Part shown: positions 1 to 64,000 of the stretch, in pieces
Layout: every line of letters begins with the position of its first letter
How positions within the stretch are numbered: the first letter of the stretch is position 1
Assembly: GCA_964521785.1 (NCBI GenBank)
Contig: CAZFTE010000005.1
Span: forward strand, 1,364 to 65,363
Reading direction: 5' to 3'
Origin: an uncultured Lachnospiraceae bacterium
Lineage (GTDB): Bacteria > Bacillota > Clostridia > Oscillospirales > CAG-272
DNA: 64,000 nucleotides
The notes under the pieces: model-generated
What the model was told of the DNA's origin: nothing
The model's database searches: none
The model's input: only the letters and a program-made list of their open reading frames with translations
Translations under genes and position numbers: made by a program

Positions 1-65
1 AAGTGCTAAACAACTTCGAACATTGCGCAAAAACTTCATAATATGAATATATTCAGGAGGCTAAA

Positions 66-2156
66 ATGTTCGAAAATTACAAAATGTTCAATTACGCATA
101 CGCCGGCAGACCCCTCGTTGTTGAAACAGGCAAAGTTGCAGGTCTTGCAAACGGCTCTTGCATGATCCGTTACGGCGAAACAACGATTCTTGCTTGCGCT
201 ACCGCAAGCGCCAAACCTCGCGACGGTATAGATTTCCTTCCCCTTTCCGTTGACTACGACGAAAAGATGTACGCAGTAGGCAAGATTCCCGGCGGTTATC
301 TCCGTCGTGAAGGCAGACCTTCCGAAAAGGCTATCCTCACAAGCCGCGTTATCGACAGACCTATCCGTCCTCTCTTCCCCAAAGATCTCCGCAACGACGT
401 AGCTCTTACACTTACAGTTATGTCCGTTGACCAGGATTGCTCCCCCGAGATTACAGCTATGATCGGCGCTTCCATCGCCCTCTCCATCTCCGATATTCCG
501 TGGAACGGACCTATCGGCGGTGCTTTCGTAGGCCTTGTAAACGGCGAGATCGTTATCAACCCCACAGCTGCTCAGCGCAAAGAAAGCACTCTCGAACTTA
601 CAGTTGCGGCAAGCGAAAAGAAAGTTGTAATGATCGAAGCAGGCGCTAAAGAAGTTCCCGATGACGTTATGTTCGACGCTATCATGAAAGCTCATGAAGA
701 GATCAAAGGTCTCCTCGGCTTCATCAACCAGATCATCGCTGAAGTTGGCAAACCCAAATTCGATTATCCCTCTTGCGAACTCGACCATGATATGTTCGAC
801 AAAATATTCGCTTTCTGTGAAGCAGAAGTTATGGAAGCTCTCGATACAGACGATAAAAACGTTCGCGACGCAAAAATGCAGCCCATCATGGATAAGATCA
901 CGGAAACATTCTCCGAAGAATACCCCGACTTGGCAGTAGTTCTTCCCGAGCTTATCTATAAGATCCAGAAAAAAATCGTTCGCCGTTGGCTCCTCGTTGA
1001 CAAAAAACGTGTAGACGGCAGAACTATGGATCAGCTCCGTCCTCTTGCGGCAGAAGTTGCTCTTCTTCCCCGCGTTCACGGTTCCGGTCTTTTCACACGT
1101 GGTCAGACACAGGTACTCACCATCGCTACTATCGGTGCTCTTTCCGACAGCCAGATGCTCGAAGGGCTTGACGACGAAACAGAAAAGAGATATATGCACC
1201 ACTACAATATGCCCGGCTACTCCACAGGTGAAGCTAAAGCTATCCGCAGCCCCGGCAGACGTGAGATTGGTCATGGCGCTCTTGCAGAACGCGCTCTCGT
1301 TCCCGTTCTTCCTTCTGTTGAAGAATTTCCCTATGCTATGCGCCTCGTTTCCGAAGTAGTTTCCTCCAACGGTTCCACTTCTCAGGCTTCCATCTGCGGC
1401 TCTACGCTCGCACTCATGGACGCAGGCGTTCCGATCAAAGCTCCCGTTGCAGGTATCTCTTGCGGTCTTATCACAGCAGAAGACGGCTCTTTCGACACAA
1501 TGCTCGATATCCAGGGTCTTGAAGACTTCTACGGCGATATGGACTTTAAGGTTGCAGGTACACACAAGGGTATCACAGCTATCCAGATGGACCTTAAAAT
1601 AGATGGTCTTACACCTGAGATCATCAAACAGGCTTTCGAACAGACACACAAGGGTCGCGATTATATCCTTGACGAGATCATGCTCAAGGCTATCCCCGCT
1701 CCCCGTGAAGACGTTAGCCCCTACGCTCCCAAACTCATCCAGATGAAGATCAACCCCGACAAGATCCGCGACGTTATCGGTTCCGGCGGTAAGATCATTC
1801 AGAAGATCACAGCTGACACAGGCGCTAAGATCGACATCAACGATGATGGCACAGTTTACATCCTTGCAGTAAACCGCGAATCCGCTCAGGAAGCTAAGAA
1901 CATCATCGACGCTATCGTATTCGAGCCTGTTGACGGTTGCTGCTACACAGGCGCTGTTACAAGAATCATTCCCATCGGTGCTTTCGTAGAGATTGCTCCC
2001 GGCAAGGAAGGTCTTGTTCACATCTCCAAACTCGCAAACAGACGTGTTGAAAAAGTTGAAGACGTTGTTTCTGTTGGCGATGTAGTTACAGTTAAATTCC
2101 TCGGCACAGACGAAAAGGGCAGACTCAACCTCTCCCTCAAAGATGCAAATAACTGA
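66..2156 (+). CDS. pnp: polyribonucleotide nucleotidyltransferase (PNPase)
   Basis: 696-aa ORF with AGGAGG 5 nt upstream of the ATG. Duplicated RNase PH-like core, then C-terminal KH (GSGGKIIQKI) and S1 (GAFVEIAPGKEGLVHISK) segments typical of PNPase. Confidence 0.95.
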   Translation: MFENYKMFNYAYAGRPLVVETGKVAGLANGSCMIRYGETTILACATASAKPRDGIDFLPLSVDYDEKMYAVGKIPGGYLRREGRPSEKAILTSRVIDRPIRPLFPKDLRNDVALTLTVMSVDQDCSPEITAMIGASIALSISDIPWNGPIGGAFVGLVNGEIVINPTAAQRKESTLELTVAASEKKVVMIEAGAKEVPDDVMFDAIMKAHEEIKGLLGFINQIIAEVGKPKFDYPSCELDHDMFDKIFAFCEAEVMEALDTDDKNVRDAKMQPIMDKITETFSEEYPDLAVVLPELIYKIQKKIVRRWLLVDKKRVDGRTMDQLRPLAAEVALLPRVHGSGLFTRGQTQVLTIATIGALSDSQMLEGLDDETEKRYMHHYNMPGYSTGEAKAIRSPGRREIGHGALAERALVPVLPSVEEFPYAMRLVSEVVSSNGSTSQASICGSTLALMDAGVPIKAPVAGISCGLITAEDGSFDTMLDIQGLEDFYGDMDFKVAGTHKGITAIQMDLKIDGLTPEIIKQAFEQTHKGRDYILDEIMLKAIPAPREDVSPYAPKLIQMKINPDKIRDVIGSGGKIIQKITADTGAKIDINDDGTVYILAVNRESAQEAKNIIDAIVFEPVDGCCYTGAVTRIIPIGAFVEIAPGKEGLVHISKLANRRVEKVEDVVSVGDVVTVKFLGTDEKGRLNLSLKDANN

Positions 2157-2177
2157 TTTGATATTTCAAATCAAAGT

Positions 2178-2213
2178 ACCGCCCGAACCAAAAGTTCGGG
2201 CGGTTTTTGTTTT
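2178..2213 (+). terminator. intrinsic terminator after pnp
   Basis: 11-bp GC-rich stem ACCGCCCGAAC/GTTCGGGCGGT, 5-nt loop, followed by TTTTTGTTTT. Confidence 0.8.
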
Positions 2214-2232
2214 ATCCTTGCTTGCTCTGTGT

Positions 2233-2276
2233 AAATAAAAAGGTCATGTATCCATAAAGATACACGACCTTTTTAT
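2233..2276 (-). terminator. intrinsic terminator after pcrA (bidirectional shape)
   Basis: 12-bp stem AGGTCATGTATC/GATACACGACCT (one wobble), flanked by an A-run on one side and a T-run on the other. Confidence 0.6.
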
Positions 2277-2321
2277 TTATCGACCCGATAAACAACGGGT
2301 ACTATTTTATCGATATAATAT

Positions 2322-4730
2322 TTAAGCTCTGGTAAGCTTTGCGTATGTAGCCATAAGTTTCTTTGTACCTACGCTGTCAAACGCTATCTCGTAAAGCACG
2401 TCCGCACCCATAGCTTTCGCGGAAAGCACCGTGCCAACGCCGAAAGTGAGATGTTTTACTCTGTCGCCCGCATTGAACGTTTCCGTAGAAGTGCTTGCCT
2501 TGCCTATATTGGAAGATATAGCGCTCTTTGCAAAAAGTTCGTTGGAGATACGTACTTTTTTCTTCGCAGGCTTTTCTTTTGCTTCCGCAGATGCTTCGGC
2601 GGCAATTTCTCTCTGCTTCTGTATCTCTTCTTCCTTGTATTCATCTGCTATCTCATTGATGAATCGGGATTTGGGATTATACATCGTTCTGCCGTAGAAT
2701 ATTCTTTCGCGAGTATGTATCATGTAAAGTCTGTCTTTTGCTCTCGTTATCGCAACATAAGCGAGTCTGCGCTCTTCCTCAAGTTCTTCGGGAATCATTA
2801 CGGAGCGACCGCTCGGGAAAAGATCTTCCTCCATGCCGGGAAGGAATACAACGGGAAATTCAAGACCCTTTGCGCTGTGTATCGTCATAAGGACAACAGC
2901 GTCCGCAGAGGAATCATAGTTGTCCACATCAGCAACGAGCGCGATATCTTCAAGGAAGCCTTCGAGCGTAGCGTCCTCATTCTCGCGTTCGTATTCAGCC
3001 GCATAAGAGATAAGTTCGCGAACGTTTTCGCTTCTTTCGGTGGATTCGCCATTCTCTTCCGTAAGTCTGAGCATCTCGCCGTAGCCGGAAAGCTCTATCG
3101 TCTTTTCAACGAGTTTTGCAAGACCTTCGGTCTTACCTATCTTGCGAAGACCGTGGATAAGATAGATGAACATTTCGAATTTGCTTGCCGCTTTGGAGAT
3201 AGCGGGATAGAGGCTCGCGTTTTCCATTATCTTAAACATACTCTTGCCCTCTGTATCGGCAAGGAGTTCAATCTGATTGATGGTGGCTTCACCAATCTTA
3301 CGCTTCGGCTCATTGATGATACGGCGCAAACGGAGATTGTCGTCGTTGTTTGCAACAACGGAAAGATATGCGATGATATCTTTTATCTCTTTGCGTTCGA
3401 AGAAACGCATACCGCCCAAAACTCTGTAAGGAATACCGCTCTTTGCAAAGACATTTTCAAGCGCGCCGGACTGCGCATTTGTTCTGTAAAGCACCGCAAA
3501 ATCGCTGTACTTTCTCTTTTCGCGGATAACGAGTTCCATTATCTTGTTGATGATAAATTTCGCTTCGTCATGCTGTGTATCGACTTTTTTTACATTTATC
3601 TTTTCACCGTTGCCGCGGCAAGCGTGAAGTTCTTTGCCTCTTCTTCCGAAATTATGGCGAATAACGGAGTTAGCCGCGCCGAGTATGGCTTCTGTTGAAC
3701 GATAGTTCTCTTCAAGTTTTATAACTTCCGCGCCGCTTACTTTTTCGTCAAAAGTAAGTATGTTTTCAACGGCGGCACCGCGGAATTTATAGATACTCTG
3801 GTCATCATCTCCGACTACCATGAGGTTGCCGTAGCCCTCGGACAAAAGCTTTGCAAGTTCGAACTGTGCAAAGTTCGTATCCTGAAATTCGTCGATGAGA
3901 ACATAGCGGAACTGCTTCTGATAATGCGAAAGCACTTCGTAATTTCTCTTGAGCAAAAGCACCGTTTTCATTATGATATCGTCGAAGTCAACAGCACCGG
4001 CTTCTTTAAGTCTTGCCTGGTACATGGCATAAACGGAAGATATCATCTGCATCTTGAAATCGTTGTGGGATATATTGTCGTCGAAATCCTGCGGTGTTAC
4101 AAGCTCGTCCTTCGCTCTGCTGATGTGGGAAAGGATAGTCTTTGCGGGAAGCGTCTTTTCGTCCACGTTGAGCTGCTTCATGCAGTCCGCTATCACCTTT
4201 TTGGAATCCTCTGTGTCGTATATGGTGAAAGAAGAAGGAAGATCCGCTTCCGTGTGATATTTGCGAAGTATTCTCAAGCACATGGAATGGAAAGTGCCGC
4301 ACCAAATATCGTTAGCCGTTTCGCCCACGATATTTGCAAGTCTTGTTTTCATCTCATTTGCGGCTTTATTCGTAAATGTTATTGCGAGTATCTGCCAGGG
4401 AGCAACTATATTCTGCTCAAAGTCCTTGAGGTCCTCGTCCGCTATCTCGTCCTTAGCGGCAGCTTCTTCAAGCGCTTTTACGCTCTCCTCCGTGATATTT
4501 TCGGGAATGAGCGTTGAGAAATAAGCGTTGCCGTATTTCAAAATAAAGGCTATTCTGTTTACAAGAAGAGTCGTTTTTCCCGTACCCGCACCTGCCAAAA
4601 CGAGCAAAGGTCCGTTTACCGTGAACACAGCCTTGCGCTGCATCTCGTTAAGAAAACCGTACTTCTTTTCAAACATTGCTTTTTTTGCCGCAGTATATCG
4701 GTCATTAAGCACGTTCTGATCGTTAGACAT
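2322..4730 (-). CDS. pcrA: ATP-dependent DNA helicase PcrA/UvrD family
   Basis: 802-aa ORF with SF1 helicase motifs: Walker A AGAGTGKTT, DEFQDT, VGDDDQSIY, TIHSAKGLEF, YVAITRAK. Confidence 0.9.
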   Translation of the reverse strand: MSNDQNVLNDRYTAAKKAMFEKKYGFLNEMQRKAVFTVNGPLLVLAGAGTGKTTLLVNRIAFILKYGNAYFSTLIPENITEESVKALEEAAAKDEIADEDLKDFEQNIVAPWQILAITFTNKAANEMKTRLANIVGETANDIWCGTFHSMCLRILRKYHTEADLPSSFTIYDTEDSKKVIADCMKQLNVDEKTLPAKTILSHISRAKDELVTPQDFDDNISHNDFKMQMISSVYAMYQARLKEAGAVDFDDIIMKTVLLLKRNYEVLSHYQKQFRYVLIDEFQDTNFAQFELAKLLSEGYGNLMVVGDDDQSIYKFRGAAVENILTFDEKVSGAEVIKLEENYRSTEAILGAANSVIRHNFGRRGKELHACRGNGEKINVKKVDTQHDEAKFIINKIMELVIREKRKYSDFAVLYRTNAQSGALENVFAKSGIPYRVLGGMRFFERKEIKDIIAYLSVVANNDDNLRLRRIINEPKRKIGEATINQIELLADTEGKSMFKIMENASLYPAISKAASKFEMFIYLIHGLRKIGKTEGLAKLVEKTIELSGYGEMLRLTEENGESTERSENVRELISYAAEYERENEDATLEGFLEDIALVADVDNYDSSADAVVLMTIHSAKGLEFPVVFLPGMEEDLFPSGRSVMIPEELEEERRLAYVAITRAKDRLYMIHTRERIFYGRTMYNPKSRFINEIADEYKEEEIQKQREIAAEASAEAKEKPAKKKVRISNELFAKSAISSNIGKASTSTETFNAGDRVKHLTFGVGTVLSAKAMGADVLYEIAFDSVGTKKLMATYAKLTRA

Positions 4731-4967
4731 CTTTTTATACCGTCCTTTCGATAATAAAGTCTATAAAAAATCAAAATAATACTATATAATTATACTATAA
4801 AATCGCAATTAAAGCAACATTAAAATTCCATAAAAACCTTTAAATAAGAATTGCCGAAAACAAAAAAATGTCGATATTAAATATAAAAATTTACATATTA
4901 TCAACAAAAAACAATAAAAAGAGGTTTATAATAATTATACTAAACTTTTTATAACAGGGAGAAAACG

Positions 4968-7928
4968 ATGCTTCAACTTAAAAACATAGTAAAGCAGTAT
5001 CACACGGGCGATGAGACCGTGGACGCTCTTCGCGGAATAAATATAGATTTCCGTGAAAGCGAATTTGTTTCTATACTTGGACCCTCGGGATGCGGCAAGA
5101 CAACACTTCTCAACATCATCGGCGGTCTTGACGGCTACACAGACGGCGACCTCATCATCGACGGAAGATCCACAAAAGAATTTAACGACAGAGACTGGGA
5201 TACATACCGCAACCACAAGATAGGCTTTGTATTTCAAAGTTACAACCTCATATCTCACCAAACGGTACTCTCCAATGTAGAGCTTGCGCTCACTCTTTCG
5301 GGAGTTTCTAAATCAGAGCGCCGCAAGAGAGCCATGGAAGCGCTCGAAAAAGTGGGACTCAAAAATCAGATGCACAAAAAGCCCAACCAAATGTCGGGCG
5401 GTCAGATGCAACGAGTTGCCATCGCTCGCGCACTTGTAAACGATCCGAAGATACTCTTGGCGGACGAGCCGACGGGCGCCCTTGATTCCGCAACGAGCAT
5501 ACAGATAATGGACCTTCTCAAGGAGATCGCAAAAGACAGGCTCGTCATCATGGTAACGCACAACCCCGAGCTTGCAGAGCAATATTCAACGAGAATAGTT
5601 CGCTTCCTCGACGGCAAGATGATAGATGACACAGCTCCTTTTAAAGTGGACGAACATTCCGAAAAAGCAAAAGCGTCATCTCCAGCCATGACACGCACAC
5701 AGAAAAAGGCACAGCGCAAAGCAGAAAAGAAGACTTCCATGTCTTTCTTCACAGCATTCTCCCTCTCGCTCAACAACCTTATGACAAAAAAAGCCCGCAC
5801 GATACTCACGAGCTTCGCAGGCTCCATCGGTATCATCGGTATAGCGCTCATACTCTCCATCTCAAACGGTCTTCAACTTTATATCAACAGAGTACAGGAA
5901 GACACTCTTTCGTCTTATCCCATCACGATACAAGCGGAATCCGTTGACATGACATCGCTCATATCATCTCTCACCTCGCAAACATCGGGCGATGTAACGC
6001 ACGACAAGGACAAGGTTTACTCAAGCGTCATTCTTTATGACATGATGAACTCCCTTACAAACGCGGAGACGGTAACGAACAACTTGAAAGACTTCAAAAA
6101 GTTCCTTGACAGCAATATGTCGAACGATTCCATCACTTCCGTCATCTACGGATATGACATGGAACTCAACATTTACTCCTCCGATGTCAACAACATACGC
6201 AAGCTCAACCCCTCAATGCTCATGAACAGCATGATGGGCAGTTCGGGTATGGCTTCATCCTCCATGGTAAGCATGGGAACATATGATATTTGGAGCCAGA
6301 TGATGCCCGGCAAAGACGGCGAATATATAAACGGTCTTATAAAAGAGCAGTATGACCTTATCGACGGCACATGGCCCTCAAATTACAACGAAGTCGTTCT
6401 CGTTGTGGACAAAAACAACGAAGTCAGCGACCTTGTCCTCTGTATGCTCGGCTTCAAGAGCGAAGAAGAGATGAACGAAATAATCAGCGCCGCTCTTTCA
6501 GGCAAAGAAATAGATTCCAAGCAGGAATATTGGGAATATTCCGATATCCTCTCCACAACGTTCAAACTCGTTATGCCCACAGACTATTACAGCTACAACG
6601 AGCAAACAGGCATTTGGGACGACATGAGCGATAACGACACATATATGTCTTATGTACTCAAAAATGCGGAAGACATCAAGATAGTCGGCATCATTCGCCC
6701 CAATGAAGAAGCTGTTGCTTCCTCTATCTCGGGTTCCATCGGCTACACATACGCCCTTACGGAACATATCGCAAGCAAAGTAAGCGAAAGCGAGATCGTC
6801 AAAGCACAGCAGAACGATACGACAAAAGACGTTTTCACAGGTCTTTCTTTCAAAACAGACGATTATGTTGAACCCACGGACGAAGAAAAAGCCTGTCTTA
6901 TAAAAGAATATCTCTCCTCTCTCTCCGACAGTCAAAAAGCTGTTATCTACTCCGAAATAGCACAGCAGATGCCCGCTTCACAGCTCGAAGCAGCTGTTGA
7001 GGAAGCGCTCAAAAACTTCCCCACAAGAGAATCCATGGAAGAAGTTATCATCGGTGCTTACGCTTCTGAAATGAATATGCCCGAAGAGACTATACGCAAA
7101 TATCTCTCCGATATGTCCGATGAAGAAATCGCGGGTGCCATGTCCGAAATGCTCGCAATGCAAGCACAGGCGGAATATGCCGCAAAGGTTACCGCACAGC
7201 TCTCTCAGATGGGCATCTCCGATCTTGCCGCAATGCTTGACAAATACGTTGCGTCGGCAAACGACTTTGAACTCGTGCCTTTGTACGAAGCGTACTTCCC
7301 CGCTTCCTTCTCCGAAAGCACATACGAAGAAAACATTTCCGCGCTCGGTGTTTTCGATATCGACAGCCCCAATATGATAAGCATCTACGCTTCCACATTC
7401 GAAGCTAAAGACAAGATATCCGCGCTCATCGACGAATACAACGCGAGCGTTTCCGAAAGCAACAAGATATCCTACACAGACTATGTTGCTCTCATAATGT
7501 CCTCCGTTACTACGATAATCAACGCAATAAGCTACATACTTATCGCGTTCGTTTCCATCTCTCTTATAGTTTCCTCCATCATGATAGGCATCATCACATA
7601 CATCTCCGTTTTGGAACGCACAAAAGAGATAGGTATCCTCCGCGCGATAGGCGCTTCCAAGAAAGACGTTCGCCGTGTATTCAACGCAGAAACGCTCCTT
7701 ATCGGCTTTACATCGGGTATGTTCGGTATCATAATCACAGCGCTCCTCAACATACCGATAAACATTATAATCAAATCCATCACAGGCATCGGCGGCATCG
7801 CTTCTCTTCCGATAGCGGGCGCAGTTATACTCGTTATCATCAGCATGACGCTCACGCTCATCTCGGGCTTTATCCCCTCGGGTATCGCCGCAAAGAAAGA
7901 CCCTGTTGAAGCCCTCCGCACAGAATGA
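4968..7928 (+). CDS. fused ABC transporter ATPase / MacB-FtsX-type permease with a very large extracytoplasmic domain
   Basis: 986-aa ORF. N-terminal ABC ATPase (GPSGCGKTT, MSGGQMQR, LLADEPT), Lys-rich linker, one TM, roughly 540 aa of non-membrane sequence, then a C-terminal FtsX-like TM bundle. Confidence 0.85.
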   Translation: MLQLKNIVKQYHTGDETVDALRGINIDFRESEFVSILGPSGCGKTTLLNIIGGLDGYTDGDLIIDGRSTKEFNDRDWDTYRNHKIGFVFQSYNLISHQTVLSNVELALTLSGVSKSERRKRAMEALEKVGLKNQMHKKPNQMSGGQMQRVAIARALVNDPKILLADEPTGALDSATSIQIMDLLKEIAKDRLVIMVTHNPELAEQYSTRIVRFLDGKMIDDTAPFKVDEHSEKAKASSPAMTRTQKKAQRKAEKKTSMSFFTAFSLSLNNLMTKKARTILTSFAGSIGIIGIALILSISNGLQLYINRVQEDTLSSYPITIQAESVDMTSLISSLTSQTSGDVTHDKDKVYSSVILYDMMNSLTNAETVTNNLKDFKKFLDSNMSNDSITSVIYGYDMELNIYSSDVNNIRKLNPSMLMNSMMGSSGMASSSMVSMGTYDIWSQMMPGKDGEYINGLIKEQYDLIDGTWPSNYNEVVLVVDKNNEVSDLVLCMLGFKSEEEMNEIISAALSGKEIDSKQEYWEYSDILSTTFKLVMPTDYYSYNEQTGIWDDMSDNDTYMSYVLKNAEDIKIVGIIRPNEEAVASSISGSIGYTYALTEHIASKVSESEIVKAQQNDTTKDVFTGLSFKTDDYVEPTDEEKACLIKEYLSSLSDSQKAVIYSEIAQQMPASQLEAAVEEALKNFPTRESMEEVIIGAYASEMNMPEETIRKYLSDMSDEEIAGAMSEMLAMQAQAEYAAKVTAQLSQMGISDLAAMLDKYVASANDFELVPLYEAYFPASFSESTYEENISALGVFDIDSPNMISIYASTFEAKDKISALIDEYNASVSESNKISYTDYVALIMSSVTTIINAISYILIAFVSISLIVSSIMIGIITYISVLERTKEIGILRAIGASKKDVRRVFNAETLLIGFTSGMFGIIITALLNIPINIIIKSITGIGGIASLPIAGAVILVIISMTLTLISGFIPSGIAAKKDPVEALRTE

Positions 7929-8130
7929 CCTACTTTTTCTTTCGGAGAAAAAGTAGGCAAAAAGAACTTTACTCAGTGGTAGTGCTTATATCAACAAAAG
8001 CCGACCCTTGAGTGAAAGTTCACTCGGCAAAAGTAGGCAAAAAGAACTTCGCTCAGGGCTAGTGCTTGCATTAACAAAAGTTAAGCCTTGAGTGAAAGTT
8101 CTTTGCCAAGCTTTCTTTCAAGAAAGCTTG
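7929..8130. repeat. intergenic repeat locus A: stop-adjacent hairpin, two tandem 69-nt units at 80-nt period, second hairpin
   Basis: Hairpin CCTACTTTTTC..GAAAAAGTAGG (7929-7957) starts directly after the TGA stop. Units 7953-8021 and 8033-8101 share 58/69 positions by manual alignment; each starts GTAGGCAAAAAGAAC and contains the inverted repeat GAACTTTACTCAG/CTTGAGTGAAAGTTC. Perfect 10-bp hairpin CAAGCTTTCT/AGAAAGCTTG at 8107-8130. Confidence 0.75.
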
Positions 8131-8160
8131 TAATACAGCATAATTTTAAGGAATATCACC

Positions 8161-8907
8161 ATGGAAAACGACAAAATTCTTCAAAATCATCTTTTGGATC
8201 TATCCTCGCGCGCCCGCGACGGCTCATATTATACATATTCAAATTTTTTGACGCTTGCCGAGCAAGATCTGCTCATGAAGACGAAAACGGATATCTCTTT
8301 CTCACTCTTCGGAGGATATGAGAACGCAGAACGTAAGCTCGCCGTTTTCGGAAGCATCGACGATTTCGGATATGAAGCGGAGCCGCCCATAGTTTGCGTG
8401 AAGATAGAACCGCGTATGCAAAAATACGCAGATAAGCTCTCGCACAGAGATTTTCTCGGTTCCGTCGTGGGTCTGGGGCTTGAGCGCGACGTTACGGGAG
8501 ATATAATCATCTACCAAAACGTAGGATATATGTTTTGTCTCGAATCGATAGCTCCGTTTATAACCGAAAGCCTCACCAAAGTAAAGCGAACGGAGGTAAA
8601 ATGCTCCGTTATAGACAGCCCTCCCGCGGAAACGACGGAATTGCCCGATGAACGAACATTCTTTGTCGCTTCCGAAAGGATAGACGCGATAATATCGGCT
8701 GTTTTCGACCTCTCCAGAAGCGAGAGCCAAAAGCTCTTCGGGCAAAAACTCGTATTTTGCGACAGCAAGCTTTGCGAAAATAACGACCGCACCGTCGCCG
8801 AGGGAAGCATCGTCTCTGTTCGAGGTTACGGCAGGTTTATATACTGCGGCATAGCCAAGACCACAAAAAAAGGCAGGCTCTGCATAAACGCCAGAGTATA
8901 CGGCTGA
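8161..8907 (+). CDS. ylmH: YlmH-family RNA-binding protein (S4-like domain)
   Basis: 248-aa ORF with the YlmH-like layout and a C-terminal S4-like segment (ERIDAIISAVFDLSRSESQKLF). Confidence 0.7.
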   Translation: MENDKILQNHLLDLSSRARDGSYYTYSNFLTLAEQDLLMKTKTDISFSLFGGYENAERKLAVFGSIDDFGYEAEPPIVCVKIEPRMQKYADKLSHRDFLGSVVGLGLERDVTGDIIIYQNVGYMFCLESIAPFITESLTKVKRTEVKCSVIDSPPAETTELPDERTFFVASERIDAIISAVFDLSRSESQKLFGQKLVFCDSKLCENNDRTVAEGSIVSVRGYGRFIYCGIAKTTKKGRLCINARVYG

Positions 8908-8958
8908 CGCCGCTTTTTCCTTAAAAAACGATTTTTTCTGTTTTTCTTGTCAAAACTA

Positions 8959-8988
8959 TTGACATAAGCTCGTTATTTGTGATACAAT
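8959..8988 (+). promoter_or_regulatory. sigma-A-type promoter for the L-box/dap-lys operon
   Basis: TTGACA (8959-8964), 18-nt spacer, TACAAT (8983-8988), about 15 nt upstream of the riboswitch. Confidence 0.55.
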
Positions 8989-9000
8989 AACTTATCTAAT

Positions 9001-9166
9001 TCATAGAGGCGCACTTGATAATAAGTAGCTCGGCTTCAAAAAGTATCCGCAGATACCGCCGTGCGAAAGGGATCGGTGCCGAAGGGCGGACAGATCATGC
9101 GGTAAACCGTCCCTGGTTCGTTGGAATAATATCTTGCGGATTGTCGCTTATGCGGAGAGCTATTGA
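9001..9166 (+). promoter_or_regulatory. lysine riboswitch (L-box) aptamer
   Basis: Conserved L-box elements in order: AGAGGCGC (9005-9012), GTGCCGAAGGG (9076-9086), CCCTGG (9111-9116), GGAGAGCTA (9154-9162). P1 is TCATAG/CTATTGA. Located upstream of lysine-biosynthesis genes. Confidence 0.85.
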
Positions 9167-9225
9167 TTTATGAAAAGCGGAATAGAATTTTTAGGTATAT
9201 CTATACCCGTGTTTTTGATTTTTTG

Positions 9226-9253
9226 ATAGCTGACTTCCGTCAGCTATTTTTTT
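9226..9253 (+). terminator. L-box expression-platform terminator
   Basis: Stem ATAGCTGAC/GTCAGCTAT, loop TTCC, then six T. The 5' arm ATAGCT can alternatively pair with AGCTAT (9158-9163), which overlaps the P1 3' strand. This gives OFF-switch logic. Confidence 0.8.
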
Positions 9254-9316
9254 ATACCTTTTACCGTCAGTTTAAAACAAATTAAAATATATTATTACAA
9301 GAAAGAAGCTTTTATC

Positions 9317-10207
9317 ATGGAAAAGAAAATTGTTTTCAAAGGTACAGCAACAGCGCTCATCACTCCTCTTGACGTAAACGGCGTAAACTACGCTCAGTTC
9401 GGCGCACTTATCGAAGACCAGATCAAAAGAGGCGTAAACGCTCTCGTTATCTGCGGCACAACAGGCGAGGCTTCCACACTTAACGATAAAGATCACATCG
9501 GCGCCATCGCATTCGCCGCTGAAAAAGTAAACGGCAGAATCCCCGTTATCGCAGGCGCAGGAAGCAACGATTCCGAACACGGTCTCACGCTTGCTCGCGA
9601 ATCCTGCAAAGCAGGCGCAGACTCGCTCCTCGTTGTAACTCCTTATTACAACAAAACATCTCAGAGAGGTCTTATCAAACTCTATAACGACGTTGCCGAT
9701 GCAAGTGATAAGCCCATCATTCTTTACAACGTTCCCTCTCGTACAGGCGTAAATATCGAACCCGCAACATATGCAAAGCTCGCAGAACACGAAAACATCG
9801 TTGCTGTTAAAGAAGCAAACGGCAACATCGAAAAGATCGTTGAAACGATGTCTCTCGTTGGCGACAAGCTCGCTCTCTACTCCGGTAACGACGACCAGGT
9901 AGTTCCGCTCATGTCTCTCGGAGGTCTCGGCGTTATCTCCGTTGTTTCCAACGTACTTCCCGAAAAGATGGTAGAAATGTGCGACAAATTCTTCGCAGGA
10001 GATATCAAAGGCGCGGCTCAGATGCAGTTTGACCTCCACAAGATCACAAAAGCTATGTTCTCTGATGTAAACCCCATTCCCGTTAAGGCGGCTATGGCAG
10101 CTCTCGGCTACTGCAAGAACTTCGTTCGCGGTCCGCTCGTTCCCATGGAAGGCGAACCTTACGAAAAAATGCTCTCCGTTATGAGAGAATACGGTCTTAA
10201 TGTATAA
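9317..10207 (+). CDS. dapA: 4-hydroxy-tetrahydrodipicolinate synthase
   Basis: 296-aa ORF with a DapA-family sequence (GTTGEASTL, active-site Lys context AVKEANGN). Confidence 0.95.
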   Translation: MEKKIVFKGTATALITPLDVNGVNYAQFGALIEDQIKRGVNALVICGTTGEASTLNDKDHIGAIAFAAEKVNGRIPVIAGAGSNDSEHGLTLARESCKAGADSLLVVTPYYNKTSQRGLIKLYNDVADASDKPIILYNVPSRTGVNIEPATYAKLAEHENIVAVKEANGNIEKIVETMSLVGDKLALYSGNDDQVVPLMSLGGLGVISVVSNVLPEKMVEMCDKFFAGDIKGAAQMQFDLHKITKAMFSDVNPIPVKAAMAALGYCKNFVRGPLVPMEGEPYEKMLSVMREYGLNV

Positions 10208-10217
10208 GGAGTTTGAT

Positions 10218-10955
10218 ATGACAAAAGTTATAATCCACGGCGCTCTCGGAAGAATGGGCAAAGAAATAGAAAAGCTCGTACTCGCCGACGGCACTCTTGA
10301 AATAGCCGCCCTCGTTGACGTAAACGGCGACGGCACTAACGTACTCACTTCTCTCTCCGATTTCAAAGGCGAAGCCGATATCGTCATCGACTTCTCCCAC
10401 CATAGCGCCGTAAAATGCGTTTTGGATTGGGCAAAAGCAAACAACGTTCCCGCCGTTATCGGCACAACGGGTTGCACGGAAGAAGAAGTTGCTTATATCA
10501 ACGAAACAGCGGAAGTCCTCCCTGTTTTCTATTCGGGCAATATGTCTATCGGCATCGCCGTTCTCGCAGCTTTCGCGGCAGAAGCGGCTCGCATCATGAA
10601 AGATGCCGATATCGAAATAGTTGAAACTCACCATAAAAACAAACTCGATGCCCCCAGCGGCACAGCGCTCCTCATTGCAAATGAGATAAAAACGAGCCGT
10701 CCCGACGCAAACTTCGTTCTCGGCAGAAACGGCATGAAGAAACGCGAACCCAACGATATTGGTATCAACTCCGTTCGTTGCGGCAATATCGTAGGTATCC
10801 ACGAGGTGATCATCTCCACAGATTCTCAGACGATCACATTGAAGCACGAGGCTCACAACCGCGCACTTTTCGCCGAAGGCGCAGTTGCGGCAGCTAAATT
10901 CCTCTGCGGCAAAGAAAACGGTCTTTACAACATAAAGGATATGGTCAGAAAATAA
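10218..10955 (+). CDS. dapB: 4-hydroxy-tetrahydrodipicolinate reductase
   Basis: DapB family (GALGRMG nucleotide-binding motif, ETHHKNKLDAPSGTA). Start placed at ATG 10218, which has AAGGAG upstream, rather than the ORF-track start 10200. Confidence 0.92.
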   Translation: MTKVIIHGALGRMGKEIEKLVLADGTLEIAALVDVNGDGTNVLTSLSDFKGEADIVIDFSHHSAVKCVLDWAKANNVPAVIGTTGCTEEEVAYINETAEVLPVFYSGNMSIGIAVLAAFAAEAARIMKDADIEIVETHHKNKLDAPSGTALLIANEIKTSRPDANFVLGRNGMKKREPNDIGINSVRCGNIVGIHEVIISTDSQTITLKHEAHNRALFAEGAVAAAKFLCGKENGLYNIKDMVRK

Positions 10956-11000
10956 GTCCCTTTCAAAAGGCTTATATCAAGACCAAGAAAGAAGGATTAA

Positions 11001-12296
11001 ATGCTTTATTCAAACCTTACAGCAAACGAAAAGGGTCATCTTGCCATAAACGGCTATGACACCGTGGAGCTTGCAAAAAAATACGGCACTGCCCTCTACG
11101 TCATCGACGAGGACAAGCTTCGCGCAAACTGCCGTCTTTATATCGACTCCATGAAAAAGCATTTCGGCGAAGATTCCATGCCGCTCTACGCTTCCAAGGT
11201 ACTCTGCTTCACAGGTATCTACCGTATCGTTGCGGAATGTGGTATGGGCACGGACCTTGTTTCCGCAGGCGAGCTTTACACGGCTAAAAAAGCAGGTTTC
11301 CCCCTCGAAAAAGCCTTTTTCCACGGAAACAATAAAACAGACGCGGATATCGAATACGCTATCGAAAGTGGACTCGGCTATTTCGTAGTAGACAACGAAG
11401 AAGAGCTTAACGCCATCGACGAGATTGCGGGCAAGCACGGCATTACTCAAAAAGTGTTGCTCCGCATCACTCCCGGTATCGACCCTCACACTCACAAGGC
11501 TATCGTTACGGGCAGTGTGGATTCCAAATTCGGCTCTGCCATCGAAACAGGCAGAGCTTACGAGATGGTAAAAATGTCTTTGGCGAAAAAGAATGTTTCG
11601 CTCGAAGGCTTCCATTGCCACATCGGCTCTCAAATATTCGAATGTGAACCTTTCTGTGAAGCGGCAGACATCATGATAAAATTTATCGCTGATGTAAAGG
11701 CTAAATATTCATATAAAACAACTATACTCAACCTCGGCGGCGGCTTCGGCGTGCGCTATACGGAAAATGACCCCGTTATAGACATCGACGCGAATATCGC
11801 AAGCGTTGCTTCCCACGTAAAAAAACGTTGTGCCGAAGCAGGTGTCGATATGCCCAAGATACTTATGGAACCGGGCAGAAGCATCGTTGCCGATACAGGT
11901 ATCACTCTCTATACGGTAGGTTCCGTAAAAGAGATCGCAGACCTTAAAAATTACGTTTCCATAGACGGAGGTATGCCCGACAACCCGAGATACGCCCTCT
12001 ACTCCTCCGCATATACTGTAATGCTCGCTAGCGACGTAAACGCAAAAGCCGACTTTGAATGTACCATCGCAGGCAGATGTTGCGAGAGCGGCGACCTTAT
12101 CCAGGAAAACGTAATGCTCCCCAAACCCAAACGCGGCGATATCATCGCAGTTCTCACAACGGGCGCATATAACTACTCTATGGCTTCCAATTATAACAGG
12201 ATACCTCGTCCTGCAATACTTCTCGTAAGCAAAAACGGCGAGCATATCGCGGTAAGACGCGAAACATTCGAAGATCTTTGTCTTTGCGACAACTGA
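11001..12296 (+). CDS. lysA: diaminopimelate decarboxylase
   Basis: 431-aa ORF of the PLP-dependent Orn/DAP/Arg decarboxylase fold (YASKVL, GGGFGV, CESGD). Confidence 0.93.
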   Translation: MLYSNLTANEKGHLAINGYDTVELAKKYGTALYVIDEDKLRANCRLYIDSMKKHFGEDSMPLYASKVLCFTGIYRIVAECGMGTDLVSAGELYTAKKAGFPLEKAFFHGNNKTDADIEYAIESGLGYFVVDNEEELNAIDEIAGKHGITQKVLLRITPGIDPHTHKAIVTGSVDSKFGSAIETGRAYEMVKMSLAKKNVSLEGFHCHIGSQIFECEPFCEAADIMIKFIADVKAKYSYKTTILNLGGGFGVRYTENDPVIDIDANIASVASHVKKRCAEAGVDMPKILMEPGRSIVADTGITLYTVGSVKEIADLKNYVSIDGGMPDNPRYALYSSAYTVMLASDVNAKADFECTIAGRCCESGDLIQENVMLPKPKRGDIIAVLTTGAYNYSMASNYNRIPRPAILLVSKNGEHIAVRRETFEDLCLCDN

Positions 12297-12335
12297 GCCG
12301 TAGCTTTTAATTTTTCACAGAATGGAGAAAAAGAC

Positions 12336-13649
12336 ATGATAGTAACAAAATTCGGCGGCACATCAATGGCTAGTGCCGAACAGTTTAAAAAGGTCAAAAG
12401 CATTATTGACCAAAATCCCGAAAGACAGGTCGTTGTCGTTTCCGCCGCAGGCAAAAAAACAAGCGACGATATCAAAATAACAGACCTTCTTTACACACTT
12501 TACACCCACCTCCAGTACGGTGTTCCTTACACGGATATCTGGAACATGATAGAAGGCAGATATGTTGAGATAGCGACAGACCTCGGTCTTTCCTATGACA
12601 TCGCTTCCGACCTTGCAACGATCAAATCTCAGCTCAAAAAAGGCATGGACCAGAACTGCCTCATCAGCCGCGGCGAATACCTCTCCGCAAAGCTCATGAG
12701 CGCATACCTCGGTTTTGATTTTGTCGATTCCAAGGATATCATCCGCTTCACATACAGCGGCTCCGTTGACGTTGAAAGAAGCGAACAGAACTGCAAAAAA
12801 GTATTCTCAAGCCACGGAAAGATCGTTGTTCCCGGCTTCTACGGCGCTTACCCCAACGGCGAGATATGCCTCTTCTCCCGCGGCGGCTCCGATATAACAG
12901 GTTCCTACCTCGCAAGATTCTTGGACGCAAAGATATATGAAAACTGGACAGACGTTCCCGGCACTCTTACAGCAGACCCCAGGATCGTAGAAAACCCCAA
13001 GACCATCTCTCAGATCACATATACAGAACTTCGCGAGCTTTCCTACATGGGCGCGAACGTTTTGCATGAAGACAGTATCTCTCCTCTTCAGGAAAAGAAC
13101 ATCTCCATCAACATCAGAAACACGAACGAACCTTCTTGCCCCGGCACCATAATCAAACGCGACTGCACAGACGGCAGCTCCGTTATAACAGGTATCGCAG
13201 GCAAAAAAGACTTTGTTTCTTTCGATATCCTCAAGGACCATATGTCAACAGAGATCGGCTTTACACGCCGTTTGCTCGAAATTTTCGAAGATTACAAGAT
13301 AAATGTTGAACATCTTCCCACAGGTATAGATTCCGTAAGCGTTGTTGTTTCGGGTTCTTCCGTTGCAGGTTGTATGTACGACGTCGTTTCCAGAATCGAA
13401 AACGAACTCGGCGCAAAAGTAAATGCAAAGAAAGAGCTTGCGCTCATCGCTATCGTCGGCAGAAATATGGCAGGCAAGAGCGGCATCTGCGCAAGAATAT
13501 TCGCTTCTCTTTCCGGCATCGGCGTAAACATCAAGATGATCGCTCAGCCCCCGGATGAAACGAACATCATCGTCGGAGTTGACAACAGTGATTTCAAGAA
13601 AGCTATCAAAGCTCTCTACGAAGATTTCGAAAGCGCAGATTGGATCTGA
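12336..13649 (+). CDS. lysC: aspartate kinase
   Basis: 437-aa ORF with N-terminal KFGGTS kinase motif and a C-terminal ACT-like regulatory region. Confidence 0.9.
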   Translation: MIVTKFGGTSMASAEQFKKVKSIIDQNPERQVVVVSAAGKKTSDDIKITDLLYTLYTHLQYGVPYTDIWNMIEGRYVEIATDLGLSYDIASDLATIKSQLKKGMDQNCLISRGEYLSAKLMSAYLGFDFVDSKDIIRFTYSGSVDVERSEQNCKKVFSSHGKIVVPGFYGAYPNGEICLFSRGGSDITGSYLARFLDAKIYENWTDVPGTLTADPRIVENPKTISQITYTELRELSYMGANVLHEDSISPLQEKNISINIRNTNEPSCPGTIIKRDCTDGSSVITGIAGKKDFVSFDILKDHMSTEIGFTRRLLEIFEDYKINVEHLPTGIDSVSVVVSGSSVAGCMYDVVSRIENELGAKVNAKKELALIAIVGRNMAGKSGICARIFASLSGIGVNIKMIAQPPDETNIIVGVDNSDFKKAIKALYEDFESADWI

Positions 13650-13750
13650 CATAACAAAAGCTCTCTATTGCGCTTAACGTATAAATATAGATAAGTATCA
13701 AAGACCGCAGATAGTTCTTCTGCAGCCTTTGTGTTATGAACATTTGTAAT

Positions 13751-13797
13751 AGCAAAGCTCCCGCAGACCGTAAGCTTTAGTCTGTGGGAGCTTTGCT
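13751..13797. terminator. long hairpin between convergent lysC and wecB
   Basis: About 17-bp stem AGCAAAGCTCCCGCAGAC/TCTGTGGGAGCTTTGCT with wobble pairs. No clear U-tract on either strand. Confidence 0.4.
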
Positions 13798-13801
13798 ATA
13801 T

Positions 13802-14896
13802 TCAAGAAATTATATCAGCTATCCGTTGGCAAGCATGACCGTCTCCGTAAGGGTCTTTGGCATGAGCCATAGCGGCATACTCGCGCGGATCGTGCATAAC
13901 GCGAGAGAAGCCGTCATAAACGCTTTCATAAGTGTTGCCGATAAGGCGGACCGTTCCCGCCTCTATACATTCGGGGCGTTCGGTGGTGTTTCTCATAACA
14001 AGAACAGGGACACCGAAAGACGGAGCTTCTTCTTGTATTCCGCCGCTGTCAGTCAGCACGAGATACGCTCTCGACATGATGTTATGAAATTCGAACACAT
14101 CGAGCGGAGATATCAACTTCACTTGCTCGAAGCCATCAAACGCCTCGTGTGCGGCTCGTTGGACTTGCGGATTGGGATGTACAGGGTAAACAGCACAAAC
14201 GTCGCTGTGAGCGCTTAAAACCGCTTTTATCGCATCAAACATCTCCTTCATAGGCGCGCCGATGTTCTCTCGTCTGTGCGCCGTAAGCAATATCATTTTT
14301 CTTCCGTTTGCAAGATCGAGCGCGTAATGCGAAAAATCGCTCTTTACGGTGAAGCGCAACGCATCGATGACGGTGTTCCCCGTAACGAAAACATTTTCTC
14401 GTTTCTTCCCCTCCGCAATAAGTCGCTGTTCGGCGAGCTTCGTCGGCGCAAAATGAAAGCTCGCTATCGAATCCACCGCGACTCTGTTAAATTCCTCGGG
14501 GTAAGGCGAGTTTATATCATATGTGCGAAGCCCCGCCTCCACATGACCCACCGGTATACGCATATAAAAAGCAGCAAGCGCGGCTGCAAAAGCCGTTGTC
14601 GTATCACCATGCACCAACAGCATATCGCATTTTTCTTTTTCCAATACCTCGCGCATACCGCGCATAACTTTTTCGGTTATATCGAAAAGCGTTTGCCCAT
14701 CGCTCATTATATCGAGGTCGTGATCGGCAACCACTCCGAAAAAATCAAGCACAGACGAAAGCATCTCGCGGTGCTGACCTGTTACGCAAACGCTTACGCG
14801 AACATTTTTGCGCTTTTTAAGCTCTATTACCAAAGGACACATCTTTATCGCTTCGGGGCGAGTGCCGAAAACAAGCATTATATTTTTCAATTTCAA
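13802..14896 (-). CDS. wecB: UDP-N-acetylglucosamine 2-epimerase (non-hydrolysing)
   Basis: 364-aa ORF, FGTRPEAIKM N-terminus, WecB/MnaA family throughout. The ORF-track start codon is TTG. Confidence 0.9.
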   Translation of the reverse strand: MKLKNIMLVFGTRPEAIKMCPLVIELKKRKNVRVSVCVTGQHREMLSSVLDFFGVVADHDLDIMSDGQTLFDITEKVMRGMREVLEKEKCDMLLVHGDTTTAFAAALAAFYMRIPVGHVEAGLRTYDINSPYPEEFNRVAVDSIASFHFAPTKLAEQRLIAEGKKRENVFVTGNTVIDALRFTVKSDFSHYALDLANGRKMILLTAHRRENIGAPMKEMFDAIKAVLSAHSDVCAVYPVHPNPQVQRAAHEAFDGFEQVKLISPLDVFEFHNIMSRAYLVLTDSGGIQEEAPSFGVPVLVMRNTTERPECIEAGTVRLIGNTYESVYDGFSRVMHDPREYAAMAHAKDPYGDGHACQRIADIIS

Positions 14897-15020
14897 AAAT
14901 TCCTTTCGGCTTTTTGGTTTATTATTTCCGTATTTCCATAATTTTATAAAATATTATAACAAAGTTCAAAAGATAAAGCAATAGAAAAAACTTTTATTTA
15001 TATTAAAGAAACAATGTCAA

Positions 15021-15066
15021 AAAGCAAAAAATGCTTTTCGCCGAAAACGAAAAGCATTTTTTATTT
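15021..15066. terminator. bidirectional intrinsic terminator ending the mrp-like operon
   Basis: 13-bp stem AAAATGCTTTTCG/CGAAAAGCATTTT flanked by an A-run and a T-run, directly after the stop codon at 15067. Confidence 0.75.
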
Positions 15067-17055
15067 TTAAAATACCAATACGATGAATACGAGTATCAGG
15101 CAAACGCCCAAGCCGGCCATGAGGAGCGCAAACGAGAAGTTTCTCGATATCTGCGATGTCGTCTGCTCGATAGTTTCGGATACTCGAGAGAAGCGTTTTG
15201 CGTGAGTGTGGTTATCATCGGCAAATATTCTATCCACCGCAAGACCGAGCGCATACGCAAACTTGTGCTTGTGTACGTTGACAGCCTCAAGTTCTTTGCT
15301 GTCGCGGAAGAATGTTTTGCGAAGCAAAAGGACAATAGCGTCCGTTATGTTATCTGCTATACGGCAAACCACGGAAAGCACGAATATGAGCGCTTTTCCG
15401 ATCGGCGCATAGAGAAGATGTTCCATGGAGAGTTTGTCGCTCCACGGGCAGATATACGTTTTTCTGCCGTCTTTTTTCTTGATAAGCACCGTTCTGATAA
15501 AGACGAAATAAACTATCGCGCCTATCGCGAGCGAGATAAGAACGCCCTTGATATTATTGAAAGAAAAATAGTTTATCTCTTCACCGAAAGCGTGTCCATC
15601 GGCAATGGAAAGCATAGAACCCGTTATCTTGTCGGAAAGTTTATGCGGCATAACTCCGAGAACTATCAAAGGAAGCGCGGAAAGACCGAGCGATACCTTC
15701 GAAGCGAGCGTAAGCTTCATCTTTTTGCCTTCGCCATCGCCTTTTTCTATAAATATGGCAACAAAAAGCTTTGTCATATATGCCGCGGTAAGACCGCCCG
15801 AGAAAAGGAATAGCCATTCAACAGCCGTTATAAGTGCGCCCGCGTGATGCGCATATTCAACTATGCTCTCATGAACGAGAGTTTTGGAAATGTATCCGCA
15901 AAATCCGGGAACACCCGCAAGACTGCAAGCGCCTATGAGGAACACTATCGCCAAGAAAGGCTTGCTTTTGCCGAAGCCACGCAATTTGTTGAGGTCGAGC
16001 GTATGTGCGCTCATATATATCGCGCCTGCCGCAAGGAAGAGCGTGAGCTTAACGATAGAATGGTTTATCATGTAAAGGAACGTGCCGTTTGCCGCAAGAG
16101 CATTTTCTTCCCCGAGAAGCGTTATCATCGCAACACCTGTAAGAATGAAGCCTATCTGAGAAAGAGAGGAGCAAGCGAGCGTTCTTTTTATGTTGATGGA
16201 GAATACCGCCAAAACAGCACCGAGTACCATTGTAACAGCGGCAAGAGCAAGGAGCGTATAGCCCCAGATCTTATCCTCGCGCAAAATATGACCTGTTATA
16301 ACGAGTATACCGAATACGCCCGCTTTTGTAAGTACACCCGAAAGAAGTGCGCTCGCAGGTGCGGGAGCAACAGGGTGCGCCTTGGGAAGCCAAATATGAA
16401 GCGGAAACATACCCGCTTTTGCACCAAAGCCGAAAAGCAAGCAGAATGCGGAAGCATAGAGCATATTGCTCTTTCCCGCCGCCTTAACAGCTTCATAGAG
16501 AGCGTCTATCTCAAGCGTTCCCGCAATGTGATAGAGCAAGAAAAGACCCATGAGGGCTACCATACCGCCTATAACGGCGATAGTGATATATGTCTTTCCC
16601 GCCGCCATCGCTTCCTTGCTCTCTTCCTGAACGACCCATACATAAGATGTAAACGACATTATCTCAAAGAAGATAAATGTTGTGAGAAGGTCTGCGGAAA
16701 GGAATACACCCATCGTCGCACCGAGCGTGAGCAAGAGGAAAAAGTTATATCTTGAAAGTTTGTGATGTCCTTTAAAATACTGAAGCGAAAGAAGCGCGGC
16801 GCAGAACCACATGAACGCGCTCACGATACCGTATACCGCGTGAAAATCCCCGAATTTAAACGAGAATCCGCAAACGGAAAGTTCAAAGTTCTCGCCATAT
16901 GCAAACACTGCGCAAAGCACTGTGATCGCAAGAGTTGCGGCGCACGCCAAAACAGATATAACGCCGCAAGCGTTTTCGTTCTTTTTGCCTACAGCGGCAG
17001 AAACAACGGCGGCAACAAAAGGCAGCAGCACCGCCAAGAAAATGAGTATATTCAT
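15067..17055 (-). CDS. NuoL/MrpA(N-terminal)-like antiporter subunit with a C-terminal lateral-helix-like extension
   Basis: 662-aa polytopic ORF with a proton-conducting antiporter core (GAKAGMFPLHIWLPKAHPVAPAPASALLSG). ATGA overlap with the upstream gene. The last ~96 aa are a charged amphipathic stretch plus a terminal TM. Confidence 0.8.
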   Translation of the reverse strand: MNILIFLAVLLPFVAAVVSAAVGKKNENACGVISVLACAATLAITVLCAVFAYGENFELSVCGFSFKFGDFHAVYGIVSAFMWFCAALLSLQYFKGHHKLSRYNFFLLLTLGATMGVFLSADLLTTFIFFEIMSFTSYVWVVQEESKEAMAAGKTYITIAVIGGMVALMGLFLLYHIAGTLEIDALYEAVKAAGKSNMLYASAFCLLFGFGAKAGMFPLHIWLPKAHPVAPAPASALLSGVLTKAGVFGILVITGHILREDKIWGYTLLALAAVTMVLGAVLAVFSINIKRTLACSSLSQIGFILTGVAMITLLGEENALAANGTFLYMINHSIVKLTLFLAAGAIYMSAHTLDLNKLRGFGKSKPFLAIVFLIGACSLAGVPGFCGYISKTLVHESIVEYAHHAGALITAVEWLFLFSGGLTAAYMTKLFVAIFIEKGDGEGKKMKLTLASKVSLGLSALPLIVLGVMPHKLSDKITGSMLSIADGHAFGEEINYFSFNNIKGVLISLAIGAIVYFVFIRTVLIKKKDGRKTYICPWSDKLSMEHLLYAPIGKALIFVLSVVCRIADNITDAIVLLLRKTFFRDSKELEAVNVHKHKFAYALGLAVDRIFADDNHTHAKRFSRVSETIEQTTSQISRNFSFALLMAGLGVCLILVFIVLVF

Positions 17056-18506
17056 ATTCCAACCACCTTCGTTATAATTTCAATAAAATTGCCCGAAAAG
17101 ATACCAAGTATCACACACATCACAGCGCAAACGAACATCGGAACCTTCATTCGCCAGCCTGCTTCATGAACGCCCGAAAGAGAAAGTTCGGCTCCCTCTT
17201 TGGGGAAATACGCCTTTATAACAACAGAGAGCGCGTAGATAGCCGTAAGGAATGCGGAGATCATAAGCACTATCGTGCCGACGATGGCAAGTGGAGCACC
17301 GTGAGCGATAGCGCCCTCGGCAATGAGCCATTTGCTTACAAAGCCGCAAAGCGGAGGTATACCGACAAGCGACATTGCCGCAACGGAGAAAAATGCAAAT
17401 GTAAACGGCATCTTTCTGCCCAATCCGTCAAGCTCGCTGACGTATTCTTTGCCTGCATGATGAAGCACCGCACCCGCACCGAAAAAGAGGCATATCTTTA
17501 TTACGGAGTGGAATATCATATGAGTGAACGAAGCGATAAGACCTTCGTTCGTCATAAGGGTAGCAGCGAAGATTATGTAAGAAAGGTTTGCGACCGTAGA
17601 ATATGCAAATCTTCTTTTGAAATGAGTCTGTTTGAGCGCTTTAGAAGAGCCGTAGAATATCGTGATGATAGCAAAGATCATCGCAACAGCCTGCGCCCAT
17701 GTTCCCGAAAGCACCTCTGTGCCATAGGAATAATAGATAAGTCTGATAACGGCAAATACGCCCGCCTTAACGACAGCCACCGCATGGAGGAGCGCCGTTA
17801 CGGGAGTGGGAGCAACGGAGGCGGAGGGGAGCCAACCGTGGAACGGGAATATGGCTGCCTTTACGCCGAAACCGAAAAATGCGAAAATGAAAAGTACGAG
17901 CGCTATCGTCTCGTCGCTTCCTACGTTGAGCGAACCGCCGAGCGTAAAGCTCTGCGCGCCACAGCTCACAAGATAAGCTACGCAAGAGAAAGCGAACGCC
18001 GCGCCGCCGAAAGAATACAACATATATTTTTTCGTTGCGGAAACACTCTTTTCGCTTCTGCCGTGCATAACGAGCGGTATAGTGAAAAGAGTGAGCAATT
18101 CATAGAAAAGGTACATCGTTGCGATACCTTCAGCATATGCAACGCCCATCACGGCACCAAAAGCCATAGTGAAGAATGCGTAGAACGCACCGAGGTGATC
18201 TTCATGAGCCATATATTCGAACGCATATACAGCCGTTATGGACCAAAGCGTTGCCGCAAGGCAGGAGAATATCTTGCCTGCGCCGTCTATACGGAGCGTG
18301 AACGATATTTTATCAGTAAAATGTATAAGCTCGAGCGCACCTTCGGGAGTGAATATCGCAAGGAGCCATACCGACACCGCGGAAATAAGCAATGTCGCAA
18401 AAGTAAAGATATTTCTCACCCTTGCTTTGCGAATGGGCAGAAAGTAGAGCAATATGCCGCAAAGTATGGAAAACAATATCGGAAAAAGCATAAATATTTT
18501 ATTCAT
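17052..18506 (-). CDS. mrpD: MrpD/NuoM/N-like antiporter subunit (paralogue 3)
   Basis: About 484 aa with motif GVKAAIFPFHGWLPSASVAPTPVTALLHA. The ORF-track start 18515 is GTG; ATG 18506 is preferred because GGTG lies upstream. Confidence 0.8.
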   Translation of the reverse strand: MNKIFMLFPILFSILCGILLYFLPIRKARVRNIFTFATLLISAVSVWLLAIFTPEGALELIHFTDKISFTLRIDGAGKIFSCLAATLWSITAVYAFEYMAHEDHLGAFYAFFTMAFGAVMGVAYAEGIATMYLFYELLTLFTIPLVMHGRSEKSVSATKKYMLYSFGGAAFAFSCVAYLVSCGAQSFTLGGSLNVGSDETIALVLFIFAFFGFGVKAAIFPFHGWLPSASVAPTPVTALLHAVAVVKAGVFAVIRLIYYSYGTEVLSGTWAQAVAMIFAIITIFYGSSKALKQTHFKRRFAYSTVANLSYIIFAATLMTNEGLIASFTHMIFHSVIKICLFFGAGAVLHHAGKEYVSELDGLGRKMPFTFAFFSVAAMSLVGIPPLCGFVSKWLIAEGAIAHGAPLAIVGTIVLMISAFLTAIYALSVVIKAYFPKEGAELSLSGVHEAGWRMKVPMFVCAVMCVILGIFSGNFIEIITKVVGI

Positions 18507-18516
18507 AATGTTCACC

Positions 18517-19968
18517 TTACATCGTGGAAGAAGCTATCTTTCCTATAATATCCGTAACGGGAGAGGCGAAAAGTCCACCCAATACCGCAATAACGGCAAG
18601 AATTATTATCGGAACAAGCATAAGCACGGGTTCTTTCTTTGTTTCTGTTATCTTTACGGCTTCTTCGCCCGGGAAGAAAGCGCGTATGGAAATCGTAAGG
18701 AGGTAGCCTGCCGTGAGAAGCGCTGAAACGAGCAATATTACAGGCACGAGCCAAGAGAGCGTTCCGTTCAGCGAATCGAGCGATGCGGTGGCGAGGTACC
18801 ATTTGCTTACAAAGCCGCCTGTGGGAGGGATACCTATAAGCGAGAGCGAGAGCAACGTAAAGCAAACTAATGTTACAGGCATCTTTTTGCCGATACCGTT
18901 GATATCGCCGACATTTGTTTTACCGTAAAGGAATATGACAGCGCCACAGCAAAGGAACAAGCCTATCTTTACGACAGAGTGGAAGATGACTTGCAAAAGT
19001 GCGCCTTCCATTCCCGCTTCCGAGAAAAGGAAAAGACCGCAAAGCACATATGCTATCTGGCTGACTGTGGAATACGCAAGACGTTTTTTGAATATCTTTT
19101 CACGATAAGCCATCATGGAACCCATGAGTACAGTTATGAGCGCAAGGCAAATGAGCGCCGTCTGCACCCAAGTTCCCGAAAGTACCTTAGCACCGACGGT
19201 AAAGTACGCCGTGCGGATTATCGCAAGAACGCCCGCTTTTGCAATGATAGCGGAAAGAAGCGCACTCGCGGGAGCCGGAGCAACAGGGTGTGCCGAGGGG
19301 AGCCAGCCGTGGAGTGGAAACATGCCCGCTTTTGCGCCGAATCCGATGCACATCGCAAAAACTACGGCGAGTACAAGTCCGTTTGCGCTCTCCATATTTC
19401 CGCCCGCATTAAACGTGAGCGTAGGAGCATATTCGTTCAAAACAAATATGCCGAAGAGCGCCGTGAAAGCGCCCGCAACGGAATAATAGAGATATTTCTT
19501 TGCCGCTGTAATAGACTCTTTGGAGAGCGTGTGGATAACGAGCGGCATGGAAAACAGCGTTACAAATTCATAGAAAATATACATGGAAACAAGACCGGAA
19601 GAAAGAGCCGCACCTATCATCGCTCCTTCGGAAAGGAGCATGAATGAAAAGAAGCGTTCTTCGTTCTTTTCGTGCTTCATGTAAACGCAAGCGTATATCA
19701 TGACCAAGAGCCAACCGATGCAGACAACGGCGCAAAACAATTTTGCCACGCCGTCAGATGAAAAGCCTATCGTTATCGCTTCGGTTATCTTGAAAACGCC
19801 CGTAGTCATCGTTTCGGAGAAAACGATGACAGCGCAGAATATCGTTTCAACGACCTGCATCGCAGTGATGAGCGCGAGCTTTGCTTTTCTGCTGTTTATT
19901 TTTTTGAGCAACGGTATCATAATGCCGCATATGAGCGGAAATACGACCGCAAGAATAAGTATAAACAT
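18517..19968 (-). CDS. mrpD: MrpD/NuoM/N-like antiporter subunit (paralogue 2)
   Basis: 483-aa polytopic ORF with motif GAKAGMFPLHGWLPSAHPVAPAPASALLSA. Confidence 0.8.
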   Translation of the reverse strand: MFILILAVVFPLICGIMIPLLKKINSRKAKLALITAMQVVETIFCAVIVFSETMTTGVFKITEAITIGFSSDGVAKLFCAVVCIGWLLVMIYACVYMKHEKNEERFFSFMLLSEGAMIGAALSSGLVSMYIFYEFVTLFSMPLVIHTLSKESITAAKKYLYYSVAGAFTALFGIFVLNEYAPTLTFNAGGNMESANGLVLAVVFAMCIGFGAKAGMFPLHGWLPSAHPVAPAPASALLSAIIAKAGVLAIIRTAYFTVGAKVLSGTWVQTALICLALITVLMGSMMAYREKIFKKRLAYSTVSQIAYVLCGLFLFSEAGMEGALLQVIFHSVVKIGLFLCCGAVIFLYGKTNVGDINGIGKKMPVTLVCFTLLSLSLIGIPPTGGFVSKWYLATASLDSLNGTLSWLVPVILLVSALLTAGYLLTISIRAFFPGEEAVKITETKKEPVLMLVPIIILAVIAVLGGLFASPVTDIIGKIASSTM

Positions 19969-19981
19969 TTAAACCTCTCTT

Positions 19982-21490
19982 TCAACGTACATTGATGAAA
20001 AGTTCCAATCCCTTTTCAAGCAAGGAGATGATAGGCTGAGAATTTAAGCCTACCGCAACGTTTATTGCCACAAAAACGATCATCGCAAACGCAAAAGGAG
20101 CTATCTTTGCTATCTTCTTTTTTGTTTTTTTGCTTTCTTCGTCGAGCGGCTTGAATATTACCAATACCGTGCGGAGGAAGTACATTACGTTGAGCATCGT
20201 ACTGATGGCAAGCGCAATAAGAACAAAATATGTTTTCGCACCGTTGCCGAAAGAGGCGAGCGCGAAAAGAAGCTTCGGCACGAATCCCAAGAATATCGGA
20301 ATACCTACCATGGAAAGCGAGCCTGCCAAGAATGCGCCGCCCGCAAATACATTTTTATGCGCGGAAGATGTGAGTGCATTGAAGTTCTGCTTGCCGTCTG
20401 CCGTGTCGCAAAGACCTCCGGCAGAAACGAAGAGCATTGACTTTGTAAGAGAGTGCGATGCTATCTGGAAGAGAGACGCAACGACAGCCGCTCTCGTTCC
20501 CAAGCCGAGACCCATATAGATATAACCTATCTGAGCCGCAGATGAAAAAGCGACCATAAAGTTTATGCTCTTTGCGCGGATAGCGGAAACGGAACCGAAT
20601 ATCATGCCGCATATACCGAACACGAACAAAACGTTCTGCACTCCGCTGTCAAGGAACACATCTATTCCGATAACGCGGAAAAGTATCTTGAGGAGCAACA
20701 CTATATAGCCTTTGGATATAACACCCGAAAGTATAGCGGAAGCCGCGGGAGTTGCCGTGCCGTATGTATCGGGCATCCAAAAATGGAACGGGAAAAGACC
20801 GCTCTTTATGGCAAGACCCGAAACTATAAGTCCTATTGCGACCGTAAGCGGGAGAGTATACTGTCCGCTCTTCCAAACAAGACCTATCGCTTCGTAAAGG
20901 CTGGGGAAAAGAAGCTGACCCGTGATTGCATAGAGCAAGATTATACCGATGAGCAGGAAGCCCGAACCGATAAGGCTGAATATCATGTATCTCGTTGCCG
21001 CGATAAGCGAGCGACCGCTCGAACGAGCCATGAGCAACGAGCAGGACGCGATAGTGCATATCTCGACAAATACGTATGCCGTGAATATATCGTTCGTATA
21101 GCAGAGCGAAGCAAGCGCCGCATGGCAAAGGTTTACCATTACATAGAAGAACTTCTGCTTATCCTCGGCAACATCGGAAAATATCCTGTTTCTGCCGCCG
21201 ATGATGGAAAAGAGCATCACCACTTCAAAGAGCAACGCAAAGAAAGGCTCCAAAAGTCCTGCGGATATCTCGTTGCCTATGGGCGCATCGTAATGACCCA
21301 TGCGGTAAACAAAATATCCTACCTCGGAATTAAGGTTATATAATATAACGGAAGCCGACATAACAGCGCCCGCCGTAAGGAGAAAGTACGTTACGAAACG
21401 GGCTTTCTTTCCGTTAAATGCATAGGCAACGACAGAACAGAAAAGAGAAAGAACTATCGTTATAAAAGGGGAATTCTTAATAAAGTCCAT
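19982..21490 (-). CDS. mrpD: MrpD/NuoN-like antiporter subunit (paralogue 1, most divergent)
   Basis: 502-aa polytopic ORF with motif KSGLFPFHFWMPDTYGTATPAASAILSG. GGAGG upstream of the ATG. Confidence 0.75.
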   Translation of the reverse strand: MDFIKNSPFITIVLSLFCSVVAYAFNGKKARFVTYFLLTAGAVMSASVILYNLNSEVGYFVYRMGHYDAPIGNEISAGLLEPFFALLFEVVMLFSIIGGRNRIFSDVAEDKQKFFYVMVNLCHAALASLCYTNDIFTAYVFVEICTIASCSLLMARSSGRSLIAATRYMIFSLIGSGFLLIGIILLYAITGQLLFPSLYEAIGLVWKSGQYTLPLTVAIGLIVSGLAIKSGLFPFHFWMPDTYGTATPAASAILSGVISKGYIVLLLKILFRVIGIDVFLDSGVQNVLFVFGICGMIFGSVSAIRAKSINFMVAFSSAAQIGYIYMGLGLGTRAAVVASLFQIASHSLTKSMLFVSAGGLCDTADGKQNFNALTSSAHKNVFAGGAFLAGSLSMVGIPIFLGFVPKLLFALASFGNGAKTYFVLIALAISTMLNVMYFLRTVLVIFKPLDEESKKTKKKIAKIAPFAFAMIVFVAINVAVGLNSQPIISLLEKGLELFINVR

Positions 21491-21862
21491 TTATTCCTCC
21501 TCGCTACGCAGATGCATATACATTTCATCGAGATTGAGCGTGTGATATTTTTTGTAAAGACGGACGCAGAGCGCGAGCATGAGCGCCGTAACGCTTACGG
21601 ATACGACGATACCCGTAAGAACGAGACCCGAGGGAATGGGATTGATGTAATCCGCAACATTTACCTCGCCTTCGGACGGTACGATCGGCGTAAGAGCGTT
21701 TTTGATATAGCCCATAGACGCAAGGAAAAGATATACGCCCGTATCCATGATGTTAAGACCCATTATCTTTTTGATAAGATTGCGGGAGAAAACGAGCATG
21801 GTAAAGCCTATCGCGAAAAGTATCATCGCAACAAGCTCTTCATAGTTTTGAATGATATTCAA
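21491..21862 (-). CDS. mrpC: MrpC/NuoK-like subunit
   Basis: Small 3-TM protein. The ORF-track start 21913 is TTG with a 55-nt overlap. I prefer TTG 21862, which overlaps the upstream stop as TTGA and has a G-rich SD. The start is uncertain (ATG 21826 is also possible). Confidence 0.7.
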   Translation of the reverse strand: MNIIQNYEELVAMILFAIGFTMLVFSRNLIKKIMGLNIMDTGVYLFLASMGYIKNALTPIVPSEGEVNVADYINPIPSGLVLTGIVVSVSVTALMLALCVRLYKKYHTLNLDEMYMHLRSEEE

Positions 21863-22767
21863 TTCATGCGCCCCCTTTTGAAAAGCATATAGAAGCTGTA
21901 CATCGTGCAACAAACGACAAGACCTACGGCAATATTGAGCGGCATGATAAGTCCGCCCGAAAGTATATCGCCGGGTGTGCCTGCCGAGATAATGGAATGA
22001 ACGCCGTTAAATTCGTTTCCCGTAAAGAATGAATAGCTCTTTGCAAGGCAATAGAAAGAAAGTGAGCAGATGCTTATGATCTTTACTTTCTTTTCGCTGA
22101 GAACCTTGAGCGCCTGTTCTTCGCCGTATACCATCGCGTAAAGGATAAATCCCGCGCCGAGTATAGCTCCGCCGGAGAAGCCGCCGCCGGGAGAAAGATG
22201 ACCGTTTACAAGGATATATACGCCAAAAACAAGTATGAGCGGAATGAGTATCCTTGCCATCGTTTTAACGATGGGGTCGCGAGAATAGTTGAGTATATCG
22301 CCAGATTCGTCCTTCGGCTTTTTCTTTCTGTCCTCCATAAGAATGAGTACGGCGCAAGTTGCCGTGAAAAGAACGAAAGATTCGCCGAGCGTATCGAACG
22401 CACGGTAGTCAAGTATCATACCCGCAACGGTATTGACAGCGCCTGTTTCATCTCTGCCGTTTACGACATAATGACCCGAAACGTCGTTCATCGTCGGAGT
22501 GTCCGTGTCGGCAAATCCGGGAAGCACCGCTACCGTAGCGATAAGAACACTTATAAGTATTATACAGAATATCGTTGAAAATACTCTGTATTCAAAAGCG
22601 GAAATTTTTTTCTCTTTCTTTTCGAGAGAAGTGATTATCTTGTTTTCGTCTTTGTCCGCTTTTTCGGAGCAAACTTTTTTCGCCTTGCTACCCTCGGATG
22701 CTTTTTCTGTAAGATCTATTTCGCCGTCGAGCCAACGGAGAAATCTTGCGGAGAATTTATTCTTCAT
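21859..22767 (-). CDS. mrpB: MrpB/MnhB-domain subunit with a charged N-terminal extension
   Basis: MnhB signature NTVAGMILDYRAFDTLGE. Start moved to ATG 22767 (AAGGAGG 6 nt upstream). About 60 aa of Lys/Glu-rich sequence precede the first TM. Confidence 0.75.
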   Translation of the reverse strand: MKNKFSARFLRWLDGEIDLTEKASEGSKAKKVCSEKADKDENKIITSLEKKEKKISAFEYRVFSTIFCIILISVLIATVAVLPGFADTDTPTMNDVSGHYVVNGRDETGAVNTVAGMILDYRAFDTLGESFVLFTATCAVLILMEDRKKKPKDESGDILNYSRDPIVKTMARILIPLILVFGVYILVNGHLSPGGGFSGGAILGAGFILYAMVYGEEQALKVLSEKKVKIISICSLSFYCLAKSYSFFTGNEFNGVHSIISAGTPGDILSGGLIMPLNIAVGLVVCCTMYSFYMLFKRGRMN

Positions 22768-23071
22768 TTTCTTCCTCCTTTTCGTCTTCGTCGGTTTCTT
22801 CCTTGTCAACTTCGTTATCTTTATCTATAAGGTGAAGTTTGCGGAGCGTAAGGAAGAAAAGTACGCCTGTGATACCCGCGCCGACAGCCGCCTCTGTTAT
22901 AGCAAGGTCGGGCGAACGCAACAAAAGCCAAACAACGGACATAACGATGCTGTATGAGGTGAATATTATTATCATCGTCATCGGCTTTTTCGAAAATGCC
23001 GTCGCAACGGCACAAACAACAAGAGAAATGAGAAGTATCACGCGGAATACGGTAAGCAATGTTTCAAGCAT
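22757..23071 (-). CDS. MbhD/DUF4040-like small subunit (equivalent to the MrpA C-terminal region)
   Basis: 104-aa, 3-TM protein (DLAITEAAVGAGITG) ending in an acidic tail DKEETDEDEKEEENEE. GGAGGG SD. Confidence 0.65.
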   Translation of the reverse strand: MLETLLTVFRVILLISLVVCAVATAFSKKPMTMIIIFTSYSIVMSVVWLLLRSPDLAITEAAVGAGITGVLFFLTLRKLHLIDKDNEVDKEETDEDEKEEENEE

Positions 23072-23405
23072 TTTCCTCGCCCTCCTTCGGAAGCTCGCAG
23101 TGTTCAGCCAAATGCTCGTCCGTCATATATTCAGCTTTTGTGAGCATATGAGATGTCAAGGGGCAAGTACACCACTGAATAAATACTATAAGCGCAAATT
23201 TCGCGGACATTATGTCGAATCCCGCCGCGATAACGCCGCCTATAAAGAAAAGTATCAAAACGATAGTATCGTTCATAGCGGCGCAATGTATGCGGTTGAG
23301 CGCGAAGCGGAAACGATATGTACCGAGTATGGAGATATAGAGCAAAACGAGCGCAGATATAAAGAATATCGCGATGATGCCGAATCTTATCCAATCCAAA
23401 ATCAT
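23064..23405 (-). CDS. mrpG: MrpG/MnhG subunit
   Basis: 113 aa with MnhG-like YRFRFALNRIHCAAMNDT motif. ATGA overlap with mrpF. Confidence 0.75.
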   Translation of the reverse strand: MILDWIRFGIIAIFFISALVLLYISILGTYRFRFALNRIHCAAMNDTIVLILFFIGGVIAAGFDIMSAKFALIVFIQWCTCPLTSHMLTKAEYMTDEHLAEHCELPKEGEENA

Positions 23406-23698
23406 TTTTTATCCCCCTTATTTCCGCCGAAAAGGTTGATATACATCTTGCAAAGTATCATTACGGAAAGGAAGCTCAATACGACGTAGATTATGCCGAC
23501 GTCGGGGAGGTAATTTTCCTTGAACAACAACGCAAGTATGCATATAGCGCAAACGACGATGGTCGTTATCATGTTGATACCGATGAAACGGTCTACCGTT
23601 CTTTTACCCGTTATCGTGCGGATAAGGCAGAGCAGCGCCGCTATACCGAGAAATATAAGTACCACACTGTAAAGGATATTATAAGCTGTTTCCAACAT
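23402..23698 (-). CDS. mrpF: MrpF/MnhF subunit
   Basis: 98 aa, 3 TM, with MnhF-like GKRTVDRFIGINMITT motif. Confidence 0.75.
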   Translation of the reverse strand: MLETAYNILYSVVLIFLGIAALLCLIRTITGKRTVDRFIGINMITTIVVCAICILALLFKENYLPDVGIIYVVLSFLSVMILCKMYINLFGGNKGDKK

Positions 23699-23700
23699 TA

Positions 23701-24174
23701 TTATTTTTCCATCCTTTCCAATATCTTAACGAATCTGCTGTTCTCTATTCCGTCGATGAACGAACGGTCAAGGCAGTGTACCGTATACTCGTCTCCGTTC
23801 TGGTCTATCGTGATAGTACCGGGAGTAAGAGTGATGGAGTTAGCCAAAAGCATACGTGAAAAGCTCTTTTTCAAGGGTATGTTCACTTTTACGACAGCAG
23901 GCGTAACCTTTCTTTCCTTGTTGAGAATGACGATGACGACGGAGTAATTCGCCTTCAACACTTCCCACACAAGAACGGCGCAATAAGCTATCAACAAGAC
24001 AGCATTTCGCCAAAAATAAAGCTCGGCTTTCGGAGAAAAACCAAGAGCTTTGACAGCAAAAATATACACAAGTGCCGCAACGGCTATACCGGAAACAACT
24101 ATTTCCGCCATACCCGCATCAAGCGTAAATCTGCCGTTCAAAAGTATCCACAGCACAAATAATAATATTGCCAT
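23701..24174 (-). CDS. mrpE: MrpE/MnhE subunit
   Basis: MnhE-like sequence (WILLNGRFTLD...). Start moved to ATG 24174 (AAAGGAAG upstream); the ORF-track N-terminal 33 aa run into AT-rich promoter DNA. Confidence 0.7.
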   Translation of the reverse strand: MAILLFVLWILLNGRFTLDAGMAEIVVSGIAVAALVYIFAVKALGFSPKAELYFWRNAVLLIAYCAVLVWEVLKANYSVVIVILNKERKVTPAVVKVNIPLKKSFSRMLLANSITLTPGTITIDQNGDEYTVHCLDRSFIDGIENSRFVKILERMEK

Positions 24175-24294
24175 AAAAACTTCCTTTCGTTTTTGAATAA
24201 AAAGCAAAAATAACGGTATAAAAACAATGCGCTTATGCACGTTATTCACCGAAATTTTACATTTTATTATCATTTTTTTAAATTTGCATACATT

Positions 24295-24323
24295 ATTATA
24301 GCACTTAAAATTTTAAAATTCAA
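24295..24323 (-). promoter_or_regulatory. sigma-A-type promoter of the mrp-like operon
   Basis: On the minus strand: TTGAAT (24323-24318), 17-nt spacer, TATAAT (24300-24295). Confidence 0.55.
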
Positions 24324-24353
24324 TAATTATAAACAATAAAAAATATGATAATC

Positions 24354-24382
24354 TTGACACTGTTTTGGGAAAACTATATAAT
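24354..24382 (+). promoter_or_regulatory. consensus sigma-A promoter of rnfCDGEAB
   Basis: TTGACA (24354-24359), exactly 17-nt spacer, TATAAT (24377-24382). Confidence 0.7.
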
Positions 24383-24430
24383 ATATGAATATAATAATAG
24401 ACTGTTTATGGTTTCAAAAAAATATAAGCT

Positions 24431-24443
24431 GTCTATAATAGAC
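24431..24443. promoter_or_regulatory. candidate operator palindrome in the rnfC 5' UTR
   Basis: GTCTAT-A-ATAGAC, a perfect 6-1-6 palindrome. A further ATAATAGAC copy lies 41 nt upstream (24394-24402). Confidence 0.3.
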
Positions 24444-24474
24444 AAGTAATAAATATACCGAGAGGTGAAAAAAT

Positions 24475-25794
24475 ATGTCCTTTTTCCTTAAAGGCGTTCA
24501 CGTTCCGCACAGGAAGAATACCGCCGATTCGGCTCCCATAAAGATGACCGTTCCTAAGACGGTCATGATTCCAATGTCAATGCATATAGGAAAGCCGTCC
24601 GTCCCTGTCGTAAGTGTGGGAGATCACGTACATGTCGGCACTCTCATTGGCAAGCAGAACGGCGCAGTCTCTTCTCCCATCTATTCGAGCGTTTCGGGAA
24701 CGGTAAAAAAGATAGACAATATCCTGCTTGCAAACGGAATGTATTCAAAAGCCGTCGTCATAGTTTCCGACGGACTGCAAACAAAAGACCCGAGCATATC
24801 CCCTCCCATCATCGCTTGTAAAGAAGACCTTGTTTCGGCAATACAAAAAAGCGGCATCGTCGGGCTTGGCGGCGCGGGATTCCCGACATATATCAAATTC
24901 AATGTCAAAGATGTTTCGGCAATAGACGAGCTTATCATCAACGGAGCGGAGTGCGAACCGTATATCACGAGCGACACGCGCACTATGATAGACAAAGCGG
25001 ACGATATCGCTTTTGCCATATCCCTTATCAAAAAGCATCTCGGTATCAAAAAAGTCATCATCGGCATAGAGACCAATAAAAAAAGAGCCATCATCAAAAT
25101 GAAAGAGATCGCCGAAGATATAGACGGCGCAGAAGTCAAGGTGTTGCCGAGCGTTTATCCTCAGGGCGGCGAAAAAGTGCTTATCTATCACACGACAGGA
25201 AAAGTGGTTCCCGCGGGAAAATTACCGATAGATATCGGCTGCATCGTTTGCAACTGCACAACAATGGCGGCAATAGCAAAATTCGCAAAAACAGGTATGC
25301 CTTTGGTTGAAAAATGCGTAACCGTCGATGGAAGCGCCGTCAAAGAACCGCAAAACGTTATCGTTCCGATAGGCACGTCCATGGCTGATGTTTTTGAATT
25401 TTGCAAAGGATTCGTATCCGAACCGAAAAAGATACTCTACGGCGGACCGATGATGGGAATATCCGTCGCGAGCATAGATATGCCCGTACTCAAAAACACG
25501 AATGCCCTGCTCGCGTTCAATGAAAAAGACGCGCTCAGACCTAAAACGACACAGTGTATCCATTGCGGTATGTGCGTTTCGCACTGCCCTTTCGGGCTTT
25601 CTCCCATCGGAATAGCAAAAGCGTATAAAAGTGGAAACATCGAGGAGCTGAAGAAGCTTCGCGTCGATATCTGTATGGAATGTGGCTGTTGTTCCTATAT
25701 CTGCCCTGCAAAGCGCCCACTTGCGGAAACGAACAAGTTGGCAAAAAATATGCTTCGCGAATATGTCGCAAAGCAAAAGGAGATACAAAAATGA
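24475..25794 (+). CDS. rnfC: Rnf complex subunit C
   Basis: 439 aa with GLGGAGFPT and two ferredoxin-type clusters, CIHCGMCVSHCP and CMECGCCSYICP. Confidence 0.93.
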   Translation: MSFFLKGVHVPHRKNTADSAPIKMTVPKTVMIPMSMHIGKPSVPVVSVGDHVHVGTLIGKQNGAVSSPIYSSVSGTVKKIDNILLANGMYSKAVVIVSDGLQTKDPSISPPIIACKEDLVSAIQKSGIVGLGGAGFPTYIKFNVKDVSAIDELIINGAECEPYITSDTRTMIDKADDIAFAISLIKKHLGIKKVIIGIETNKKRAIIKMKEIAEDIDGAEVKVLPSVYPQGGEKVLIYHTTGKVVPAGKLPIDIGCIVCNCTTMAAIAKFAKTGMPLVEKCVTVDGSAVKEPQNVIVPIGTSMADVFEFCKGFVSEPKKILYGGPMMGISVASIDMPVLKNTNALLAFNEKDALRPKTTQCIHCGMCVSHCPFGLSPIGIAKAYKSGNIEELKKLRVDICMECGCCSYICPAKRPLAETNKLAKNMLREYVAKQKEIQK

Positions 25795-26714
25795 ACGAAC
25801 TTCATATTTCCGCTTCGCCTCATATATACTGTCCGCGCACGACGCAAAGCATAATGCTCGATGTTTTGATAGCGCTTTTACCCGCTTCTGTCGTCGGAAT
25901 ATTGATATTCGGCATAAGAGCGCTCGCTGTCATAGCCGTTTGCGTGTCATTTGCCGTGATATCGGAATTTATTTTCAATAAGATATGCAAAAAAGAAACT
26001 ACGGTGGGCGACCTCAGCGCCGCCGTTACGGGAACATTGCTCGCGCTGAATCTGCCTGCGGATATTCCGCTTTGGCAAGGCGCGATAGGTTCTGTTTTTG
26101 CAATAGTCATAGTCAAATGCCTTTTCGGCGGTATAGGTCAAAACTTTGCAAATCCCGCAATAACGGGGCGCGTATTCATGCTTATCACGTTCGGCTCGAT
26201 GACAACTTCCGCAATGCCGAAGATAGCGGATACCGCGTCAAGCGCCACACCGCTCGTTTCCCTTGCGAACGGCGAAAGCGTAAAGCTCTCAACGCTTCTG
26301 CTCGGAACGCACGGCGGCACCATCGGTGAGACCTGCATAATAGCGATATTGATAGGCGGCATATACCTCATCGTTCGCAAAGTGATATTGCCGCATACAC
26401 CGATAGCTTTTATAGCAACTGTGTTCGTTCTGTCTTTGGCTGTAACAAAAGACTTTTCATCGGCACTTGCGTATATCCTTTCGGGCGGTCTTTTCATCGG
26501 TGCGTTCTTTATGGCAACAGACTACGCCACGACACCGTTGACATCATGGGGCAAGGTGATATTCGGTATAGGCGCAGGTGTCATAACAGTGGTCATAAGA
26601 TTTTGGGGTTCATACCCGGAAGGCGTGTCGTTTGCGATACTCCTCATGAATATCTTGTCGCCTTATATCGATAAATTAACGGCGAAAAAGCCTTTCGGAG
26701 GTGCAAAAACATGA
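25791..26714 (+). CDS. rnfD: Rnf complex subunit D
   Basis: Polytopic NqrB/RnfD family (FFMATDYATTP). Start placed at ATG 25791, which makes an ATGA overlap with the rnfC stop. Confidence 0.92.
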   Translation: MNELHISASPHIYCPRTTQSIMLDVLIALLPASVVGILIFGIRALAVIAVCVSFAVISEFIFNKICKKETTVGDLSAAVTGTLLALNLPADIPLWQGAIGSVFAIVIVKCLFGGIGQNFANPAITGRVFMLITFGSMTTSAMPKIADTASSATPLVSLANGESVKLSTLLLGTHGGTIGETCIIAILIGGIYLIVRKVILPHTPIAFIATVFVLSLAVTKDFSSALAYILSGGLFIGAFFMATDYATTPLTSWGKVIFGIGAGVITVVIRFWGSYPEGVSFAILLMNILSPYIDKLTAKKPFGGAKT

Positions 26715-27874
26715 AAAGATCTTTTCAAAGCGTTATCGTGCTGACAGTAATATGCATCGTCATCTCCGCGCTTTTGGCGGCGGTAAACGCGATCACATTT
26801 CCGATAATAGAAAAAGCGGAAGCGCAAAAAGCGAACGAAGCTCTCTTGATAGTAATGCCGAACGGCAAAAGCTTTGAGGAGCTTTCGATGATAGAATACG
26901 ATCTTCCATCCTCCGTTACAAACGCATACCGCGCAGAAAACGGCGGATATGTTTTCAAAATGACCACTACGGGATATTCATCCGGGCTTGTCATAATGTG
27001 CGGCATCGATAATAACGGAAAAATAACAGGCGCCGTCTGTCTTGACAGCGGAGAAACATTGAGGCATGAAAAAACGTTCGGCGAAAGATTCATCGGGCTT
27101 GACAAAGACGGTGCCGACATCGTGGATACCATATCGGGTGCAACAAAGACGACTTCGGCTTATAAAAACGCGATAAAAGACGCATTCAATTCATTCATCA
27201 TCTTAAAAGGCGGCAGTGTTGATATTCGAACAGAAGACGAGATCCTTGCGGACGAGCTTTCTGTTGCTCTACCAAACGGCGAAAATTTCAAAAAAGAATT
27301 TATCATCGATGTTTTGGATGGTATCGACGCGATATATCTCGCCCAAAACGGCGAGGGATATGTTTTCTCGGTCAACGGAAGCTTTGTCGGAATAGATAAA
27401 AACGGAGATATCGTCGGCAAGGTCGATAGCCTCGCCGAACGCAAAGCGCTCGATGCTTACGCGATATACAAAAACAGTTCTCTTGATGAATTGGACATAT
27501 CCGTTTACGACGATATCTCGGACAAGATAACAAAAGCTTATAAAACAAGCGGCGGAAATTATGTATTTTCTCTCAGGGCTTCGGGATACGGAATAAACGG
27601 CGAATGGCAAGCCTCGGGCGAATATATCGTTATCGATATCTCGATAACGAGCGGCGGCAAAATAATCTCGTGCGTTACAAGAGAGCAACACGAAACAGAA
27701 GGCATCGGCTCCGTTTGCGCTTTGCCGTCATATTACGAAAGATATAACGGCAAAACATCGCAAACGCTCGATGAAGTAGACGCAATAAGCGGCGCGACAT
27801 TCACCCATAACGGTTACCGCGTTGCAGTCCTCAAGGCTTTGGAAGCCGTAGATATATTGGAGGGAGCAAAATAA
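26711..27874 (+). CDS. rnfG: Rnf complex subunit G, elongated, with two FMN-binding domains
   Basis: 387 aa with an N-terminal TM anchor. Two DxISGAT motifs (S142-T145 at 27134-27145; S360-T363 at 27788-27799). Three GG/EG/GN-YVF repeat starts. Confidence 0.85.
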   Translation: MKRSFQSVIVLTVICIVISALLAAVNAITFPIIEKAEAQKANEALLIVMPNGKSFEELSMIEYDLPSSVTNAYRAENGGYVFKMTTTGYSSGLVIMCGIDNNGKITGAVCLDSGETLRHEKTFGERFIGLDKDGADIVDTISGATKTTSAYKNAIKDAFNSFIILKGGSVDIRTEDEILADELSVALPNGENFKKEFIIDVLDGIDAIYLAQNGEGYVFSVNGSFVGIDKNGDIVGKVDSLAERKALDAYAIYKNSSLDELDISVYDDISDKITKAYKTSGGNYVFSLRASGYGINGEWQASGEYIVIDISITSGGKIISCVTREQHETEGIGSVCALPSYYERYNGKTSQTLDEVDAISGATFTHNGYRVAVLKALEAVDILEGAK

Positions 27875-27876
27875 AA

Positions 27877-28566
27877 ATGAAAAATACAAATAAACTTTCC
27901 TTTCTTCTCAAAGGCTTGCTCCTTGAAAATCCCGTTTTCGTGCTTGTGTTGGGTACTTGCCCGACGCTTGCCACCACGACGAGCGTGATAGGAGCCGTAA
28001 GCATGGGGCTTGCCGCGACCGCGGTGTTGACATGCTCGAACACGGTCATATCATTGCTCCGCAAAGTGATACCCGATAAAGTGCGGATACCTTGCTATAT
28101 AGTTATCATCGCGGGGTTTGTAACTCTCGTTCAGATGCTCATGCACGCATATCTGCCCGAACTTTACGAGCTTCTCGGAATATACCTTGCGCTCATAACC
28201 GTAAATTGTATAATCCTCGGCAGAGCGGAGATGTTCGCAAGCAAAAACGATGTCGGCGCATCTGCCCTTGACGGTCTGGGAATGGGGCTTGGATTTACGC
28301 TCGCCCTCTTTCTCATGTCAACGATAAGAGAAATATTCGGCAACGGCTCTTTCGCAGGCATAGCCATACCGTTTTTGCAAAATTATAAGATAGAGTTTTT
28401 GGTAAGGTCCCCCGGCGGATTTCTCGTGTTCGGCATCTTGATAGCGATAGTGAACGCCGCCGCAAGAGGCAAAGCCCTAAAGAAAAAGGATTTCGGTTGC
28501 GAAGCTTGCCCGAGCGCGGGTATTTGCCATTCCAACTCTTGCACAGCGGAAAAGGAGGAAAAGTGA
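27877..28566 (+). CDS. rnfE: Rnf complex subunit E
   Basis: 229 aa, NqrD/RnfE family (NPVFVLVLGTCPTLA). Confidence 0.92.
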   Translation: MKNTNKLSFLLKGLLLENPVFVLVLGTCPTLATTTSVIGAVSMGLAATAVLTCSNTVISLLRKVIPDKVRIPCYIVIIAGFVTLVQMLMHAYLPELYELLGIYLALITVNCIILGRAEMFASKNDVGASALDGLGMGLGFTLALFLMSTIREIFGNGSFAGIAIPFLQNYKIEFLVRSPGGFLVFGILIAIVNAAARGKALKKKDFGCEACPSAGICHSNSCTAEKEEK

Positions 28567-28567
28567 T

Positions 28568-29167
28568 ATGGATACTTTCAAAAATTTGATGATCATACTC
28601 ATGTCCTCCGTGCTTGTCAACAACTATGTATTGAGCAGATTCTTGGGCATATGTCCCTTTTTGGGCGTTTCGAAAAAGCTCGATCAAGCAAGCGGTATGG
28701 GACTGTCCGTAATATTCGTAATGCTTTTGGCAACAGCGGCTACTTGGCCCATACAAAGATTCATTCTCGAACCGTTGAAACTTGAATTTTTGCAAACGAT
28801 AGTATTCATACTCGTTATAGCAGCCCTCGTTCAGTTTATAGAGATAGCTTTGAAAAAATATATACCCTCGTTGCACAAAAATCTCGGCGTATATCTTCCG
28901 CTTATAACGACAAACTGTGCTGTTCTCGGTGTTACCATAAACAACATCACGGACGGATACAGCTTTATCGAATCCATGGTAAGCTCGCTCGGTTGCGGTC
29001 TTGGATTTTTGCTTGCCATGGTGCTGTTCTCGGGCGTTCGCCAAAGGATAGAGGATTGCGATGCCCCCGAATGTTTCAAAGGGCTTCCGATAACGCTCAT
29101 TGCGGCATCGATAGTTTCGCTCGCTTTCTTCGGCTTTACGGGAATAGTCGATAACATTTTCGCATGA
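28568..29167 (+). CDS. rnfA: Rnf complex subunit A
   Basis: 199 aa, NqrE/RnfA family (LGICPFLGVS). Confidence 0.92.
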   Translation: MDTFKNLMIILMSSVLVNNYVLSRFLGICPFLGVSKKLDQASGMGLSVIFVMLLATAATWPIQRFILEPLKLEFLQTIVFILVIAALVQFIEIALKKYIPSLHKNLGVYLPLITTNCAVLGVTINNITDGYSFIESMVSSLGCGLGFLLAMVLFSGVRQRIEDCDAPECFKGLPITLIAASIVSLAFFGFTGIVDNIFA

Positions 29168-29185
29168 TTTCGGAGGTATTGATAT

Positions 29186-29989
29186 ATGTTTAATGCTATT
29201 ATTACAGCCGTGGCGGTCGTTGGCGCCATCGGTCTTATCTGCGGAATAATACTCGCGCTCGCTTCTCATTTCATGAGCGTGAAAACAGACGAGAGAATAT
29301 CCGATATCCGCGAATGTTTGCCGGGCGCAAACTGCGGCGCTTGCGGTTACACGGGTTGCGACGGATATGCAAAAGCGATAATAGAGGATAGCGCAAAAAC
29401 GAATCTCTGCGTTCCTGGCGCTTCCGATGTCGCGAAAAAAATATCGGATATGCTGGGCGTGGAAGCGGAAGCTGTGGAGAGATGCGTTGCGTTCGTTCAC
29501 TGCAACGGAAACTTCGACGCGGCAAAAAGCAAAGCCATCTACGACGGCATTAAAAGCTGCAAAGCGGAATGTCTTATATACGGCGGCTCCAAAGCTTGTG
29601 TTTTTGGTTGTGTCGGTTGCGGAGATTGCGCCTCCGTTTGCCCAAAAGGCGCCATATGCGTCGATGACGGAGTTGCTCGGATAAATCGTTCGCTCTGCAT
29701 CGGGTGCGGCATCTGCGTAAGATCTTGCCCAAAGGGGCTGATAACGCTCATTCCCGCAAAAGCGAAGGTTGCCGTGATGTGCAACAGCAAAGAAAAAGGG
29801 GCTTCGGTTCGCAAAGCTTGCACAAACGGCTGTATCGGTTGCAAAAAATGTGAAACGATATGTCCCCAAGACGCTATTCATGTTGAAAACAATCTTGCCG
29901 TGATAGATCATGACAAATGTGTAGGTTGCGGTCTTTGCGCCAAAAATTGTCCTATTCAATGTATAGTAAAGATACCGAAGAACTCTTGA
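29186..29989 (+). CDS. rnfB: Rnf complex subunit B (polyferredoxin)
   Basis: 267 aa with an N-terminal TM, CGACGYTGC, and several CxxCxxCxxxCP 4Fe-4S motifs. Confidence 0.92.
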   Translation: MFNAIITAVAVVGAIGLICGIILALASHFMSVKTDERISDIRECLPGANCGACGYTGCDGYAKAIIEDSAKTNLCVPGASDVAKKISDMLGVEAEAVERCVAFVHCNGNFDAAKSKAIYDGIKSCKAECLIYGGSKACVFGCVGCGDCASVCPKGAICVDDGVARINRSLCIGCGICVRSCPKGLITLIPAKAKVAVMCNSKEKGASVRKACTNGCIGCKKCETICPQDAIHVENNLAVIDHDKCVGCGLCAKNCPIQCIVKIPKNS

Positions 29990-29997
29990 AAAATTTT

Positions 29998-30029
29998 AAA
30001 ATAAGGCAGGATACATTCTGCCTTATTTT
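29998..30029 (+). terminator. hairpin/terminator between rnfB and the NusG-II gene
   Basis: 12-bp stem AAAATAAGGCAG/CTGCCTTATTTT, 8-nt loop. The U-run is part of the 3' arm. Confidence 0.55.
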
Positions 30030-30043
30030 AAACGGAGGGTACG

Positions 30044-30421
30044 ATGGAAAAGAAAAAAATCAAAAACGACATTATCCTCATCTCAGCGATATTGATATGC
30101 TTGTTTTCGGCGCTTGCCGTATTTTTGACGATACGCAGTGTCGGCGGCTATGCTGTCGTTATAAAAAACGGAGTTGAAACAGCACGCTATCCGCTCTTTA
30201 AAGATGCGGAGATAACGCTGACTTATCCCGAAAGCGATGCATACAATACCTTGAAGATAGAAAACGGCAAAGCGAGCATCATCTCCGCTTCCTGCGCGGA
30301 CGGAATATGCGTCGAGCATCGTGCGATAAGATACGACGGCGAAACGATAGTTTGTTTGCCGAACAAGCTCGTCATAAAGATAATATCCGAAAGCGAGGGC
30401 GCTGTGGACGCGATATCGTAA
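30044..30421 (+). CDS. NusG domain II-containing membrane-anchored protein
   Basis: 125 aa with an N-terminal TM and a beta-rich domain carrying ASCADGICVEH and IVCLPNKLVI, typical of this family. GGAGGG SD. Confidence 0.7.
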   Translation: MEKKKIKNDIILISAILICLFSALAVFLTIRSVGGYAVVIKNGVETARYPLFKDAEITLTYPESDAYNTLKIENGKASIISASCADGICVEHRAIRYDGETIVCLPNKLVIKIISESEGAVDAIS

Positions 30422-30422
30422 A

Positions 30423-30914
30423 ATGAAAACAAAAAAGCTTACTTTTTTGGCGCTTTGCGCTTGCATCGCGCTCATACTGTCATATATCGAATCTTTACTG
30501 CCACCGATATTTTCCGCCATACCCGGCATAAAAGTCGGATTGCCGAATATTATCATCATATTTGCCCTATATCGTTACGGTCTGTGCGCCGCGGGCGCTG
30601 TTTCGATGATACGAATATGCTTATCCGCGCTTCTTTTCGGCAATGTTTGGTCGCTGGTTTACAGCATATGCGGTGGCGCGTTGAGCCTATTTTTGATGTT
30701 TTTATTAAAGAAAACAGAACGATTTTCCTATGTCGGTATCAGCGTAGTCGGCGGCATCTCGCATAATTTGGGGCAAATCTTGCTTGCCATGGTAGCCCTT
30801 AAAACGCGCGAGATAGGCTTCTATATGATAGTTCTTTCGTTCAGCGGCATAATAGCGGGTATATTAGTGGGGCTTGCCTCGGCGCTCATGCTCAAATATG
30901 TAAAAAAGGTATAG
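30423..30914 (+). CDS. Gx transporter family protein (Hpre_diP_synt_I-like)
   Basis: 163 aa, 5 TM, with signature IESLLPPIFSAIPGIKVGLPNIIII. Start lies 1 nt after the upstream stop. Confidence 0.7.
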   Translation: MKTKKLTFLALCACIALILSYIESLLPPIFSAIPGIKVGLPNIIIIFALYRYGLCAAGAVSMIRICLSALLFGNVWSLVYSICGGALSLFLMFLLKKTERFSYVGISVVGGISHNLGQILLAMVALKTREIGFYMIVLSFSGIIAGILVGLASALMLKYVKKV

Positions 30915-30945
30915 AAAGCAAACGCTCTCTATACCTTTTTGTTTT
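30908..30945. terminator. bidirectional terminator between the Gx-transporter gene and apbE
   Basis: Stem GGTATAGA/TCTATACC followed by TTTTTGTTTT, with an A-run on the other side. Confidence 0.55.
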
Positions 30946-31966
30946 ATCTGTTCCAATCCGAGGAATATATCACGCTTTTGTCGTTTTTGACCCACAAAGC
31001 CTTTGTGCCGTCCAAAGAATCAATAAGCGCCATTCCGTCTTCTAGGCTCATACTGAAAAGAGCCGTGGAAAGCGCATCCGCAAGACCGGAATCCTCGCAA
31101 AGCACGGAAACGGAGAGAAATGTGTCATCCGGCATGAGCGTATCCTTGCTTATGATGTGATGATATCTTTTGCCGTCAACATAATAGAATCTTTGATACG
31201 AACCACTCGTAATGAGCGCGCCGCTCGTCATGTAAACATATTCGATATATTCTTCTCCATCATACGGAGCCTCCACTCCGACGGTCCAAGGAGTGCCGTC
31301 GCCGCGCGGACCTATCACGCAAACATTGCCGCCGACATTTATAATGTAACCGCTTTTGCCGATACCTTCAAGATATTCCACAATGCGCGCCGCGGCATAT
31401 CCTTTTGCTATCGCGCCAACATCAACGCTCATTTCTCCATCGGCAAGATAAGCCGTTCCGCGTTCGCGGTCTATGACGATATCGTTTATATCCGTATGTT
31501 TGGAAGCATTAGAAAGCACCTCCATCGATGGTATAGATGCCTTTTCGGGAGAGATAGAGCCTATATCTCTATGATCGTGCCATATCGAAAGCACGCTTCC
31601 CATCGCTATGTTTGTATAACCGGCGGTAATATCGTATATCTCTTTGCCGTATTCCAAAAGAGACAATATTTTTTCATCAAGCTCGATAGGTTCACGCGAA
31701 TTATTGAGCGTATAAAGATTATTCAAACCATCGTAAGGCGTATATATGTCATACAGTTTATGATATTCCTCCAAGAGAGCAAATATATCCTCGCAAACAG
31801 CGTCGAACTCCGCTTTTTCGCTCTCATATCCTATTATGACAGTAGATGTATCAAAATAGTCGAAGTTATACGCGCTGTATCTGTTCTTGCGCTTTTGGCA
31901 AGAACAGCACACGCACGATATAAGCAACGCCAAAGCAACGCATAATGTTTTTTTGAATATCTTCAT
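30944..31966 (-). CDS. apbE: FAD:protein FMN transferase (ApbE family lipoprotein)
   Basis: 340 aa with a signal peptide and Cys-rich lipobox region (ALLISCVCCSC). ApbE motifs VDVGAIAKGYAA and TSGSYQRFYYVDGKRYHHIISKDT. Confidence 0.9.
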   Translation of the reverse strand: MKIFKKTLCVALALLISCVCCSCQKRKNRYSAYNFDYFDTSTVIIGYESEKAEFDAVCEDIFALLEEYHKLYDIYTPYDGLNNLYTLNNSREPIELDEKILSLLEYGKEIYDITAGYTNIAMGSVLSIWHDHRDIGSISPEKASIPSMEVLSNASKHTDINDIVIDRERGTAYLADGEMSVDVGAIAKGYAAARIVEYLEGIGKSGYIINVGGNVCVIGPRGDGTPWTVGVEAPYDGEEYIEYVYMTSGALITSGSYQRFYYVDGKRYHHIISKDTLMPDDTFLSVSVLCEDSGLADALSTALFSMSLEDGMALIDSLDGTKALWVKNDKSVIYSSDWNR

Positions 31967-32029
31967 CTTTATCCCTCGCCATGTAAAATATGAGGAGAGA
32001 TATTCTCCTCATATTTTCGAATATTATAT

Positions 32030-33001
32030 CTATTTTTGTTCGATAGCTTTCATGATAGCCTTTGCCATGCCCGATATCTTAACGGTGCAACCTGCGTTCA
32101 ATATTTCTTCGCCGCCGTAACCGTCGGAAGAAACGAGCTTTTTTATCTCTTCGGCGGTCTTGCCTACGCAGAACTCCGCAAGCTTATCCGCTTGTTCGAA
32201 CCACTCAAGCTTAGAACCCGCTTTCTCCATGCCGTAATCATAGCCTTTTTCTCGTTTTGTCGATACCTTTTCGTCCGCGCTTACGGTGGAAGCTCCGTTT
32301 CTGTCGAATGTGAAATTCATCTCGGCACTGTCGAATATCGTAAAAACACATCTTCCGTCTTTATCAGTAACCGATGCGGCAACGTCTGCCGTTATTTTTC
32401 CGTAGCCGTCCGCTTCCTCGCTCGCACTTCTTCCGCTTTGATAAGCGTCCGTGCCGATAGTCAGAGCGTATTCTCCGTCGATATCGCATTTTTTTGCGTT
32501 ATCACAAGCTTTTTCTATCGCTTTTACCATGTCTGTCAAAACCATCGTACAGCCATGGCTTACAAGCTCCGCATTTCCGTAGCCGTCAGGCGTCAAAGTC
32601 GCCGTTATCTCGCCGTGAGTTTTTCCCTTGCAAAAGTTTTCGAATATTTTTATCTGTTCTGCCTGCGAGATATTGGAACCGACCGTTTTATCGTCGCTCT
32701 CTCTTTTTGTCGCTACGCTTTTGGTTCCGACAAGTTCCCCGCCCGCAGTATATTCTACGGTATCTTCCGCAACATCTATCTTTATATCGATGATATTTCC
32801 GTCTTTGCCGATAATAACAGCGGCAGCCGTCATATCGAAAATACCTTTTCCGTTCGTCTCCTCGATTGCGTCGAGAGCCGAATAAGACGGCACCACCCCA
32901 AGCCCAAGCTTAGTCTCCTCTTCGGCAGAGCCGCAAGCGGCAAGCGCAAACAAGCAAAAAGCCAAAGATAACGCAAATATCATCTTGAAAATTCTTTTCA
33001 T
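32030..33001 (-). CDS. lipoprotein with two FMN_bind-like repeats (PplA-like architecture, non-canonical G-C-T motifs)
   Basis: 323 aa with lipobox LAAC (C23). Two about 140-aa repeats, each ending with STKRE..GxxYG..(W)..Q..F..GKT...DGYG...L..GCT...MxKAI. G150-C151-T152 at 32554-32546 and G304-C305-T306 at 32092-32084. Confidence 0.6.
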   Translation of the reverse strand: MKRIFKMIFALSLAFCLFALAACGSAEEETKLGLGVVPSYSALDAIEETNGKGIFDMTAAAVIIGKDGNIIDIKIDVAEDTVEYTAGGELVGTKSVATKRESDDKTVGSNISQAEQIKIFENFCKGKTHGEITATLTPDGYGNAELVSHGCTMVLTDMVKAIEKACDNAKKCDIDGEYALTIGTDAYQSGRSASEEADGYGKITADVAASVTDKDGRCVFTIFDSAEMNFTFDRNGASTVSADEKVSTKREKGYDYGMEKAGSKLEWFEQADKLAEFCVGKTAEEIKKLVSSDGYGGEEILNAGCTVKISGMAKAIMKAIEQK

Positions 33002-33253
33002 ATATCAACTCCATAAAATATATCCAAAAATTTTCATACAAGAATAATACATTATTTTTCAACGAAAGTCAATATTTTTCCCGTATGAACGTTTACGCAC
33101 AGCGTAAAGTGCTTTTCAAGATATATTCTGCCCTTTCCGATATATTTTTATAAAATATTTTTTATATTTATGATGACAAATCGCTTTTAAAGTTGTATAA
33201 TAGGAAAGTCGTCAAAAAGACACACAATTTTTACAGGAAATACGGTGATACAT

Positions 33254-34396
33254 ATGAAAAAAACTGACAAAGTAAAGAGAGCTGTCTTCTCTTTCGTAAG
33301 ACAAAACACCGTTTTGATGATCGCAATATGCGCCGCCTTGATAACATCTTTCATCGTGCCACCCGACAAAGAATATTTGGGATATTTCGATTTCAAAACG
33401 CTCAGCTGTCTTTTTTCCGTTTTGGCGGTAGTGTGCGCGCTCCGCAACATACATTTCTTTACCATACTCGCGCGAAAGATAGTTAAACTTTGCAAAAACT
33501 CTCGTTTGTGCGTGTTGACGCTCGTCTATATAACGTTCATCGGCTCCATGCTGATAGCAAACGATATGGCGCTCATAACATTTTTGCCGCTCGGCTTTTT
33601 CGCGCTCGACAGCACGGGCAAGCAAAAATATCTTCCATTTACATTCATAATGCAGAACATCGCCGCCAACCTCGGCGGTATGCTCACACCTTTCGGAAAT
33701 CCCCAAAATCTTTATCTTTACAGTAAATTCAATATCCCCACGGGCGAATTTATGGAGATAATGCTGTTTCCTTTCATTCTCGCAATAGCGGTCATAACGA
33801 TATGCTGTTTCATTTTCGTAAAAAAAGAAGAGCTTTACATCGTTCCGAAGGAAGAAAAGCTCGATGTAAAAAGAGCGGTATTTTACGCTTTGCTTTTCGC
33901 TCTTTCAATACTTGCTGTTTTCAGAGTGATAAATTATATCGTGGCTCTCGCGATAATAACGGTCGCGCTCTTGATAGCCGATCGAAAAGCGCTTGCCAAA
34001 GTTGACTATGGTCTGCTCTTCACGTTCTGCGCGTTCTTCGTATTTGCGGGAAATATGTCTCGCATACCTGCGGTAAACTCACTGCTCTCTATGTTGCTCG
34101 AAAAGAACACTCTCGTTTTTTCGGCACTCTCTTGCCAGTGCATAAGCAACGTGCCTTCCGCTATACTCCTTTCCAACTTCACGGATAATTACCGCGACTT
34201 GTTGCTCGGCGTAAACATCGGCGGTGTCGGAACGCTCATTTCCTCGCTTGCTTCGCTCATCACGTTTAAGGAATATACGAACCTTTACCCCAAGAGCGCA
34301 GGAAACTATATTTTGAAATTTTCCGCTTTCAACTTCTTTTTCCTCATCTCGCTCTTACTGTTGCAGAGCTTGTTCAATGCATTGACGGTATTTTGA
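33254..34396 (+). CDS. ArsB/NhaD (CitMHS-like) superfamily ion transporter
   Basis: About 380-aa polytopic protein with permease-type repeats (NIAANLGGMLTPFGNPQN). The ORF-track start 33245 is GTG; ATG 33254 is preferred. Confidence 0.55.
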   Translation: MKKTDKVKRAVFSFVRQNTVLMIAICAALITSFIVPPDKEYLGYFDFKTLSCLFSVLAVVCALRNIHFFTILARKIVKLCKNSRLCVLTLVYITFIGSMLIANDMALITFLPLGFFALDSTGKQKYLPFTFIMQNIAANLGGMLTPFGNPQNLYLYSKFNIPTGEFMEIMLFPFILAIAVITICCFIFVKKEELYIVPKEEKLDVKRAVFYALLFALSILAVFRVINYIVALAIITVALLIADRKALAKVDYGLLFTFCAFFVFAGNMSRIPAVNSLLSMLLEKNTLVFSALSCQCISNVPSAILLSNFTDNYRDLLLGVNIGGVGTLISSLASLITFKEYTNLYPKSAGNYILKFSAFNFFFLISLLLLQSLFNALTVF

Positions 34397-34414
34397 TATT
34401 TTAAATAAAAAAAC

Positions 34415-34451
34415 AAAAAGGTTATCGAGATAAACTCGATAACCTTTTTTT
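34415..34451. terminator. bidirectional intrinsic terminator
   Basis: 11-bp stem AGGTTATCGAG/CTCGATAACCT flanked by an A-run and TTTTTT, between convergent genes. Confidence 0.8.
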
Positions 34452-34459
34452 AGTTTCGA

Positions 34460-36706
34460 TTATTTGAGCAAGCCGCACGCATTTTCGTACGCTGTCTTTA
34501 CCTGATTTGCATTGAGAGCAACATCGTAAACCTTAACGTCTACGCAAGAGAAGTCTTTCATCGGGAAGCCGTTGGGGCCGATATCGTTACCGATGGAAAG
34601 CTGGTTAGCATAAGGAACGAATCTTGTATCGCCTATCCAAAGTTCACCTTTAAGCTCGCTACTTCCCTGCAATTCGCCGTTTACATAGATAGCTGTATAG
34701 AACTTACCGTCGTAAACGATACCTGTTGCAACAACGTGTGTAAGGTCTGTTGCGGAAGCTTTGCCTTTAGCGTATGTGTAGTTGTAAGATTTCTTTTCTG
34801 TCGTATATGTGCAGAAACCGGGAGTGCCGTGGTTCGTCGTAGCGATACCGAGACCGCCGTATTCAGTCGCGCAAAGTACGCCCGCCGTAGCTTTGTCTGT
34901 GCCGTCCATATCGTTGCTGATATAGAATGCTTCAAGCGTAAAGCCTGCCGCACCGTTATAAAGATCGTTTATAGTAGATGTGTCATATTTGTCGATAGTA
35001 AGAGTACCGGACTGACCGGATGCCGTTACATTGAGAGCTGCCAAAGTGTTCTTCAAACCGTTATGAGTGAACTCTTTTTCGCCGATAGTAGCGCCGCCGA
35101 TAAGTGTAACTGTGGAGTTGCCCTTAACGTCTGTGGCTGTGCCGTCTGCGTTGAAATCGATATCAACGATAGCTTCGGGAAGAACGGAAGTATCTGTATC
35201 TGTTACGGATACTGTCGCTGTAAGAGCATTGCTCTGTGCATCCCAAGAGTCTACTGCTACAACTTCTATCTTATAATCTGTACCTGCCGTAAGAGTTCCT
35301 ATGGAATAAGAAAGCTCTTTCTTCATGCTTTCTGCGGGGTTGGAATAGAGATAGAAGTCTGTGAGGTATTTGGATTCGCTGATAACAGCGCCTGTTTTTA
35401 CGTTTGTAACTTTTACGATGTAGTGGTGAACGAAATCATCGTCAGCACCTGCGTTGAAAGATACTGTGGCAACATTGGAGCCACCTATCTTAGCTGTTAC
35501 AACTTTGAGTTCGCCGCTCATTGTGGGAGCCGCGTTGGAATTTGCACGGTCTTCTGTGTATGCTTTAAGGTGAGAACCGTCTGCGGAAGGAGCGGAAAGT
35601 TCCCAAGTTGTCTTGAATGTGGAATTATCGGCAAAGTTCATTCTTGTGATCCTTACGTTGCCGTTCTTGTCCACCTGAACGAGATGACCGGAAGAAGTCT
35701 GACCTGCATCGGAAGGAACTGTGCCGCTTACATTTGCATATCCGTTTTCGATAGCCATGTATGTTACGGAACCGCAACCGATAGACGTGAATTTATCCTG
35801 CATGATAGAGCGTTCGTCGTTTATCGGGAAATGAGTATGACCGCCGAATGTCATTACCTGAGGATATTTTTCAAGGATAGTTGTAAGGTCTTTTGTATAC
35901 CAACGGTGGTTACCCGTGAGAAGTGTGCTACCGTATGTCGTGCCGTATACCATAGGATGAGTATTTACGAAAACATACTGGTTGGGGTTTTCCGCTGTGA
36001 TCTTTGCAAGAGTATCGTCGAGCCACTGTTTAGCTTTTTCTGAGTACAAAACGCCGCCTGCGTCCGTACCGATGTATTCTTTATCGATAGGATTGATACA
36101 GAGGAAGTGATAACCGTTCACGATAGTGTGTGTGCAACCGATGGAAAGGTCGCTCGTTTCTTCTTCATATGAATTGTACTGAGAACCGAATATGGAGTAG
36201 AAAGAGGACATTGTGAGGTTTTCATATGTGTAACCTGCGTTGCAGTTTACGTCATGGTTGCCAAGGGAGAAGATAAGCGGAACATTTACGGGAGACAAAA
36301 CTTCCTCGTAAGCCTGTTTAAATTCTTTTACCTGGTTAGTTTGAGCGTTCTGAACAAGGTCGCCTACAAAAAGGACTGCGTTAAGGTCGCTACCCGATTC
36401 GATAGCATATGTTGAAAGCTGCTGGAGAGCGCTCTTGAATTTTTCGAGCGTATCGATGTTGGGGTATTTGTGCTGAGTATCGGATATAGCCGCAAAAGAA
36501 AGAATGATGTTGTTTTCATCAAAATCTTTGGAAGGTGTTACGGCATTGTCCGTTGTCTGGTCCGAAGAGCCTGTTGTCTGTTCGGAATGATCTGTCGTGT
36601 TGTCTGTTCCGACATTCGTGTCTGTTGTTTTGTTTTCTCCGCCTGCGCAAGAAGCAACAGCGAAAAGCATTGCAACAACAAGCAATAACGATAAAAGTTT
36701 TTTCAT
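34460..36706 (-). CDS. surface lipoprotein: calcineurin-like metallophosphoesterase plus beta-sandwich region plus C-terminal LamG/concanavalin-like domain
   Basis: 748 aa with lipobox VASC. Metallophosphoesterase motifs GDLVQN, GNHD, GGHTHF. The C-terminal ~200 aa are lectin/LamG-like (assigned from composition and pattern only). Confidence 0.65.
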   Translation of the reverse strand: MKKLLSLLLVVAMLFAVASCAGGENKTTDTNVGTDNTTDHSEQTTGSSDQTTDNAVTPSKDFDENNIILSFAAISDTQHKYPNIDTLEKFKSALQQLSTYAIESGSDLNAVLFVGDLVQNAQTNQVKEFKQAYEEVLSPVNVPLIFSLGNHDVNCNAGYTYENLTMSSFYSIFGSQYNSYEEETSDLSIGCTHTIVNGYHFLCINPIDKEYIGTDAGGVLYSEKAKQWLDDTLAKITAENPNQYVFVNTHPMVYGTTYGSTLLTGNHRWYTKDLTTILEKYPQVMTFGGHTHFPINDERSIMQDKFTSIGCGSVTYMAIENGYANVSGTVPSDAGQTSSGHLVQVDKNGNVRITRMNFADNSTFKTTWELSAPSADGSHLKAYTEDRANSNAAPTMSGELKVVTAKIGGSNVATVSFNAGADDDFVHHYIVKVTNVKTGAVISESKYLTDFYLYSNPAESMKKELSYSIGTLTAGTDYKIEVVAVDSWDAQSNALTATVSVTDTDTSVLPEAIVDIDFNADGTATDVKGNSTVTLIGGATIGEKEFTHNGLKNTLAALNVTASGQSGTLTIDKYDTSTINDLYNGAAGFTLEAFYISNDMDGTDKATAGVLCATEYGGLGIATTNHGTPGFCTYTTEKKSYNYTYAKGKASATDLTHVVATGIVYDGKFYTAIYVNGELQGSSELKGELWIGDTRFVPYANQLSIGNDIGPNGFPMKDFSCVDVKVYDVALNANQVKTAYENACGLLK

Positions 36707-36748
36707 GATGTTCCATCTCCTTTATGGACTTTATAATTTAACATATAT

Positions 36749-36777
36749 ATAATATCACATATTTTCATTGATGTCAA
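36749..36777 (-). promoter_or_regulatory. sigma-A promoter for the phosphoesterase lipoprotein gene
   Basis: On the minus strand: TTGACA (36777-36772), 17-nt spacer ending in TG-A, TATTAT (36754-36749). Confidence 0.55.
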
Positions 36778-36877
36778 TAAACAGTTTTGTGCTTTTTGTT
36801 TGCAAAACATGGACAAAATAGCATTTTTTCTGTTTAAAAATCGCATCTATCTCTCACATCGAAAATGCGCTCTCGGC

Positions 36878-36914
36878 AAAAAAAATATATCGGTCTTACG
36901 ACCGATATATTTTT
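36878..36914 (-). terminator. intrinsic terminator after the flotillin gene
   Basis: 11-bp stem ATATATCGGTC/GACCGATATAT, loop TTAC, with A8 and T4 flanks. Confidence 0.75.
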
Positions 36915-36918
36915 CATG

Positions 36919-38352
36919 TTATTCGTTTGCGGGATCGTCTTTTTTCGCATCATCGTCAGCCTTCTTCGTGGGAGCGATAGCGGCTTTACCGCCCGCAAAA
37001 CCCGCGATAAGCGAGGATATGTCGATGCCTGTGGATTCTTTAACGCCTTCCATGATCTGATTCGTACTGCTCATAACATCGCGAACTACCTTTGTGGAGT
37101 TGCCGTCGCCGTACATAACGATCTTGTCTGTACGAGACAAAGGCTCGGCGGCATTCTTAACGACTTCGGGCAATGCATTAAGGTACATTTCAAGCACGGA
37201 AGCTTCGCCCATCTTCTTCTGAGCTTCGGCTTTCTTTTCAATAGCTTCGGCTTCGGCAAGACCTTTGGCGCGGATACCTTCCGCTTCCTGCTCCATAGCA
37301 TAGCGGATAGCTTCGGCTTCGGCTTTTTTCGCCTCGGCTTCGCGGATAGCTTCGTATTTTTTTGCGTCCGCTTCGCGCTGACGTTTGATAAGCTCGGCTT
37401 CTGCCTGTTTTTCGGACTGATATTTCATAGCGTCCGCTTGCTTCATGATATTCGCTTCAAGTTCTTTTTCCTTGATGGAGATATCTTTCTCCGCAAGCTC
37501 CGCTTCTTTTTCGCGACGAGCGATATCCGCATTCGTCTTAGCAATCTCGATTATCTTACGCTGATTTTCTTGCTGAATGGAGTAAGCCGCGTCTGCGTCT
37601 GCCTTTTTCGTGTCGGCTTTCACCTTCATGTCGGCTTGCTGAACGGCAAGTTCAGCGTCCTGTTCGGCTATCTTCTTTTCAGCTTCGACTTTGACCGCGT
37701 TAGCTTCTTCCTGTGCCTTAGCCGTTGCTATGGCTATGTCGCGCTGTGCGTTAGCCTTGGCGATCTGAGCATTTTTGCGTATCTGTTCTACGTTGTCGAT
37801 ACCCATGTTCTCGATAGTGCCTGCGGCATCTTTAAAGTTTTGGATATTAAAGTTTACTACCTCGATACCGAGTTTTTTCATATCGGGAACAACGTTTTCT
37901 GTTATCTTCTTTGCAACGCCCTGGCGGTCCTGGACCATCTCTTTAAGTCCGACGGAACCAACTATCTCTCGCATATTACCTTCAAGCACCTGCGTTACAA
38001 GGTTTACAAGGTCTGCCTGACGCATACCGAGGAGAGATTCGGAAGCAAGCTTGAGCGCTTCGGGGTCGGAAGATATCTTGATGTTCGCAACGCCGTCTAC
38101 CGTAACGTTGATAAATTCATTTGTGGGGACAGCTTCGCTCGTTTTAACGTCAACTTGCATTACACGGAGGGAAAGACGGTCAACTCGTTCAAAGAAAGGT
38201 ATTCTGAAACCTGCTTTACCGATGAGTATTCTGCGCTTTTTGCCAAGACCGGAAATGATGTATGCCGTGTCGGGCGGAGCTTTAAGATAGCCGCTTGCGA
38301 AAAATACGATGATCAATAATGCAATTATTGCAATGATGATGAAATGGTTCAT
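36919..38352 (-). CDS. floT: flotillin-like SPFH/band-7 protein (FloT/YuaG type)
   Basis: 477 aa with an N-terminal membrane hairpin, an SPFH domain, and a long Ala/Glu/Lys-rich coiled-coil flotillin-repeat region. Confidence 0.85.
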   Translation of the reverse strand: MNHFIIIAIIALLIIVFFASGYLKAPPDTAYIISGLGKKRRILIGKAGFRIPFFERVDRLSLRVMQVDVKTSEAVPTNEFINVTVDGVANIKISSDPEALKLASESLLGMRQADLVNLVTQVLEGNMREIVGSVGLKEMVQDRQGVAKKITENVVPDMKKLGIEVVNFNIQNFKDAAGTIENMGIDNVEQIRKNAQIAKANAQRDIAIATAKAQEEANAVKVEAEKKIAEQDAELAVQQADMKVKADTKKADADAAYSIQQENQRKIIEIAKTNADIARREKEAELAEKDISIKEKELEANIMKQADAMKYQSEKQAEAELIKRQREADAKKYEAIREAEAKKAEAEAIRYAMEQEAEGIRAKGLAEAEAIEKKAEAQKKMGEASVLEMYLNALPEVVKNAAEPLSRTDKIVMYGDGNSTKVVRDVMSSTNQIMEGVKESTGIDISSLIAGFAGGKAAIAPTKKADDDAKKDDPANE

Positions 38353-38401
38353 AATATTCCTCCAAAATAAGTATTTTTTGGTCTTGCGGAAGCCTTTTAA
38401 A

Positions 38402-38439
38402 CAAAAAAGACTTTTACCGCTTAAACAGTAAAAGTCTTG
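38402..38439 (-). terminator. intrinsic terminator of the leader/sORF unit upstream of floT
   Basis: 11-bp stem AAGACTTTTAC/GTAAAAGTCTT, 10-nt loop, followed on the minus strand by TTTTTTG. Confidence 0.8.
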
Positions 38440-38445
38440 TAAAAA

Positions 38446-38541
38446 TCATTTAAAAGATCCTGTATACACCGAGCATCTGCAGCTGCCGTCATGACGATGC
38501 ATACACATTGTAAAATACAATGTACTACTCCCTTTTGACAT
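38446..38541 (-). other. candidate small ORF (31 codons from ATG, or 24 from an SD-preceded TTG) or structured leader RNA
   Basis: Minus-strand reading gives MSKGSSTLYFTMCMHRHDGSCRCSVYTGSFK*. GGGAG lies 7 nt upstream of the in-frame TTG (codon 8). The region contains an 8-bp hairpin ACATTGTA/TACAATGT. It sits between a consensus promoter and a terminator. Confidence 0.35.
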
Positions 38542-38545
38542 TTTC

Positions 38546-38574
38546 ATTATAGCATATTGCCAATATTTTGTCAA
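38546..38574 (-). promoter_or_regulatory. perfect-consensus sigma-A promoter
   Basis: On the minus strand: TTGACA (38574-38569), exactly 17-nt spacer, TATAAT (38551-38546). Confidence 0.75.
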
Positions 38575-38663
38575 TAGTCAGCAAAAATTTTTTCAAAGCG
38601 ACAAAAATGAACAGTGAAATGCTCCGTCGAGAGCATTGCGCCGTTCATTTATCGTTCTTCTAT

Positions 38664-39917
38664 TTAAGAAAATTCGGGTGCTGCCTTTTCGGTTATTACC
38701 TTATCGGTTATAACTATCTTCGTATAGCCCTTTTCTTCGCGGAGCGAGGGAGACTCATACATGATAGGCTGCATAAATTCTTCCATTATCGCGCGAAGAC
38801 CGCGCGCGCCCGTACCGCGTTCCTTTGCGAGTTCGGCTATCTTGACGATAGCTTCGTCCGTAAATTCTATATCGAGGTCATCGAGTGCGAACAGCTTCTT
38901 ATATTGCTTAACTATCGCGTTTTTCGGCTCTGTCAATATTCTTACGAAAGCGTCCGTATCGAGCTGATCGAGGCTCACTATAACGGGTATCCTTCCCACG
39001 AGTTCGGGGATAAGACCGTATTTTACTATATCGTGAGCTGTCGCATTTTTGAAAACGGAGACATCTTTCGTCTCGTTCTTGCTCTTGACTTCACTTCCGA
39101 AGCCTATGCCCTGTTTGCCTTTTCTCTTTTCGATTATCTGCTCAAGACCGTCGAACGCGCCGCCGCAGATGAACAAGATATTAGATGTATTTATCTGAAT
39201 AAATTCCTGTCCGGGGTGCTTACGTCCGCCCTTCGGAGGAACGTTGGCAACAGTGCCTTCAAGTATCTTGAGAAGCGCCTGCTGAACGCCTTCACCCGAA
39301 ACGTCTCTCGTGATAGAGCGATTTTCGCTCTTACGAGATATCTTGTCTATCTCATCGATATATATGATGCCGCGTTCCGCGAGCTTTTCGTCGCCGTCTG
39401 CCGCCTGGATAAGACGAAGAAGTATATTTTCAACGTCCTCGCCGACATATCCCGCTTCTGTAAGCGTTGTGGCATCTGCTATGGCAAAAGGAACTTTAAG
39501 CGTTTTCGCGAGCGTTTGAGCCAAGAATGTTTTGCCAACACCCGTAGGTCCGAGCAAAAGCACATTGCTCTTCTGTATCTCAACGCCATCGTCGCTCTCT
39601 TTCTGCAATATACGTTTATAGTGGTTATAAACGGCAACGGAAAGAGCCACTTTCGCCTCGTCCTGTCCGATAACGTAATCATCAAGAACTTTTTTTATAT
39701 CCTTGGGTTTGGGAAGCTCGGAAAGTTCGGGCATTGCCTGCAATGCGCCCTCTGCAGATTCCTTTTCGTCCTCTATCTCGGACAATATCTCGTTGCAAGC
39801 CCAAACGCACTGATTACAGATATTCGCGCCCGTAGCCGAAGGTATCAAAAATTCTACCTGTCTTTCGGTCCTGCCGCAAAAGGAGCATCTGTGTTCTGTA
39901 TTCATGTTGTCAGCCAT
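38664..39917 (-). CDS. clpX: ATP-dependent Clp protease ATP-binding subunit ClpX
   Basis: 417 aa with an N-terminal zinc ribbon (CSFCGR..CNQC), Walker A GPTGVGKT, and IYIDEIDK. Confidence 0.95.
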
Positions 39918-39933
39918 TTTTCAGCACCTCTGC

Positions 39934-40518
39934 TTATGCTCTTTTTTCAATAACCTTATCGATAAGACCGTAATCGGCAGCTTCCTGTGCGGACATGAAG
40001 TTATCTCTTTCTGTATCCACTGCGATCTGATCTACTGTCTTACCTGTTTCACGAGCGAGTATCTCGTTGAGTTTCTGACGAGTGCGGAGGATATGGTCCG
40101 CGTGTATCTTGATATCGCTCGCCTGACCCTGCATTCCGCCCAAAGGCTGATGTATCATTATCTCGCTGTTGGGGAGCGCCCAACGTTTACCCGGAGTACC
40201 TGCTGCAAGCAAGAATGCGCCCATGGAAGCCGCCATACCGATGCAAATCGTGCAAACATCGCATTTGATATAATTCATCGTATCGTAAATAGCGAAACCT
40301 GCGGAAACGGAGCCGCCGGGGCTATTGATATAAAGCATTATATCCTTATCGGGATCCTGAGACTCAAGGAAAAGAAGCTGTGCAACAACAAGAGAAGCTG
40401 TTGTGTCGTTTACCTCGTCTGTCAAAAAAATGATTCTGTCGTTAAGAAGGCGAGAATAGATATCGTATGCGCGTTCGCCTCTGCCTGTCTGTTCAACGAC
40501 TGTTGGTACAAGTGCCAT
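39934..40518 (-). CDS. clpP: ATP-dependent Clp protease proteolytic subunit ClpP
   Basis: ClpP catalytic contexts [11 protein letters not shown] and MIHQPLGG. Start moved to ATG 40518 (AAAGGAG upstream); the ORF-track extension reads through a repeat hairpin. Confidence 0.93.
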
Positions 40519-40542
40519 AATTATTTTTCTCCTTTCAAAACC

Positions 40543-40744
40543 CCTACTTTTCTTTCGGAGAAAAGTAGGCAAAAGAACTCCACTCGGCAGTCTTATTTAT
40601 ATCTCTGCCGTTTCGAGCCTTTCCTTTTCTTTTTTCATTTCGGCTATAAAGACAATTTATCTTCTTTCGTCGCAAACCATGCAAAAGAACTCTACTCGGC
40701 AGTCCTATTTATATCTCTGCCGTTTCGAGCCTTTCCTTTCGGGG
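40543..40744. repeat. intergenic repeat locus B: hairpin plus two 58-nt direct repeats
   Basis: Hairpin CCTACTTTTCTTTCGGAGAAAAGTAGG (40543-40569). CAAAAGAACTC..CGGCAG..CTGCCGTTTCGAGCCTTTCCTTT occurs at 40570-40627 and 40682-40739, 56/58 identical by manual alignment. Confidence 0.75.
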
Positions 40745-40808
40745 ATATTTACACAAAACTTTCTCCGACAGGATAAAGTCGAAAAATGTATTTTCCCCGT
40801 TTAAGCAA

Positions 40809-40834
40809 ATTCGCAGACGATACCGTCTGCGAAT
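40809..40834 (-). terminator. hairpin/terminator after tig
   Basis: 11-bp stem ATTCGCAGACG/CGTCTGCGAAT, loop ATAC, with a weak U-tract on the minus strand. Confidence 0.5.
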
Positions 40835-40853
40835 CCCTTATATTGTCTTTAAA

Positions 40854-42146
40854 TTATTCAGCGTCTTTTGTTGTAACAACTGCTGTGTCGCGGAGAAGCT
40901 GTGCAGCTTTGCCAACAACGATATCAGCAGCGATAGCAGCGCTGTCAACGAGTTCGCGAACCTTTTCAGCTTCGATGCTGTAAGCTTCTGCGATCTTGCT
41001 GTATTCAGCGTCGATCTCTTCTGTTGTTGCTTCGAAGTTTTCAGCTTTTGCAACTGCTTCGAGAGCAAGACGGGTCTTAACCTGCTTTTCAGCCTGAGGA
41101 CGGAACTGAGCCTTCATGGAATCAGCTGTCTGACCGGTGTAACGCATAAATGTTTCGAGGTCGAGACCCTGGTAACGAAGTCTTGTTTCGTAGTCGCGCA
41201 TCATGTTTTCGAGTTCGTTTTCGAACATAGCTTCGGGAATGTCTGCTTCGAGAGTTTCAACGAGTTTTTCGATGATCTGATCGTCTACTTTAGCGTCCTC
41301 TGCTTTGTCAGCTCTTTCCTGGAGTTTTGCCTTGATATCAGCGCGGTATTCGTCGAGTGTATCAAATTCGGAAACGTCTTTTACAAACTCGTCGTCGAGT
41401 TCGGGAAGTTCGCGAACTTTGATAGCGTGAACAACACATTTGAATGTTGCTTCTTTGTTAGCGAGTTCAGCTGCATGGTATTCAGCAGGGAATGTAACGT
41501 TTACATCGAAGTTTTCGCCGATAGCTTTGCCAACGATCTGTTCTTCGAAACCGGGAATGAACGCGCCGGAACCAACCTTGAGGTTGTAGTTTTCAGCTTT
41601 GCCGCCTTCGAAAGCAACACCGTCAACGTAACCGTCGAAATCAAATGTGATCTCGTCGCCGTTTGCAACCGCTCTGTCTGTAACTTCTGTTTCGCGAGCA
41701 TTTCTTTCGCGAACGCTGTTGATCTCGTTTTCAACAGCTTCATCGGAAATAGCTACTGTTTCGCGTGTAGCTGCGATGCCCTTGTATTCGCCAACCTTAA
41801 CTTCGGGTTTTACGAAAACTGTTGCTGTAACAACAACACCGTTGTCGTCGATAGTTTTGATATCGATCTCGGGGCGGCTTACAACATCGAGTTTGGATTC
41901 AGCGAGAGCTGCTTCGTATGCTTCGGGAAGTATGTCGTTGATAGCGTCTTCATAGAAGAAGCCTTTGCCGTACATTTTTTCGATCATGCTCTTGGGAGCT
42001 TTGCCGGGTCTGAAGCCGGGAACATTGAGTTTAGATACATTTTTCTTGTATACTTTGTCAACAGCTGCATCAAATGTAGCTTTGTCAACAGAAAACTCAA
42101 TTACTTTCTGATTTTTTTCAGCGTCTGTAATGTTGAGTAATTTCAT
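40854..42146 (-). CDS. tig: trigger factor
   Basis: Trigger-factor layout: N-terminal ribosome-binding GFRPGKAP motif, a central PPIase-like domain, and an acidic C-terminal domain. Start placed at ATG 42146 (GGAGG 7 nt upstream). Confidence 0.93.
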   Translation of the reverse strand: MKLLNITDAEKNQKVIEFSVDKATFDAAVDKVYKKNVSKLNVPGFRPGKAPKSMIEKMYGKGFFYEDAINDILPEAYEAALAESKLDVVSRPEIDIKTIDDNGVVVTATVFVKPEVKVGEYKGIAATRETVAISDEAVENEINSVRERNARETEVTDRAVANGDEITFDFDGYVDGVAFEGGKAENYNLKVGSGAFIPGFEEQIVGKAIGENFDVNVTFPAEYHAAELANKEATFKCVVHAIKVRELPELDDEFVKDVSEFDTLDEYRADIKAKLQERADKAEDAKVDDQIIEKLVETLEADIPEAMFENELENMMRDYETRLRYQGLDLETFMRYTGQTADSMKAQFRPQAEKQVKTRLALEAVAKAENFEATTEEIDAEYSKIAEAYSIEAEKVRELVDSAAIAADIVVGKAAQLLRDTAVVTTKDAE

Positions 42147-42273
42147 TTTATCCTCCGTGAAATTGCGAGAATTTATTTGTTCCATAATTATTAGTTATTA
42201 TATCACTTTTACTCGTCAAAGTCAACTATTTTATTACAATATTTATATATTCCGAGCGCAAGCGCTCGTTTTT

Positions 42274-43020
42274 TCAGCCCTTTTCTTTCGGCTCTATCCT
42301 GTATGGGCGGAACGCAAGATAGTCTGCGGATATAAAATAAAAATCGATATCCGCGTAATTCGTTTTCATCGGCGTATCGTAGCATCCGTGTATATGACCG
42401 AAGTAACAACGGCTCACTTCTTTTCTGTAAAGTTCCATTATTATCTCATCGCACATATACCCTCTGAATATCGGCGGAAAATGCAAAAAAGCGAGCATCT
42501 CTCTTTCTTTTCCGTCCGCTTCGGCAAGCTCTTGTCTGAGCTTCAAGCCCTCACCAAGGCTCATTCCCAAACGCATCACCTCTCGCGCGACTATTTTTTC
42601 GCTGTCCGCGCCGCGCATATTCACATTTTTGTCGTCATTATACCAACCGCGCGAACCGCCTATTATAAAATCCTCGCACGCATATGCGTTATTGTGAAGA
42701 AAACGTATGGTTTTATAACCGTTCTTCTCCACAAAAGCGTCAAGTTTCGACATGGTCTGCCACCAGTAGTCATGGTTTCCCTTTGATATTATCTTTTGCC
42801 CGGGCAGAGCTTCTATAAAATCAAAATCAGCCTTTGCCTCGTCAAGCGTCATCGCCCAGGATATATCCCCTGCGATAACAACGGTGTCCTCGTCTTTGAC
42901 AACGCTTTTCCACTCAGCCTCAAGGCGTTCGGTATACCCCTTCCAACGTGCGCCGAATATATCCATCGGCTTTTCGCACGAAAGCGAAAGATGCGTATCC
43001 CCTATAACAAAAAGCGACAT
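42274..43020 (-). CDS. metallophosphoesterase family protein
   Basis: 248 aa with motifs GDTHL, GDISW, GNHDYWW, GHIHG. Confidence 0.8.
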   Translation of the reverse strand: MSLFVIGDTHLSLSCEKPMDIFGARWKGYTERLEAEWKSVVKDEDTVVIAGDISWAMTLDEAKADFDFIEALPGQKIISKGNHDYWWQTMSKLDAFVEKNGYKTIRFLHNNAYACEDFIIGGSRGWYNDDKNVNMRGADSEKIVAREVMRLGMSLGEGLKLRQELAEADGKEREMLAFLHFPPIFRGYMCDEIIMELYRKEVSRCYFGHIHGCYDTPMKTNYADIDFYFISADYLAFRPYRIEPKEKG

Positions 43021-43124
43021 AGCTCACCTCCTCTAAATTTTTAAAATAAAAAATGTCATGCACGAATAAACAGTCCTGTTTCGTGCCAAAATACAAACAA
43101 GCTCACAGAAAGGAGTTTTAACAA

Positions 43125-43310
43125 ATGAATAAAAACGATGACAAGATAACTTGCAAATGCAACAACGGCGTTATTTGCGATGTTTCCAACTGCGCCTATC
43201 ACACGGAGGACAGCACCTGCACGGCAAAGACAATAAATGTCGGTCCCAGCTATGCCACCTCTTGCACAGATACCGTTTGCGCTACCTTTAAGCAGAAAAG
43301 TTCCTCCTGA
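43125..43310 (+). CDS. DUF1540-like small cysteine-rich protein
   Basis: 61 aa with two C..V..C.Y.....C.A..I.V repeats. AAAGGAG SD. Confidence 0.65.
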   Translation: MNKNDDKITCKCNNGVICDVSNCAYHTEDSTCTAKTINVGPSYATSCTDTVCATFKQKSSS

Positions 43311-43427
43311 CCTACTTTTCTTGAAAGAAAAGTAGGCAAAAGAACTTTTACTCAAAATAATTTCTACGCACCGATCGATTTCAGCGATTCCCAAAAACAA
43401 ACCGTGCAAAAGAACTTTTGCTAAGAG
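43311..43427. repeat. intergenic repeat locus C: stop-adjacent hairpin plus two GCAAAAGAACTTTT cores
   Basis: Perfect 11-bp hairpin CCTACTTTTCT/AGAAAAGTAGG (43311-43336) directly after the TGA stop. GCAAAAGAAC cores at 43336-43345 and 43406-43415. Confidence 0.7.
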
Positions 43428-43480
43428 TATTTTTTAATCAATTTAGGCTATTACTCTTGCTATATTCCTTCTCGACAGCC

Positions 43481-43518
43481 GTCAAGGTCTTTGCTGTATG
43501 AACAGCAAAGACTTTGAC
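43481..43518. other. 17-bp hairpin downstream of yraN
   Basis: GTCAAGGTCTTTGCTGT / ACAGCAAAGACTTTGAC (one wobble), 4-nt loop, no U-tract on either strand. Confidence 0.5.
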
Positions 43519-43525
43519 GCTCATT

Positions 43526-43909
43526 TCATGCCGTAACGGCATTTTTTATATACCGTATACCGTTTTCAGCCAACAATTCACCGTGAGCGTCAAGATAAAC
43601 TTCTATAACATCTATACGCGGTTTTTTGCTCGGCTTGTTTTTGTATATATACTCCTTTGCACATTCGAGCATACGTTCTCTTTTGCGAGCATCGACAGCA
43701 TCTTTTGCGCTTCCATATCGCGTATATCTTCCTTTATCGGTGCGCGTTTTCACCTCTACAAAAAGAAGATATCTTTCGTCCTCACATATAATATCGGTTT
43801 CAAGATGACCCGCGCGATAATTTCGATGCAGTATCTTAAAACCGAGTTTTTCGAGATATTCGCAGGCAAGCGCTTCTCCGCGCTTGCCTGTCTCACTTTT
43901 TGCACTCAT
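43526..43909 (-). CDS. yraN: YraN-family (UPF0102) endonuclease
   Basis: 127 aa with motifs GEALACEYLEKLGFKILHRNYR and ETDIICED. ATGA overlap with rnhB. Confidence 0.85.
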   Translation of the reverse strand: MSAKSETGKRGEALACEYLEKLGFKILHRNYRAGHLETDIICEDERYLLFVEVKTRTDKGRYTRYGSAKDAVDARKRERMLECAKEYIYKNKPSKKPRIDVIEVYLDAHGELLAENGIRYIKNAVTA

Positions 43910-44505
43910 TTATTCAAAAAAGAAAGGAAGCTTTTTCTGTGTTCGGGGCAAGGACCTATCTCGCGCACCTTTTGCATATGATCCTTTGTGGGATATGCTT
44001 TATGCTTTGCAAATCCATATTCGGGATATGCCTTGTCCATCTCGATACACTGTCTGTCCCTTGTAATCTTGGCAAGAATGGAAGCCGCAGCTATCGAAGG
44101 GCTTTTTGCGTCGCCCTTTACAACTGTCTGCGTGGGGATATCGAATCCGCGCGCGCAGTTGCCATCGATAAGCGCGATATCCGCTTTGACGGACAATCCG
44201 TCCACCGCTCTTTTCATAGCGAGCATCGTTGCGTTGAGTATGTTCAATTCATCTATCTCCGCAGGCGTAGCCCAAGCTATGGAATAAGCGATAGCTTCCT
44301 TTGTTATGATATCATAAAGCGCTTCGCGTTTCTTTTCCGTAAGCTTTTTGGAATCGTTTAGACCGTCTATAACAAGCCCTTGCGGCAATATTACAGCCGC
44401 GGCAACGACATTTCCCGCAAGCGGACCTCTGCCCGCTTCGTCAACGCCGCAAACATTGGCGAAGCCTTGCGCTTGCGCTTCGCTCTCAAGTATATATTCA
44501 AGCAT
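43906..44505 (-). CDS. rnhB: ribonuclease HII
   Basis: 199 aa with motifs GVDEAGRGPLAG and DSKKL. Confidence 0.93.
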   Translation of the reverse strand: MLEYILESEAQAQGFANVCGVDEAGRGPLAGNVVAAAVILPQGLVIDGLNDSKKLTEKKREALYDIITKEAIAYSIAWATPAEIDELNILNATMLAMKRAVDGLSVKADIALIDGNCARGFDIPTQTVVKGDAKSPSIAAASILAKITRDRQCIEMDKAYPEYGFAKHKAYPTKDHMQKVREIGPCPEHRKSFLSFLNK

Positions 44506-45376
44506 TGTGCACCTCGGGCAAATCGAGCGTCATTCTGCCTATCTTGCCGTTTCTGAATTCTTCGAGAAGCATTTTCGCCGTGCGTTCAAGGTCTATCTCG
44601 CCGCCCGAAACAAGAAATCCTCTCGCTTTGCCTATCTTTTCAAGCACATCGAAATCGTTGTATTCTTCGTCGAGCGCTCCGTCTTTGAGCTTATATCTTG
44701 CCATAAGCTTATCGGGGTAAAGTGTGCGCAAACGATTTACGAGTATGGAAGCGAGCGTTTCTATATCGAGTATATCGTCCTTTATAGCGCCCGTAACAGC
44801 GAGATTCTCGCCTATCTTGGGGTCTTCGAATTTAGGCCAAAGCACACCGGGAGTATCGAGCAAGTCGAATCCCGCGTTCGTCGGTATCCACTGCTTTTGG
44901 CGTGTTACACCGGGACGGTTCTCCACCTTTGCGCTTTTTGTTCTGGAAAGCTTATTGATTATCGAGCTTTTGCCGACATTCGGTATACCTACTATCATAG
45001 CGCGCAATTTTCTGCCTGCCATGCCTTTTTCGCGGTAGCGTTCGAGCTTTTCCGCGAGCAATTCGCGAGCGGCGGGAGTTATATCATTCATTCCCTCACC
45101 CGTCAAGCAATCGTAGAATATGCATTTAGTGCCGTTGGCGGCAAAATATTCTTTCCAAGCTTTTGTAACCTTGGGGTCTGCGAGCGAAACTCTGCTGCAA
45201 AGTATGAGCCTTGGCTTATCTCCGCATATCTTCGCTATTTCGGGATTTCTGGAGCTGCTCGGTATGCGCGCATCCAAAAGTTCTATAACAAAATCCACAT
45301 TTTTTAAATTTTCTCCGATCTCTCGGCGAGTTCTCGCCATATGACCGGGAAACCACTGTATAATTTCCGAGGGCAT
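44498..45376 (-). CDS. rbgA: ribosome biogenesis GTPase A (YlqF/RbgA)
   Basis: 292 aa, a circularly permuted GTPase with FPGHMARTRREI and GIPNVGKSSIIN. Confidence 0.92.
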   Translation of the reverse strand: MPSEIIQWFPGHMARTRREIGENLKNVDFVIELLDARIPSSSRNPEIAKICGDKPRLILCSRVSLADPKVTKAWKEYFAANGTKCIFYDCLTGEGMNDITPAARELLAEKLERYREKGMAGRKLRAMIVGIPNVGKSSIINKLSRTKSAKVENRPGVTRQKQWIPTNAGFDLLDTPGVLWPKFEDPKIGENLAVTGAIKDDILDIETLASILVNRLRTLYPDKLMARYKLKDGALDEEYNDFDVLEKIGKARGFLVSGGEIDLERTAKMLLEEFRNGKIGRMTLDLPEVHNA

Positions 45377-45397
45377 TTGTTCACGTCCTTTCTAAAA

Positions 45398-45997
45398 TCA
45401 ATCGACCGTACCTATTCTGCCGGAAACACGAAAGATGACTCTACCCATTACTTCATCTTCGCTTACAAAGCCTATTATATACATATTTCGGCTGTCGGTA
45501 GAATCGTTTCTGTTGTCTCCCATGACGAAAAGATAACCTTCGGGTACGGTCAATTCCTCGGGGCAACCGTCGCTCTTCATAGCGACGCCTATCTTGCGGT
45601 TTACGTAATCTTCTTCAAGAAGTTCTCCGTCCACCCAAACTTGCCATGTGTCGAAATCAAACTTTACCGTTTGACCGCCCTTGGCGATGACTCTTTTCAC
45701 TATCGGACCTTTGAAATATCCGTTCTGTTCCTGAACGACGACTATATCGCCGTTTTCGGGAGTATAGAAAAGGTTTGAAACTATAAGTCTTTCGCCGTGT
45801 TGGAGCGTAGGATACATAGAACTGCCGTCAACGGTATTGAGCCTGCCCACAAAGGTAAATATCACGATGACAAAAGCGAACGCTATCGAAAGAACCTCTA
45901 TAAAATCATACACCTTTTCGATCGCAGAGGTCTTTTTTTCGACCGTATCTTGCTTATTGCCGTTGTTCTGCATTGCGGAACTGTTTTGTTCTTCCAT
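45398..45997 (-). CDS. lepB: signal peptidase I
   Basis: 199 aa with an N-terminal TM and S26 motifs GSSMYPTL and GDNRNDSTDSR. Confidence 0.9.
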   Translation of the reverse strand: MEEQNSSAMQNNGNKQDTVEKKTSAIEKVYDFIEVLSIAFAFVIVIFTFVGRLNTVDGSSMYPTLQHGERLIVSNLFYTPENGDIVVVQEQNGYFKGPIVKRVIAKGGQTVKFDFDTWQVWVDGELLEEDYVNRKIGVAMKSDGCPEELTVPEGYLFVMGDNRNDSTDSRNMYIIGFVSEDEVMGRVIFRVSGRIGTVD

Positions 45998-46013
45998 ATA
46001 AAAACCTCTTTTC

Positions 46014-47318
46014 TCAAAGAACCTTTTCCGCTTCGGCGGAAATGTCGCTCATAACGGAATACATATATATTATAACGATAACGTCAAGCAATGTTCTCAC
46101 AGCCCAAACGAGCGAGAACCACGGAACGAGTGCCATTAGTACGGCACTTGCCGCTATGCTTATACATTCCATGACGAAAAGTCTGTCTATGCGCTTGCAA
46201 GCCTCCGCTCTGAGCTGGGAATCCACTTCTTTTCTTCTTGCGTCGGTACTTTCGCCATAGCCTATACCGTCCCCCGTCATTTTTTTCATGACGAGGCAAG
46301 CCTTGCGGCAAAGCAAGAGCGCGACGGCGTATCCCGCCGTAAGAAATATCACATAAGGAAGATAATATTTCAAAAAGCCATCGCTCTCGTAAGGGAATAT
46401 CATCTCGCCCATGTTAGAAGAATATATCCACAAAAAGATATATCCCAAAAGCATCAGAATAGTGTTCGCGAAACACAAAACATTCGTTTTCTTATGTTCT
46501 TCATCATAAGATCTTGCTTTTCCGAACGCAAAGAAAGCGCATATACCGAACCCAAACTCCGGTATGATGAAATGATATTCAAGCGAGATGCAGAGCAAGA
46601 AAAAGAACGCGGCAAACCAAATATGCCAAAATCCTTTTACGCTTCTTTTTATGCGGAGCGCTTTGTTGTTCAACACGTCGCTTATATATTTTTTCTCCAC
46701 CGCATCAAGAAAAGAACGATTCTTCTTTATCTCGGTAAGCGCAGGAACGACTGCGGAAAGCCAAACTATGCCCAGCACAAGAACCGCAATGAAGCATATA
46801 ACGGAAAGAAGATTTTCCAAAGCTTTCGTGCTTCCCGTGCCGCCCGAGGTAACGTAACCGTAATCTGTCACCAAAGCGGTAAGTTCAGGCACGAAAGCGC
46901 CGACAGCGCGAGCGATGATGAATACCGCCGTCATCTTTTGCGCGTTGGCAAGCTTTTGAGATTCCGCTCTGTCGCTCTCACGGAACTGCGAATAAGAAAG
47001 TCCGTCAAAGAACGATGTCAGCGCGGGCAATGTAAAAAAGATATCCAAAACAGCCAATGCAAAAACAAACGTCAGTTTCATCGTCGAATCGAAATTCGCG
47101 ATAATGCTGAAAAGCATCACGGCATATCTTCCGAGCGCGACATAGAGCGCATATCTCATCTTCACCCTTGATTGAGCAAGTTTTTCTTCGGTATCCGCAA
47201 ATTTTGTCATACCGCGAATTATAAGCAGATATCCGATAAAATCGGGAATGATGTCAAAAACGTTAAAAAACGGTTCGAAGAGAAAAAACAAGCCGGCAAG
47301 AATATATCCTATACCCAT
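46014..47318 (-). CDS. uncharacterized polytopic membrane protein (internally duplicated module)
   Basis: 434 aa. N-terminus MGIGYILAGLFFL..FDIIPDFIGYLLIIRGMTKFA. The second half repeats the theme (HFIIPEFGFGICAFFAFGKA). I do not recognise a family. Confidence 0.6.
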   Translation of the reverse strand: MGIGYILAGLFFLFEPFFNVFDIIPDFIGYLLIIRGMTKFADTEEKLAQSRVKMRYALYVALGRYAVMLFSIIANFDSTMKLTFVFALAVLDIFFTLPALTSFFDGLSYSQFRESDRAESQKLANAQKMTAVFIIARAVGAFVPELTALVTDYGYVTSGGTGSTKALENLLSVICFIAVLVLGIVWLSAVVPALTEIKKNRSFLDAVEKKYISDVLNNKALRIKRSVKGFWHIWFAAFFFLLCISLEYHFIIPEFGFGICAFFAFGKARSYDEEHKKTNVLCFANTILMLLGYIFLWIYSSNMGEMIFPYESDGFLKYYLPYVIFLTAGYAVALLLCRKACLVMKKMTGDGIGYGESTDARRKEVDSQLRAEACKRIDRLFVMECISIAASAVLMALVPWFSLVWAVRTLLDVIVIIYMYSVMSDISAEAEKVL

Positions 47319-47334
47319 AAAGTTTCCCTTTCCT

Positions 47335-47997
47335 TTATTTTTTCTTCTTTTTATTATTGCTTCTGCTCATTGTAGTTTGATTTTTCTTTTTGTTTTTCTC
47401 GTAAAATTCGAGAGGAGATTTAAAATCATGCTCTCTGCGTTCCATATCCTCGTCTCCCTCAAGACAGATGCGAGCATAGCATCTGAAAAGAAGTATCGCC
47501 GTGAGTATCGTTGCAAGCAGAGAAAGCAACATTCCCGTTCCGTATATCTGCGCTCCGTTTTCCGGGATAGAAACGGAGTTTTCCGAAACGTATATGACTA
47601 TCACTTGCGCCACAACGAGAAATAGCGGCACGAGCGCCATATTCGAATAAGCCATGCTTCTTATCTTGGGAAGATCAACGTCCTTTGCGATATCCGCAAC
47701 GGCAAGGAACAATACCAAATAGAAGCATATCATATATATCGTATAGACAGAACTGAAAGCGTTGTTTACACTTGCGCCGAAAAGATCTATATTGAGCCAA
47801 TCGGCGATCTGGAGCGCAAGATCGAACGCGGAAAAAGCAAAGCCGAGTATGCAGACCTTTTTCGCATTATTGAAAAAAGTGCAATGCTTGCTCGCTATGT
47901 TCATACCGACATAAAAAAGCAAAAAACCTATTATATCGGGTATGCCCAACGTTCCGACAAGGAAAAAGCACCCCAAAAACATATATCCAAAACCCAT
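47335..47997 (-). CDS. uncharacterized polytopic membrane protein (paralogue of the 46014-47318 module)
   Basis: About 220 aa. With the ATG 47997 start it reads MGFGYMFLGCFFL..IPDIIGFLLFYVGMNIASK, parallel to its neighbour. It has a poly-Lys C-terminus. The ORF-track start 48003 is GTG. Confidence 0.6.
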   Translation of the reverse strand: MGFGYMFLGCFFLVGTLGIPDIIGFLLFYVGMNIASKHCTFFNNAKKVCILGFAFSAFDLALQIADWLNIDLFGASVNNAFSSVYTIYMICFYLVLFLAVADIAKDVDLPKIRSMAYSNMALVPLFLVVAQVIVIYVSENSVSIPENGAQIYGTGMLLSLLATILTAILLFRCYARICLEGDEDMERREHDFKSPLEFYEKNKKKNQTTMSRSNNKKKKK

Positions 47998-48073
47998 AAA
48001 CACCTCAGGGCAAGCTTTCGCCGAAGCGAAAGCCCACCTTATTTTTTAATATTCAAGCAAAGCGAGCGAAATA

Positions 48074-50806
48074 TCAGTTCTCGCCGTCATCGATACCTGC
48101 GCCGCAGCATTTTTTATACTTTTTGCCCGAGCCGCAAGGACAAGGATCGTTTCTGCCCACTTTATCGGAAAGCTTCTTTACAACAGGGCGCTTTTTCGTT
48201 TCTTCGCCGCCGACTGCCGCCGCACTTTCCGCCTGCTTCTGAACTACCTGCACTCTCTTTATCTGCTGTGCGGGACGAGAGAAGAGTACCATTCTCGCGG
48301 TATCGACGTGTATTTCAGATATCATCATATCAAACATATCGCCTGCCGCCAAACGGTATTCGTTGAGAGGATTTCTCTGTGCGTATGCCGCAAGACCTAC
48401 GCCGCCGCGAAGATCGTCCATGGCATCGAGATGTTCCATCCAATGCTTGTCAACGGAGCGAAGGAGCGCAACTCTTTCGAGTTCGCGCATATTGTCTCCG
48501 AATACTTCCTGCTGTTTTGCATAAACTTCATGTGCGCGATCCGTAAGGAACTTCGAAACGGATTCGGCTGTATGTTCTCCTTCCGCAAAATCATCGGGAG
48601 CAACGAGCCAGAAGAGGTTCTTGCGTACAGCTTCAACGGAGAATTTGCCTGTTTCGTGTTCTATGCTCTCGGCGATGCCGTTTGCAATGGAGCTGTCTAT
48701 CATCTTCTTTACAGTCTCACTGATATCTTCGCCATCAAGCACTCTGCGACGTTCGCTGTATATGATATTTCTCTGCTGGTTCATAACGTCGTCGTAATCG
48801 AGAACGCTCTTTCTTCTGTTGAAGTTTTCGCCCTCAAGACGTTTCTGCGCGTTTTCTATCGTACCCGAAAGTATCTTCGCGTCGATAGGCTGATCGTCGG
48901 GAAGTCCGAGTCTTTCGATCATGCCCTTTATCTTATCGCTTCCGAAAAGACGGAGCAAGTCGTCTTCCAGGGAAAGGAAGAAACGGCTCTCGCCGGGGTC
49001 TCCCTGTCGTCCCGCACGACCGCGGAGCTGGTTATCTATACGACGGCTCTCGTGTCTTTCCGTGCCGAGAATGAACAGACCGCCCGCAGCTCTTACCTTT
49101 TCGGCTTCGGGAGCTATCGCCGCTTTAAATTCGGCAAGCTTTTCGTTATATATCTCGCGAGCCTCGCGGATCCTATCATCGATGTTTTCGGAAGCGCCTG
49201 TTGCGCCGAAAATCTCTTCTTCGTTATATCCGAGCTTTTTAAGTTCGTTTTTCGCCAAGAACTCGGCATTACCGCCGAGCATGATATCCGTACCACGACC
49301 TGCCATGTTGGTGGAGATGGTTACGGCACCGTATTTACCTGCCTGAGCTACTATTTCAGCTTCTTTTTCATGATATTTCGCATTGAGGACATTGTGCTTG
49401 ATACCCGTGCGGTTGAGGAGCTTTGAAAGAAGTTCGGATCTATCGACGGAGACCGTGCCGACGAGTACAGGCTGACCTTTTTCGTGGCATTCTTTTATCT
49501 GCGCGATGATAGCATCATATTTGCCCTTTTCATTCTTGTATACGACATCGTTCTGATCTTTGCGTATCATAGGTCTGTTCGTGGGTATCTCAACAACGTC
49601 GAGTTTGTATATCTCACGAAATTCTTCTTCTTCGGTAAGCGCAGTACCCGTCATACCCGAAAGTTTGTTATAGAGGCGGAAGAAGTTCTGGAACGTGATA
49701 GTCGCGAGCGTTTGGTTCTCGTTCTGTATCTTTACGCCTTCTTTTGCTTCGATAGCCTGGTGGAGACCTTCGGAGAAGCGTCTGCCGGGCATGATACGAC
49801 CTGTAAAGCTGTCTACGATAAGTACTTTGCCGTCCATTACAACGTAGTCAACGTCGAGCTTCATAACGCCGTGAGCATGAAGCGCTTGATTTACGTAATG
49901 GTTAAGGTCCGTGTTCTCAAGGTCGGAGTAGTTCTCGACACCAAAGAATGCTTCCGCTTTTGCGATACCGTGCTTTGTAAGAGTAGCGCGTTTGCCCTTT
50001 TCGTCAACGATGTAATCTTCCGCTACGTCGTCATAGTCGGATTTCGTATCTTTTTCTTTTATCTTGAGCGCGTGGAGCTTGCGAACAAAAGCGTCTGCTT
50101 TCGAATACATAGCATCGGAAGCATTGCCTTGACCCGAAATGATAAGAGGAGTTCTGGCTTCATCGATAAGGATAGAGTCCACCTCGTCCACGATGGCAAA
50201 GTTATGTCCGCGCTGAACTATCTTGTTTTTGAAAATAGCCATGTTATCTCTCAGATAATCAAATCCCATCTCATTGTTCGTACCGTAAGTGATATCGCAG
50301 TTATATGCCGCTTTCTTTTCCTCGGGAGTCTGCTCATGAACTATAAGACCTGTCGTAAGACCGAGGAAACCGTAAACTTTGCCCATCTCTTCGCTGTCTC
50401 GGCGAGCAAGGTAATCGTTCACCGTAACTACATGAACGCCTTTGCCCGAGAGAGCGTTGAGGTAAGCAGGCATCGTCGCAACGAGCGTCTTACCTTCACC
50501 CGTCTTCATTTCGGCGATTCTTCCCTGATGGAGTATAACACCGCCCATGATCTGAACGCGGAACGGACGTTTTCCCAAAACGCGCGTTGCCGCTTCGCGT
50601 ACAACGGCAAACGCTTCGGGCAAAAGATCGTCCAAAGTTTCACCGTTTGCAAGTCTTGCCTTGAAGTCGTCTGTGCAAGAAGCGAGCTGTTCGTCGCTCA
50701 TTCTTGAGTATTTATCCGCAAGGGCTTCTACCTTGTCCACGATAGGTTCGACTTTTTTTATCTGCTTAGAACTGTATGTTCCGAAAATTTTTTCGATTAA
50801 AGACAT
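48074..50806 (-). CDS. secA: preprotein translocase ATPase SecA
   Basis: 910 aa with DEAD-like motor motifs ([27 protein letters not shown]) and a C-terminal zinc finger [14 protein letters not shown]. Confidence 0.96.
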
Positions 50807-50937
50807 ACTACCTCCGAAATATATAATAAAGATTTAAATTACGCAGTATAATAATTTTTATTATACTATATAATTGCCAATAAAACCACAACAAATTGTA
50901 AATAAATATGATTTTTTATCGTTTTTCCGTAAAAAAA

Positions 50938-51450
50938 TCATTTCTCATGAAATGACATCATCTGCGAGAGCTTCTCTCCGTCACATTTCAAATGTTCGAA
51001 ATCTCTTTGGCGCATAGCCTCGTAAACGGCTATGGCAACCGTATTCGAAAGATTGAGCGAACGGCTGCCCTCTTTCATGGGCATACGCAAAGTATTGGAA
51101 AAATGTTCTTCGAGCATATCCTCCGGCAATCCTTTCGTTTCTTTTCCGAAAACGAGGAACGTGCGTTTAGAATAAGACACCTCCGAATATACATGGCTTG
51201 CTTTTTTGGAATAGAACCACATCTCCTCGTCCTTGTTTTTTTCAAGGAACTCGGCAAGATTTTCATAATAATGTATCTCAAGTTCGTTCCAATAATCCAG
51301 TCCCGCGCGTTTCATCTTTTTGTCGTCTATCTCAAAGCCGAGCGGCTTTACGAGGTGGAGCGCCGCCCCCGTAACAGAGCAAGTGCGCGCAATATTTCCC
51401 GTGTTTTGCGGTATCTCGGGTTCAACCAAAACTATATTAAGATCTGCCAC
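50938..51450 (-). CDS. trmL: SpoU/TrmL-type tRNA 2'-O-methyltransferase
   Basis: 170 aa, SPOUT family (PEIPQNTGNIARTC, LNLSNTVAIAVYEA). GTG start codon. Confidence 0.8.
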   Translation of the reverse strand: MADLNIVLVEPEIPQNTGNIARTCSVTGAALHLVKPLGFEIDDKKMKRAGLDYWNELEIHYYENLAEFLEKNKDEEMWFYSKKASHVYSEVSYSKRTFLVFGKETKGLPEDMLEEHFSNTLRMPMKEGSRSLNLSNTVAIAVYEAMRQRDFEHLKCDGEKLSQMMSFHEK

Positions 51451-51619
51451 TTTAAAAATTCTCCGTAAAATTTATATTTAATATTAAAATTATACATCAT
51501 ATAACGGCAAAAATCAAGTTTTACCAAAGAAAGCATATTTTTTTGCGTTTATTTTTTTATCTTAACGCAAAAACTTTATTTGCGGATAAAGCAAATAAAC
51601 CGAAAGAAAGGATACGCTG

Positions 51620-52390
51620 ATGGATAAAAGGATCAAAAAAATGTTCGTGCCGTTGACGCTGTTGTGCGTCCTGTCGCTTTCGATATGCGTATACGGCGCA
51701 AACGCATATAATTGGTATTGTAAACGCGAAAAAGACCATGCTCGCCCGAACGCGGAAGCGTCTATGAGCTTCATCTCGCAAAACGGCGGCGCATATATCG
51801 GCAAAGACCCCGAAGAAAAGGTGATATACCTCACTTTTGACGCGGGATACGAAAACGGAAACATCTCAAAAATACTCGATGTCTTGAAAAAGCACGATGC
51901 AAAAGGCGCATTTTTTGTGCTTGAAAATATTATCGTGAGAAATACGGACCTTGTAAAGCGAATGGCTGATGAAGGTCATCTGGTCTGTAACCATACCGCA
52001 AAGCACAAGGACATGACAAAGATGAGCGAGCAGCAATTCAAAGATGAGCTGCATCGTCTTGAAGATATACTAAAAGAAAAAACAGGTGTTGAATGTGCCA
52101 AATTCTATCGTCCGCCCGAAGGAAGATTCAACGAAGCCAACCTCAAGACAGCAGCCGACATGGGATATAAGACCGTATTTTGGAGCCTCGCCTATGCCGA
52201 TTGGGACAACGATAAACAACCCGAACCGCAAAAAGCCAAGCAGTTGCTCCTTGCGAACACGCACAACGGCGCTGTTATATTGCTCCACCCCACATCAAAG
52301 ACCAATGCGAATATACTCGACGAGCTTTTGACGGAATGGGAAAAAGAGGGCTACCGCTTCGGCACTCTCGACGAACTTTTCAAAGAATGA
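51620..52390 (+). CDS. pdaA: polysaccharide deacetylase, PdaA-like (delta-lactam-biosynthetic de-N-acetylase)
   Basis: 256 aa with a signal/TM segment, a NodB domain (LTFDAGYENG, HTAKH, LLHP), and the PdaA-like WYCKR..HARP N-terminal pattern. Confidence 0.7.
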   Translation: MDKRIKKMFVPLTLLCVLSLSICVYGANAYNWYCKREKDHARPNAEASMSFISQNGGAYIGKDPEEKVIYLTFDAGYENGNISKILDVLKKHDAKGAFFVLENIIVRNTDLVKRMADEGHLVCNHTAKHKDMTKMSEQQFKDELHRLEDILKEKTGVECAKFYRPPEGRFNEANLKTAADMGYKTVFWSLAYADWDNDKQPEPQKAKQLLLANTHNGAVILLHPTSKTNANILDELLTEWEKEGYRFGTLDELFKE

Positions 52391-52401
52391 TATAGGGCAA
52401 A

Positions 52402-53100
52402 ATGAAAAAAGCAATATTGTTTATTTTGGCTTCGGCTATCTTTGTCGCAACAGTGTGTCAAAGCGTTTGCGCTTCGGCACCGCCGCAAAAAGATGGTGTC
52501 ATTTTTTCGGGCAATACTTCTTACGGCAAAAAGATAGCGCTCACGTTCGATGACGGACCGCATCCGACAAAGACCGAAAAGATACTGGATATATTGGATC
52601 GATATGATGTTAAAGCCACGTTCTTCATAATCGGCTCAAACGCGGAATATCACCCCGAGATAGTGGCGCAAGAAGTCTTGCGCGGTCATGAGGTGGCAAA
52701 CCATTCGTATTCTCATACTAACCTTTCCAAATGCACCCCCGAACAGGTCAAAAAAGAGATAGACCTTGCGGATAGAGCTATCGAAAAAGCCGCGGGCATA
52801 AGACCGAAGCTTTTTCGTCCGCCTGAGGGCGCATATTCGGAAAACAGCGTCAAGATCGCGAGCGAACTCGGCAAAAACACGATAATATGGACGGTCGATA
52901 CGATGGACTGGGCAAACAGATCTGCCGATGATATCGTCAAAAACATCAAAGAAAATGTTCGTTCGGGAAGCATAATATTGTTTCATGATTTCACTTCTCC
53001 GAAAGCACACACGATAGAAGCGTTGGAGATAATAATTCCCTATCTCAAATCTCAAGGATATGAATTTGTTACCGTATCGGATTTCATTCCGATGTCATAG
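52402..53100 (+). CDS. polysaccharide deacetylase family protein (NodB domain)
   Basis: 232 aa with a signal peptide and motifs TFDDGP, HSYSH, FRPPEG, ILFHD. Confidence 0.85.
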   Translation: MKKAILFILASAIFVATVCQSVCASAPPQKDGVIFSGNTSYGKKIALTFDDGPHPTKTEKILDILDRYDVKATFFIIGSNAEYHPEIVAQEVLRGHEVANHSYSHTNLSKCTPEQVKKEIDLADRAIEKAAGIRPKLFRPPEGAYSENSVKIASELGKNTIIWTVDTMDWANRSADDIVKNIKENVRSGSIILFHDFTSPKAHTIEALEIIIPYLKSQGYEFVTVSDFIPMS

Positions 53101-53134
53101 TTCGCCGAGCATATCGAACAAATAAAAATAAAAA

Positions 53135-53170
53135 ATATCCCTTTTTCGGCAAAGAAAAAGGGATATTTTT
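53135..53170. terminator. bidirectional intrinsic terminator
   Basis: 13-bp stem ATATCCCTTTTTC/GAAAAAGGGATAT with an A-rich flank and a TTTT flank, between convergent genes. Confidence 0.8.
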
Positions 53171-53176
53171 CTCTCG

Positions 53177-53473
53177 TCAAAGCGAAAAGAGCAATGTTGC
53201 GACAGTGCCGAATACCGCGCTCAGAACTGCGGTAATAACCGATGCAAACACTGCGTTTTGGCGTGAACGCGGCTGTTTTTCTATCTCCGACAAGCGCCTT
53301 TCGTGCGCCTCCACAGATAGATTCGTCGATTCGAGTTTTTCAACAAGTCTTGCTATGTTTTCGTTTTGACGGTTGATCGCTTCGGTCAGGCTTTCAAGGC
53401 GGTCTATGCGGTGAGAATTGCTCTTTCCGCGCTCTTCCGCTTTTATAAGGCGTTCGTTATCGGTTCCGTCCAT
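53177..53473 (-). CDS. XhlA-like coiled-coil protein with a C-terminal TM anchor
   Basis: 98 aa. The N-terminal ~70 aa are heptad-like and charged (RIDRLESLTEAINRQNENIARLVEKLES), and the C-terminal TM is AVFASVITAVLSAVFGTVATLLF. GGAGG SD. Confidence 0.45.
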   Translation of the reverse strand: MDGTDNERLIKAEERGKSNSHRIDRLESLTEAINRQNENIARLVEKLESTNLSVEAHERRLSEIEKQPRSRQNAVFASVITAVLSAVFGTVATLLFSL

Positions 53474-53731
53474 AAAGCCTCCGAAAAATACTTGTATTTG
53501 TCAATAATGATCATCTCCTTCAAAGCTATCCTCCGACGATGCTTTAAGATGATGTTCGGGAAATCGTTTCAGAAAGCCCTGTCGGCTCTCTTTATATATT
53601 GTACCACATTTCTTGATATTTGTAAATAGTTTTTGAACATTTGTTCTTTTTTGACTGTAAAAAGAAGCACGTAGCTATACTTAAAAACGATCTTTTTCGT
53701 CTGTACATATAAATGCGCTCTTTTATCGTGT

Positions 53732-54763
53732 TTACATCTTTATCACAACGTTGCCCGAGTGTTCAACATCTCCCGCTGTTCTTATCGCTTTCGCAAGTTC
53801 ATCGAGCGAAAACTCATGCGTTATCATATCCTCGATAGACCATTTTCCGCTTGCCATCATGCTTTGAACATCGTATACATCTTCGGGCATATATCCGCCC
53901 GAACCGATTATGCTTTGCTGCGCGTATGTCATATGGAGAAGATCGAGCGTGCGCTGAACATTATTCACTGCAACGGAAACGAATCTGCTGTCTATCTTGC
54001 CGAGACGAATAAAATCGTCCAATATGCTCTCTGAGCCTGCCGCGTCGAGCCAACAATCTATATCAGCCGTATTGCCGCTTATAGACGCGGCGCTACCGAA
54101 ATATTTTTCCGAACTTTCTTTAAGATCCTCTGTCGCCGTATTGCAAACAACAAAACCGAGTTTGCGCGCGATATCCAAACGATATTCGGATCTGTCGCAT
54201 ACCATTACCTTGTCCATTCCGAAATATTTAAAAGCAATAGCCGCCGCGATACCTATCGTGCCGCAACCGAATACGACAGCAGATTGACCTTTTACATATC
54301 CGTCTTTTCCGCAATGTATCATGCCGCGTCTCGCCGCACGGCAACCGACAGTGAACGGTTCTATAAGACTTGCAAGCTTGTCGGATATTCTCTCGTCCAC
54401 CGCATAGAGAGAATGAGATTTCTTTGCGTTGGGAACGAGTATATATTCCGAAAATCCTCCGATGGTACCCGCTCTTTTGGTGTCGTTCTTTGCGTATCTC
54501 GGGTATGGATAAACTCTTTCTCCCACAGAAAATTCCGTTACATTCTTTCCGACCTTAACGACTCTCGATACTGTTTCATGACCAAATTCGCCTCCGACAG
54601 ATATCTTATGACCTGTATTCGGACCGTGGTTAAAAACAGCAACGTCCGTGCCGCAGATGCTCGAATATATATTTTTTATCAAAACATCGTTATCGCCGAC
54701 TTCGGGCAAAGGCACTTCCCTTATCTCAACGTTTTCTTTACCGAGATATATTCCCGCTTTCAT
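53732..54763 (-). CDS. zinc-dependent medium-chain alcohol/polyol dehydrogenase
   Basis: 343 aa with CGTD, GHE, and the Rossmann motif GCGTIG. Confidence 0.85.
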   Translation of the reverse strand: MKAGIYLGKENVEIREVPLPEVGDNDVLIKNIYSSICGTDVAVFNHGPNTGHKISVGGEFGHETVSRVVKVGKNVTEFSVGERVYPYPRYAKNDTKRAGTIGGFSEYILVPNAKKSHSLYAVDERISDKLASLIEPFTVGCRAARRGMIHCGKDGYVKGQSAVVFGCGTIGIAAAIAFKYFGMDKVMVCDRSEYRLDIARKLGFVVCNTATEDLKESSEKYFGSAASISGNTADIDCWLDAAGSESILDDFIRLGKIDSRFVSVAVNNVQRTLDLLHMTYAQQSIIGSGGYMPEDVYDVQSMMASGKWSIEDMITHEFSLDELAKAIRTAGDVEHSGNVVIKM

Positions 54764-54841
54764 GATATCACACCTTGTCTTTATATTTTTTTATTTGTAA
54801 TTATAGCACCGTTTTTTTCGCATTGTCAACGTTTTTGCAAC

Positions 54842-54870
54842 AAAAAAGCGGTGTATCTCACCGCTTTTTG
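54842..54870. terminator. bidirectional intrinsic terminator after radA
   Basis: Stem AAAAAGCGGTG/CACCGCTTTTT, 5-nt loop. Confidence 0.75.
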
Positions 54871-54873
54871 AGT

Positions 54874-56268
54874 TTATTTTTCTTTCTTTTTAAGCAATGG
54901 CAAAAGGTCGAACACGCTCTTCGCGGGAATTATCTCAACTCCGTCGGGAATGTGTGTTGATTTTGTTACGGCGCGATACGGAACGACTATCTTGCGAAAT
55001 CCGAGTCGAGCGCTTTCCTTTATCCTGTCCTCGGCGCGCATGACAGCGCGACATTCGCCCGAAAGTCCGAGTTCGCCGAAGCACAAAAGGTCATCGGGTA
55101 TCTCTACATCTCGCATCGACGAGATGAGCGCGAGCGCCATGCCCATGTCGCTTGCCGTTTCGTCGATCCTTATGCCACCTATAACATTGAGGTAAACGTC
55201 GTTTGTTGAATAGCGAAGACCGAGCCTTTTTTCAAGCACGGCAAGTATGAGCGCAACACGATTGAAATCTATGCCCGTTGACATTCTGCGCGGTGCGGGA
55301 TAAACGGTCGGCGTACAAAGCGCCTGTATCTCCGCAATGATAGGACGAGTACCCTCTATAACGCATACGGCGCAGTTGCCCGAAGTCTTTTGCGGTCTGT
55401 CCGCAAGCAACATCTCCGAGGGGTTCTGCACCTCCGAAAGACCTCTGTCGGTCATCTCGAAAACGCCTATCTCGTTGGTCGAACCGAAACGATTCTTCAT
55501 AGCTCGTATTATGCGGAAATTCTGTCTTCTTTCACCTTCGAAGTAAAGAACCGTATCAACCATATGCTCAAGTATCTTAGGTCCCGCGATGGTGCCCTCT
55601 TTGTTTACATGACCGACCAATAGAACGCTCGTGCCGTCCGTTTTTGCTTTGTTTATGAACATGGAAGCACATTCGCGTATCTGCGTAACGCTTCCGGGAA
55701 CGCTCGCGCTCTCCACATGGTACATCGTTTGTATGGAATCCACGATTATTATATCGGGCGCAAGCTTTTCCGCTTTTGATATGACTTTTTGAGCGTTCGT
55801 CTCCGCAAGGACATATATGCGTTCGCCTTTAACTCCCAAACGCTTTGCGCGCATCGAAAGTTGCGCGGCTGATTCCTCGCCCGTAACGTAAAGCACGATC
55901 TTCGTTGTTGAAAGCGAAGCACATATCTGCATGAGTAGCGTCGATTTACCTATACCGGGTTCGCCAGAAAGAAGCACTACGCTTCCCTCTACGAGGCCGC
56001 CGCCAAGCACGCGGTCAAATTCCTGCATACCCGTGTCCGAGCGGATATACTCGGGCAGATCGTCCCAAGAAAGCTTTTGCACCTCGGAATCCTCATCGTT
56101 CCTTACGAGTATGGAGCGACGAGGGCTTTCTTTTTTGGAGGCTGTAGTCTCTTCCTCGAAAGTTTCCTCCGTAAATGTATTCCAGCTTCCACAGGAAGGG
56201 CATTTGCCGAGCCATTTCGGACTTTGATAATCACATTCGGTGCAAACATAAACTTTTTTCTGCTTCAT
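54874..56268 (-). CDS. radA: DNA repair protein RadA/Sms
   Basis: Zinc finger CTECDYQSPKWLGKCPSC, Walker A GEPGIGKST, KNRFG, and a Lon-like C-terminus. Start moved to ATG 56268 (AAGGA upstream), which avoids overlap with cwlD. Confidence 0.93.
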   Translation of the reverse strand: MKQKKVYVCTECDYQSPKWLGKCPSCGSWNTFTEETFEEETTASKKESPRRSILVRNDEDSEVQKLSWDDLPEYIRSDTGMQEFDRVLGGGLVEGSVVLLSGEPGIGKSTLLMQICASLSTTKIVLYVTGEESAAQLSMRAKRLGVKGERIYVLAETNAQKVISKAEKLAPDIIIVDSIQTMYHVESASVPGSVTQIRECASMFINKAKTDGTSVLLVGHVNKEGTIAGPKILEHMVDTVLYFEGERRQNFRIIRAMKNRFGSTNEIGVFEMTDRGLSEVQNPSEMLLADRPQKTSGNCAVCVIEGTRPIIAEIQALCTPTVYPAPRRMSTGIDFNRVALILAVLEKRLGLRYSTNDVYLNVIGGIRIDETASDMGMALALISSMRDVEIPDDLLCFGELGLSGECRAVMRAEDRIKESARLGFRKIVVPYRAVTKSTHIPDGVEIIPAKSVFDLLPLLKKKEK

Positions 56269-56297
56269 TATTGTAACATCCTTACTTTGTTTGAATA

Positions 56298-57050
56298 TCA
56301 TTGTGTCTGCGAAGCGATAACGTCCAACACGGCGCACGATATCACCGCCGCAAGCTTATCTTGGTACCCCTCGTCCTGCAATAGCGCCGCTTCATCCGTG
56401 TTAGAAAGGAATCCACATTCCACAAGCACCGCAGGTACACGGATATTGTTCAAGATATATATTGCGGAATCCGCCGCCTTTGTCATGCGGGCGTTGCCGC
56501 TTTGCAGAGTGGCGACCGTCTTTGACTGTATCGCATCTGCCAAGATCTTGCTCTTATCGTTGTTTTTTGAATAATACACTTGCAGACCGCTGTATTTCTC
56601 AACGGGAAATTTATTCATATGTATGCTCACGAAAACACATTTTTCGTAAGCATCTACGGTGTGCAGACGCACATTGAGGTCATCTTGCTTCTTGTGCTTG
56701 GAGCTTTCGTCTGCGAGCATAACGTCCTCTTCCCTCGTCATTACGACATCAACATTTGCAAGAGAAAGTATCTTCTTTATCTTCTTTGCCACGGCAAGAT
56801 TCAAGTGCTTTTCCAAAACGCCGCTCTCCGTCATCGCGCCGCCGTCAAGACCGCCATGGCCTGCGTCTATAACGATAGTCATGCGTTCATCTGACGTTGC
56901 GAAAACATCTTTTTCGTCGTCCATGCCGATATCGCTCACGCGCTCGCCTATCGTATATGTTACCGAAACGAGCGAGAGACACACCGCCGAAAAAACGACA
57001 AAAAACGATATCTGCCGCCAAAAATAATTTTTTATCTTCTTCAAAACCAT
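56298..57050 (-). CDS. cwlD: N-acetylmuramoyl-L-alanine amidase, CwlD-like
   Basis: 250 aa with an N-terminal TM and an Amidase_3 domain (VIDAGHGGLDGGA, SIHMN, ECGFLSN). Confidence 0.75.
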   Translation of the reverse strand: MVLKKIKNYFWRQISFFVVFSAVCLSLVSVTYTIGERVSDIGMDDEKDVFATSDERMTIVIDAGHGGLDGGAMTESGVLEKHLNLAVAKKIKKILSLANVDVVMTREEDVMLADESSKHKKQDDLNVRLHTVDAYEKCVFVSIHMNKFPVEKYSGLQVYYSKNNDKSKILADAIQSKTVATLQSGNARMTKAADSAIYILNNIRVPAVLVECGFLSNTDEAALLQDEGYQDKLAAVISCAVLDVIASQTQ

Positions 57051-57094
57051 TCACCGCCGAATCTATATTTTATGCAAAATATATTCGGCGGTGA
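57051..57094. other. long hairpin abutting the cwlD start codon
   Basis: TCACCGCCGAAT..TATATTTT / AAAATATA..TTCGGCGGTGA, about 19 bp with a 2-nt bulge. On the minus strand the 3' arm ends GGCGGTGA, immediately before the cwlD ATG. Confidence 0.6.
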
Positions 57095-57116
57095 TACGGA
57101 TTATGAAAAACTTTCG

Positions 57117-57779
57117 TCAGATAAGCTCGTCCTCATCATCGTCAGGCTCATTGCGTTTGTTTTTCTTTTCTTCTTTGAGTTTCTTTTTGTTTTCTTTCTC
57201 ATATCTGCGACGTTCTTCGTCCTCGGGCGTGTCGGCGGCGGGAGCAAGATAGATGTCCTTCATACCGAGTATGTAGCATATGCCGCACGAGATAACCGTA
57301 AAGAAAGGAATGAATATAAAGAGATAGGGGCCTTTTTGGAAGAACACTTCCTTAACGCCCATGAACATACCCTCCCAAAGCGTTGCGATGAAGGAGAAGA
57401 TGGCGCAAGGAGCCACAGCCCATTCGTATCCTTTCAAAAACCAGAACACTACATAGAGAGTGCAAATGATAAAATCGGGAATGGCAGTGATGAGACCGAT
57501 GATGAATCCCTTTGCGGGCGTTGCTTTCGCGCGACCGCCGACAACGCGGATATTATCCTTCGAGCCTATCTCCCAGACCTTGTAATATATCATATAAAAA
57601 TAAAATACCACGGAAATTATACCAAAAGCGCCCGCGAGCAAAGTATGAAACATACTTTCCCCTACTTTGTTCAAGGGGAGCCAAGTCATAAGACCGAACA
57701 TCGATATTACAACATGGACAACGAGCAGTTTTACGATAAGATAACCGTTTTCGCCAAAAAACTTTTTGATTTTTTCCAT
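57117..57779 (-). CDS. uncharacterized membrane protein with a charged C-terminal tail
   Basis: 220 aa, about 5 TM, with C-terminus PEDEERRRYEKENKKKLKEEKKNKRNEPDDDEDELI. I do not recognise a family. Confidence 0.55.
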   Translation of the reverse strand: MEKIKKFFGENGYLIVKLLVVHVVISMFGLMTWLPLNKVGESMFHTLLAGAFGIISVVFYFYMIYYKVWEIGSKDNIRVVGGRAKATPAKGFIIGLITAIPDFIICTLYVVFWFLKGYEWAVAPCAIFSFIATLWEGMFMGVKEVFFQKGPYLFIFIPFFTVISCGICYILGMKDIYLAPAADTPEDEERRRYEKENKKKLKEEKKNKRNEPDDDEDELI

Positions 57780-57879
57780 AAAGCAACTCCGTTATCAGAT
57801 TATTATGTTTATTATTTTAACCTTAAAACGCACCAAATGCAAGCGAATAACGGAAAATAATATATTTTGTTAAAAAAAG

Positions 57880-57908
57880 TTTACATTTTTCAAAAAAGGT
57901 AGTATAAT
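57880..57908 (+). promoter_or_regulatory. sigma-A promoter upstream of the tyrosine recombinase gene
   Basis: TTTACA (57880-57885), 17-nt spacer, TATAAT (57903-57908). Confidence 0.55.
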
Positions 57909-57948
57909 ATTTTGTATAATTCACAGAAGAAACGGTGCTGATAAAAAC

Positions 57949-58968
57949 ATGGAAGAAAAAACATCTAACAAAAACGACAAATCCCCTCTTGTCGAACGTT
58001 TTTTGCGATATAAGTTGGTCATACAGGGCAGATCGAAAAAGACCGTTGACGAATACGCGCTCGATCTGCGTACATTTTTCAGATATATGATAGCCGTGCG
58101 AAGCGAAATATCCACCGACGGTGAAGAATTTGAAAACATCTCCATCGCTTGCGTTGACGAAGAATTCGTCAAGAGCATCAAAACGATAGACGTGCTTGAA
58201 TTTATGTCGTTCGTCGCAAGCGAACGCGACAACGCGGCTTCCGCGCGTTCGCGCAAGCTCTCCACGCTCCGTATGTTTTTCAAATATCTCACGGCAAACG
58301 AAAGGATAATGGAAGTAAACCCCGTTGCAGATATCGAATCCCCGAAGCAAAAAAAATCTTTGCCGAAATACCTGACCGTCGAAGAGAGCAAGAATCTGCT
58401 CCACAGTGTACTCGCTGACGAAGAGAACAAAAACAAAGAGCGCGATTTTTGCATCTTGACTTTGTTCTTGAACTGCGGTCTGCGTCTTTCGGAGCTTGTC
58501 GGAATAAATCTTCCGAACATAGACAGAGAACTTCGTTCCGTCCGCATAGTCGGTAAAGGCAGTAAGGAGAGGATAATCTACCTCAACGACGCTTGCAAGA
58601 GCGCACTCGCAACATATCTCGAAGTGCGCGCCAAAAATTCCGAAAACATCAAAGAGAGCGACAAGCAAGCGCTCTTCATCTCCCGACTCGGAAAGAGGAT
58701 AAGCAACAAGACCGTACAGTGGCTCGTATATAAATACCTCGAAGAAGCAGGACTTGAATATAAGCATTTTTCGACACATAAGCTTCGCCATACGGCGGCG
58801 ACGCTCATGTATCAAGAGGGTGGAGTTGACGTCTTGGCTCTTCAAGATATATTGGGTCATGCACAGCTCAATACGACACAGATATATACCCATATCAACA
58901 ACAAAAAGCTTCAAGAAGCGGTCGAGAGCCACCCTTTGGCAAACATCACCGAAGAAGACGTAAAATAA
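57949..58968 (+). CDS. tyrosine recombinase, XerC/XerD family
   Basis: 339 aa with an N-terminal SAM-like core-binding domain and a catalytic region containing GLRLSE, HKLRHTAAT and LGHAQLNTTQIYTH. Confidence 0.85.
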   Translation: MEEKTSNKNDKSPLVERFLRYKLVIQGRSKKTVDEYALDLRTFFRYMIAVRSEISTDGEEFENISIACVDEEFVKSIKTIDVLEFMSFVASERDNAASARSRKLSTLRMFFKYLTANERIMEVNPVADIESPKQKKSLPKYLTVEESKNLLHSVLADEENKNKERDFCILTLFLNCGLRLSELVGINLPNIDRELRSVRIVGKGSKERIIYLNDACKSALATYLEVRAKNSENIKESDKQALFISRLGKRISNKTVQWLVYKYLEEAGLEYKHFSTHKLRHTAATLMYQEGGVDVLALQDILGHAQLNTTQIYTHINNKKLQEAVESHPLANITEEDVK

Positions 58969-58993
58969 CATATCTACAAGGAAACACTCACAC

Positions 58994-60130
58994 ATGAACA
59001 AAGATAAGATGCATTGGGTCTCCGCTTGGGGAAACGCGATGTCCATCGCCGAAAACAGACCCGAAAGTTATGCAAAAAATATCACTCTGCGCTACCCCGT
59101 TTATTTGCCGTTCGGCGGCAAAGCGCTCCGCCTTACTTTTGACAATTACTGCGGAACAGAACACATAACGATAGAAAAGACCACCGTCCGCATAAGCGGC
59201 ACATTCCGCACGGCTACATTCGAAAATAACGAGCGCGTGACCATCGACAATGGAAAAAGCGCCGTTTGCGACACTATCTTTTGCGATATCTCGCAAGACA
59301 GCACCATCGAGATAAGTTTCTATCTCAAAGACTTTACGCAGATGCGCTCTGCGGTATATGTTCAGGGTCCGCTCTCCAAAGGCGATTTTGCCATAGGCGA
59401 TCTTACCGAGACCGAAATTTTCCCGAAAGAGATATCAAAAAGCGCACCTTATTGCTATTTTTTGAGCAACGTTTCGGTCTATACGGAAGAAACGAAGCGC
59501 GCTATCGTTTGCTATGGGGATTCCATCACGGCGCAAAACTTCCCCGATGAGCTTGCACTCTTATGCAAAAACAACGGCATATCCGATACCTCTGTTATAC
59601 GCAGAGCGACAAGCGGTTCGCGCATATTGCGAGAATACAGCTGTATCTCTTATGAATCCTACGGTCTTTGCGGTAAAAAACGTTTTTCGCACGAAGTCCC
59701 GACAGACGGTGCGGACACCGTTCTCATATTGCAAGGTATAAACGATATAATACATCTCGTCGGAACAGACGTAAATCCTTTCCGACCCATGAGCGACCTG
59801 CCGACGGCGGAAGAACTTATCGACGGTCTTAAATATTACATCGAACAAGCGCGCTCTTACGGATACAAAGTTTATGTCGGAACGCTCTTGCCTATAGGCG
59901 GCTGGCGCACTTACGCACCGTTCCGCGAGGAATTGCGCAACGCTTATAACGATTGGATACGTTCCACTTCTCTCATAGACGGATGCGTGGACTTCGATAT
60001 GGCGATGAAAGACCCGAATAACACGGAAGCGTTTCTGCCGCAATATGACAGCGGAGACCATCTGCACCCAAGCGCCGAGGGATATCGTGTGATGGCTCGC
60101 GAAGCCGCAAAAACGATATTGGGCATATGA
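58994..60130 (+). CDS. SGNH/GDSL-family hydrolase with an N-terminal beta-sandwich region
   Basis: 378 aa with block I CYGDSITAQ, GINDI, and block V DHLHPS. Confidence 0.8.
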   Translation: MNKDKMHWVSAWGNAMSIAENRPESYAKNITLRYPVYLPFGGKALRLTFDNYCGTEHITIEKTTVRISGTFRTATFENNERVTIDNGKSAVCDTIFCDISQDSTIEISFYLKDFTQMRSAVYVQGPLSKGDFAIGDLTETEIFPKEISKSAPYCYFLSNVSVYTEETKRAIVCYGDSITAQNFPDELALLCKNNGISDTSVIRRATSGSRILREYSCISYESYGLCGKKRFSHEVPTDGADTVLILQGINDIIHLVGTDVNPFRPMSDLPTAEELIDGLKYYIEQARSYGYKVYVGTLLPIGGWRTYAPFREELRNAYNDWIRSTSLIDGCVDFDMAMKDPNNTEAFLPQYDSGDHLHPSAEGYRVMAREAAKTILGI

Positions 60131-60261
60131 ACGACGCAATGCTTATTTTTTCAAATATTCTTGACACAAACCGAGCGCCTATGTTAATATTATAATTAAC
60201 TATAAATTTCTCGATTTATATTATACTCAAACCAATTTTTATATACAAAGGAGACAAAAAC

Positions 60262-60708
60262 ATGAAAGTCGTACTTCTTGCTGACGTAAAAAGTCAAGGC
60301 AAAAAAGGTCAAGTCATCGACGTATCCGAAGGATATGCGAAAAATTTCCTCTTCCCCAAAAAACTTGCCGTTGCCGCAAACAATCAGATACTCACTGAAA
60401 TAAAGGGCAAAGAGGAATCCAGACTTCACAATATCGAGCTTGAAAAAGCAGCGGCAAAAGAGACCGCACAGAAACTTTCCGATATAACGGTAAAGATAAC
60501 ATCAAAAGCAGGTACGGACGGTCGTACATATGGCTCTGTTACGGCAAAGGATATCGCGGAAGCTCTCGAAACTCAGCACAAGATAAAGGTAGACCGCCGC
60601 AAGATCACTCTTAACGAGCCTATCAAAACATTCGGCACATACATTCTCGACGTAAAGCTTTACGCGGACGTTTCCGGTAAGATCACCGTTTCCGTTTCCG
60701 AAGGCTGA
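60262..60708 (+). CDS. rplI: 50S ribosomal protein L9
   Basis: 148 aa starting MKVVLLADVKSQGKKGQVIDVSEGYAKNFLFPKKLA. Confidence 0.96.
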   Translation: MKVVLLADVKSQGKKGQVIDVSEGYAKNFLFPKKLAVAANNQILTEIKGKEESRLHNIELEKAAAKETAQKLSDITVKITSKAGTDGRTYGSVTAKDIAEALETQHKIKVDRRKITLNEPIKTFGTYILDVKLYADVSGKITVSVSEG

Positions 60709-60758
60709 CGCACCCACCTCGAAAACGCTGTAATATTTAAATAAGGAGGTACAAAGCT

Positions 60759-62084
60759 TTGAAGGATACCGAAAAAAATATACCGTTTGCGCTTGAAGCG
60801 GAGCAATCCGTGCTTGGTTCTATACTCATAGACCCGGAAGCATTTACCGATATAACGGAGATAATAAGCGCAGAGGATTTTTATCTTTCGGAACACGCGG
60901 AGATATTCTCCGCCATGCGCGATCTTTTCTCGGAAAACAGAGAGATTGACCTTGTAACTCTCATAGATATGCTTGTAAAGCGCGGCGTTTATAACGAGGA
61001 AGAAAGCAAAAAATATATAAAGGTCATCGCTCAGACCGTCCCCAGCGCCTCAAACGTGCGCGATTACGCGCGCATAGTCAAGGACAAGAGCCTTTTGCGC
61101 TCGCTTATCAAAGCGTCCGACGAGATACGTGAGGACGCTTACACCGAGCAGGGTGATATACAGCATCTTTTGGACAGTGCGGAGCAAAAGATATACAATG
61201 TTTCCCACGGAAACGAAACAAGATCTTTTGTTACGCTCGGAGATGCCATTCGCCAAACATATACGCGACTTGACCTCATAAACAAAAACAAAAAAGCCGC
61301 CATGGGTACGCCCACGGGGTTCGAGGGACTTGACAAGACCATCGTCGGAATGGGTCCCGGAGATCTTGTAATATTGGGCGCTCGTCCCGGTATGGGTAAA
61401 ACGAGTTTTGCGCTCAACATCGCGGCAAACGTCGCAAAGAGCGAAAACAAGACCGTCTGCGTCTTCTCGCTTGAAATGTCCGCCGAACAGCTCGCGACCC
61501 GTGTGCTTTCCAGTGAAGCGATGGTAAACAGCTATTCTCTGCGTTCGGGCAGCTTGCAGAACGAAGATTGGGCAAAGCTTGCGGGAGCGGCGGCTCGCCT
61601 TTCCAAATGCGACATACTTATAGACGACACGAGCGGCATAACCGTTACGGGTATGAAAGCGAAGCTTCGCAGGGTCAAGAACCTCGGACTTATCGTCGTT
61701 GACTATCTTCAGCTCATGAAAGGCGAAACAAAGACAGACAACCGTGTGCAGGAAGTTACGGAAATATCCCGCGGTCTTAAACTAATGGCAAAAGATTTCG
61801 GTGTTCCCTGTATATGCGCGGCTCAGCTCTCCCGCGGACCCGCGAAAGAAGCTCGCCGTCCCGCACTTTCCGACCTTCGAGAATCGGGGTCTATCGAGCA
61901 GGACGCCGACCTTGTTATGTTCCTGCACAGCGAGAGCTATTATGACCCGACCGACCTTGAAAAGAAAGGTAAAGCGGAATGTATCATCGCCAAGAACCGT
62001 CATGGTGAAGTGAAGGTGGTTCCGCTTCGTTGGATAGGCGAATATACAAAATTCCTTACGGTAGACGCGGAGCATGAAGAATGA
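60759..62084 (+). CDS. dnaB: replicative DNA helicase (DnaB family)
   Basis: 441 aa with a TTG start 9 nt after AAGGAGG. Motifs PFALEAEQSVLGSIL and Walker A GARPGMGKTSFALN. Confidence 0.95.
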   Translation: MKDTEKNIPFALEAEQSVLGSILIDPEAFTDITEIISAEDFYLSEHAEIFSAMRDLFSENREIDLVTLIDMLVKRGVYNEEESKKYIKVIAQTVPSASNVRDYARIVKDKSLLRSLIKASDEIREDAYTEQGDIQHLLDSAEQKIYNVSHGNETRSFVTLGDAIRQTYTRLDLINKNKKAAMGTPTGFEGLDKTIVGMGPGDLVILGARPGMGKTSFALNIAANVAKSENKTVCVFSLEMSAEQLATRVLSSEAMVNSYSLRSGSLQNEDWAKLAGAAARLSKCDILIDDTSGITVTGMKAKLRRVKNLGLIVVDYLQLMKGETKTDNRVQEVTEISRGLKLMAKDFGVPCICAAQLSRGPAKEARRPALSDLRESGSIEQDADLVMFLHSESYYDPTDLEKKGKAECIIAKNRHGEVKVVPLRWIGEYTKFLTVDAEHEE

Positions 62085-63457
62085 GTTTTTCCAAAACAGT
62101 TATCCAAAAGGCTCGCGAAGCCGTTAAAAAATTTGAACTTATCTCGGAAAACGATAAAGTTCTCGTCGGATTTTCCGGCGGAGCGGATTCCACCGTATTG
62201 CTCTCCGTTATGCATGAGATCCTCGGAAACAGAGTTTGCGCTTTTCATGTGAACCATATGCTTCGCGGTGCAGATTCTGACGAGGACGAGCTTTTCTGCC
62301 GTCGCTTCTGCGAGAGCATAGGCATACCGTTCAATGCGGTGCATATAGATATAATGGCTATTTCAGGCGGTACTGGCGTGGAGGAAACGGCGCGAAACGA
62401 GCGCTATTCCGCGTTGACCGCCGAATGTGAACGAATCGGTGCGAAAAAGATCGCTTTGGCGCACACTGCGTCGGACAATATCGAAACGGTGATATTCAAC
62501 TTGGCTCGCGGCGCTTCCCTTTCGGGTATGCGCGGCATACCGCCAAAAAGACCGCAAGGAGATGTTGAAGTCATTCGTCCGCTCATTCTCTGTACAAGAG
62601 AAGAAATCGAGGGATATTGCCGTGAGCATTCGCTTTCTTTCTGCACCGACAAAACGAACAGCGACACAAATTATACGCGAAACTTCATACGCCACAAGAT
62701 AGTACCGCTCATGAAAGAGATAAATCCGAACGCGGAAGCACGAGCGATATCAGCAGGAGAAAGCCTTGCGCGAGATGCGGACTTCATAGCACTTTCCGTT
62801 GAAAGCTTCTGCCGCGAAAATATCGTCGAAAACGCTTGCGACATATCCGCACTCAAAAGCGCGCACCCCGCCGTGCGTTCACGTGCGATAGCAAAGATGT
62901 ACGGCAATATTTGCGACGAAAAGCTGGAAGCTCGCCACTTCGACGAGATAGACTTTTTCATACACAACAATAAAAACGGCGCACGTATCGCGTTGCCGTG
63001 CAAGATATCCGCTTTGATGCGCGATAACAGACTCGTTTTTCTAAGCGAAGAAGAACTTTTGCGTCAAACGAAAAAAGAAAAGTTTTGCGAAAACGTGAAA
63101 GAAGGCTTTTCCGAATACGGCAATTTCTCCGTTTTGCTGTGCAAAAGAGGAGGCGAAAAGCTCTACCTCAATGATATAACAAAAACGCCGTCGTTTACGG
63201 CAAAAACATTGCTTCCCGCAGATACCGCAAACGAACTTTGCGTAAGAACGCGCGAAAGCGGCGAAAAATATGTTTTCGGCGGCATGACGAGAACGCTCAA
63301 AAAATTGCTCTCGGGAGAAAGCGAAAAGGTCAAAGCGGAACGACCCGTTTTCTGCGATAACGAAGGCATAATATGGTTGCCGCCGTTCCGCATACGCGAT
63401 GATATCTATAAAAAAGCAGATCTCTCGGCTTACACATTGTATTATTTTGAATATTAA
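62081..63457 (+). CDS. tilS: tRNA(Ile)-lysidine synthetase
   Basis: 458 aa with PP-loop SGGADS. ATGA overlap with dnaB. Confidence 0.9.
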   Translation: MSFSKTVIQKAREAVKKFELISENDKVLVGFSGGADSTVLLSVMHEILGNRVCAFHVNHMLRGADSDEDELFCRRFCESIGIPFNAVHIDIMAISGGTGVEETARNERYSALTAECERIGAKKIALAHTASDNIETVIFNLARGASLSGMRGIPPKRPQGDVEVIRPLILCTREEIEGYCREHSLSFCTDKTNSDTNYTRNFIRHKIVPLMKEINPNAEARAISAGESLARDADFIALSVESFCRENIVENACDISALKSAHPAVRSRAIAKMYGNICDEKLEARHFDEIDFFIHNNKNGARIALPCKISALMRDNRLVFLSEEELLRQTKKEKFCENVKEGFSEYGNFSVLLCKRGGEKLYLNDITKTPSFTAKTLLPADTANELCVRTRESGEKYVFGGMTRTLKKLLSGESEKVKAERPVFCDNEGIIWLPPFRIRDDIYKKADLSAYTLYYFEY

Positions 63458-63478
63458 AAATTCAGAAAGAGGTTTATT

Positions 63479-64000
63479 ATGAACACAAACATGAATAACG
63501 ATGTTGAATCCGTTCTTCTTACAGCTGAACAGATAGACAATATCACGTTAAGACTCGGCTCTAAAATTTCGGAAGATTATAAAAATTCCAAAAAGCTTGT
63601 TCTTCTTTGCATACTCAAAGGCTCGGTAGTGTTCTTTGCCGACCTTATGCGTAAGATAGACATTCCCTGCGCTCTCGAATTCATGCGTGTATCCTCCTAT
63701 AAAGGCACAGAAACGACGCATCAGATGACCGTTTTGCTCGATATCGAAGATCAGCATATCGCAGGAAACGATATCATCATCGTTGAAGATATCATCGACA
63801 GCGGCAATACTCTCGCACACCTCAAAAATTATATCGAATCCAAGGGTGCGCACAGCGTTGCTACTTGCACGCTTCTCGACAAACCCTCTCGTCGCGAAGT
63901 GAACCTTACTCCCGACTACGTCGGAATAGAGATCCCCGATGAATTTGTTATCGGATACGGTCTTGACTATAACGAAACATATCGTAATCTTCCCTATATA
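63479..64000 (+). CDS. hpt: hypoxanthine phosphoribosyltransferase (3' end truncated by the window edge)
   Basis: Open frame from ATG 63479 to the window end. It contains the PRPP-binding motif IIIVEDIIDSGNTL and EFVIGYGLDY, and GAGG lies upstream. It is absent from the ORF track because no stop codon falls within the window. Confidence 0.9.
   Translation, partial: MNTNMNNDVESVLLTAEQIDNITLRLGSKISEDYKNSKKLVLLCILKGSVVFFADLMRKIDIPCALEFMRVSSYKGTETTHQMTVLLDIEDQHIAGNDIIIVEDIIDSGNTLAHLKNYIESKGAHSVATCTLLDKPSRREVNLTPDYVGIEIPDEFVIGYGLDYNETYRNLPYI

Follow-up and report, generated by a model that had tools for sequence, protein, structure and literature searches.

In the window, by which we mean the whole analysed stretch of 64,000 nucleotides, positions 32030..33001 of the minus strand harbor an open reading frame of 323 amino acids without internal stops. 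The gene encodes a two-domain, FMN-bind2-like lipoprotein belonging to a family characterized by the motif A-G-C-T. Its signal peptide MKRIFKMIFALSLAFCLFALAAC (32933..33001, minus strand), read directly from the translation, starts with MKRIFK and ends with the lipobox L-A-A-C23, in which Cys23 is the lipidated residue. The lipobox Cys column is conserved to at least 90% in the homologue alignment A1. A ribosome-binding site GGAG was found 8-11 nt 5′ of the start, and a promoter-like site (33044..33072, minus strand; TTGACT-17-TATTAT), recognized by its agreement with the consensus at 10 of 12 positions, is situated in front of the gene. The 63-nt spacer separating the lipoprotein gene from apbE contains a 14-bp hairpin (31985..32017, minus strand; RNA fold -18.4 kcal/mol, z -6.3), possibly an attenuator or a partial terminator.

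The next gene downstream, apbE (30944..31966, minus strand), encodes an FAD:protein FMN transferase (Pfam PF02424, E 3e-64), itself a predicted lipoprotein, whose PDB matches included Listeria FmnB (7esa, E 4e-31), V. cholerae ApbE (6nxi) and T. pallidum Ftp. A terminator-like hairpin with a U-run at the 3′-end of apbE (30903..30940, minus strand; RNA fold -22.8 kcal/mol, z -9.6) is common to this gene and the convergent eetB-like gene. The latter (30423..30914, plus strand) encodes a PF07456 (Hpre_diP_synt_I) membrane protein of the EetB-type ECF-S component (Pfam E 3e-35). PF07456 has been reported to represent EetB, an FAD-binding ECF-S component which exports FAD and is needed for the flavinylation of PplA, and to co-localise with Rnf in 572 Clostridia genomes (PMC9973259). 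Upstream of it lies the gene for a small membrane protein with a NusG_II domain (30044..30421, plus strand; Pfam E 1e-25). Such a gene always adjoins the PF07456 gene in related loci, and its product is probably the equivalent of EetA. Finally, Pfam and the translations disclosed an rnfCDGEAB operon at 24475..29989 on the plus strand. RnfG (26711-27874, plus strand) contains two canonical FMN_bind domains with the motifs DTISGAT and DAISGAT, while RnfD of this locus carries SSAT.

The two halves of the lipoprotein are homologous (33% identity over 146 aa, E 1e-18). Repeat 1 (32486..32917, minus strand), as delimited by the internal repeat match, comprises approximately residues 29-172, repeat 2 (32033..32482, minus strand) residues 174-323. 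AF2 modelling gave a pLDDT of 92.6 and a pTM of 0.87 for the lipoprotein and a pLDDT of 93.3 for repeat 2 as a single domain. According to the models, repeat 1 consists of four long β-strands followed by helices; its strands E29-42, E50-63 and E69-83, 13-15 residues in length, have equivalents in repeat 2. The translation revealed G150-C151-T152 within S-H-G-C-T in repeat 1 (32546..32554, minus strand) and G304-C305-T306 within N-A-G-C-T in repeat 2 (32084..32092, minus strand). These sites occupy equivalent positions 154 residues apart, with T152 and T306 as the predicted FMN acceptors. Thus, translation, repeat match and the Pfam assignment of ApbE agree with the initial annotation, which had described a two-repeat lipoprotein (LAAC) beside ApbE with G-C-T in both repeats. 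It had also recognized an FMN_bind pattern in each of them. This holds for repeat 2, whereas in repeat 1 of the window protein both the Y-x-M...Y-G-G loop and the E-W pair seen in the family consensus are missing, in addition to a 7-residue deletion. The loss of family-conserved residues from this repeat counts against flavinylation. Repeat 1 is also the only one among 199 homologues with His at position -3, counted from the acceptor at position 0.

Sequence searches yielded 475 homologues at E≤1e-3, and motifs were counted in 199 unique homologues (398 motifs). G(-2) and C(-1) were present in 398/398 motifs, that is in 199/199 at motif 1 as well as at motif 2, which exceeds by far what chance would give. 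The acceptor was T in 395 of the 398 motifs and S in two; T was found in 197/199 at motif 1 and in 198/199 at motif 2, where the remaining homologue has S. Since no motif (398/398) deviates from Cys, which is encoded by TGT as well as by TGC, we concluded that the Ala-to-Cys change is under selection and not a sign of decay, as had been supposed. Orthologues with an ordinary SGAT, which would have made the Cys a peculiarity of one strain, did not turn up among the 199 homologues; to judge from the alignment, Cys at -1 is a family-wide trait. If the Cys were no more than a small hydrophobic residue, A, V or T should replace it here and there in a family diverging to about 35% identity; their lack at all 398 sites hints at a Cys-specific constraint and speaks against a mere packing role.

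At 50% identity the superfamily falls into 1,845 clusters, and the family was encountered in no fewer than 518 species-level genomes, most of them from gut and rumen Oscillospiraceae and Acutalibacteraceae. The clusters of distant relatives are annotated only as 'hypothetical protein'. A survey of the literature on Cys-containing or non-canonical flavinylation motifs, FMN-bind2 and Rnf-linked flavinylated lipoproteins disclosed no description of the family or the motif, nor experimental flavinylation of any G-C-T site.

The family consensus of the site reads [D/E]-[D/E]-[V/L]-x-x-A-G-C-[T/S]. Compared with the canonical motif D-x-x-[S/T]-G-A-[S/T], positions -1, -3 and -6 differ, while there is agreement at G(-2) and at the T/S acceptor. 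The Asp of the canonical position -6 is replaced by V/L, acidic residues being located at -7/-8 instead. In the wider superfamily the residue at -1 is C, then V, A, T and I, and the T/S acceptor stays fixed. The relatives P0138 and P0232 exhibit D-L-L-S-G-C-T, i.e., the canonical motif changed only from A to C, and others possess GAT, SAT or SVT in the same alignment column. The retention of T/S at the acceptor while its neighbours vary matches the acceptor specificity of ApbE, which is T/S (PMC12052999). In the fumarate reductase of K. pneumoniae, flavinylation persisted at about 50% after an A-to-V exchange at -1, and the effects of D-to-A were minor (PMC12052999). Ala at -3 seems to be tolerated by the local system, because A-G-A-T is the motif of 20 RnfG proteins from these loci.

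The invariance of the Cys in the 398 motifs of this Rnf-linked family with both codons, and its retention in superfamily members with S, D, T, Q, V or N instead of G(-2), might mean that the thiol is chemically active. It could bind the isoalloxazine covalently as a further link or form a C4a adduct, resulting in a doubly tethered FMN, form a flavin-thiol redox pair serving extracytosolic thiol, disulfide or sulfur chemistry, or act as a metal ligand. By analogy with NqrC, in which the -1 residue Ala228 lines the FMN cavity (PMC4348036), the side chain would face the flavin. However, the -1 position of NqrC borders the ribityl/phosphate end of FMN, where loop 227-231 shapes the ribityl groove, and is away from N5, C4a, C6 and the C8-methyl (PMC4348036). 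Furthermore, superfamily members belonging to the same module (EetB-type gene, X, ApbE, rnf/EET) carry V, A, T or I at -1 next to an intact acceptor, which indicates that the module works without a thiol. Apart from the -1 Cys, C278 is the sole conserved Cys; V/I/L occur in its place, and it is uncoupled from the -1 Cys. We therefore consider a chemically active Cys unlikely, and it is similarly improbable that the invariant Cys has a function of its own in the cofactor site, with a thiol that reacts with the isoalloxazine, tethers it or relays electrons or sulfur from it. A C278-C305 disulfide or metal pair was also examined and rejected: the C278 column alternates with V/I/L/A/T/M, and C278 is absent from 81/239 even-numbered domains that keep the -1 Cys. 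Thus, the family has no conserved Cys pair or metal site.

Pairing with apbE was scored in related loci extending far enough to show the next gene. In 84/84 family loci a same-strand apbE followed directly 3′ of the lipoprotein gene, and the same was true of 6/6 distant superfamily members with other motif variants (90/90 loci overall). By this adjacency and by its extracytosolic location (lipobox LAAC), the lipoprotein resembles ApbE substrates. The usual order in related loci is rnfCDGEAB, NusG_II gene, PF07456 gene, lipoprotein gene, apbE. The lipoprotein-apbE pair was intact despite a rearranged or inverted position of rnf in five loci (L005, L013, L027, L035, L036) and the window, and it was found with neither rnf nor eetB nearby in L087 and L088. 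In the case of a distant relative (L086), the gene is located in a Listeria-like EET locus.

In most loci the gene is directly flanked by the eetB-like gene and apbE, a position which would also suit an unflavinylated lipoprotein that binds FAD or FMN non-covalently and receives flavin on its way from the EetB-type exporter to ApbE, thus buffering flavin at the surface of a periplasm-less cell while RnfG and RnfD mature. The deviations of the motif at -1, -3 and -6 are consistent with such a function. ApbE could be present merely to serve RnfG and RnfD, canonical substrates encoded in the same operon, which would account for its presence and counts against flavinylation of the lipoprotein. On the other hand, position 0 retains its T/S hydroxyl exactly as a phosphoester acceptor would, the two changes from T to S included, and in L087 and L088 the pair occurs with neither rnf nor eetB in the vicinity. 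In addition, apo NqrC binds free FMN very weakly (PMC4348036), so that the NqrC fold is a poor non-covalent binder. For these reasons a role restricted to flavin trafficking appears rather improbable.

Searches with Pfam FMN_bind (PF04205), by which the relationship to FMN-binding domains was to be verified, gave no match at E≤1 for the window protein and 70 homologues. Likewise, Pfam and NCBIfam scans of the window protein, 70 homologues and 10 distant relatives did not return a usable family; a sub-threshold FMN_bind match over the motif region was obtained for the relative P0232 (E 0.096). When the whole model and a single domain were compared with the PDB by Foldseek, none of the FMN_bind structures sought (3O6U, 4XA7, 8P2A/B, 2KZX) was among the 50 matches listed per search, and the top E-values of about 0.02-0.05 all belonged to unrelated folds. 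The matches of the whole model were MHC-like and spurious (TM ~0.1), and those of the single domain (SPLUNC1, LptE, mitoribosomal proteins) were not significant. An hhalign comparison of the domain profile with an alignment of about 65 RnfG sequences was in the right register but non-significant (E 0.059) and was rejected as evidence.

Among solved structures, PDB 2kzx is the only one whose relationship to the family can be detected from the sequence; it was matched by the full family profile with E 8.9e-8 and by the profile of domain 2 with E 4.3e-7. The alignment covers residues 231-320 in repeat 2 and places GCT on GAT of the 2kzx motif SGAT, just where the initial annotation had located the canonical G-A-T. 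A fragment of 2kzx itself passes Pfam FMN_bind (25.3 bits, cut-off 22), and the structure has been counted among the NqrC-like ones (PMC4348036). Because the HMM searches, the Foldseek matches listed and the hhalign comparison with RnfG were all negative, 2kzx is the single bridge to FMN_bind. Hence, the supposed homology stands as a transitive relationship, and the profile match argues that it is real but remote. The failure of curated HMM libraries and, among the 50 matches listed per search, of Foldseek to recognize the family would be expected of a structural or decoy lipoprotein free of cofactor, a mere descendant of a flavin-binding domain, and the conserved loop residues missing from repeat 1 of the window protein would fit as well. 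Strong purifying selection on A-G-C-T, TK-E, EW-Q and GKT in both repeats (~200 sequences) and the synteny with ApbE in 90/90 loci make this explanation very improbable. Of the three readings originally put forward, we favour a variant ApbE substrate over a thiol linkage and a decoy, since the residue at -1 varies in the wider superfamily, in contrast to the T/S acceptor and the ApbE encoded downstream, which are constant.

The domain organization of the family fits the FMN-bind2 subtype as described by Huang et al. 2024 (PMC10979944), who gave an example from Erysipelotrichaceae. FMN-bind2 domains are given there as ~150-160 aa long, with an extended β1-β3 sheet, and occur in even numbers; they pair via their sheet faces and form one unit with two attachment sites (PMC10979944). 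In our family the repeats are ~150 aa long with extended strands in the AF2 models, and 263/267 proteins possess two, four or six domains (250, 11 and 2 proteins; an odd number in 4), the two-domain arrangement being modelled with the pTM given above. As with the window lipoprotein, FMN-bind2 proteins belong to Firmicutes and their genes lie beside apbE (PMC10979944). The passages on this subtype mention a [S/T]GA[S/T]-like motif and no Cys (PMC10979944), whereas our family has an invariant A-G-C-T.

PplA of Listeria monocytogenes and the Enterococcus cAD1 precursor are likewise surface lipoproteins with two flavin sites, encoded beside the ApbE-family FmnB. In flavin-based electron transfer PplA serves as the terminal extracytosolic carrier, and its locus, like that of the window, includes EetA/EetB-type genes. 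However, the PplA sites T143/T265 are 122 residues apart (PMC8906456) compared to 154 in the window lipoprotein, and for PplA orthologues SGAT/TGAT motifs were reported (PMC7074142) instead of GCT. Furthermore, the PplA locus encodes Ndh2 and relies on demethylmenaquinone, while the window contains Rnf besides the EetA/EetB-like genes. Ndh2 and Dmk genes are absent from the window locus according to Pfam, and a PplA-type EET locus (Ndh2, DmkA, DmkB, FmnA) is not present. The designation as PplA-like is thus appropriate for architecture and context but not for the subtype. The protein of 2kzx, Clostridium thermocellum A3DHT5, was solved as an NqrC-like apo structure. It shares Y-x-M-x-x-Y-G-G-A, E-W-x-E-Q-A, G-x-T-I-x-V and the C-terminal helix with the window family, but is a single 131-aa domain with the canonical D-A-I-S-G-A-T and without long N-terminal strands. 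RnfG/NqrC (PF04205), whose FMN is attached as a phosphoester by means of ApbE, are similar to the lipoprotein in their extracytosolic location, in the acceptor directly preceding the C-terminal helix and in G-K ahead of it. Their elements ETPGLG and T-x-T-S are absent from the window family, and RnfG of the same operon keeps G-A-T, unlike the lipoprotein.

Taken together, we think that the protein is probably an extracytosolic di-FMN lipoprotein, loaded by ApbE at T152 and T306, with the Cys as a packing residue, and serves as an Rnf-coupled electron carrier. Its two FMN-bind2-type domains would pack as one pseudo-symmetric, lipid-anchored extracytoplasmic unit. FAD exported by the EetB-type transporter component of the same cluster would be used by the ApbE encoded downstream, which would move the FMN part onto the hydroxyls of T152 and T306 and thereby generate the di-FMN protein. 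A-G-C-[T/S] would then be a variant of the classical attachment site [S/T]-G-A-[S/T]. In place of the groove Ala of NqrC, the Cys is most likely a small pocket residue that packs against the flavin or tunes it, the attachment atom lying elsewhere. Multi-flavinylated RnfGs have been proposed to branch electrons toward extracytosolic acceptors (PMC8238504). The lipoprotein most likely constitutes an electron-carrying module that is coupled to the Rnf complex at the outward face of the membrane. With the two-domain RnfG as the probable donor, it would form a side outlet of Rnf to extracytosolic acceptors.

Candidates for ApbE-dependent flavinylation are usually sought by means of Pfam FMN_bind and the motif [S/T]GA[S/T]. 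Since the Pfam model overlooks the family, surveys of extracytosolic flavoproteins probably include too few of its members. Flavinylation of the G-C-T sites, if it takes place, would widen the recognition motif of ApbE to C, V, T and I at -1 without Asp at -6, with consequences for substrate prediction and the engineering of flavin tags. Should the Cys be active after all, the sites would represent a new class of covalent flavin centre, and Rnf of gut Oscillospirales would gain a dedicated surface flavin-thiol outlet missed by flavinylation censuses. Its fixed place in rnf-eetA-eetB-X-apbE operons together with two-domain RnfGs singles out the lipoprotein as a concrete candidate for the side outlet that has been proposed for Rnf, leading to extracellular acceptors in abundant fermentative gut bacteria.

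The 323-aa product of the ORF at nt 32030-33001 (- strand) bears a signal peptide typical of lipoproteins (MKRIFKMIFALSLAFCLFALAAC). A ribosome-binding site (GGAG) precedes the ORF, as does a promoter-like site. The two halves of the protein are homologous to each other (33% identity, E = 1e-18). Translation confirmed that G-C-T is encoded at nt 32546-32554 and nt 32084-32092, exactly as read in the initial annotation. The adjoining gene on the 3′ side (nt 30944-31966, - strand) is indeed apbE, the product of which matched the Pfam ApbE family (E = 3e-64) and solved FAD:protein FMN transferases including FmnB of Listeria.

A protein search yielded 475 homologues, none of which carried a Pfam family. 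Among the matches listed, all 120 homologues possessed (A)GC(T) in both repeats except for one I-for-T change. In a scan of species-representative genomes, the family was encoded in at least 518 genomes, most of them MAGs from gut or rumen under the labels Oscillospiraceae, Acutalibacteraceae, Eubacteriales or Clostridia. Pooled over 199 unique sequences (398 motifs), the Gly at -2 and the Cys at -1 of the acceptor residue were invariant, Ala was present at -3 in 392 motifs, and the acceptor was T, S and I in 395, two and one motifs, respectively. Both Cys codons are in use (TGT 18 and 15 times, TGC 64 and 67 times at sites 1 and 2), and the Gly, Ala and Thr codons of the motif also differ synonymously. 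Since the residues are kept while their codons vary in this way, the motif is under purifying selection at the protein level, which supports the earlier notion that the Cys in both repeats has been selected and is not a strain oddity. The window protein itself, ~37% identical to most members, is an outlier of the family. In repeat 1 (nt 32486-32917, - strand), it contains the sole His at -3 of the 199 unique sequences, lacks a 7-residue loop (Y-x-M-x-x-Y-G-G) and exhibits S-Q instead of an E-W pair, the loop and the E-W pair being almost invariant elsewhere. Through these departures, one domain of the two may have an altered or weakened cofactor pocket; that the protein is a relic without cofactor is highly improbable. 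Repeat 1 of the close relatives P0001 and P0002 likewise departs from the family.

The proposed HMM search for FMN_bind failed, as neither Pfam FMN_bind nor NCBIfam models gave a match to the window protein, to 70 homologues or to most of the distant relatives. Foldseek searches of the PDB with the full AF2 model (pLDDT 92.6, pTM 0.87) and a single-domain model (pLDDT 93.3) gave no FMN_bind structure among the matches listed, and the comparison with an RnfG alignment by hhalign (E = 0.059) also belongs to the failed direct tests. The family profile matched PDB 2kzx (E = 8.9e-8; domain 2 alone 4.3e-7), which is counted among the NqrC-like structures (Borshchevskiy et al., PMC4348036). The alignment begins with Y-x-M...Y-G-G-A...E-W-x-E-Q-A and extends as far as the C-terminal helix, with G-C-T lying on G-A-T of the 2kzx sequence D-A-I-S-G-A-T, thus at the position of the canonical motif that the initial annotation had assigned to it. 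The aligned 2kzx fragment reaches the Pfam FMN_bind gathering score. At the level of sequence profiles, the FMN_bind relationship holds by this one link. In the AF2 models, the repeats (~150 aa) comprise three strands of 13-15 residues followed by helices. Of 267 proteins, 263 contain two, four or six domains. In this predicted anatomy, the protein agrees with the FMN-bind2 subtype of Huang et al. 2024 (PMC10979944), to which we tentatively assign it on the basis of their description.

An exhaustive profile search (E<=1e-3) gave 1,845 clusters at 50% identity. In 564 aligned domains of the 267 proteins, position -1 was occupied by C (~487), V (~40), A (~11), T (6), I (2) or M (1), and the acceptor was T/S throughout. 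The homologues P0138 and P0232 harbor D-L-L-S-G-C-T, the textbook motif with A to C as the sole change; other sites read GAT, SAT, SVT, SCS, QCS and DCT. All six examined relatives with variant motifs have apbE directly 3′. Because relatives with V, A, T or I sites keep apbE, a thiol is not needed for the general function of the module, and the residues C/V/A/T/I are typical of a position that is small and buried. The counterpart in holo-NqrC, Ala228, contributes to the lining of the FMN cavity, residues 227-231 forming the ribityl groove (PMC4348036). In fumarate reductase of K. pneumoniae, an A-to-V exchange at -1 left about half of the flavinylation, and a D-to-A exchange had little effect (PMC12052999). 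The Rnf-linked family diverges to ~35% identity, yet the Cys is replaced in none of its members, which speaks against a purely passive role; that the Cys is chemically active is unlikely. Ala at -3 is tolerated, since RnfG proteins of related loci use A-G-A-T (20 cases). A disulfide or metal pair of C278, a second conserved Cys, and the -1 Cys was dismissed, because C278 alternates with V/I/L, uncoupled to the -1 Cys.

In all 84 related loci apbE lies directly 3′ of the lipoprotein gene, and in most of them rnfCDGEAB, a NusG_II gene and a PF07456 gene precede it. The lipoprotein-apbE pair shifts as one unit where the order is rearranged (loci L013, L027, L035 and L036) and stays together where it is inverted (L005 and the window). 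PF07456 is EetB, an FAD-binding ECF-S-like component needed for PplA flavinylation, whose gene co-localises with Rnf in 572 genomes of Clostridia (Rivera-Lugo et al., PMC9973259). The NusG_II gene probably encodes the counterpart of EetA. The product of rnfG in the window (nt 26711-27874, + strand; 387 aa) contains two FMN_bind domains of the canonical type (DTISGAT and DAISGAT), and RnfD carries SSAT. RnfG comprises ~390 aa in most of the 84 loci. In locus L085, encoding a four-domain lipoprotein (GAT/SVT/SAT/SVT), it is a single-domain protein of 177 aa, and the module of NusG_II, PF07456, lipoprotein, apbE and rnf is retained. Multi-flavinylated RnfG has been proposed as a second route to extracytosolic acceptors (Méheust et al., PMC8238504). 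The two-domain RnfG fits this branched electron path, in which the lipoprotein may be a partner. Locus L086 (1-14249; sites SVT/EVT) contains genes for PF07456, lipoprotein, ApbE, NusG_II, UbiA, a polyprenyl synthase, a Pyr_redox_2 dehydrogenase and two TauE proteins, a Listeria-like EET cluster that links the superfamily to quinone-dependent extracellular electron transfer. In L087 and L088 the lipoprotein-apbE pair stands alone. Six domains in tandem, their sites reading S-V-T or S-C-S, make up the 983-991 aa of P0121 and P0129 (L088, 401-3376), again followed by ApbE; such relatives, unannotated by Pfam, are candidate long multi-flavin wires.

Flavinylation, the part played by the Cys and a link to the Rnf electron flow are inferred, and the most likely mechanism is as follows. 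The EetB-type component would export FAD, from which the lipoprotein ApbE would transfer FMN onto T152 and T306, presumably also loading RnfG and RnfD. On the outer face of the membrane, the di-FMN protein thus formed would exchange electrons with RnfG through the extra FMN domain of the latter and thereby open an outlet or inlet between Rnf and extracytosolic partners. That the lipoprotein instead receives flavin non-covalently, trafficking it between EetB and ApbE, is improbable.

The 63-nt spacer between lipoprotein gene and apbE contains a 14-bp perfect hairpin (nt 31985-32017, - strand; -18.4 kcal/mol, z -6.3), a putative attenuator or partial terminator that may tune the expression ratio of substrate and enzyme. 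A strong 17-bp hairpin with flanking A-/U-runs (nt 30903-30940; -22.8 kcal/mol), located 3′ of apbE and the convergent eetB-like gene, looks like a bidirectional terminator; it was absent from the list of the consensus terminator scan. Divergent from the lipoprotein gene lies a CitMHS-family transporter gene (nt 33245-34396, + strand), and nt 34460-36706 (- strand) encode a predicted lipoprotein of 748 aa that combines a calcineurin-like metallophosphoesterase domain with a long extension at the C-terminus. Immediately upstream of the rnf operon and divergent from it are genes for Mrp/Mbh-type cation:proton antiporter subunits (nt 19982-24273, - strand; Proton_antipo_M, MnhB/MbhE, MNHE). From its first ATG, the RnfD ORF overlaps rnfC by 115 nt (25680-25794, + strand). 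Its Pfam match begins at residue 43 and a Met is located at residue 38 (MNELHIS...), so the true start is probably ~25791, overlapping the rnfC stop codon.

The designation PplA-like applies to architecture and context, not to subtype. The acceptor sites are spaced by 154 residues as against 122 in PplA (PMC8906456), the motifs are GCT instead of SGAT/TGAT (PMC7074142), and the locus is Rnf-based whereas that of PplA is Ndh2/Dmk-based. In the searchable literature, neither a Cys-containing ApbE motif nor an Rnf-linked lipoprotein of this type is described; earlier publications cover the co-localisation of eetB and Rnf, multi-flavinylated RnfG and the FMN-bind2 fold. New is a widespread, unannotated, predicted FMN-bind2 subfamily in which the A-G-C-T site is invariant and whose role would parallel that of PplA in the Ndh2/DMK pathway of Listeria. 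Should the thiol take part in cofactor chemistry, the significance would be considerably greater.

Follow-up and report, generated by a model that had tools for sequence, protein, structure and literature searches.

In this study, we propose that the leader in front of a flotillin gene of an uncultured Lachnospiraceae bacterium is very probably a Mn2+-sensing riboswitch of the yybP-ykoY class, acting as a transcriptional ON switch of this monocistronic, FloT-like gene. The gene and its leader lie on the minus strand of a stretch of 64,000 nucleotides (assembly GCA_964521785.1, contig CAZFTE010000005.1), the whole of which we refer to as the window. The RNA itself is an ordinary, canonical yybP-ykoY element with a terminator platform; it is neither a new RNA class nor a micropeptide gene. 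Only the cargo is new: a coupling between flotillin and Mn2+ sensing that recurs in gut Clostridia is apparently unreported, and in the literature searched we found no report of a riboswitch linked to a flotillin or SPFH gene.

The leader has the anatomy of a terminator-controlled switch (Table 1). A sequence-only reading of this DNA had placed a perfect TTGACA-17-TATAAT promoter and a strong intrinsic terminator between clpX and floT, had seen no second promoter before the gene and had suggested that floT is expressed by read-through. These points are borne out. The promoter agrees with the consensus at all 12 positions, has a 17-nt spacer with TG, and is the top-scoring promoter-like site in a 4-kb scan of positions 36500-40500; the same scan lists no promoter-like site on the minus strand between the terminator and the flotillin ATG. 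The leader measures about 138 nt, and its folding energy beats that of 200 out of 200 shuffled sequences (z = -4.2). The terminator hairpin, AAGACUUUUACUGU-UUAA-GCGGUAAAAGUCUU (38438-38407), has 14 pairs including G-U, a 4-nt loop and an energy of -16 kcal/mol, and is followed by a T-run ending in TTTTTTG. This T-run lies about 50 nt upstream of the flotillin gene and is separated by a spacer of about 40 nt from the Shine-Dalgarno sequence (GGAGG, 38363-38359; ATG, 38352-38350). A stand-alone promoter is thus followed by a structured leader and then by a terminator, an order that agrees with expression by terminator read-through. The ACATTGTA/TACAATGT hairpin that had been pointed out in the leader is also present as described, but the GCATC/GATGC stem proposed beside it occurs neither in the minimum-energy fold nor in the fold supported by covariation.

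The regulated gene encodes a protein of 477 amino acids with the features of a flotillin: a membrane anchor at the N-terminus, an SPFH/Band_7 domain, an EA-rich coiled coil and a C-terminal Flot domain. Two Pfam models score above their cut-offs, Band_7 with 95.9 bits and Flot with 29.6 bits, and the translation shows a hydrophobic N-terminus as well as EA-rich repeats. The alignment to the NCBIfam FloT model runs end-to-end over residues 5-453; its 277.8 bits fall below the equivalog cut-off of 700. The genes tig, clpP and clpX lie upstream of the leader. On its 3' side, the flotillin gene is closed off by a terminator of palindromic sequence, and a separate promoter serves the gene that follows.

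Table 1. Features of the flotillin leader and its gene, in window coordinates.
Feature	Position	Strand	Remark
-35 box TTGACA	38569..38574	(-)	consensus match
-10 box TATAAT	38546..38551	(-)	preceded by TGc (extended -10)
yybP-ykoY-class (probably Mn2+) riboswitch aptamer, four-way junction	38427..38541	(-)	R1 match, RF00080, covariation
31-codon ATG open reading frame (MSKGSS...SFK)	38446..38541	(-)	not a gene
P1.1 5' strand (GUCAAAAG), switch helix	38532..38539	(-)	pairs with 38428-38434
L1 5' strand GGAGUA(G)	38525..38531	(-)	GGAGUA invariant, 47/47
P1.2	38523-38525 with 38439-38441	(-)	2/3 pairs change on both sides
P2 hairpin CAUUGUA-UUU-UACAAUG	38506..38522	(-)	6/6 modelled pairs change on both sides
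P3.1 5' strand	38495..38504, pairs with 38462-38471	(-)	compensatory in 8/10 pairs
L3, 7-nt bulge UCAUGAC	38488..38494	(-)	A38492 probably equivalent to Mn2+-ligating adenosine
P3.2 hairpin GGCA...UGCU	38472..38487	(-)	4/4 pairs compensatory; 96.7% of cells paired
P4 hairpin GGAUC...GAUUU	38443..38460	(-)	5/5 pairs change on both sides; 79% of cells paired; includes the TGA of the 31-codon frame
L1 3' strand AAGA (38435-38438) and P1.1 3' strand CUUUUAC (38428-38434)	38428..38438	(-)	identical with terminator 5' arm
Terminator stem (38438-38407), then T-run; expression platform	38401..38438	(-)	
Regulated gene, Shine-Dalgarno sequence and FloT-like flotillin CDS	36919..38363	(-)	CDS 36919-38352

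The element is conserved together with the flotillin gene. We compared 80 loci with close flotillin relatives (78-96% identity) from metagenome-assembled genomes labelled Oscillospiraceae, Clostridia or Eubacteriales, and found the motif GGGAGTA about 200 nt 5' of the flotillin gene in 46 of them. The elements were aligned, the four-way junction was set by eye from the window sequence, and a covariance model, R1, was built from these flotillin-linked elements alone. R1 matches 47 elements, i.e., the window and 46 of the 80 loci, with 53.8-105 bits (103.8 bits for the window), and every one of them lies directly 5' of flotillin; no further match was found in 526 kb. Conservation upstream of flotillin in relatives, which the sequence-only reading had left as a point to settle, is thus established, and with the window counted the element is present at 47 of 81 close orthologous flotillin loci. 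No R1 match was obtained at 33 of the 80 related loci, three or four of which end close to the gene start. Where such element-less loci can be read, they have plain promoters and short leaders; one group of them carries an operator-like palindrome.

The promoter is retained along with the element. Over both boxes at least 10 of the 12 consensus positions are matched in 41 of the 46 scorable orthologous leaders, most of which also keep the position of TTGACA. The -10 box ends 12-14 nt 5' of GGGAG in 41 of 42 well-scoring orthologues, and this fixed distance suggests that the RNA starts at the base of P1.1, which in the window would correspond to about position 38541-38539. The surroundings of the flotillin gene are variable. 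clpX is the upstream neighbor at only two of the 80 related loci (L001 and L004), from which it follows that the RNA goes with flotillin, and a link to clpX, either as its 3' UTR or within an operon, is ruled out. The genes 3' of flotillin are heterogeneous and, being mechanical ORF calls, ambiguous. A co-transcribed downstream gene was considered as the explanation of the flotillin link and rejected, given the mixed downstream ORF calls and the terminator and separate promoter in the window.

The secondary structure is supported by covariation throughout. In the four-way junction 90.5% of the alignment cells are standard pairs, compared to 36-44% when the 3' partners are slid by one to three columns. 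Compensatory changes occur in 28 of 35 pairs, none of 500 shuffles matched any of the observed measures, and in the R1-model alignment all six helices are individually supported. As this alignment leans towards the structure given to it, we relied instead on the slid-partner controls and on folds of single sequences. Sequence by sequence, the minimum-energy fold holds exactly three hairpins in 35 of the 47 copies. P1.1 as drawn is found in the minimum-energy fold of only 21 copies, which is expected from a weak switch helix; in alignment A2 its columns 6 and 210 are occupied by AU (25), GC (8), GU (8) and CG (2). A structure-blind RNAalifold prediction from a MAFFT alignment recovered P3 (P3.1 and P3.2) alone, with compensatory changes; the remaining helices emerged only with the model-based alignment. 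The loops are conserved in sequence: opposite the L1 5' strand stands AAGA in 32 copies or GAGA in 15, AGAC.UU is invariant across the aligned elements, and the L3 bulge has C at position 2 in all 47 copies and A at position 3 in 45, the orthologues L064 and L079 having U where the Mn2+-ligating adenosine sits.

The assignment to the yybP-ykoY class is based on this anatomy and on a reciprocal search, since the Rfam score is of little help. RF00080 is the best Rfam match by E-value, with 29.5 bits and E 2e-6 in the permissive, E-value mode, and its alignment covers GUCA..GGGAGUAG, the first hairpin and the second helix with an internal CGUCA; the window has no Rfam match at the gathering threshold, which for RF00080 is 45. 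This threshold is likewise reached in none of 20 orthologous loci and none of 20 metagenome loci, P-type ATPase-linked ones included, and the two Escherichia coli members, mntP and alx, fail it as well: with Rfam 15, RF00080 gives 41.6 bits for mntP and no match for alx. In the consensus line of this model the 5' P1/L1 strand is unpaired and the 3' CAAGAC strand gains no credit. As validated members fall short too, the sub-threshold score is uninformative rather than a sign of absence. In the opposite direction, with filters off and against E. coli K-12 loci, R1 recognizes the leaders of mntP (37.3 bits, E 6e-8) and alx (35.8 bits, E 1.5e-7), both over positions 1-111 of its 111 and just 5' of the genes, the next-best match having an E-value of 0.73. 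The L1 motifs align in mntP, alx and the Rfam consensus GGGGAGUAG. The agreement of the window anatomy with the published yybP-ykoY structure, together with this reciprocal match, places the element in the yybP-ykoY class. Of the suggestion of an unclassified riboswitch, the riboswitch has thus been retained and the lack of a class has not. The NiCo (czcD) riboswitch, the other four-way-junction metal class, is absent from the 19 Rfam matches with E <=10. The trpB ncRNA motif RF04312 (36.4 bits, threshold 59) was rejected, its match resting on the terminator hairpin and T-run. An exporter cargo is typical of the yybP-ykoY class without defining it, and the cargo is here a flotillin.

The resemblance to members of known structure extends to the metal site. 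In the yybP-ykoY aptamers of Lactococcus lactis yoaB and Xanthomonas oryzae, L3 reads UCA41AUUC and ACA48UACU, respectively; the adenosine binds the metal through N7, which makes the site Mn2+-selective, and P1.1 serves as the switch helix for antitermination (Suddala et al., PMC6754395). The window element shares with both (PMC6754395) the four-way junction, the L1 of GGAGUA facing (A/G)AGA, the 7-nt L3 bulge with its invariant adenosine (UCAAUUC and ACAUACU, UCAUGAC in the window), and a weak P1.1 in an ON switch, the 3' strand of which is common to the intrinsic terminator. By position in this bulge, A38492 would correspond to the Mn2+-ligating adenosine, and family membership in combination with the retained metal-site residues points to Mn2+ as the ligand. 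The window element differs from the two crystallized aptamers in that its P1.1 is nearly all A-U, its terminator arm includes the L1 3' strand, and its cargo is a flotillin scaffold instead of a transporter. The L3 of E. coli alx, UCAUUAC, is nearly identical to that of the window, and both alx and mntP are recognized by R1 in full length. In E. coli, where the class regulates the Mn2+ exporters MntP and Alx (of the TerC family), control is exerted chiefly at translation or at Rho-dependent steps, whereas the window element has a classical intrinsic terminator.

The terminator and the aptamer compete for the same strand. In all 47 copies the L1/P1.1 3' strand is the 5' arm of a terminator of -14 to -25 kcal/mol that starts at (A/G)AGACUUU and is followed by a T-run. 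In 42 of the 47 copies the switching base pairs with its P1.1 partner as well as with its partner in the terminator, and its changes are matched on both sides (A/U/A 17, G/C/G 8, C/G/C 2, the remainder G-U variants). Matched three-way changes of this kind are the mark that two mutually exclusive helices leave in an alignment. In the window leader, the fold with the terminator has a predicted advantage of 17.8 kcal/mol over the fold holding P1.1, indicating that the default state is OFF and, consequently, that a metal-stabilized aptamer must work kinetically during transcription. Kinetic, co-transcriptional action and competition between P1.1 and terminator constitute the published yybP-ykoY mechanism (PMC6754395).

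On this basis, the following sequence of events can be envisaged. The strong, constitutive sigma-70-type promoter would start the transcript at the foot of P1.1, and the nascent RNA would fold into the four-way junction with the arms P1.1-L1-P1.2, P2, P3.1-L3-P3.2 and P4. At high Mn2+, L1 and L3 would dock around a metal ion bound by N7 of A38492, locking the weak, A-U-rich P1.1 and keeping its 3' strand AAGACUUUUAC in the aptamer. With this strand held, the terminator would be blocked and RNA polymerase would read through into the flotillin gene. At low Mn2+, the same strand would pair with GUAAAAGUCUU and transcription would halt at the T-run, some 50 nt short of the gene. Mn2+ would in this way switch the gene on. 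Flotillin induced in an excess of Mn2+, possibly also of Ca2+, may then scaffold or stabilize membrane machinery that handles cations, which we infer to be the biological reason for the linkage.

The same aptamer pattern lies in front of a range of other genes. We scanned metagenome contigs with the aptamer pattern AAAGGGAGTAG..CGTCA..AGACTTT, which yielded at least 120 loci. The ORFs immediately downstream were grouped by clustering, and a Pfam search was run with representatives. Among the matches listed, the cargos comprise at least 41 Na_Ca_ex exchangers, at least 17 P-type cation ATPases, at least 10 flotillins, at least seven OAD_beta proteins, at least three AI-2E transporters, at least two CNNM/CorC proteins, and at least one each of a DUF1538 protein and an HflK/C-like SPFH protein. 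Representatives from all cargo classes have R1 scores in the same range, hence the flotillin-linked RNAs do not form a separate subclass. At least four to five of the metagenome flotillins among the matches listed are only 46-49% identical to the window protein, and since these carry the aptamer pattern as well, the pairing extends beyond one narrow clade.

Other explanations of the leader fare poorly against these data. The sequence-only reading had also drawn attention to an ATG frame of 31 codons in the leader (38541-38446), and this frame is present as described, with a CxHxH...CxC pattern in the window and its closest relatives L001-L006. On this reading the frame would specify a micropeptide rich in Cys and His, or else a leader peptide that acts on the terminator by attenuation through its translation, and its ATG could lie at a leaderless 5' end. 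Both coding readings are scarcely credible once the 47 copies are compared. The ATG has no Shine-Dalgarno sequence before it; only eight elements have a start codon at its alignment columns, 13 have one in frame within 30 nt, seven copies have a stop after 3-9 codons, and the peptides have only GS(S/R) in common, which is encoded by the invariant GGGAGUAG. Start, frame and peptide are therefore unconserved, and the leaderless ATG falls on this comparison of orthologues together with the TTG that had been offered as an alternative start. The helices vary by compensatory pair swaps and non-triplet indels, the substitutions keeping base pairs and not codons; of the two kinds of conservation that could have been expected, that of the RNA structure is found and that of the peptide is not. 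A short, terminated RNA of about 138 nt should be abundant given the full-consensus promoter and the predicted default termination, and the E. coli member of the family was originally catalogued as the sRNA SraF. Nevertheless, a trans-acting sRNA with merely incidental control of flotillin is highly improbable, as the element always lies directly 5' of a same-strand gene and moves with flotillin rather than with other neighbors, its terminator competes with P1.1 in 47 of 47 copies, and its conserved positions are the metal-site loops, with no conserved single-stranded seed region. A stand-alone sRNA role is not needed to explain the data.

A different question is whether the riboswitch, with the same yybP-ykoY fold, responds at the flotillin gene to a signal other than Mn2+ or not to Mn2+ alone, e.g., to Ca2+, another divalent cation or a metal sensed in a pH-modulated manner. 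Na_Ca_ex exchangers and P2-type (Ca2+-like) ATPases are the commonest metagenome cargos of the aptamer pattern among the matches listed, and two orthologues have the U in place of the Mn2+-ligating adenosine. There is also precedent within the class: two reports describe an in vitro response of the Streptococcus pneumoniae mgtA member to Ca2+ besides Mn2+ (PMC6649816; PMC11672702), and a third couples Mn2+ sensing by E. coli alx to alkaline pH (PMC12934788). However, the window and 45 of the 47 elements keep the complete L1 and the C-A of L3 including the Mn2+-selectivity adenosine, and in vivo mgtA is induced more strongly by Mn2+ (PMC11672702). We thus consider a deviating signal unlikely and retain Mn2+ as the probable ligand of the flotillin-linked riboswitch. 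The mgtA element (PMC6649816) also resembles the window element in that it switches transcription on in a Firmicute and that its cargo was no obvious Mn2+ exporter when found; it differs from the window element in that this cargo is a P2-type Ca2+/Mn2+ ATPase for which the dual Mn2+/Ca2+ response is documented.

A physical connection between flotillins and Mn2+-handling membrane proteins has been described in Bacillus subtilis, where MeeF, a Mn2+-exporting TerC protein, brings down FloT and FloA in co-immunoprecipitation and MeeY brings down FloA; the gene of MeeY (meeY, ykoY) is under a Mn2+ riboswitch (He et al., PMC10120614). The arrangement differs from that in the window, as the B. subtilis switch governs the TerC protein and not the flotillin. 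To our knowledge, B. subtilis floT is not riboswitch-controlled. The metal-efflux platforms of mycobacteria are independent of flotillin (PMC9374683).

In summary, we have assigned the flotillin leader, which the current annotation overlooks, to a metal riboswitch class that is among the best studied. As run here, RF00080 of Rfam 15 is a blind spot that misses the flotillin-linked clade and the E. coli archetypes, with the consequence that such leaders stay unannotated in gut metagenome-assembled genomes and may pass for novel RNAs or small ORFs. Riboswitch cargos usually handle the ligand directly, and the repeated association of flotillin with a Mn2+ riboswitch thus predicts a role of bacterial flotillin in metal stress, which fits the report that FloT and FloA of B. 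subtilis co-purify with TerC proteins that export Mn2+. We put forward only tentatively that flotillin is a genuine, selected member of a regulon for Mn2+ (possibly Ca2+) excess in gut Clostridia of the Oscillospiraceae type; in a bolder variant, the copies linked to flotillin may have moved towards the recognition of a different cation. The cues to which bacterial flotillins respond are poorly defined, and the riboswitch link offers a simple, testable hypothesis. If it is true, rising cytoplasmic Mn2+ would lead to more membrane-microdomain scaffold, assembling or stabilizing cation exporters or the TerC/Sec metalation machinery, and bacterial flotillins would gain a defined physiological trigger.

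The flotillin gene appears to be monocistronic, since directly 3' of its stop codon lies a 15-bp palindromic hairpin, terminator-like in both directions, and the gene that follows, encoding a metallophosphoesterase of 748 aa, has its own promoter. On the other side of the Mn2+ riboswitch, a hairpin is located downstream of clpX with a T-run about 9 nt beyond it, a combination that may act as a weak clpX terminator; a terminator scan called no terminator at this hairpin.

In two flotillin-linked aptamers (L064 and L079) a U replaces the usual Mn2+-ligating adenosine in L3, and either their metal selectivity may have changed or the L3 register may be shifted. In another orthologous aptamer (L078), P2 is enlarged by some 60 nt of inserted, branched sequence, while all remaining features are kept.

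Among the metagenome matches listed, the same aptamer type is found upstream of genes for OAD_beta (L083, L089, L112, L175, L198, L200, L201), AI-2E (L155, L158), CNNM/CorC (L108, L162), DUF1538 (L111) and an HflK/C-like SPFH protein (L154), which are not expected as cargos of an Mn2+ riboswitch. These surprising cargos include beta subunits of Na+-translocating decarboxylase, and the HflK/C-like protein is a second SPFH type besides flotillin.

The Rfam 15 model RF00080, as run here, leaves an annotation blind spot for such leaders. The archetypal mntP riboswitch of E. coli K-12 scores 41.6 bits (gathering score 45), the alx leader gives no match at E ≤ 0.01, and none of 20 gut-metagenome copies reaches the gathering score. 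In a scan of the whole 64,000-nt window, the lysine riboswitch was the sole Rfam family above its own gathering score.

Features in the window and in other loci
Feature	Locus	Position	Strand	Remark
Palindromic bidirectional terminator-like hairpin	window	36881-36914		
Near-consensus promoter TTGACA-17-TATTAT	window	36749-36777		serves next gene
Hairpin AATGCTC/GAGCATT	window	38606-38640	-	3' of clpX stop codon (38664)
Aptamer, L3 ACUAAAC	L064	12-126		
Aptamer, L3 ACUAAAC	L079	1097-1208		
Aptamer, P2 insertion	L078	2124-2295		59.2 bits (R1)
mntP leader	L081	1462-1574		E. coli K-12
alx leader	L082	1372-1502		E. coli K-12
Lysine riboswitch RF00168	window	8996-9170	+	Rfam, 66.5 bits
Cobalamin riboswitch	L036	2006-2249	-	Rfam scan of orthologous loci
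Cobalamin riboswitch	L040	2032-2275	-	Rfam scan of orthologous loci
Promoter with palindrome	riboswitch-less orthologues	~60-100 nt 5' of flotillin		

Two flotillin genes without the Mn2+ riboswitch (L036, L040) have a cobalamin riboswitch immediately 5', on the opposite strand. In six other orthologous loci (L007, L023, L025, L032, L037, L044) the palindrome TTGACAGTCAcTTGACTG spans the -35 box and spacer of the flotillin promoter, and L029 and L060 carry variants of it. Because this palindrome looks like a repressor operator, it suggests that flotillin is under protein-based control in sister lineages that lack the riboswitch.
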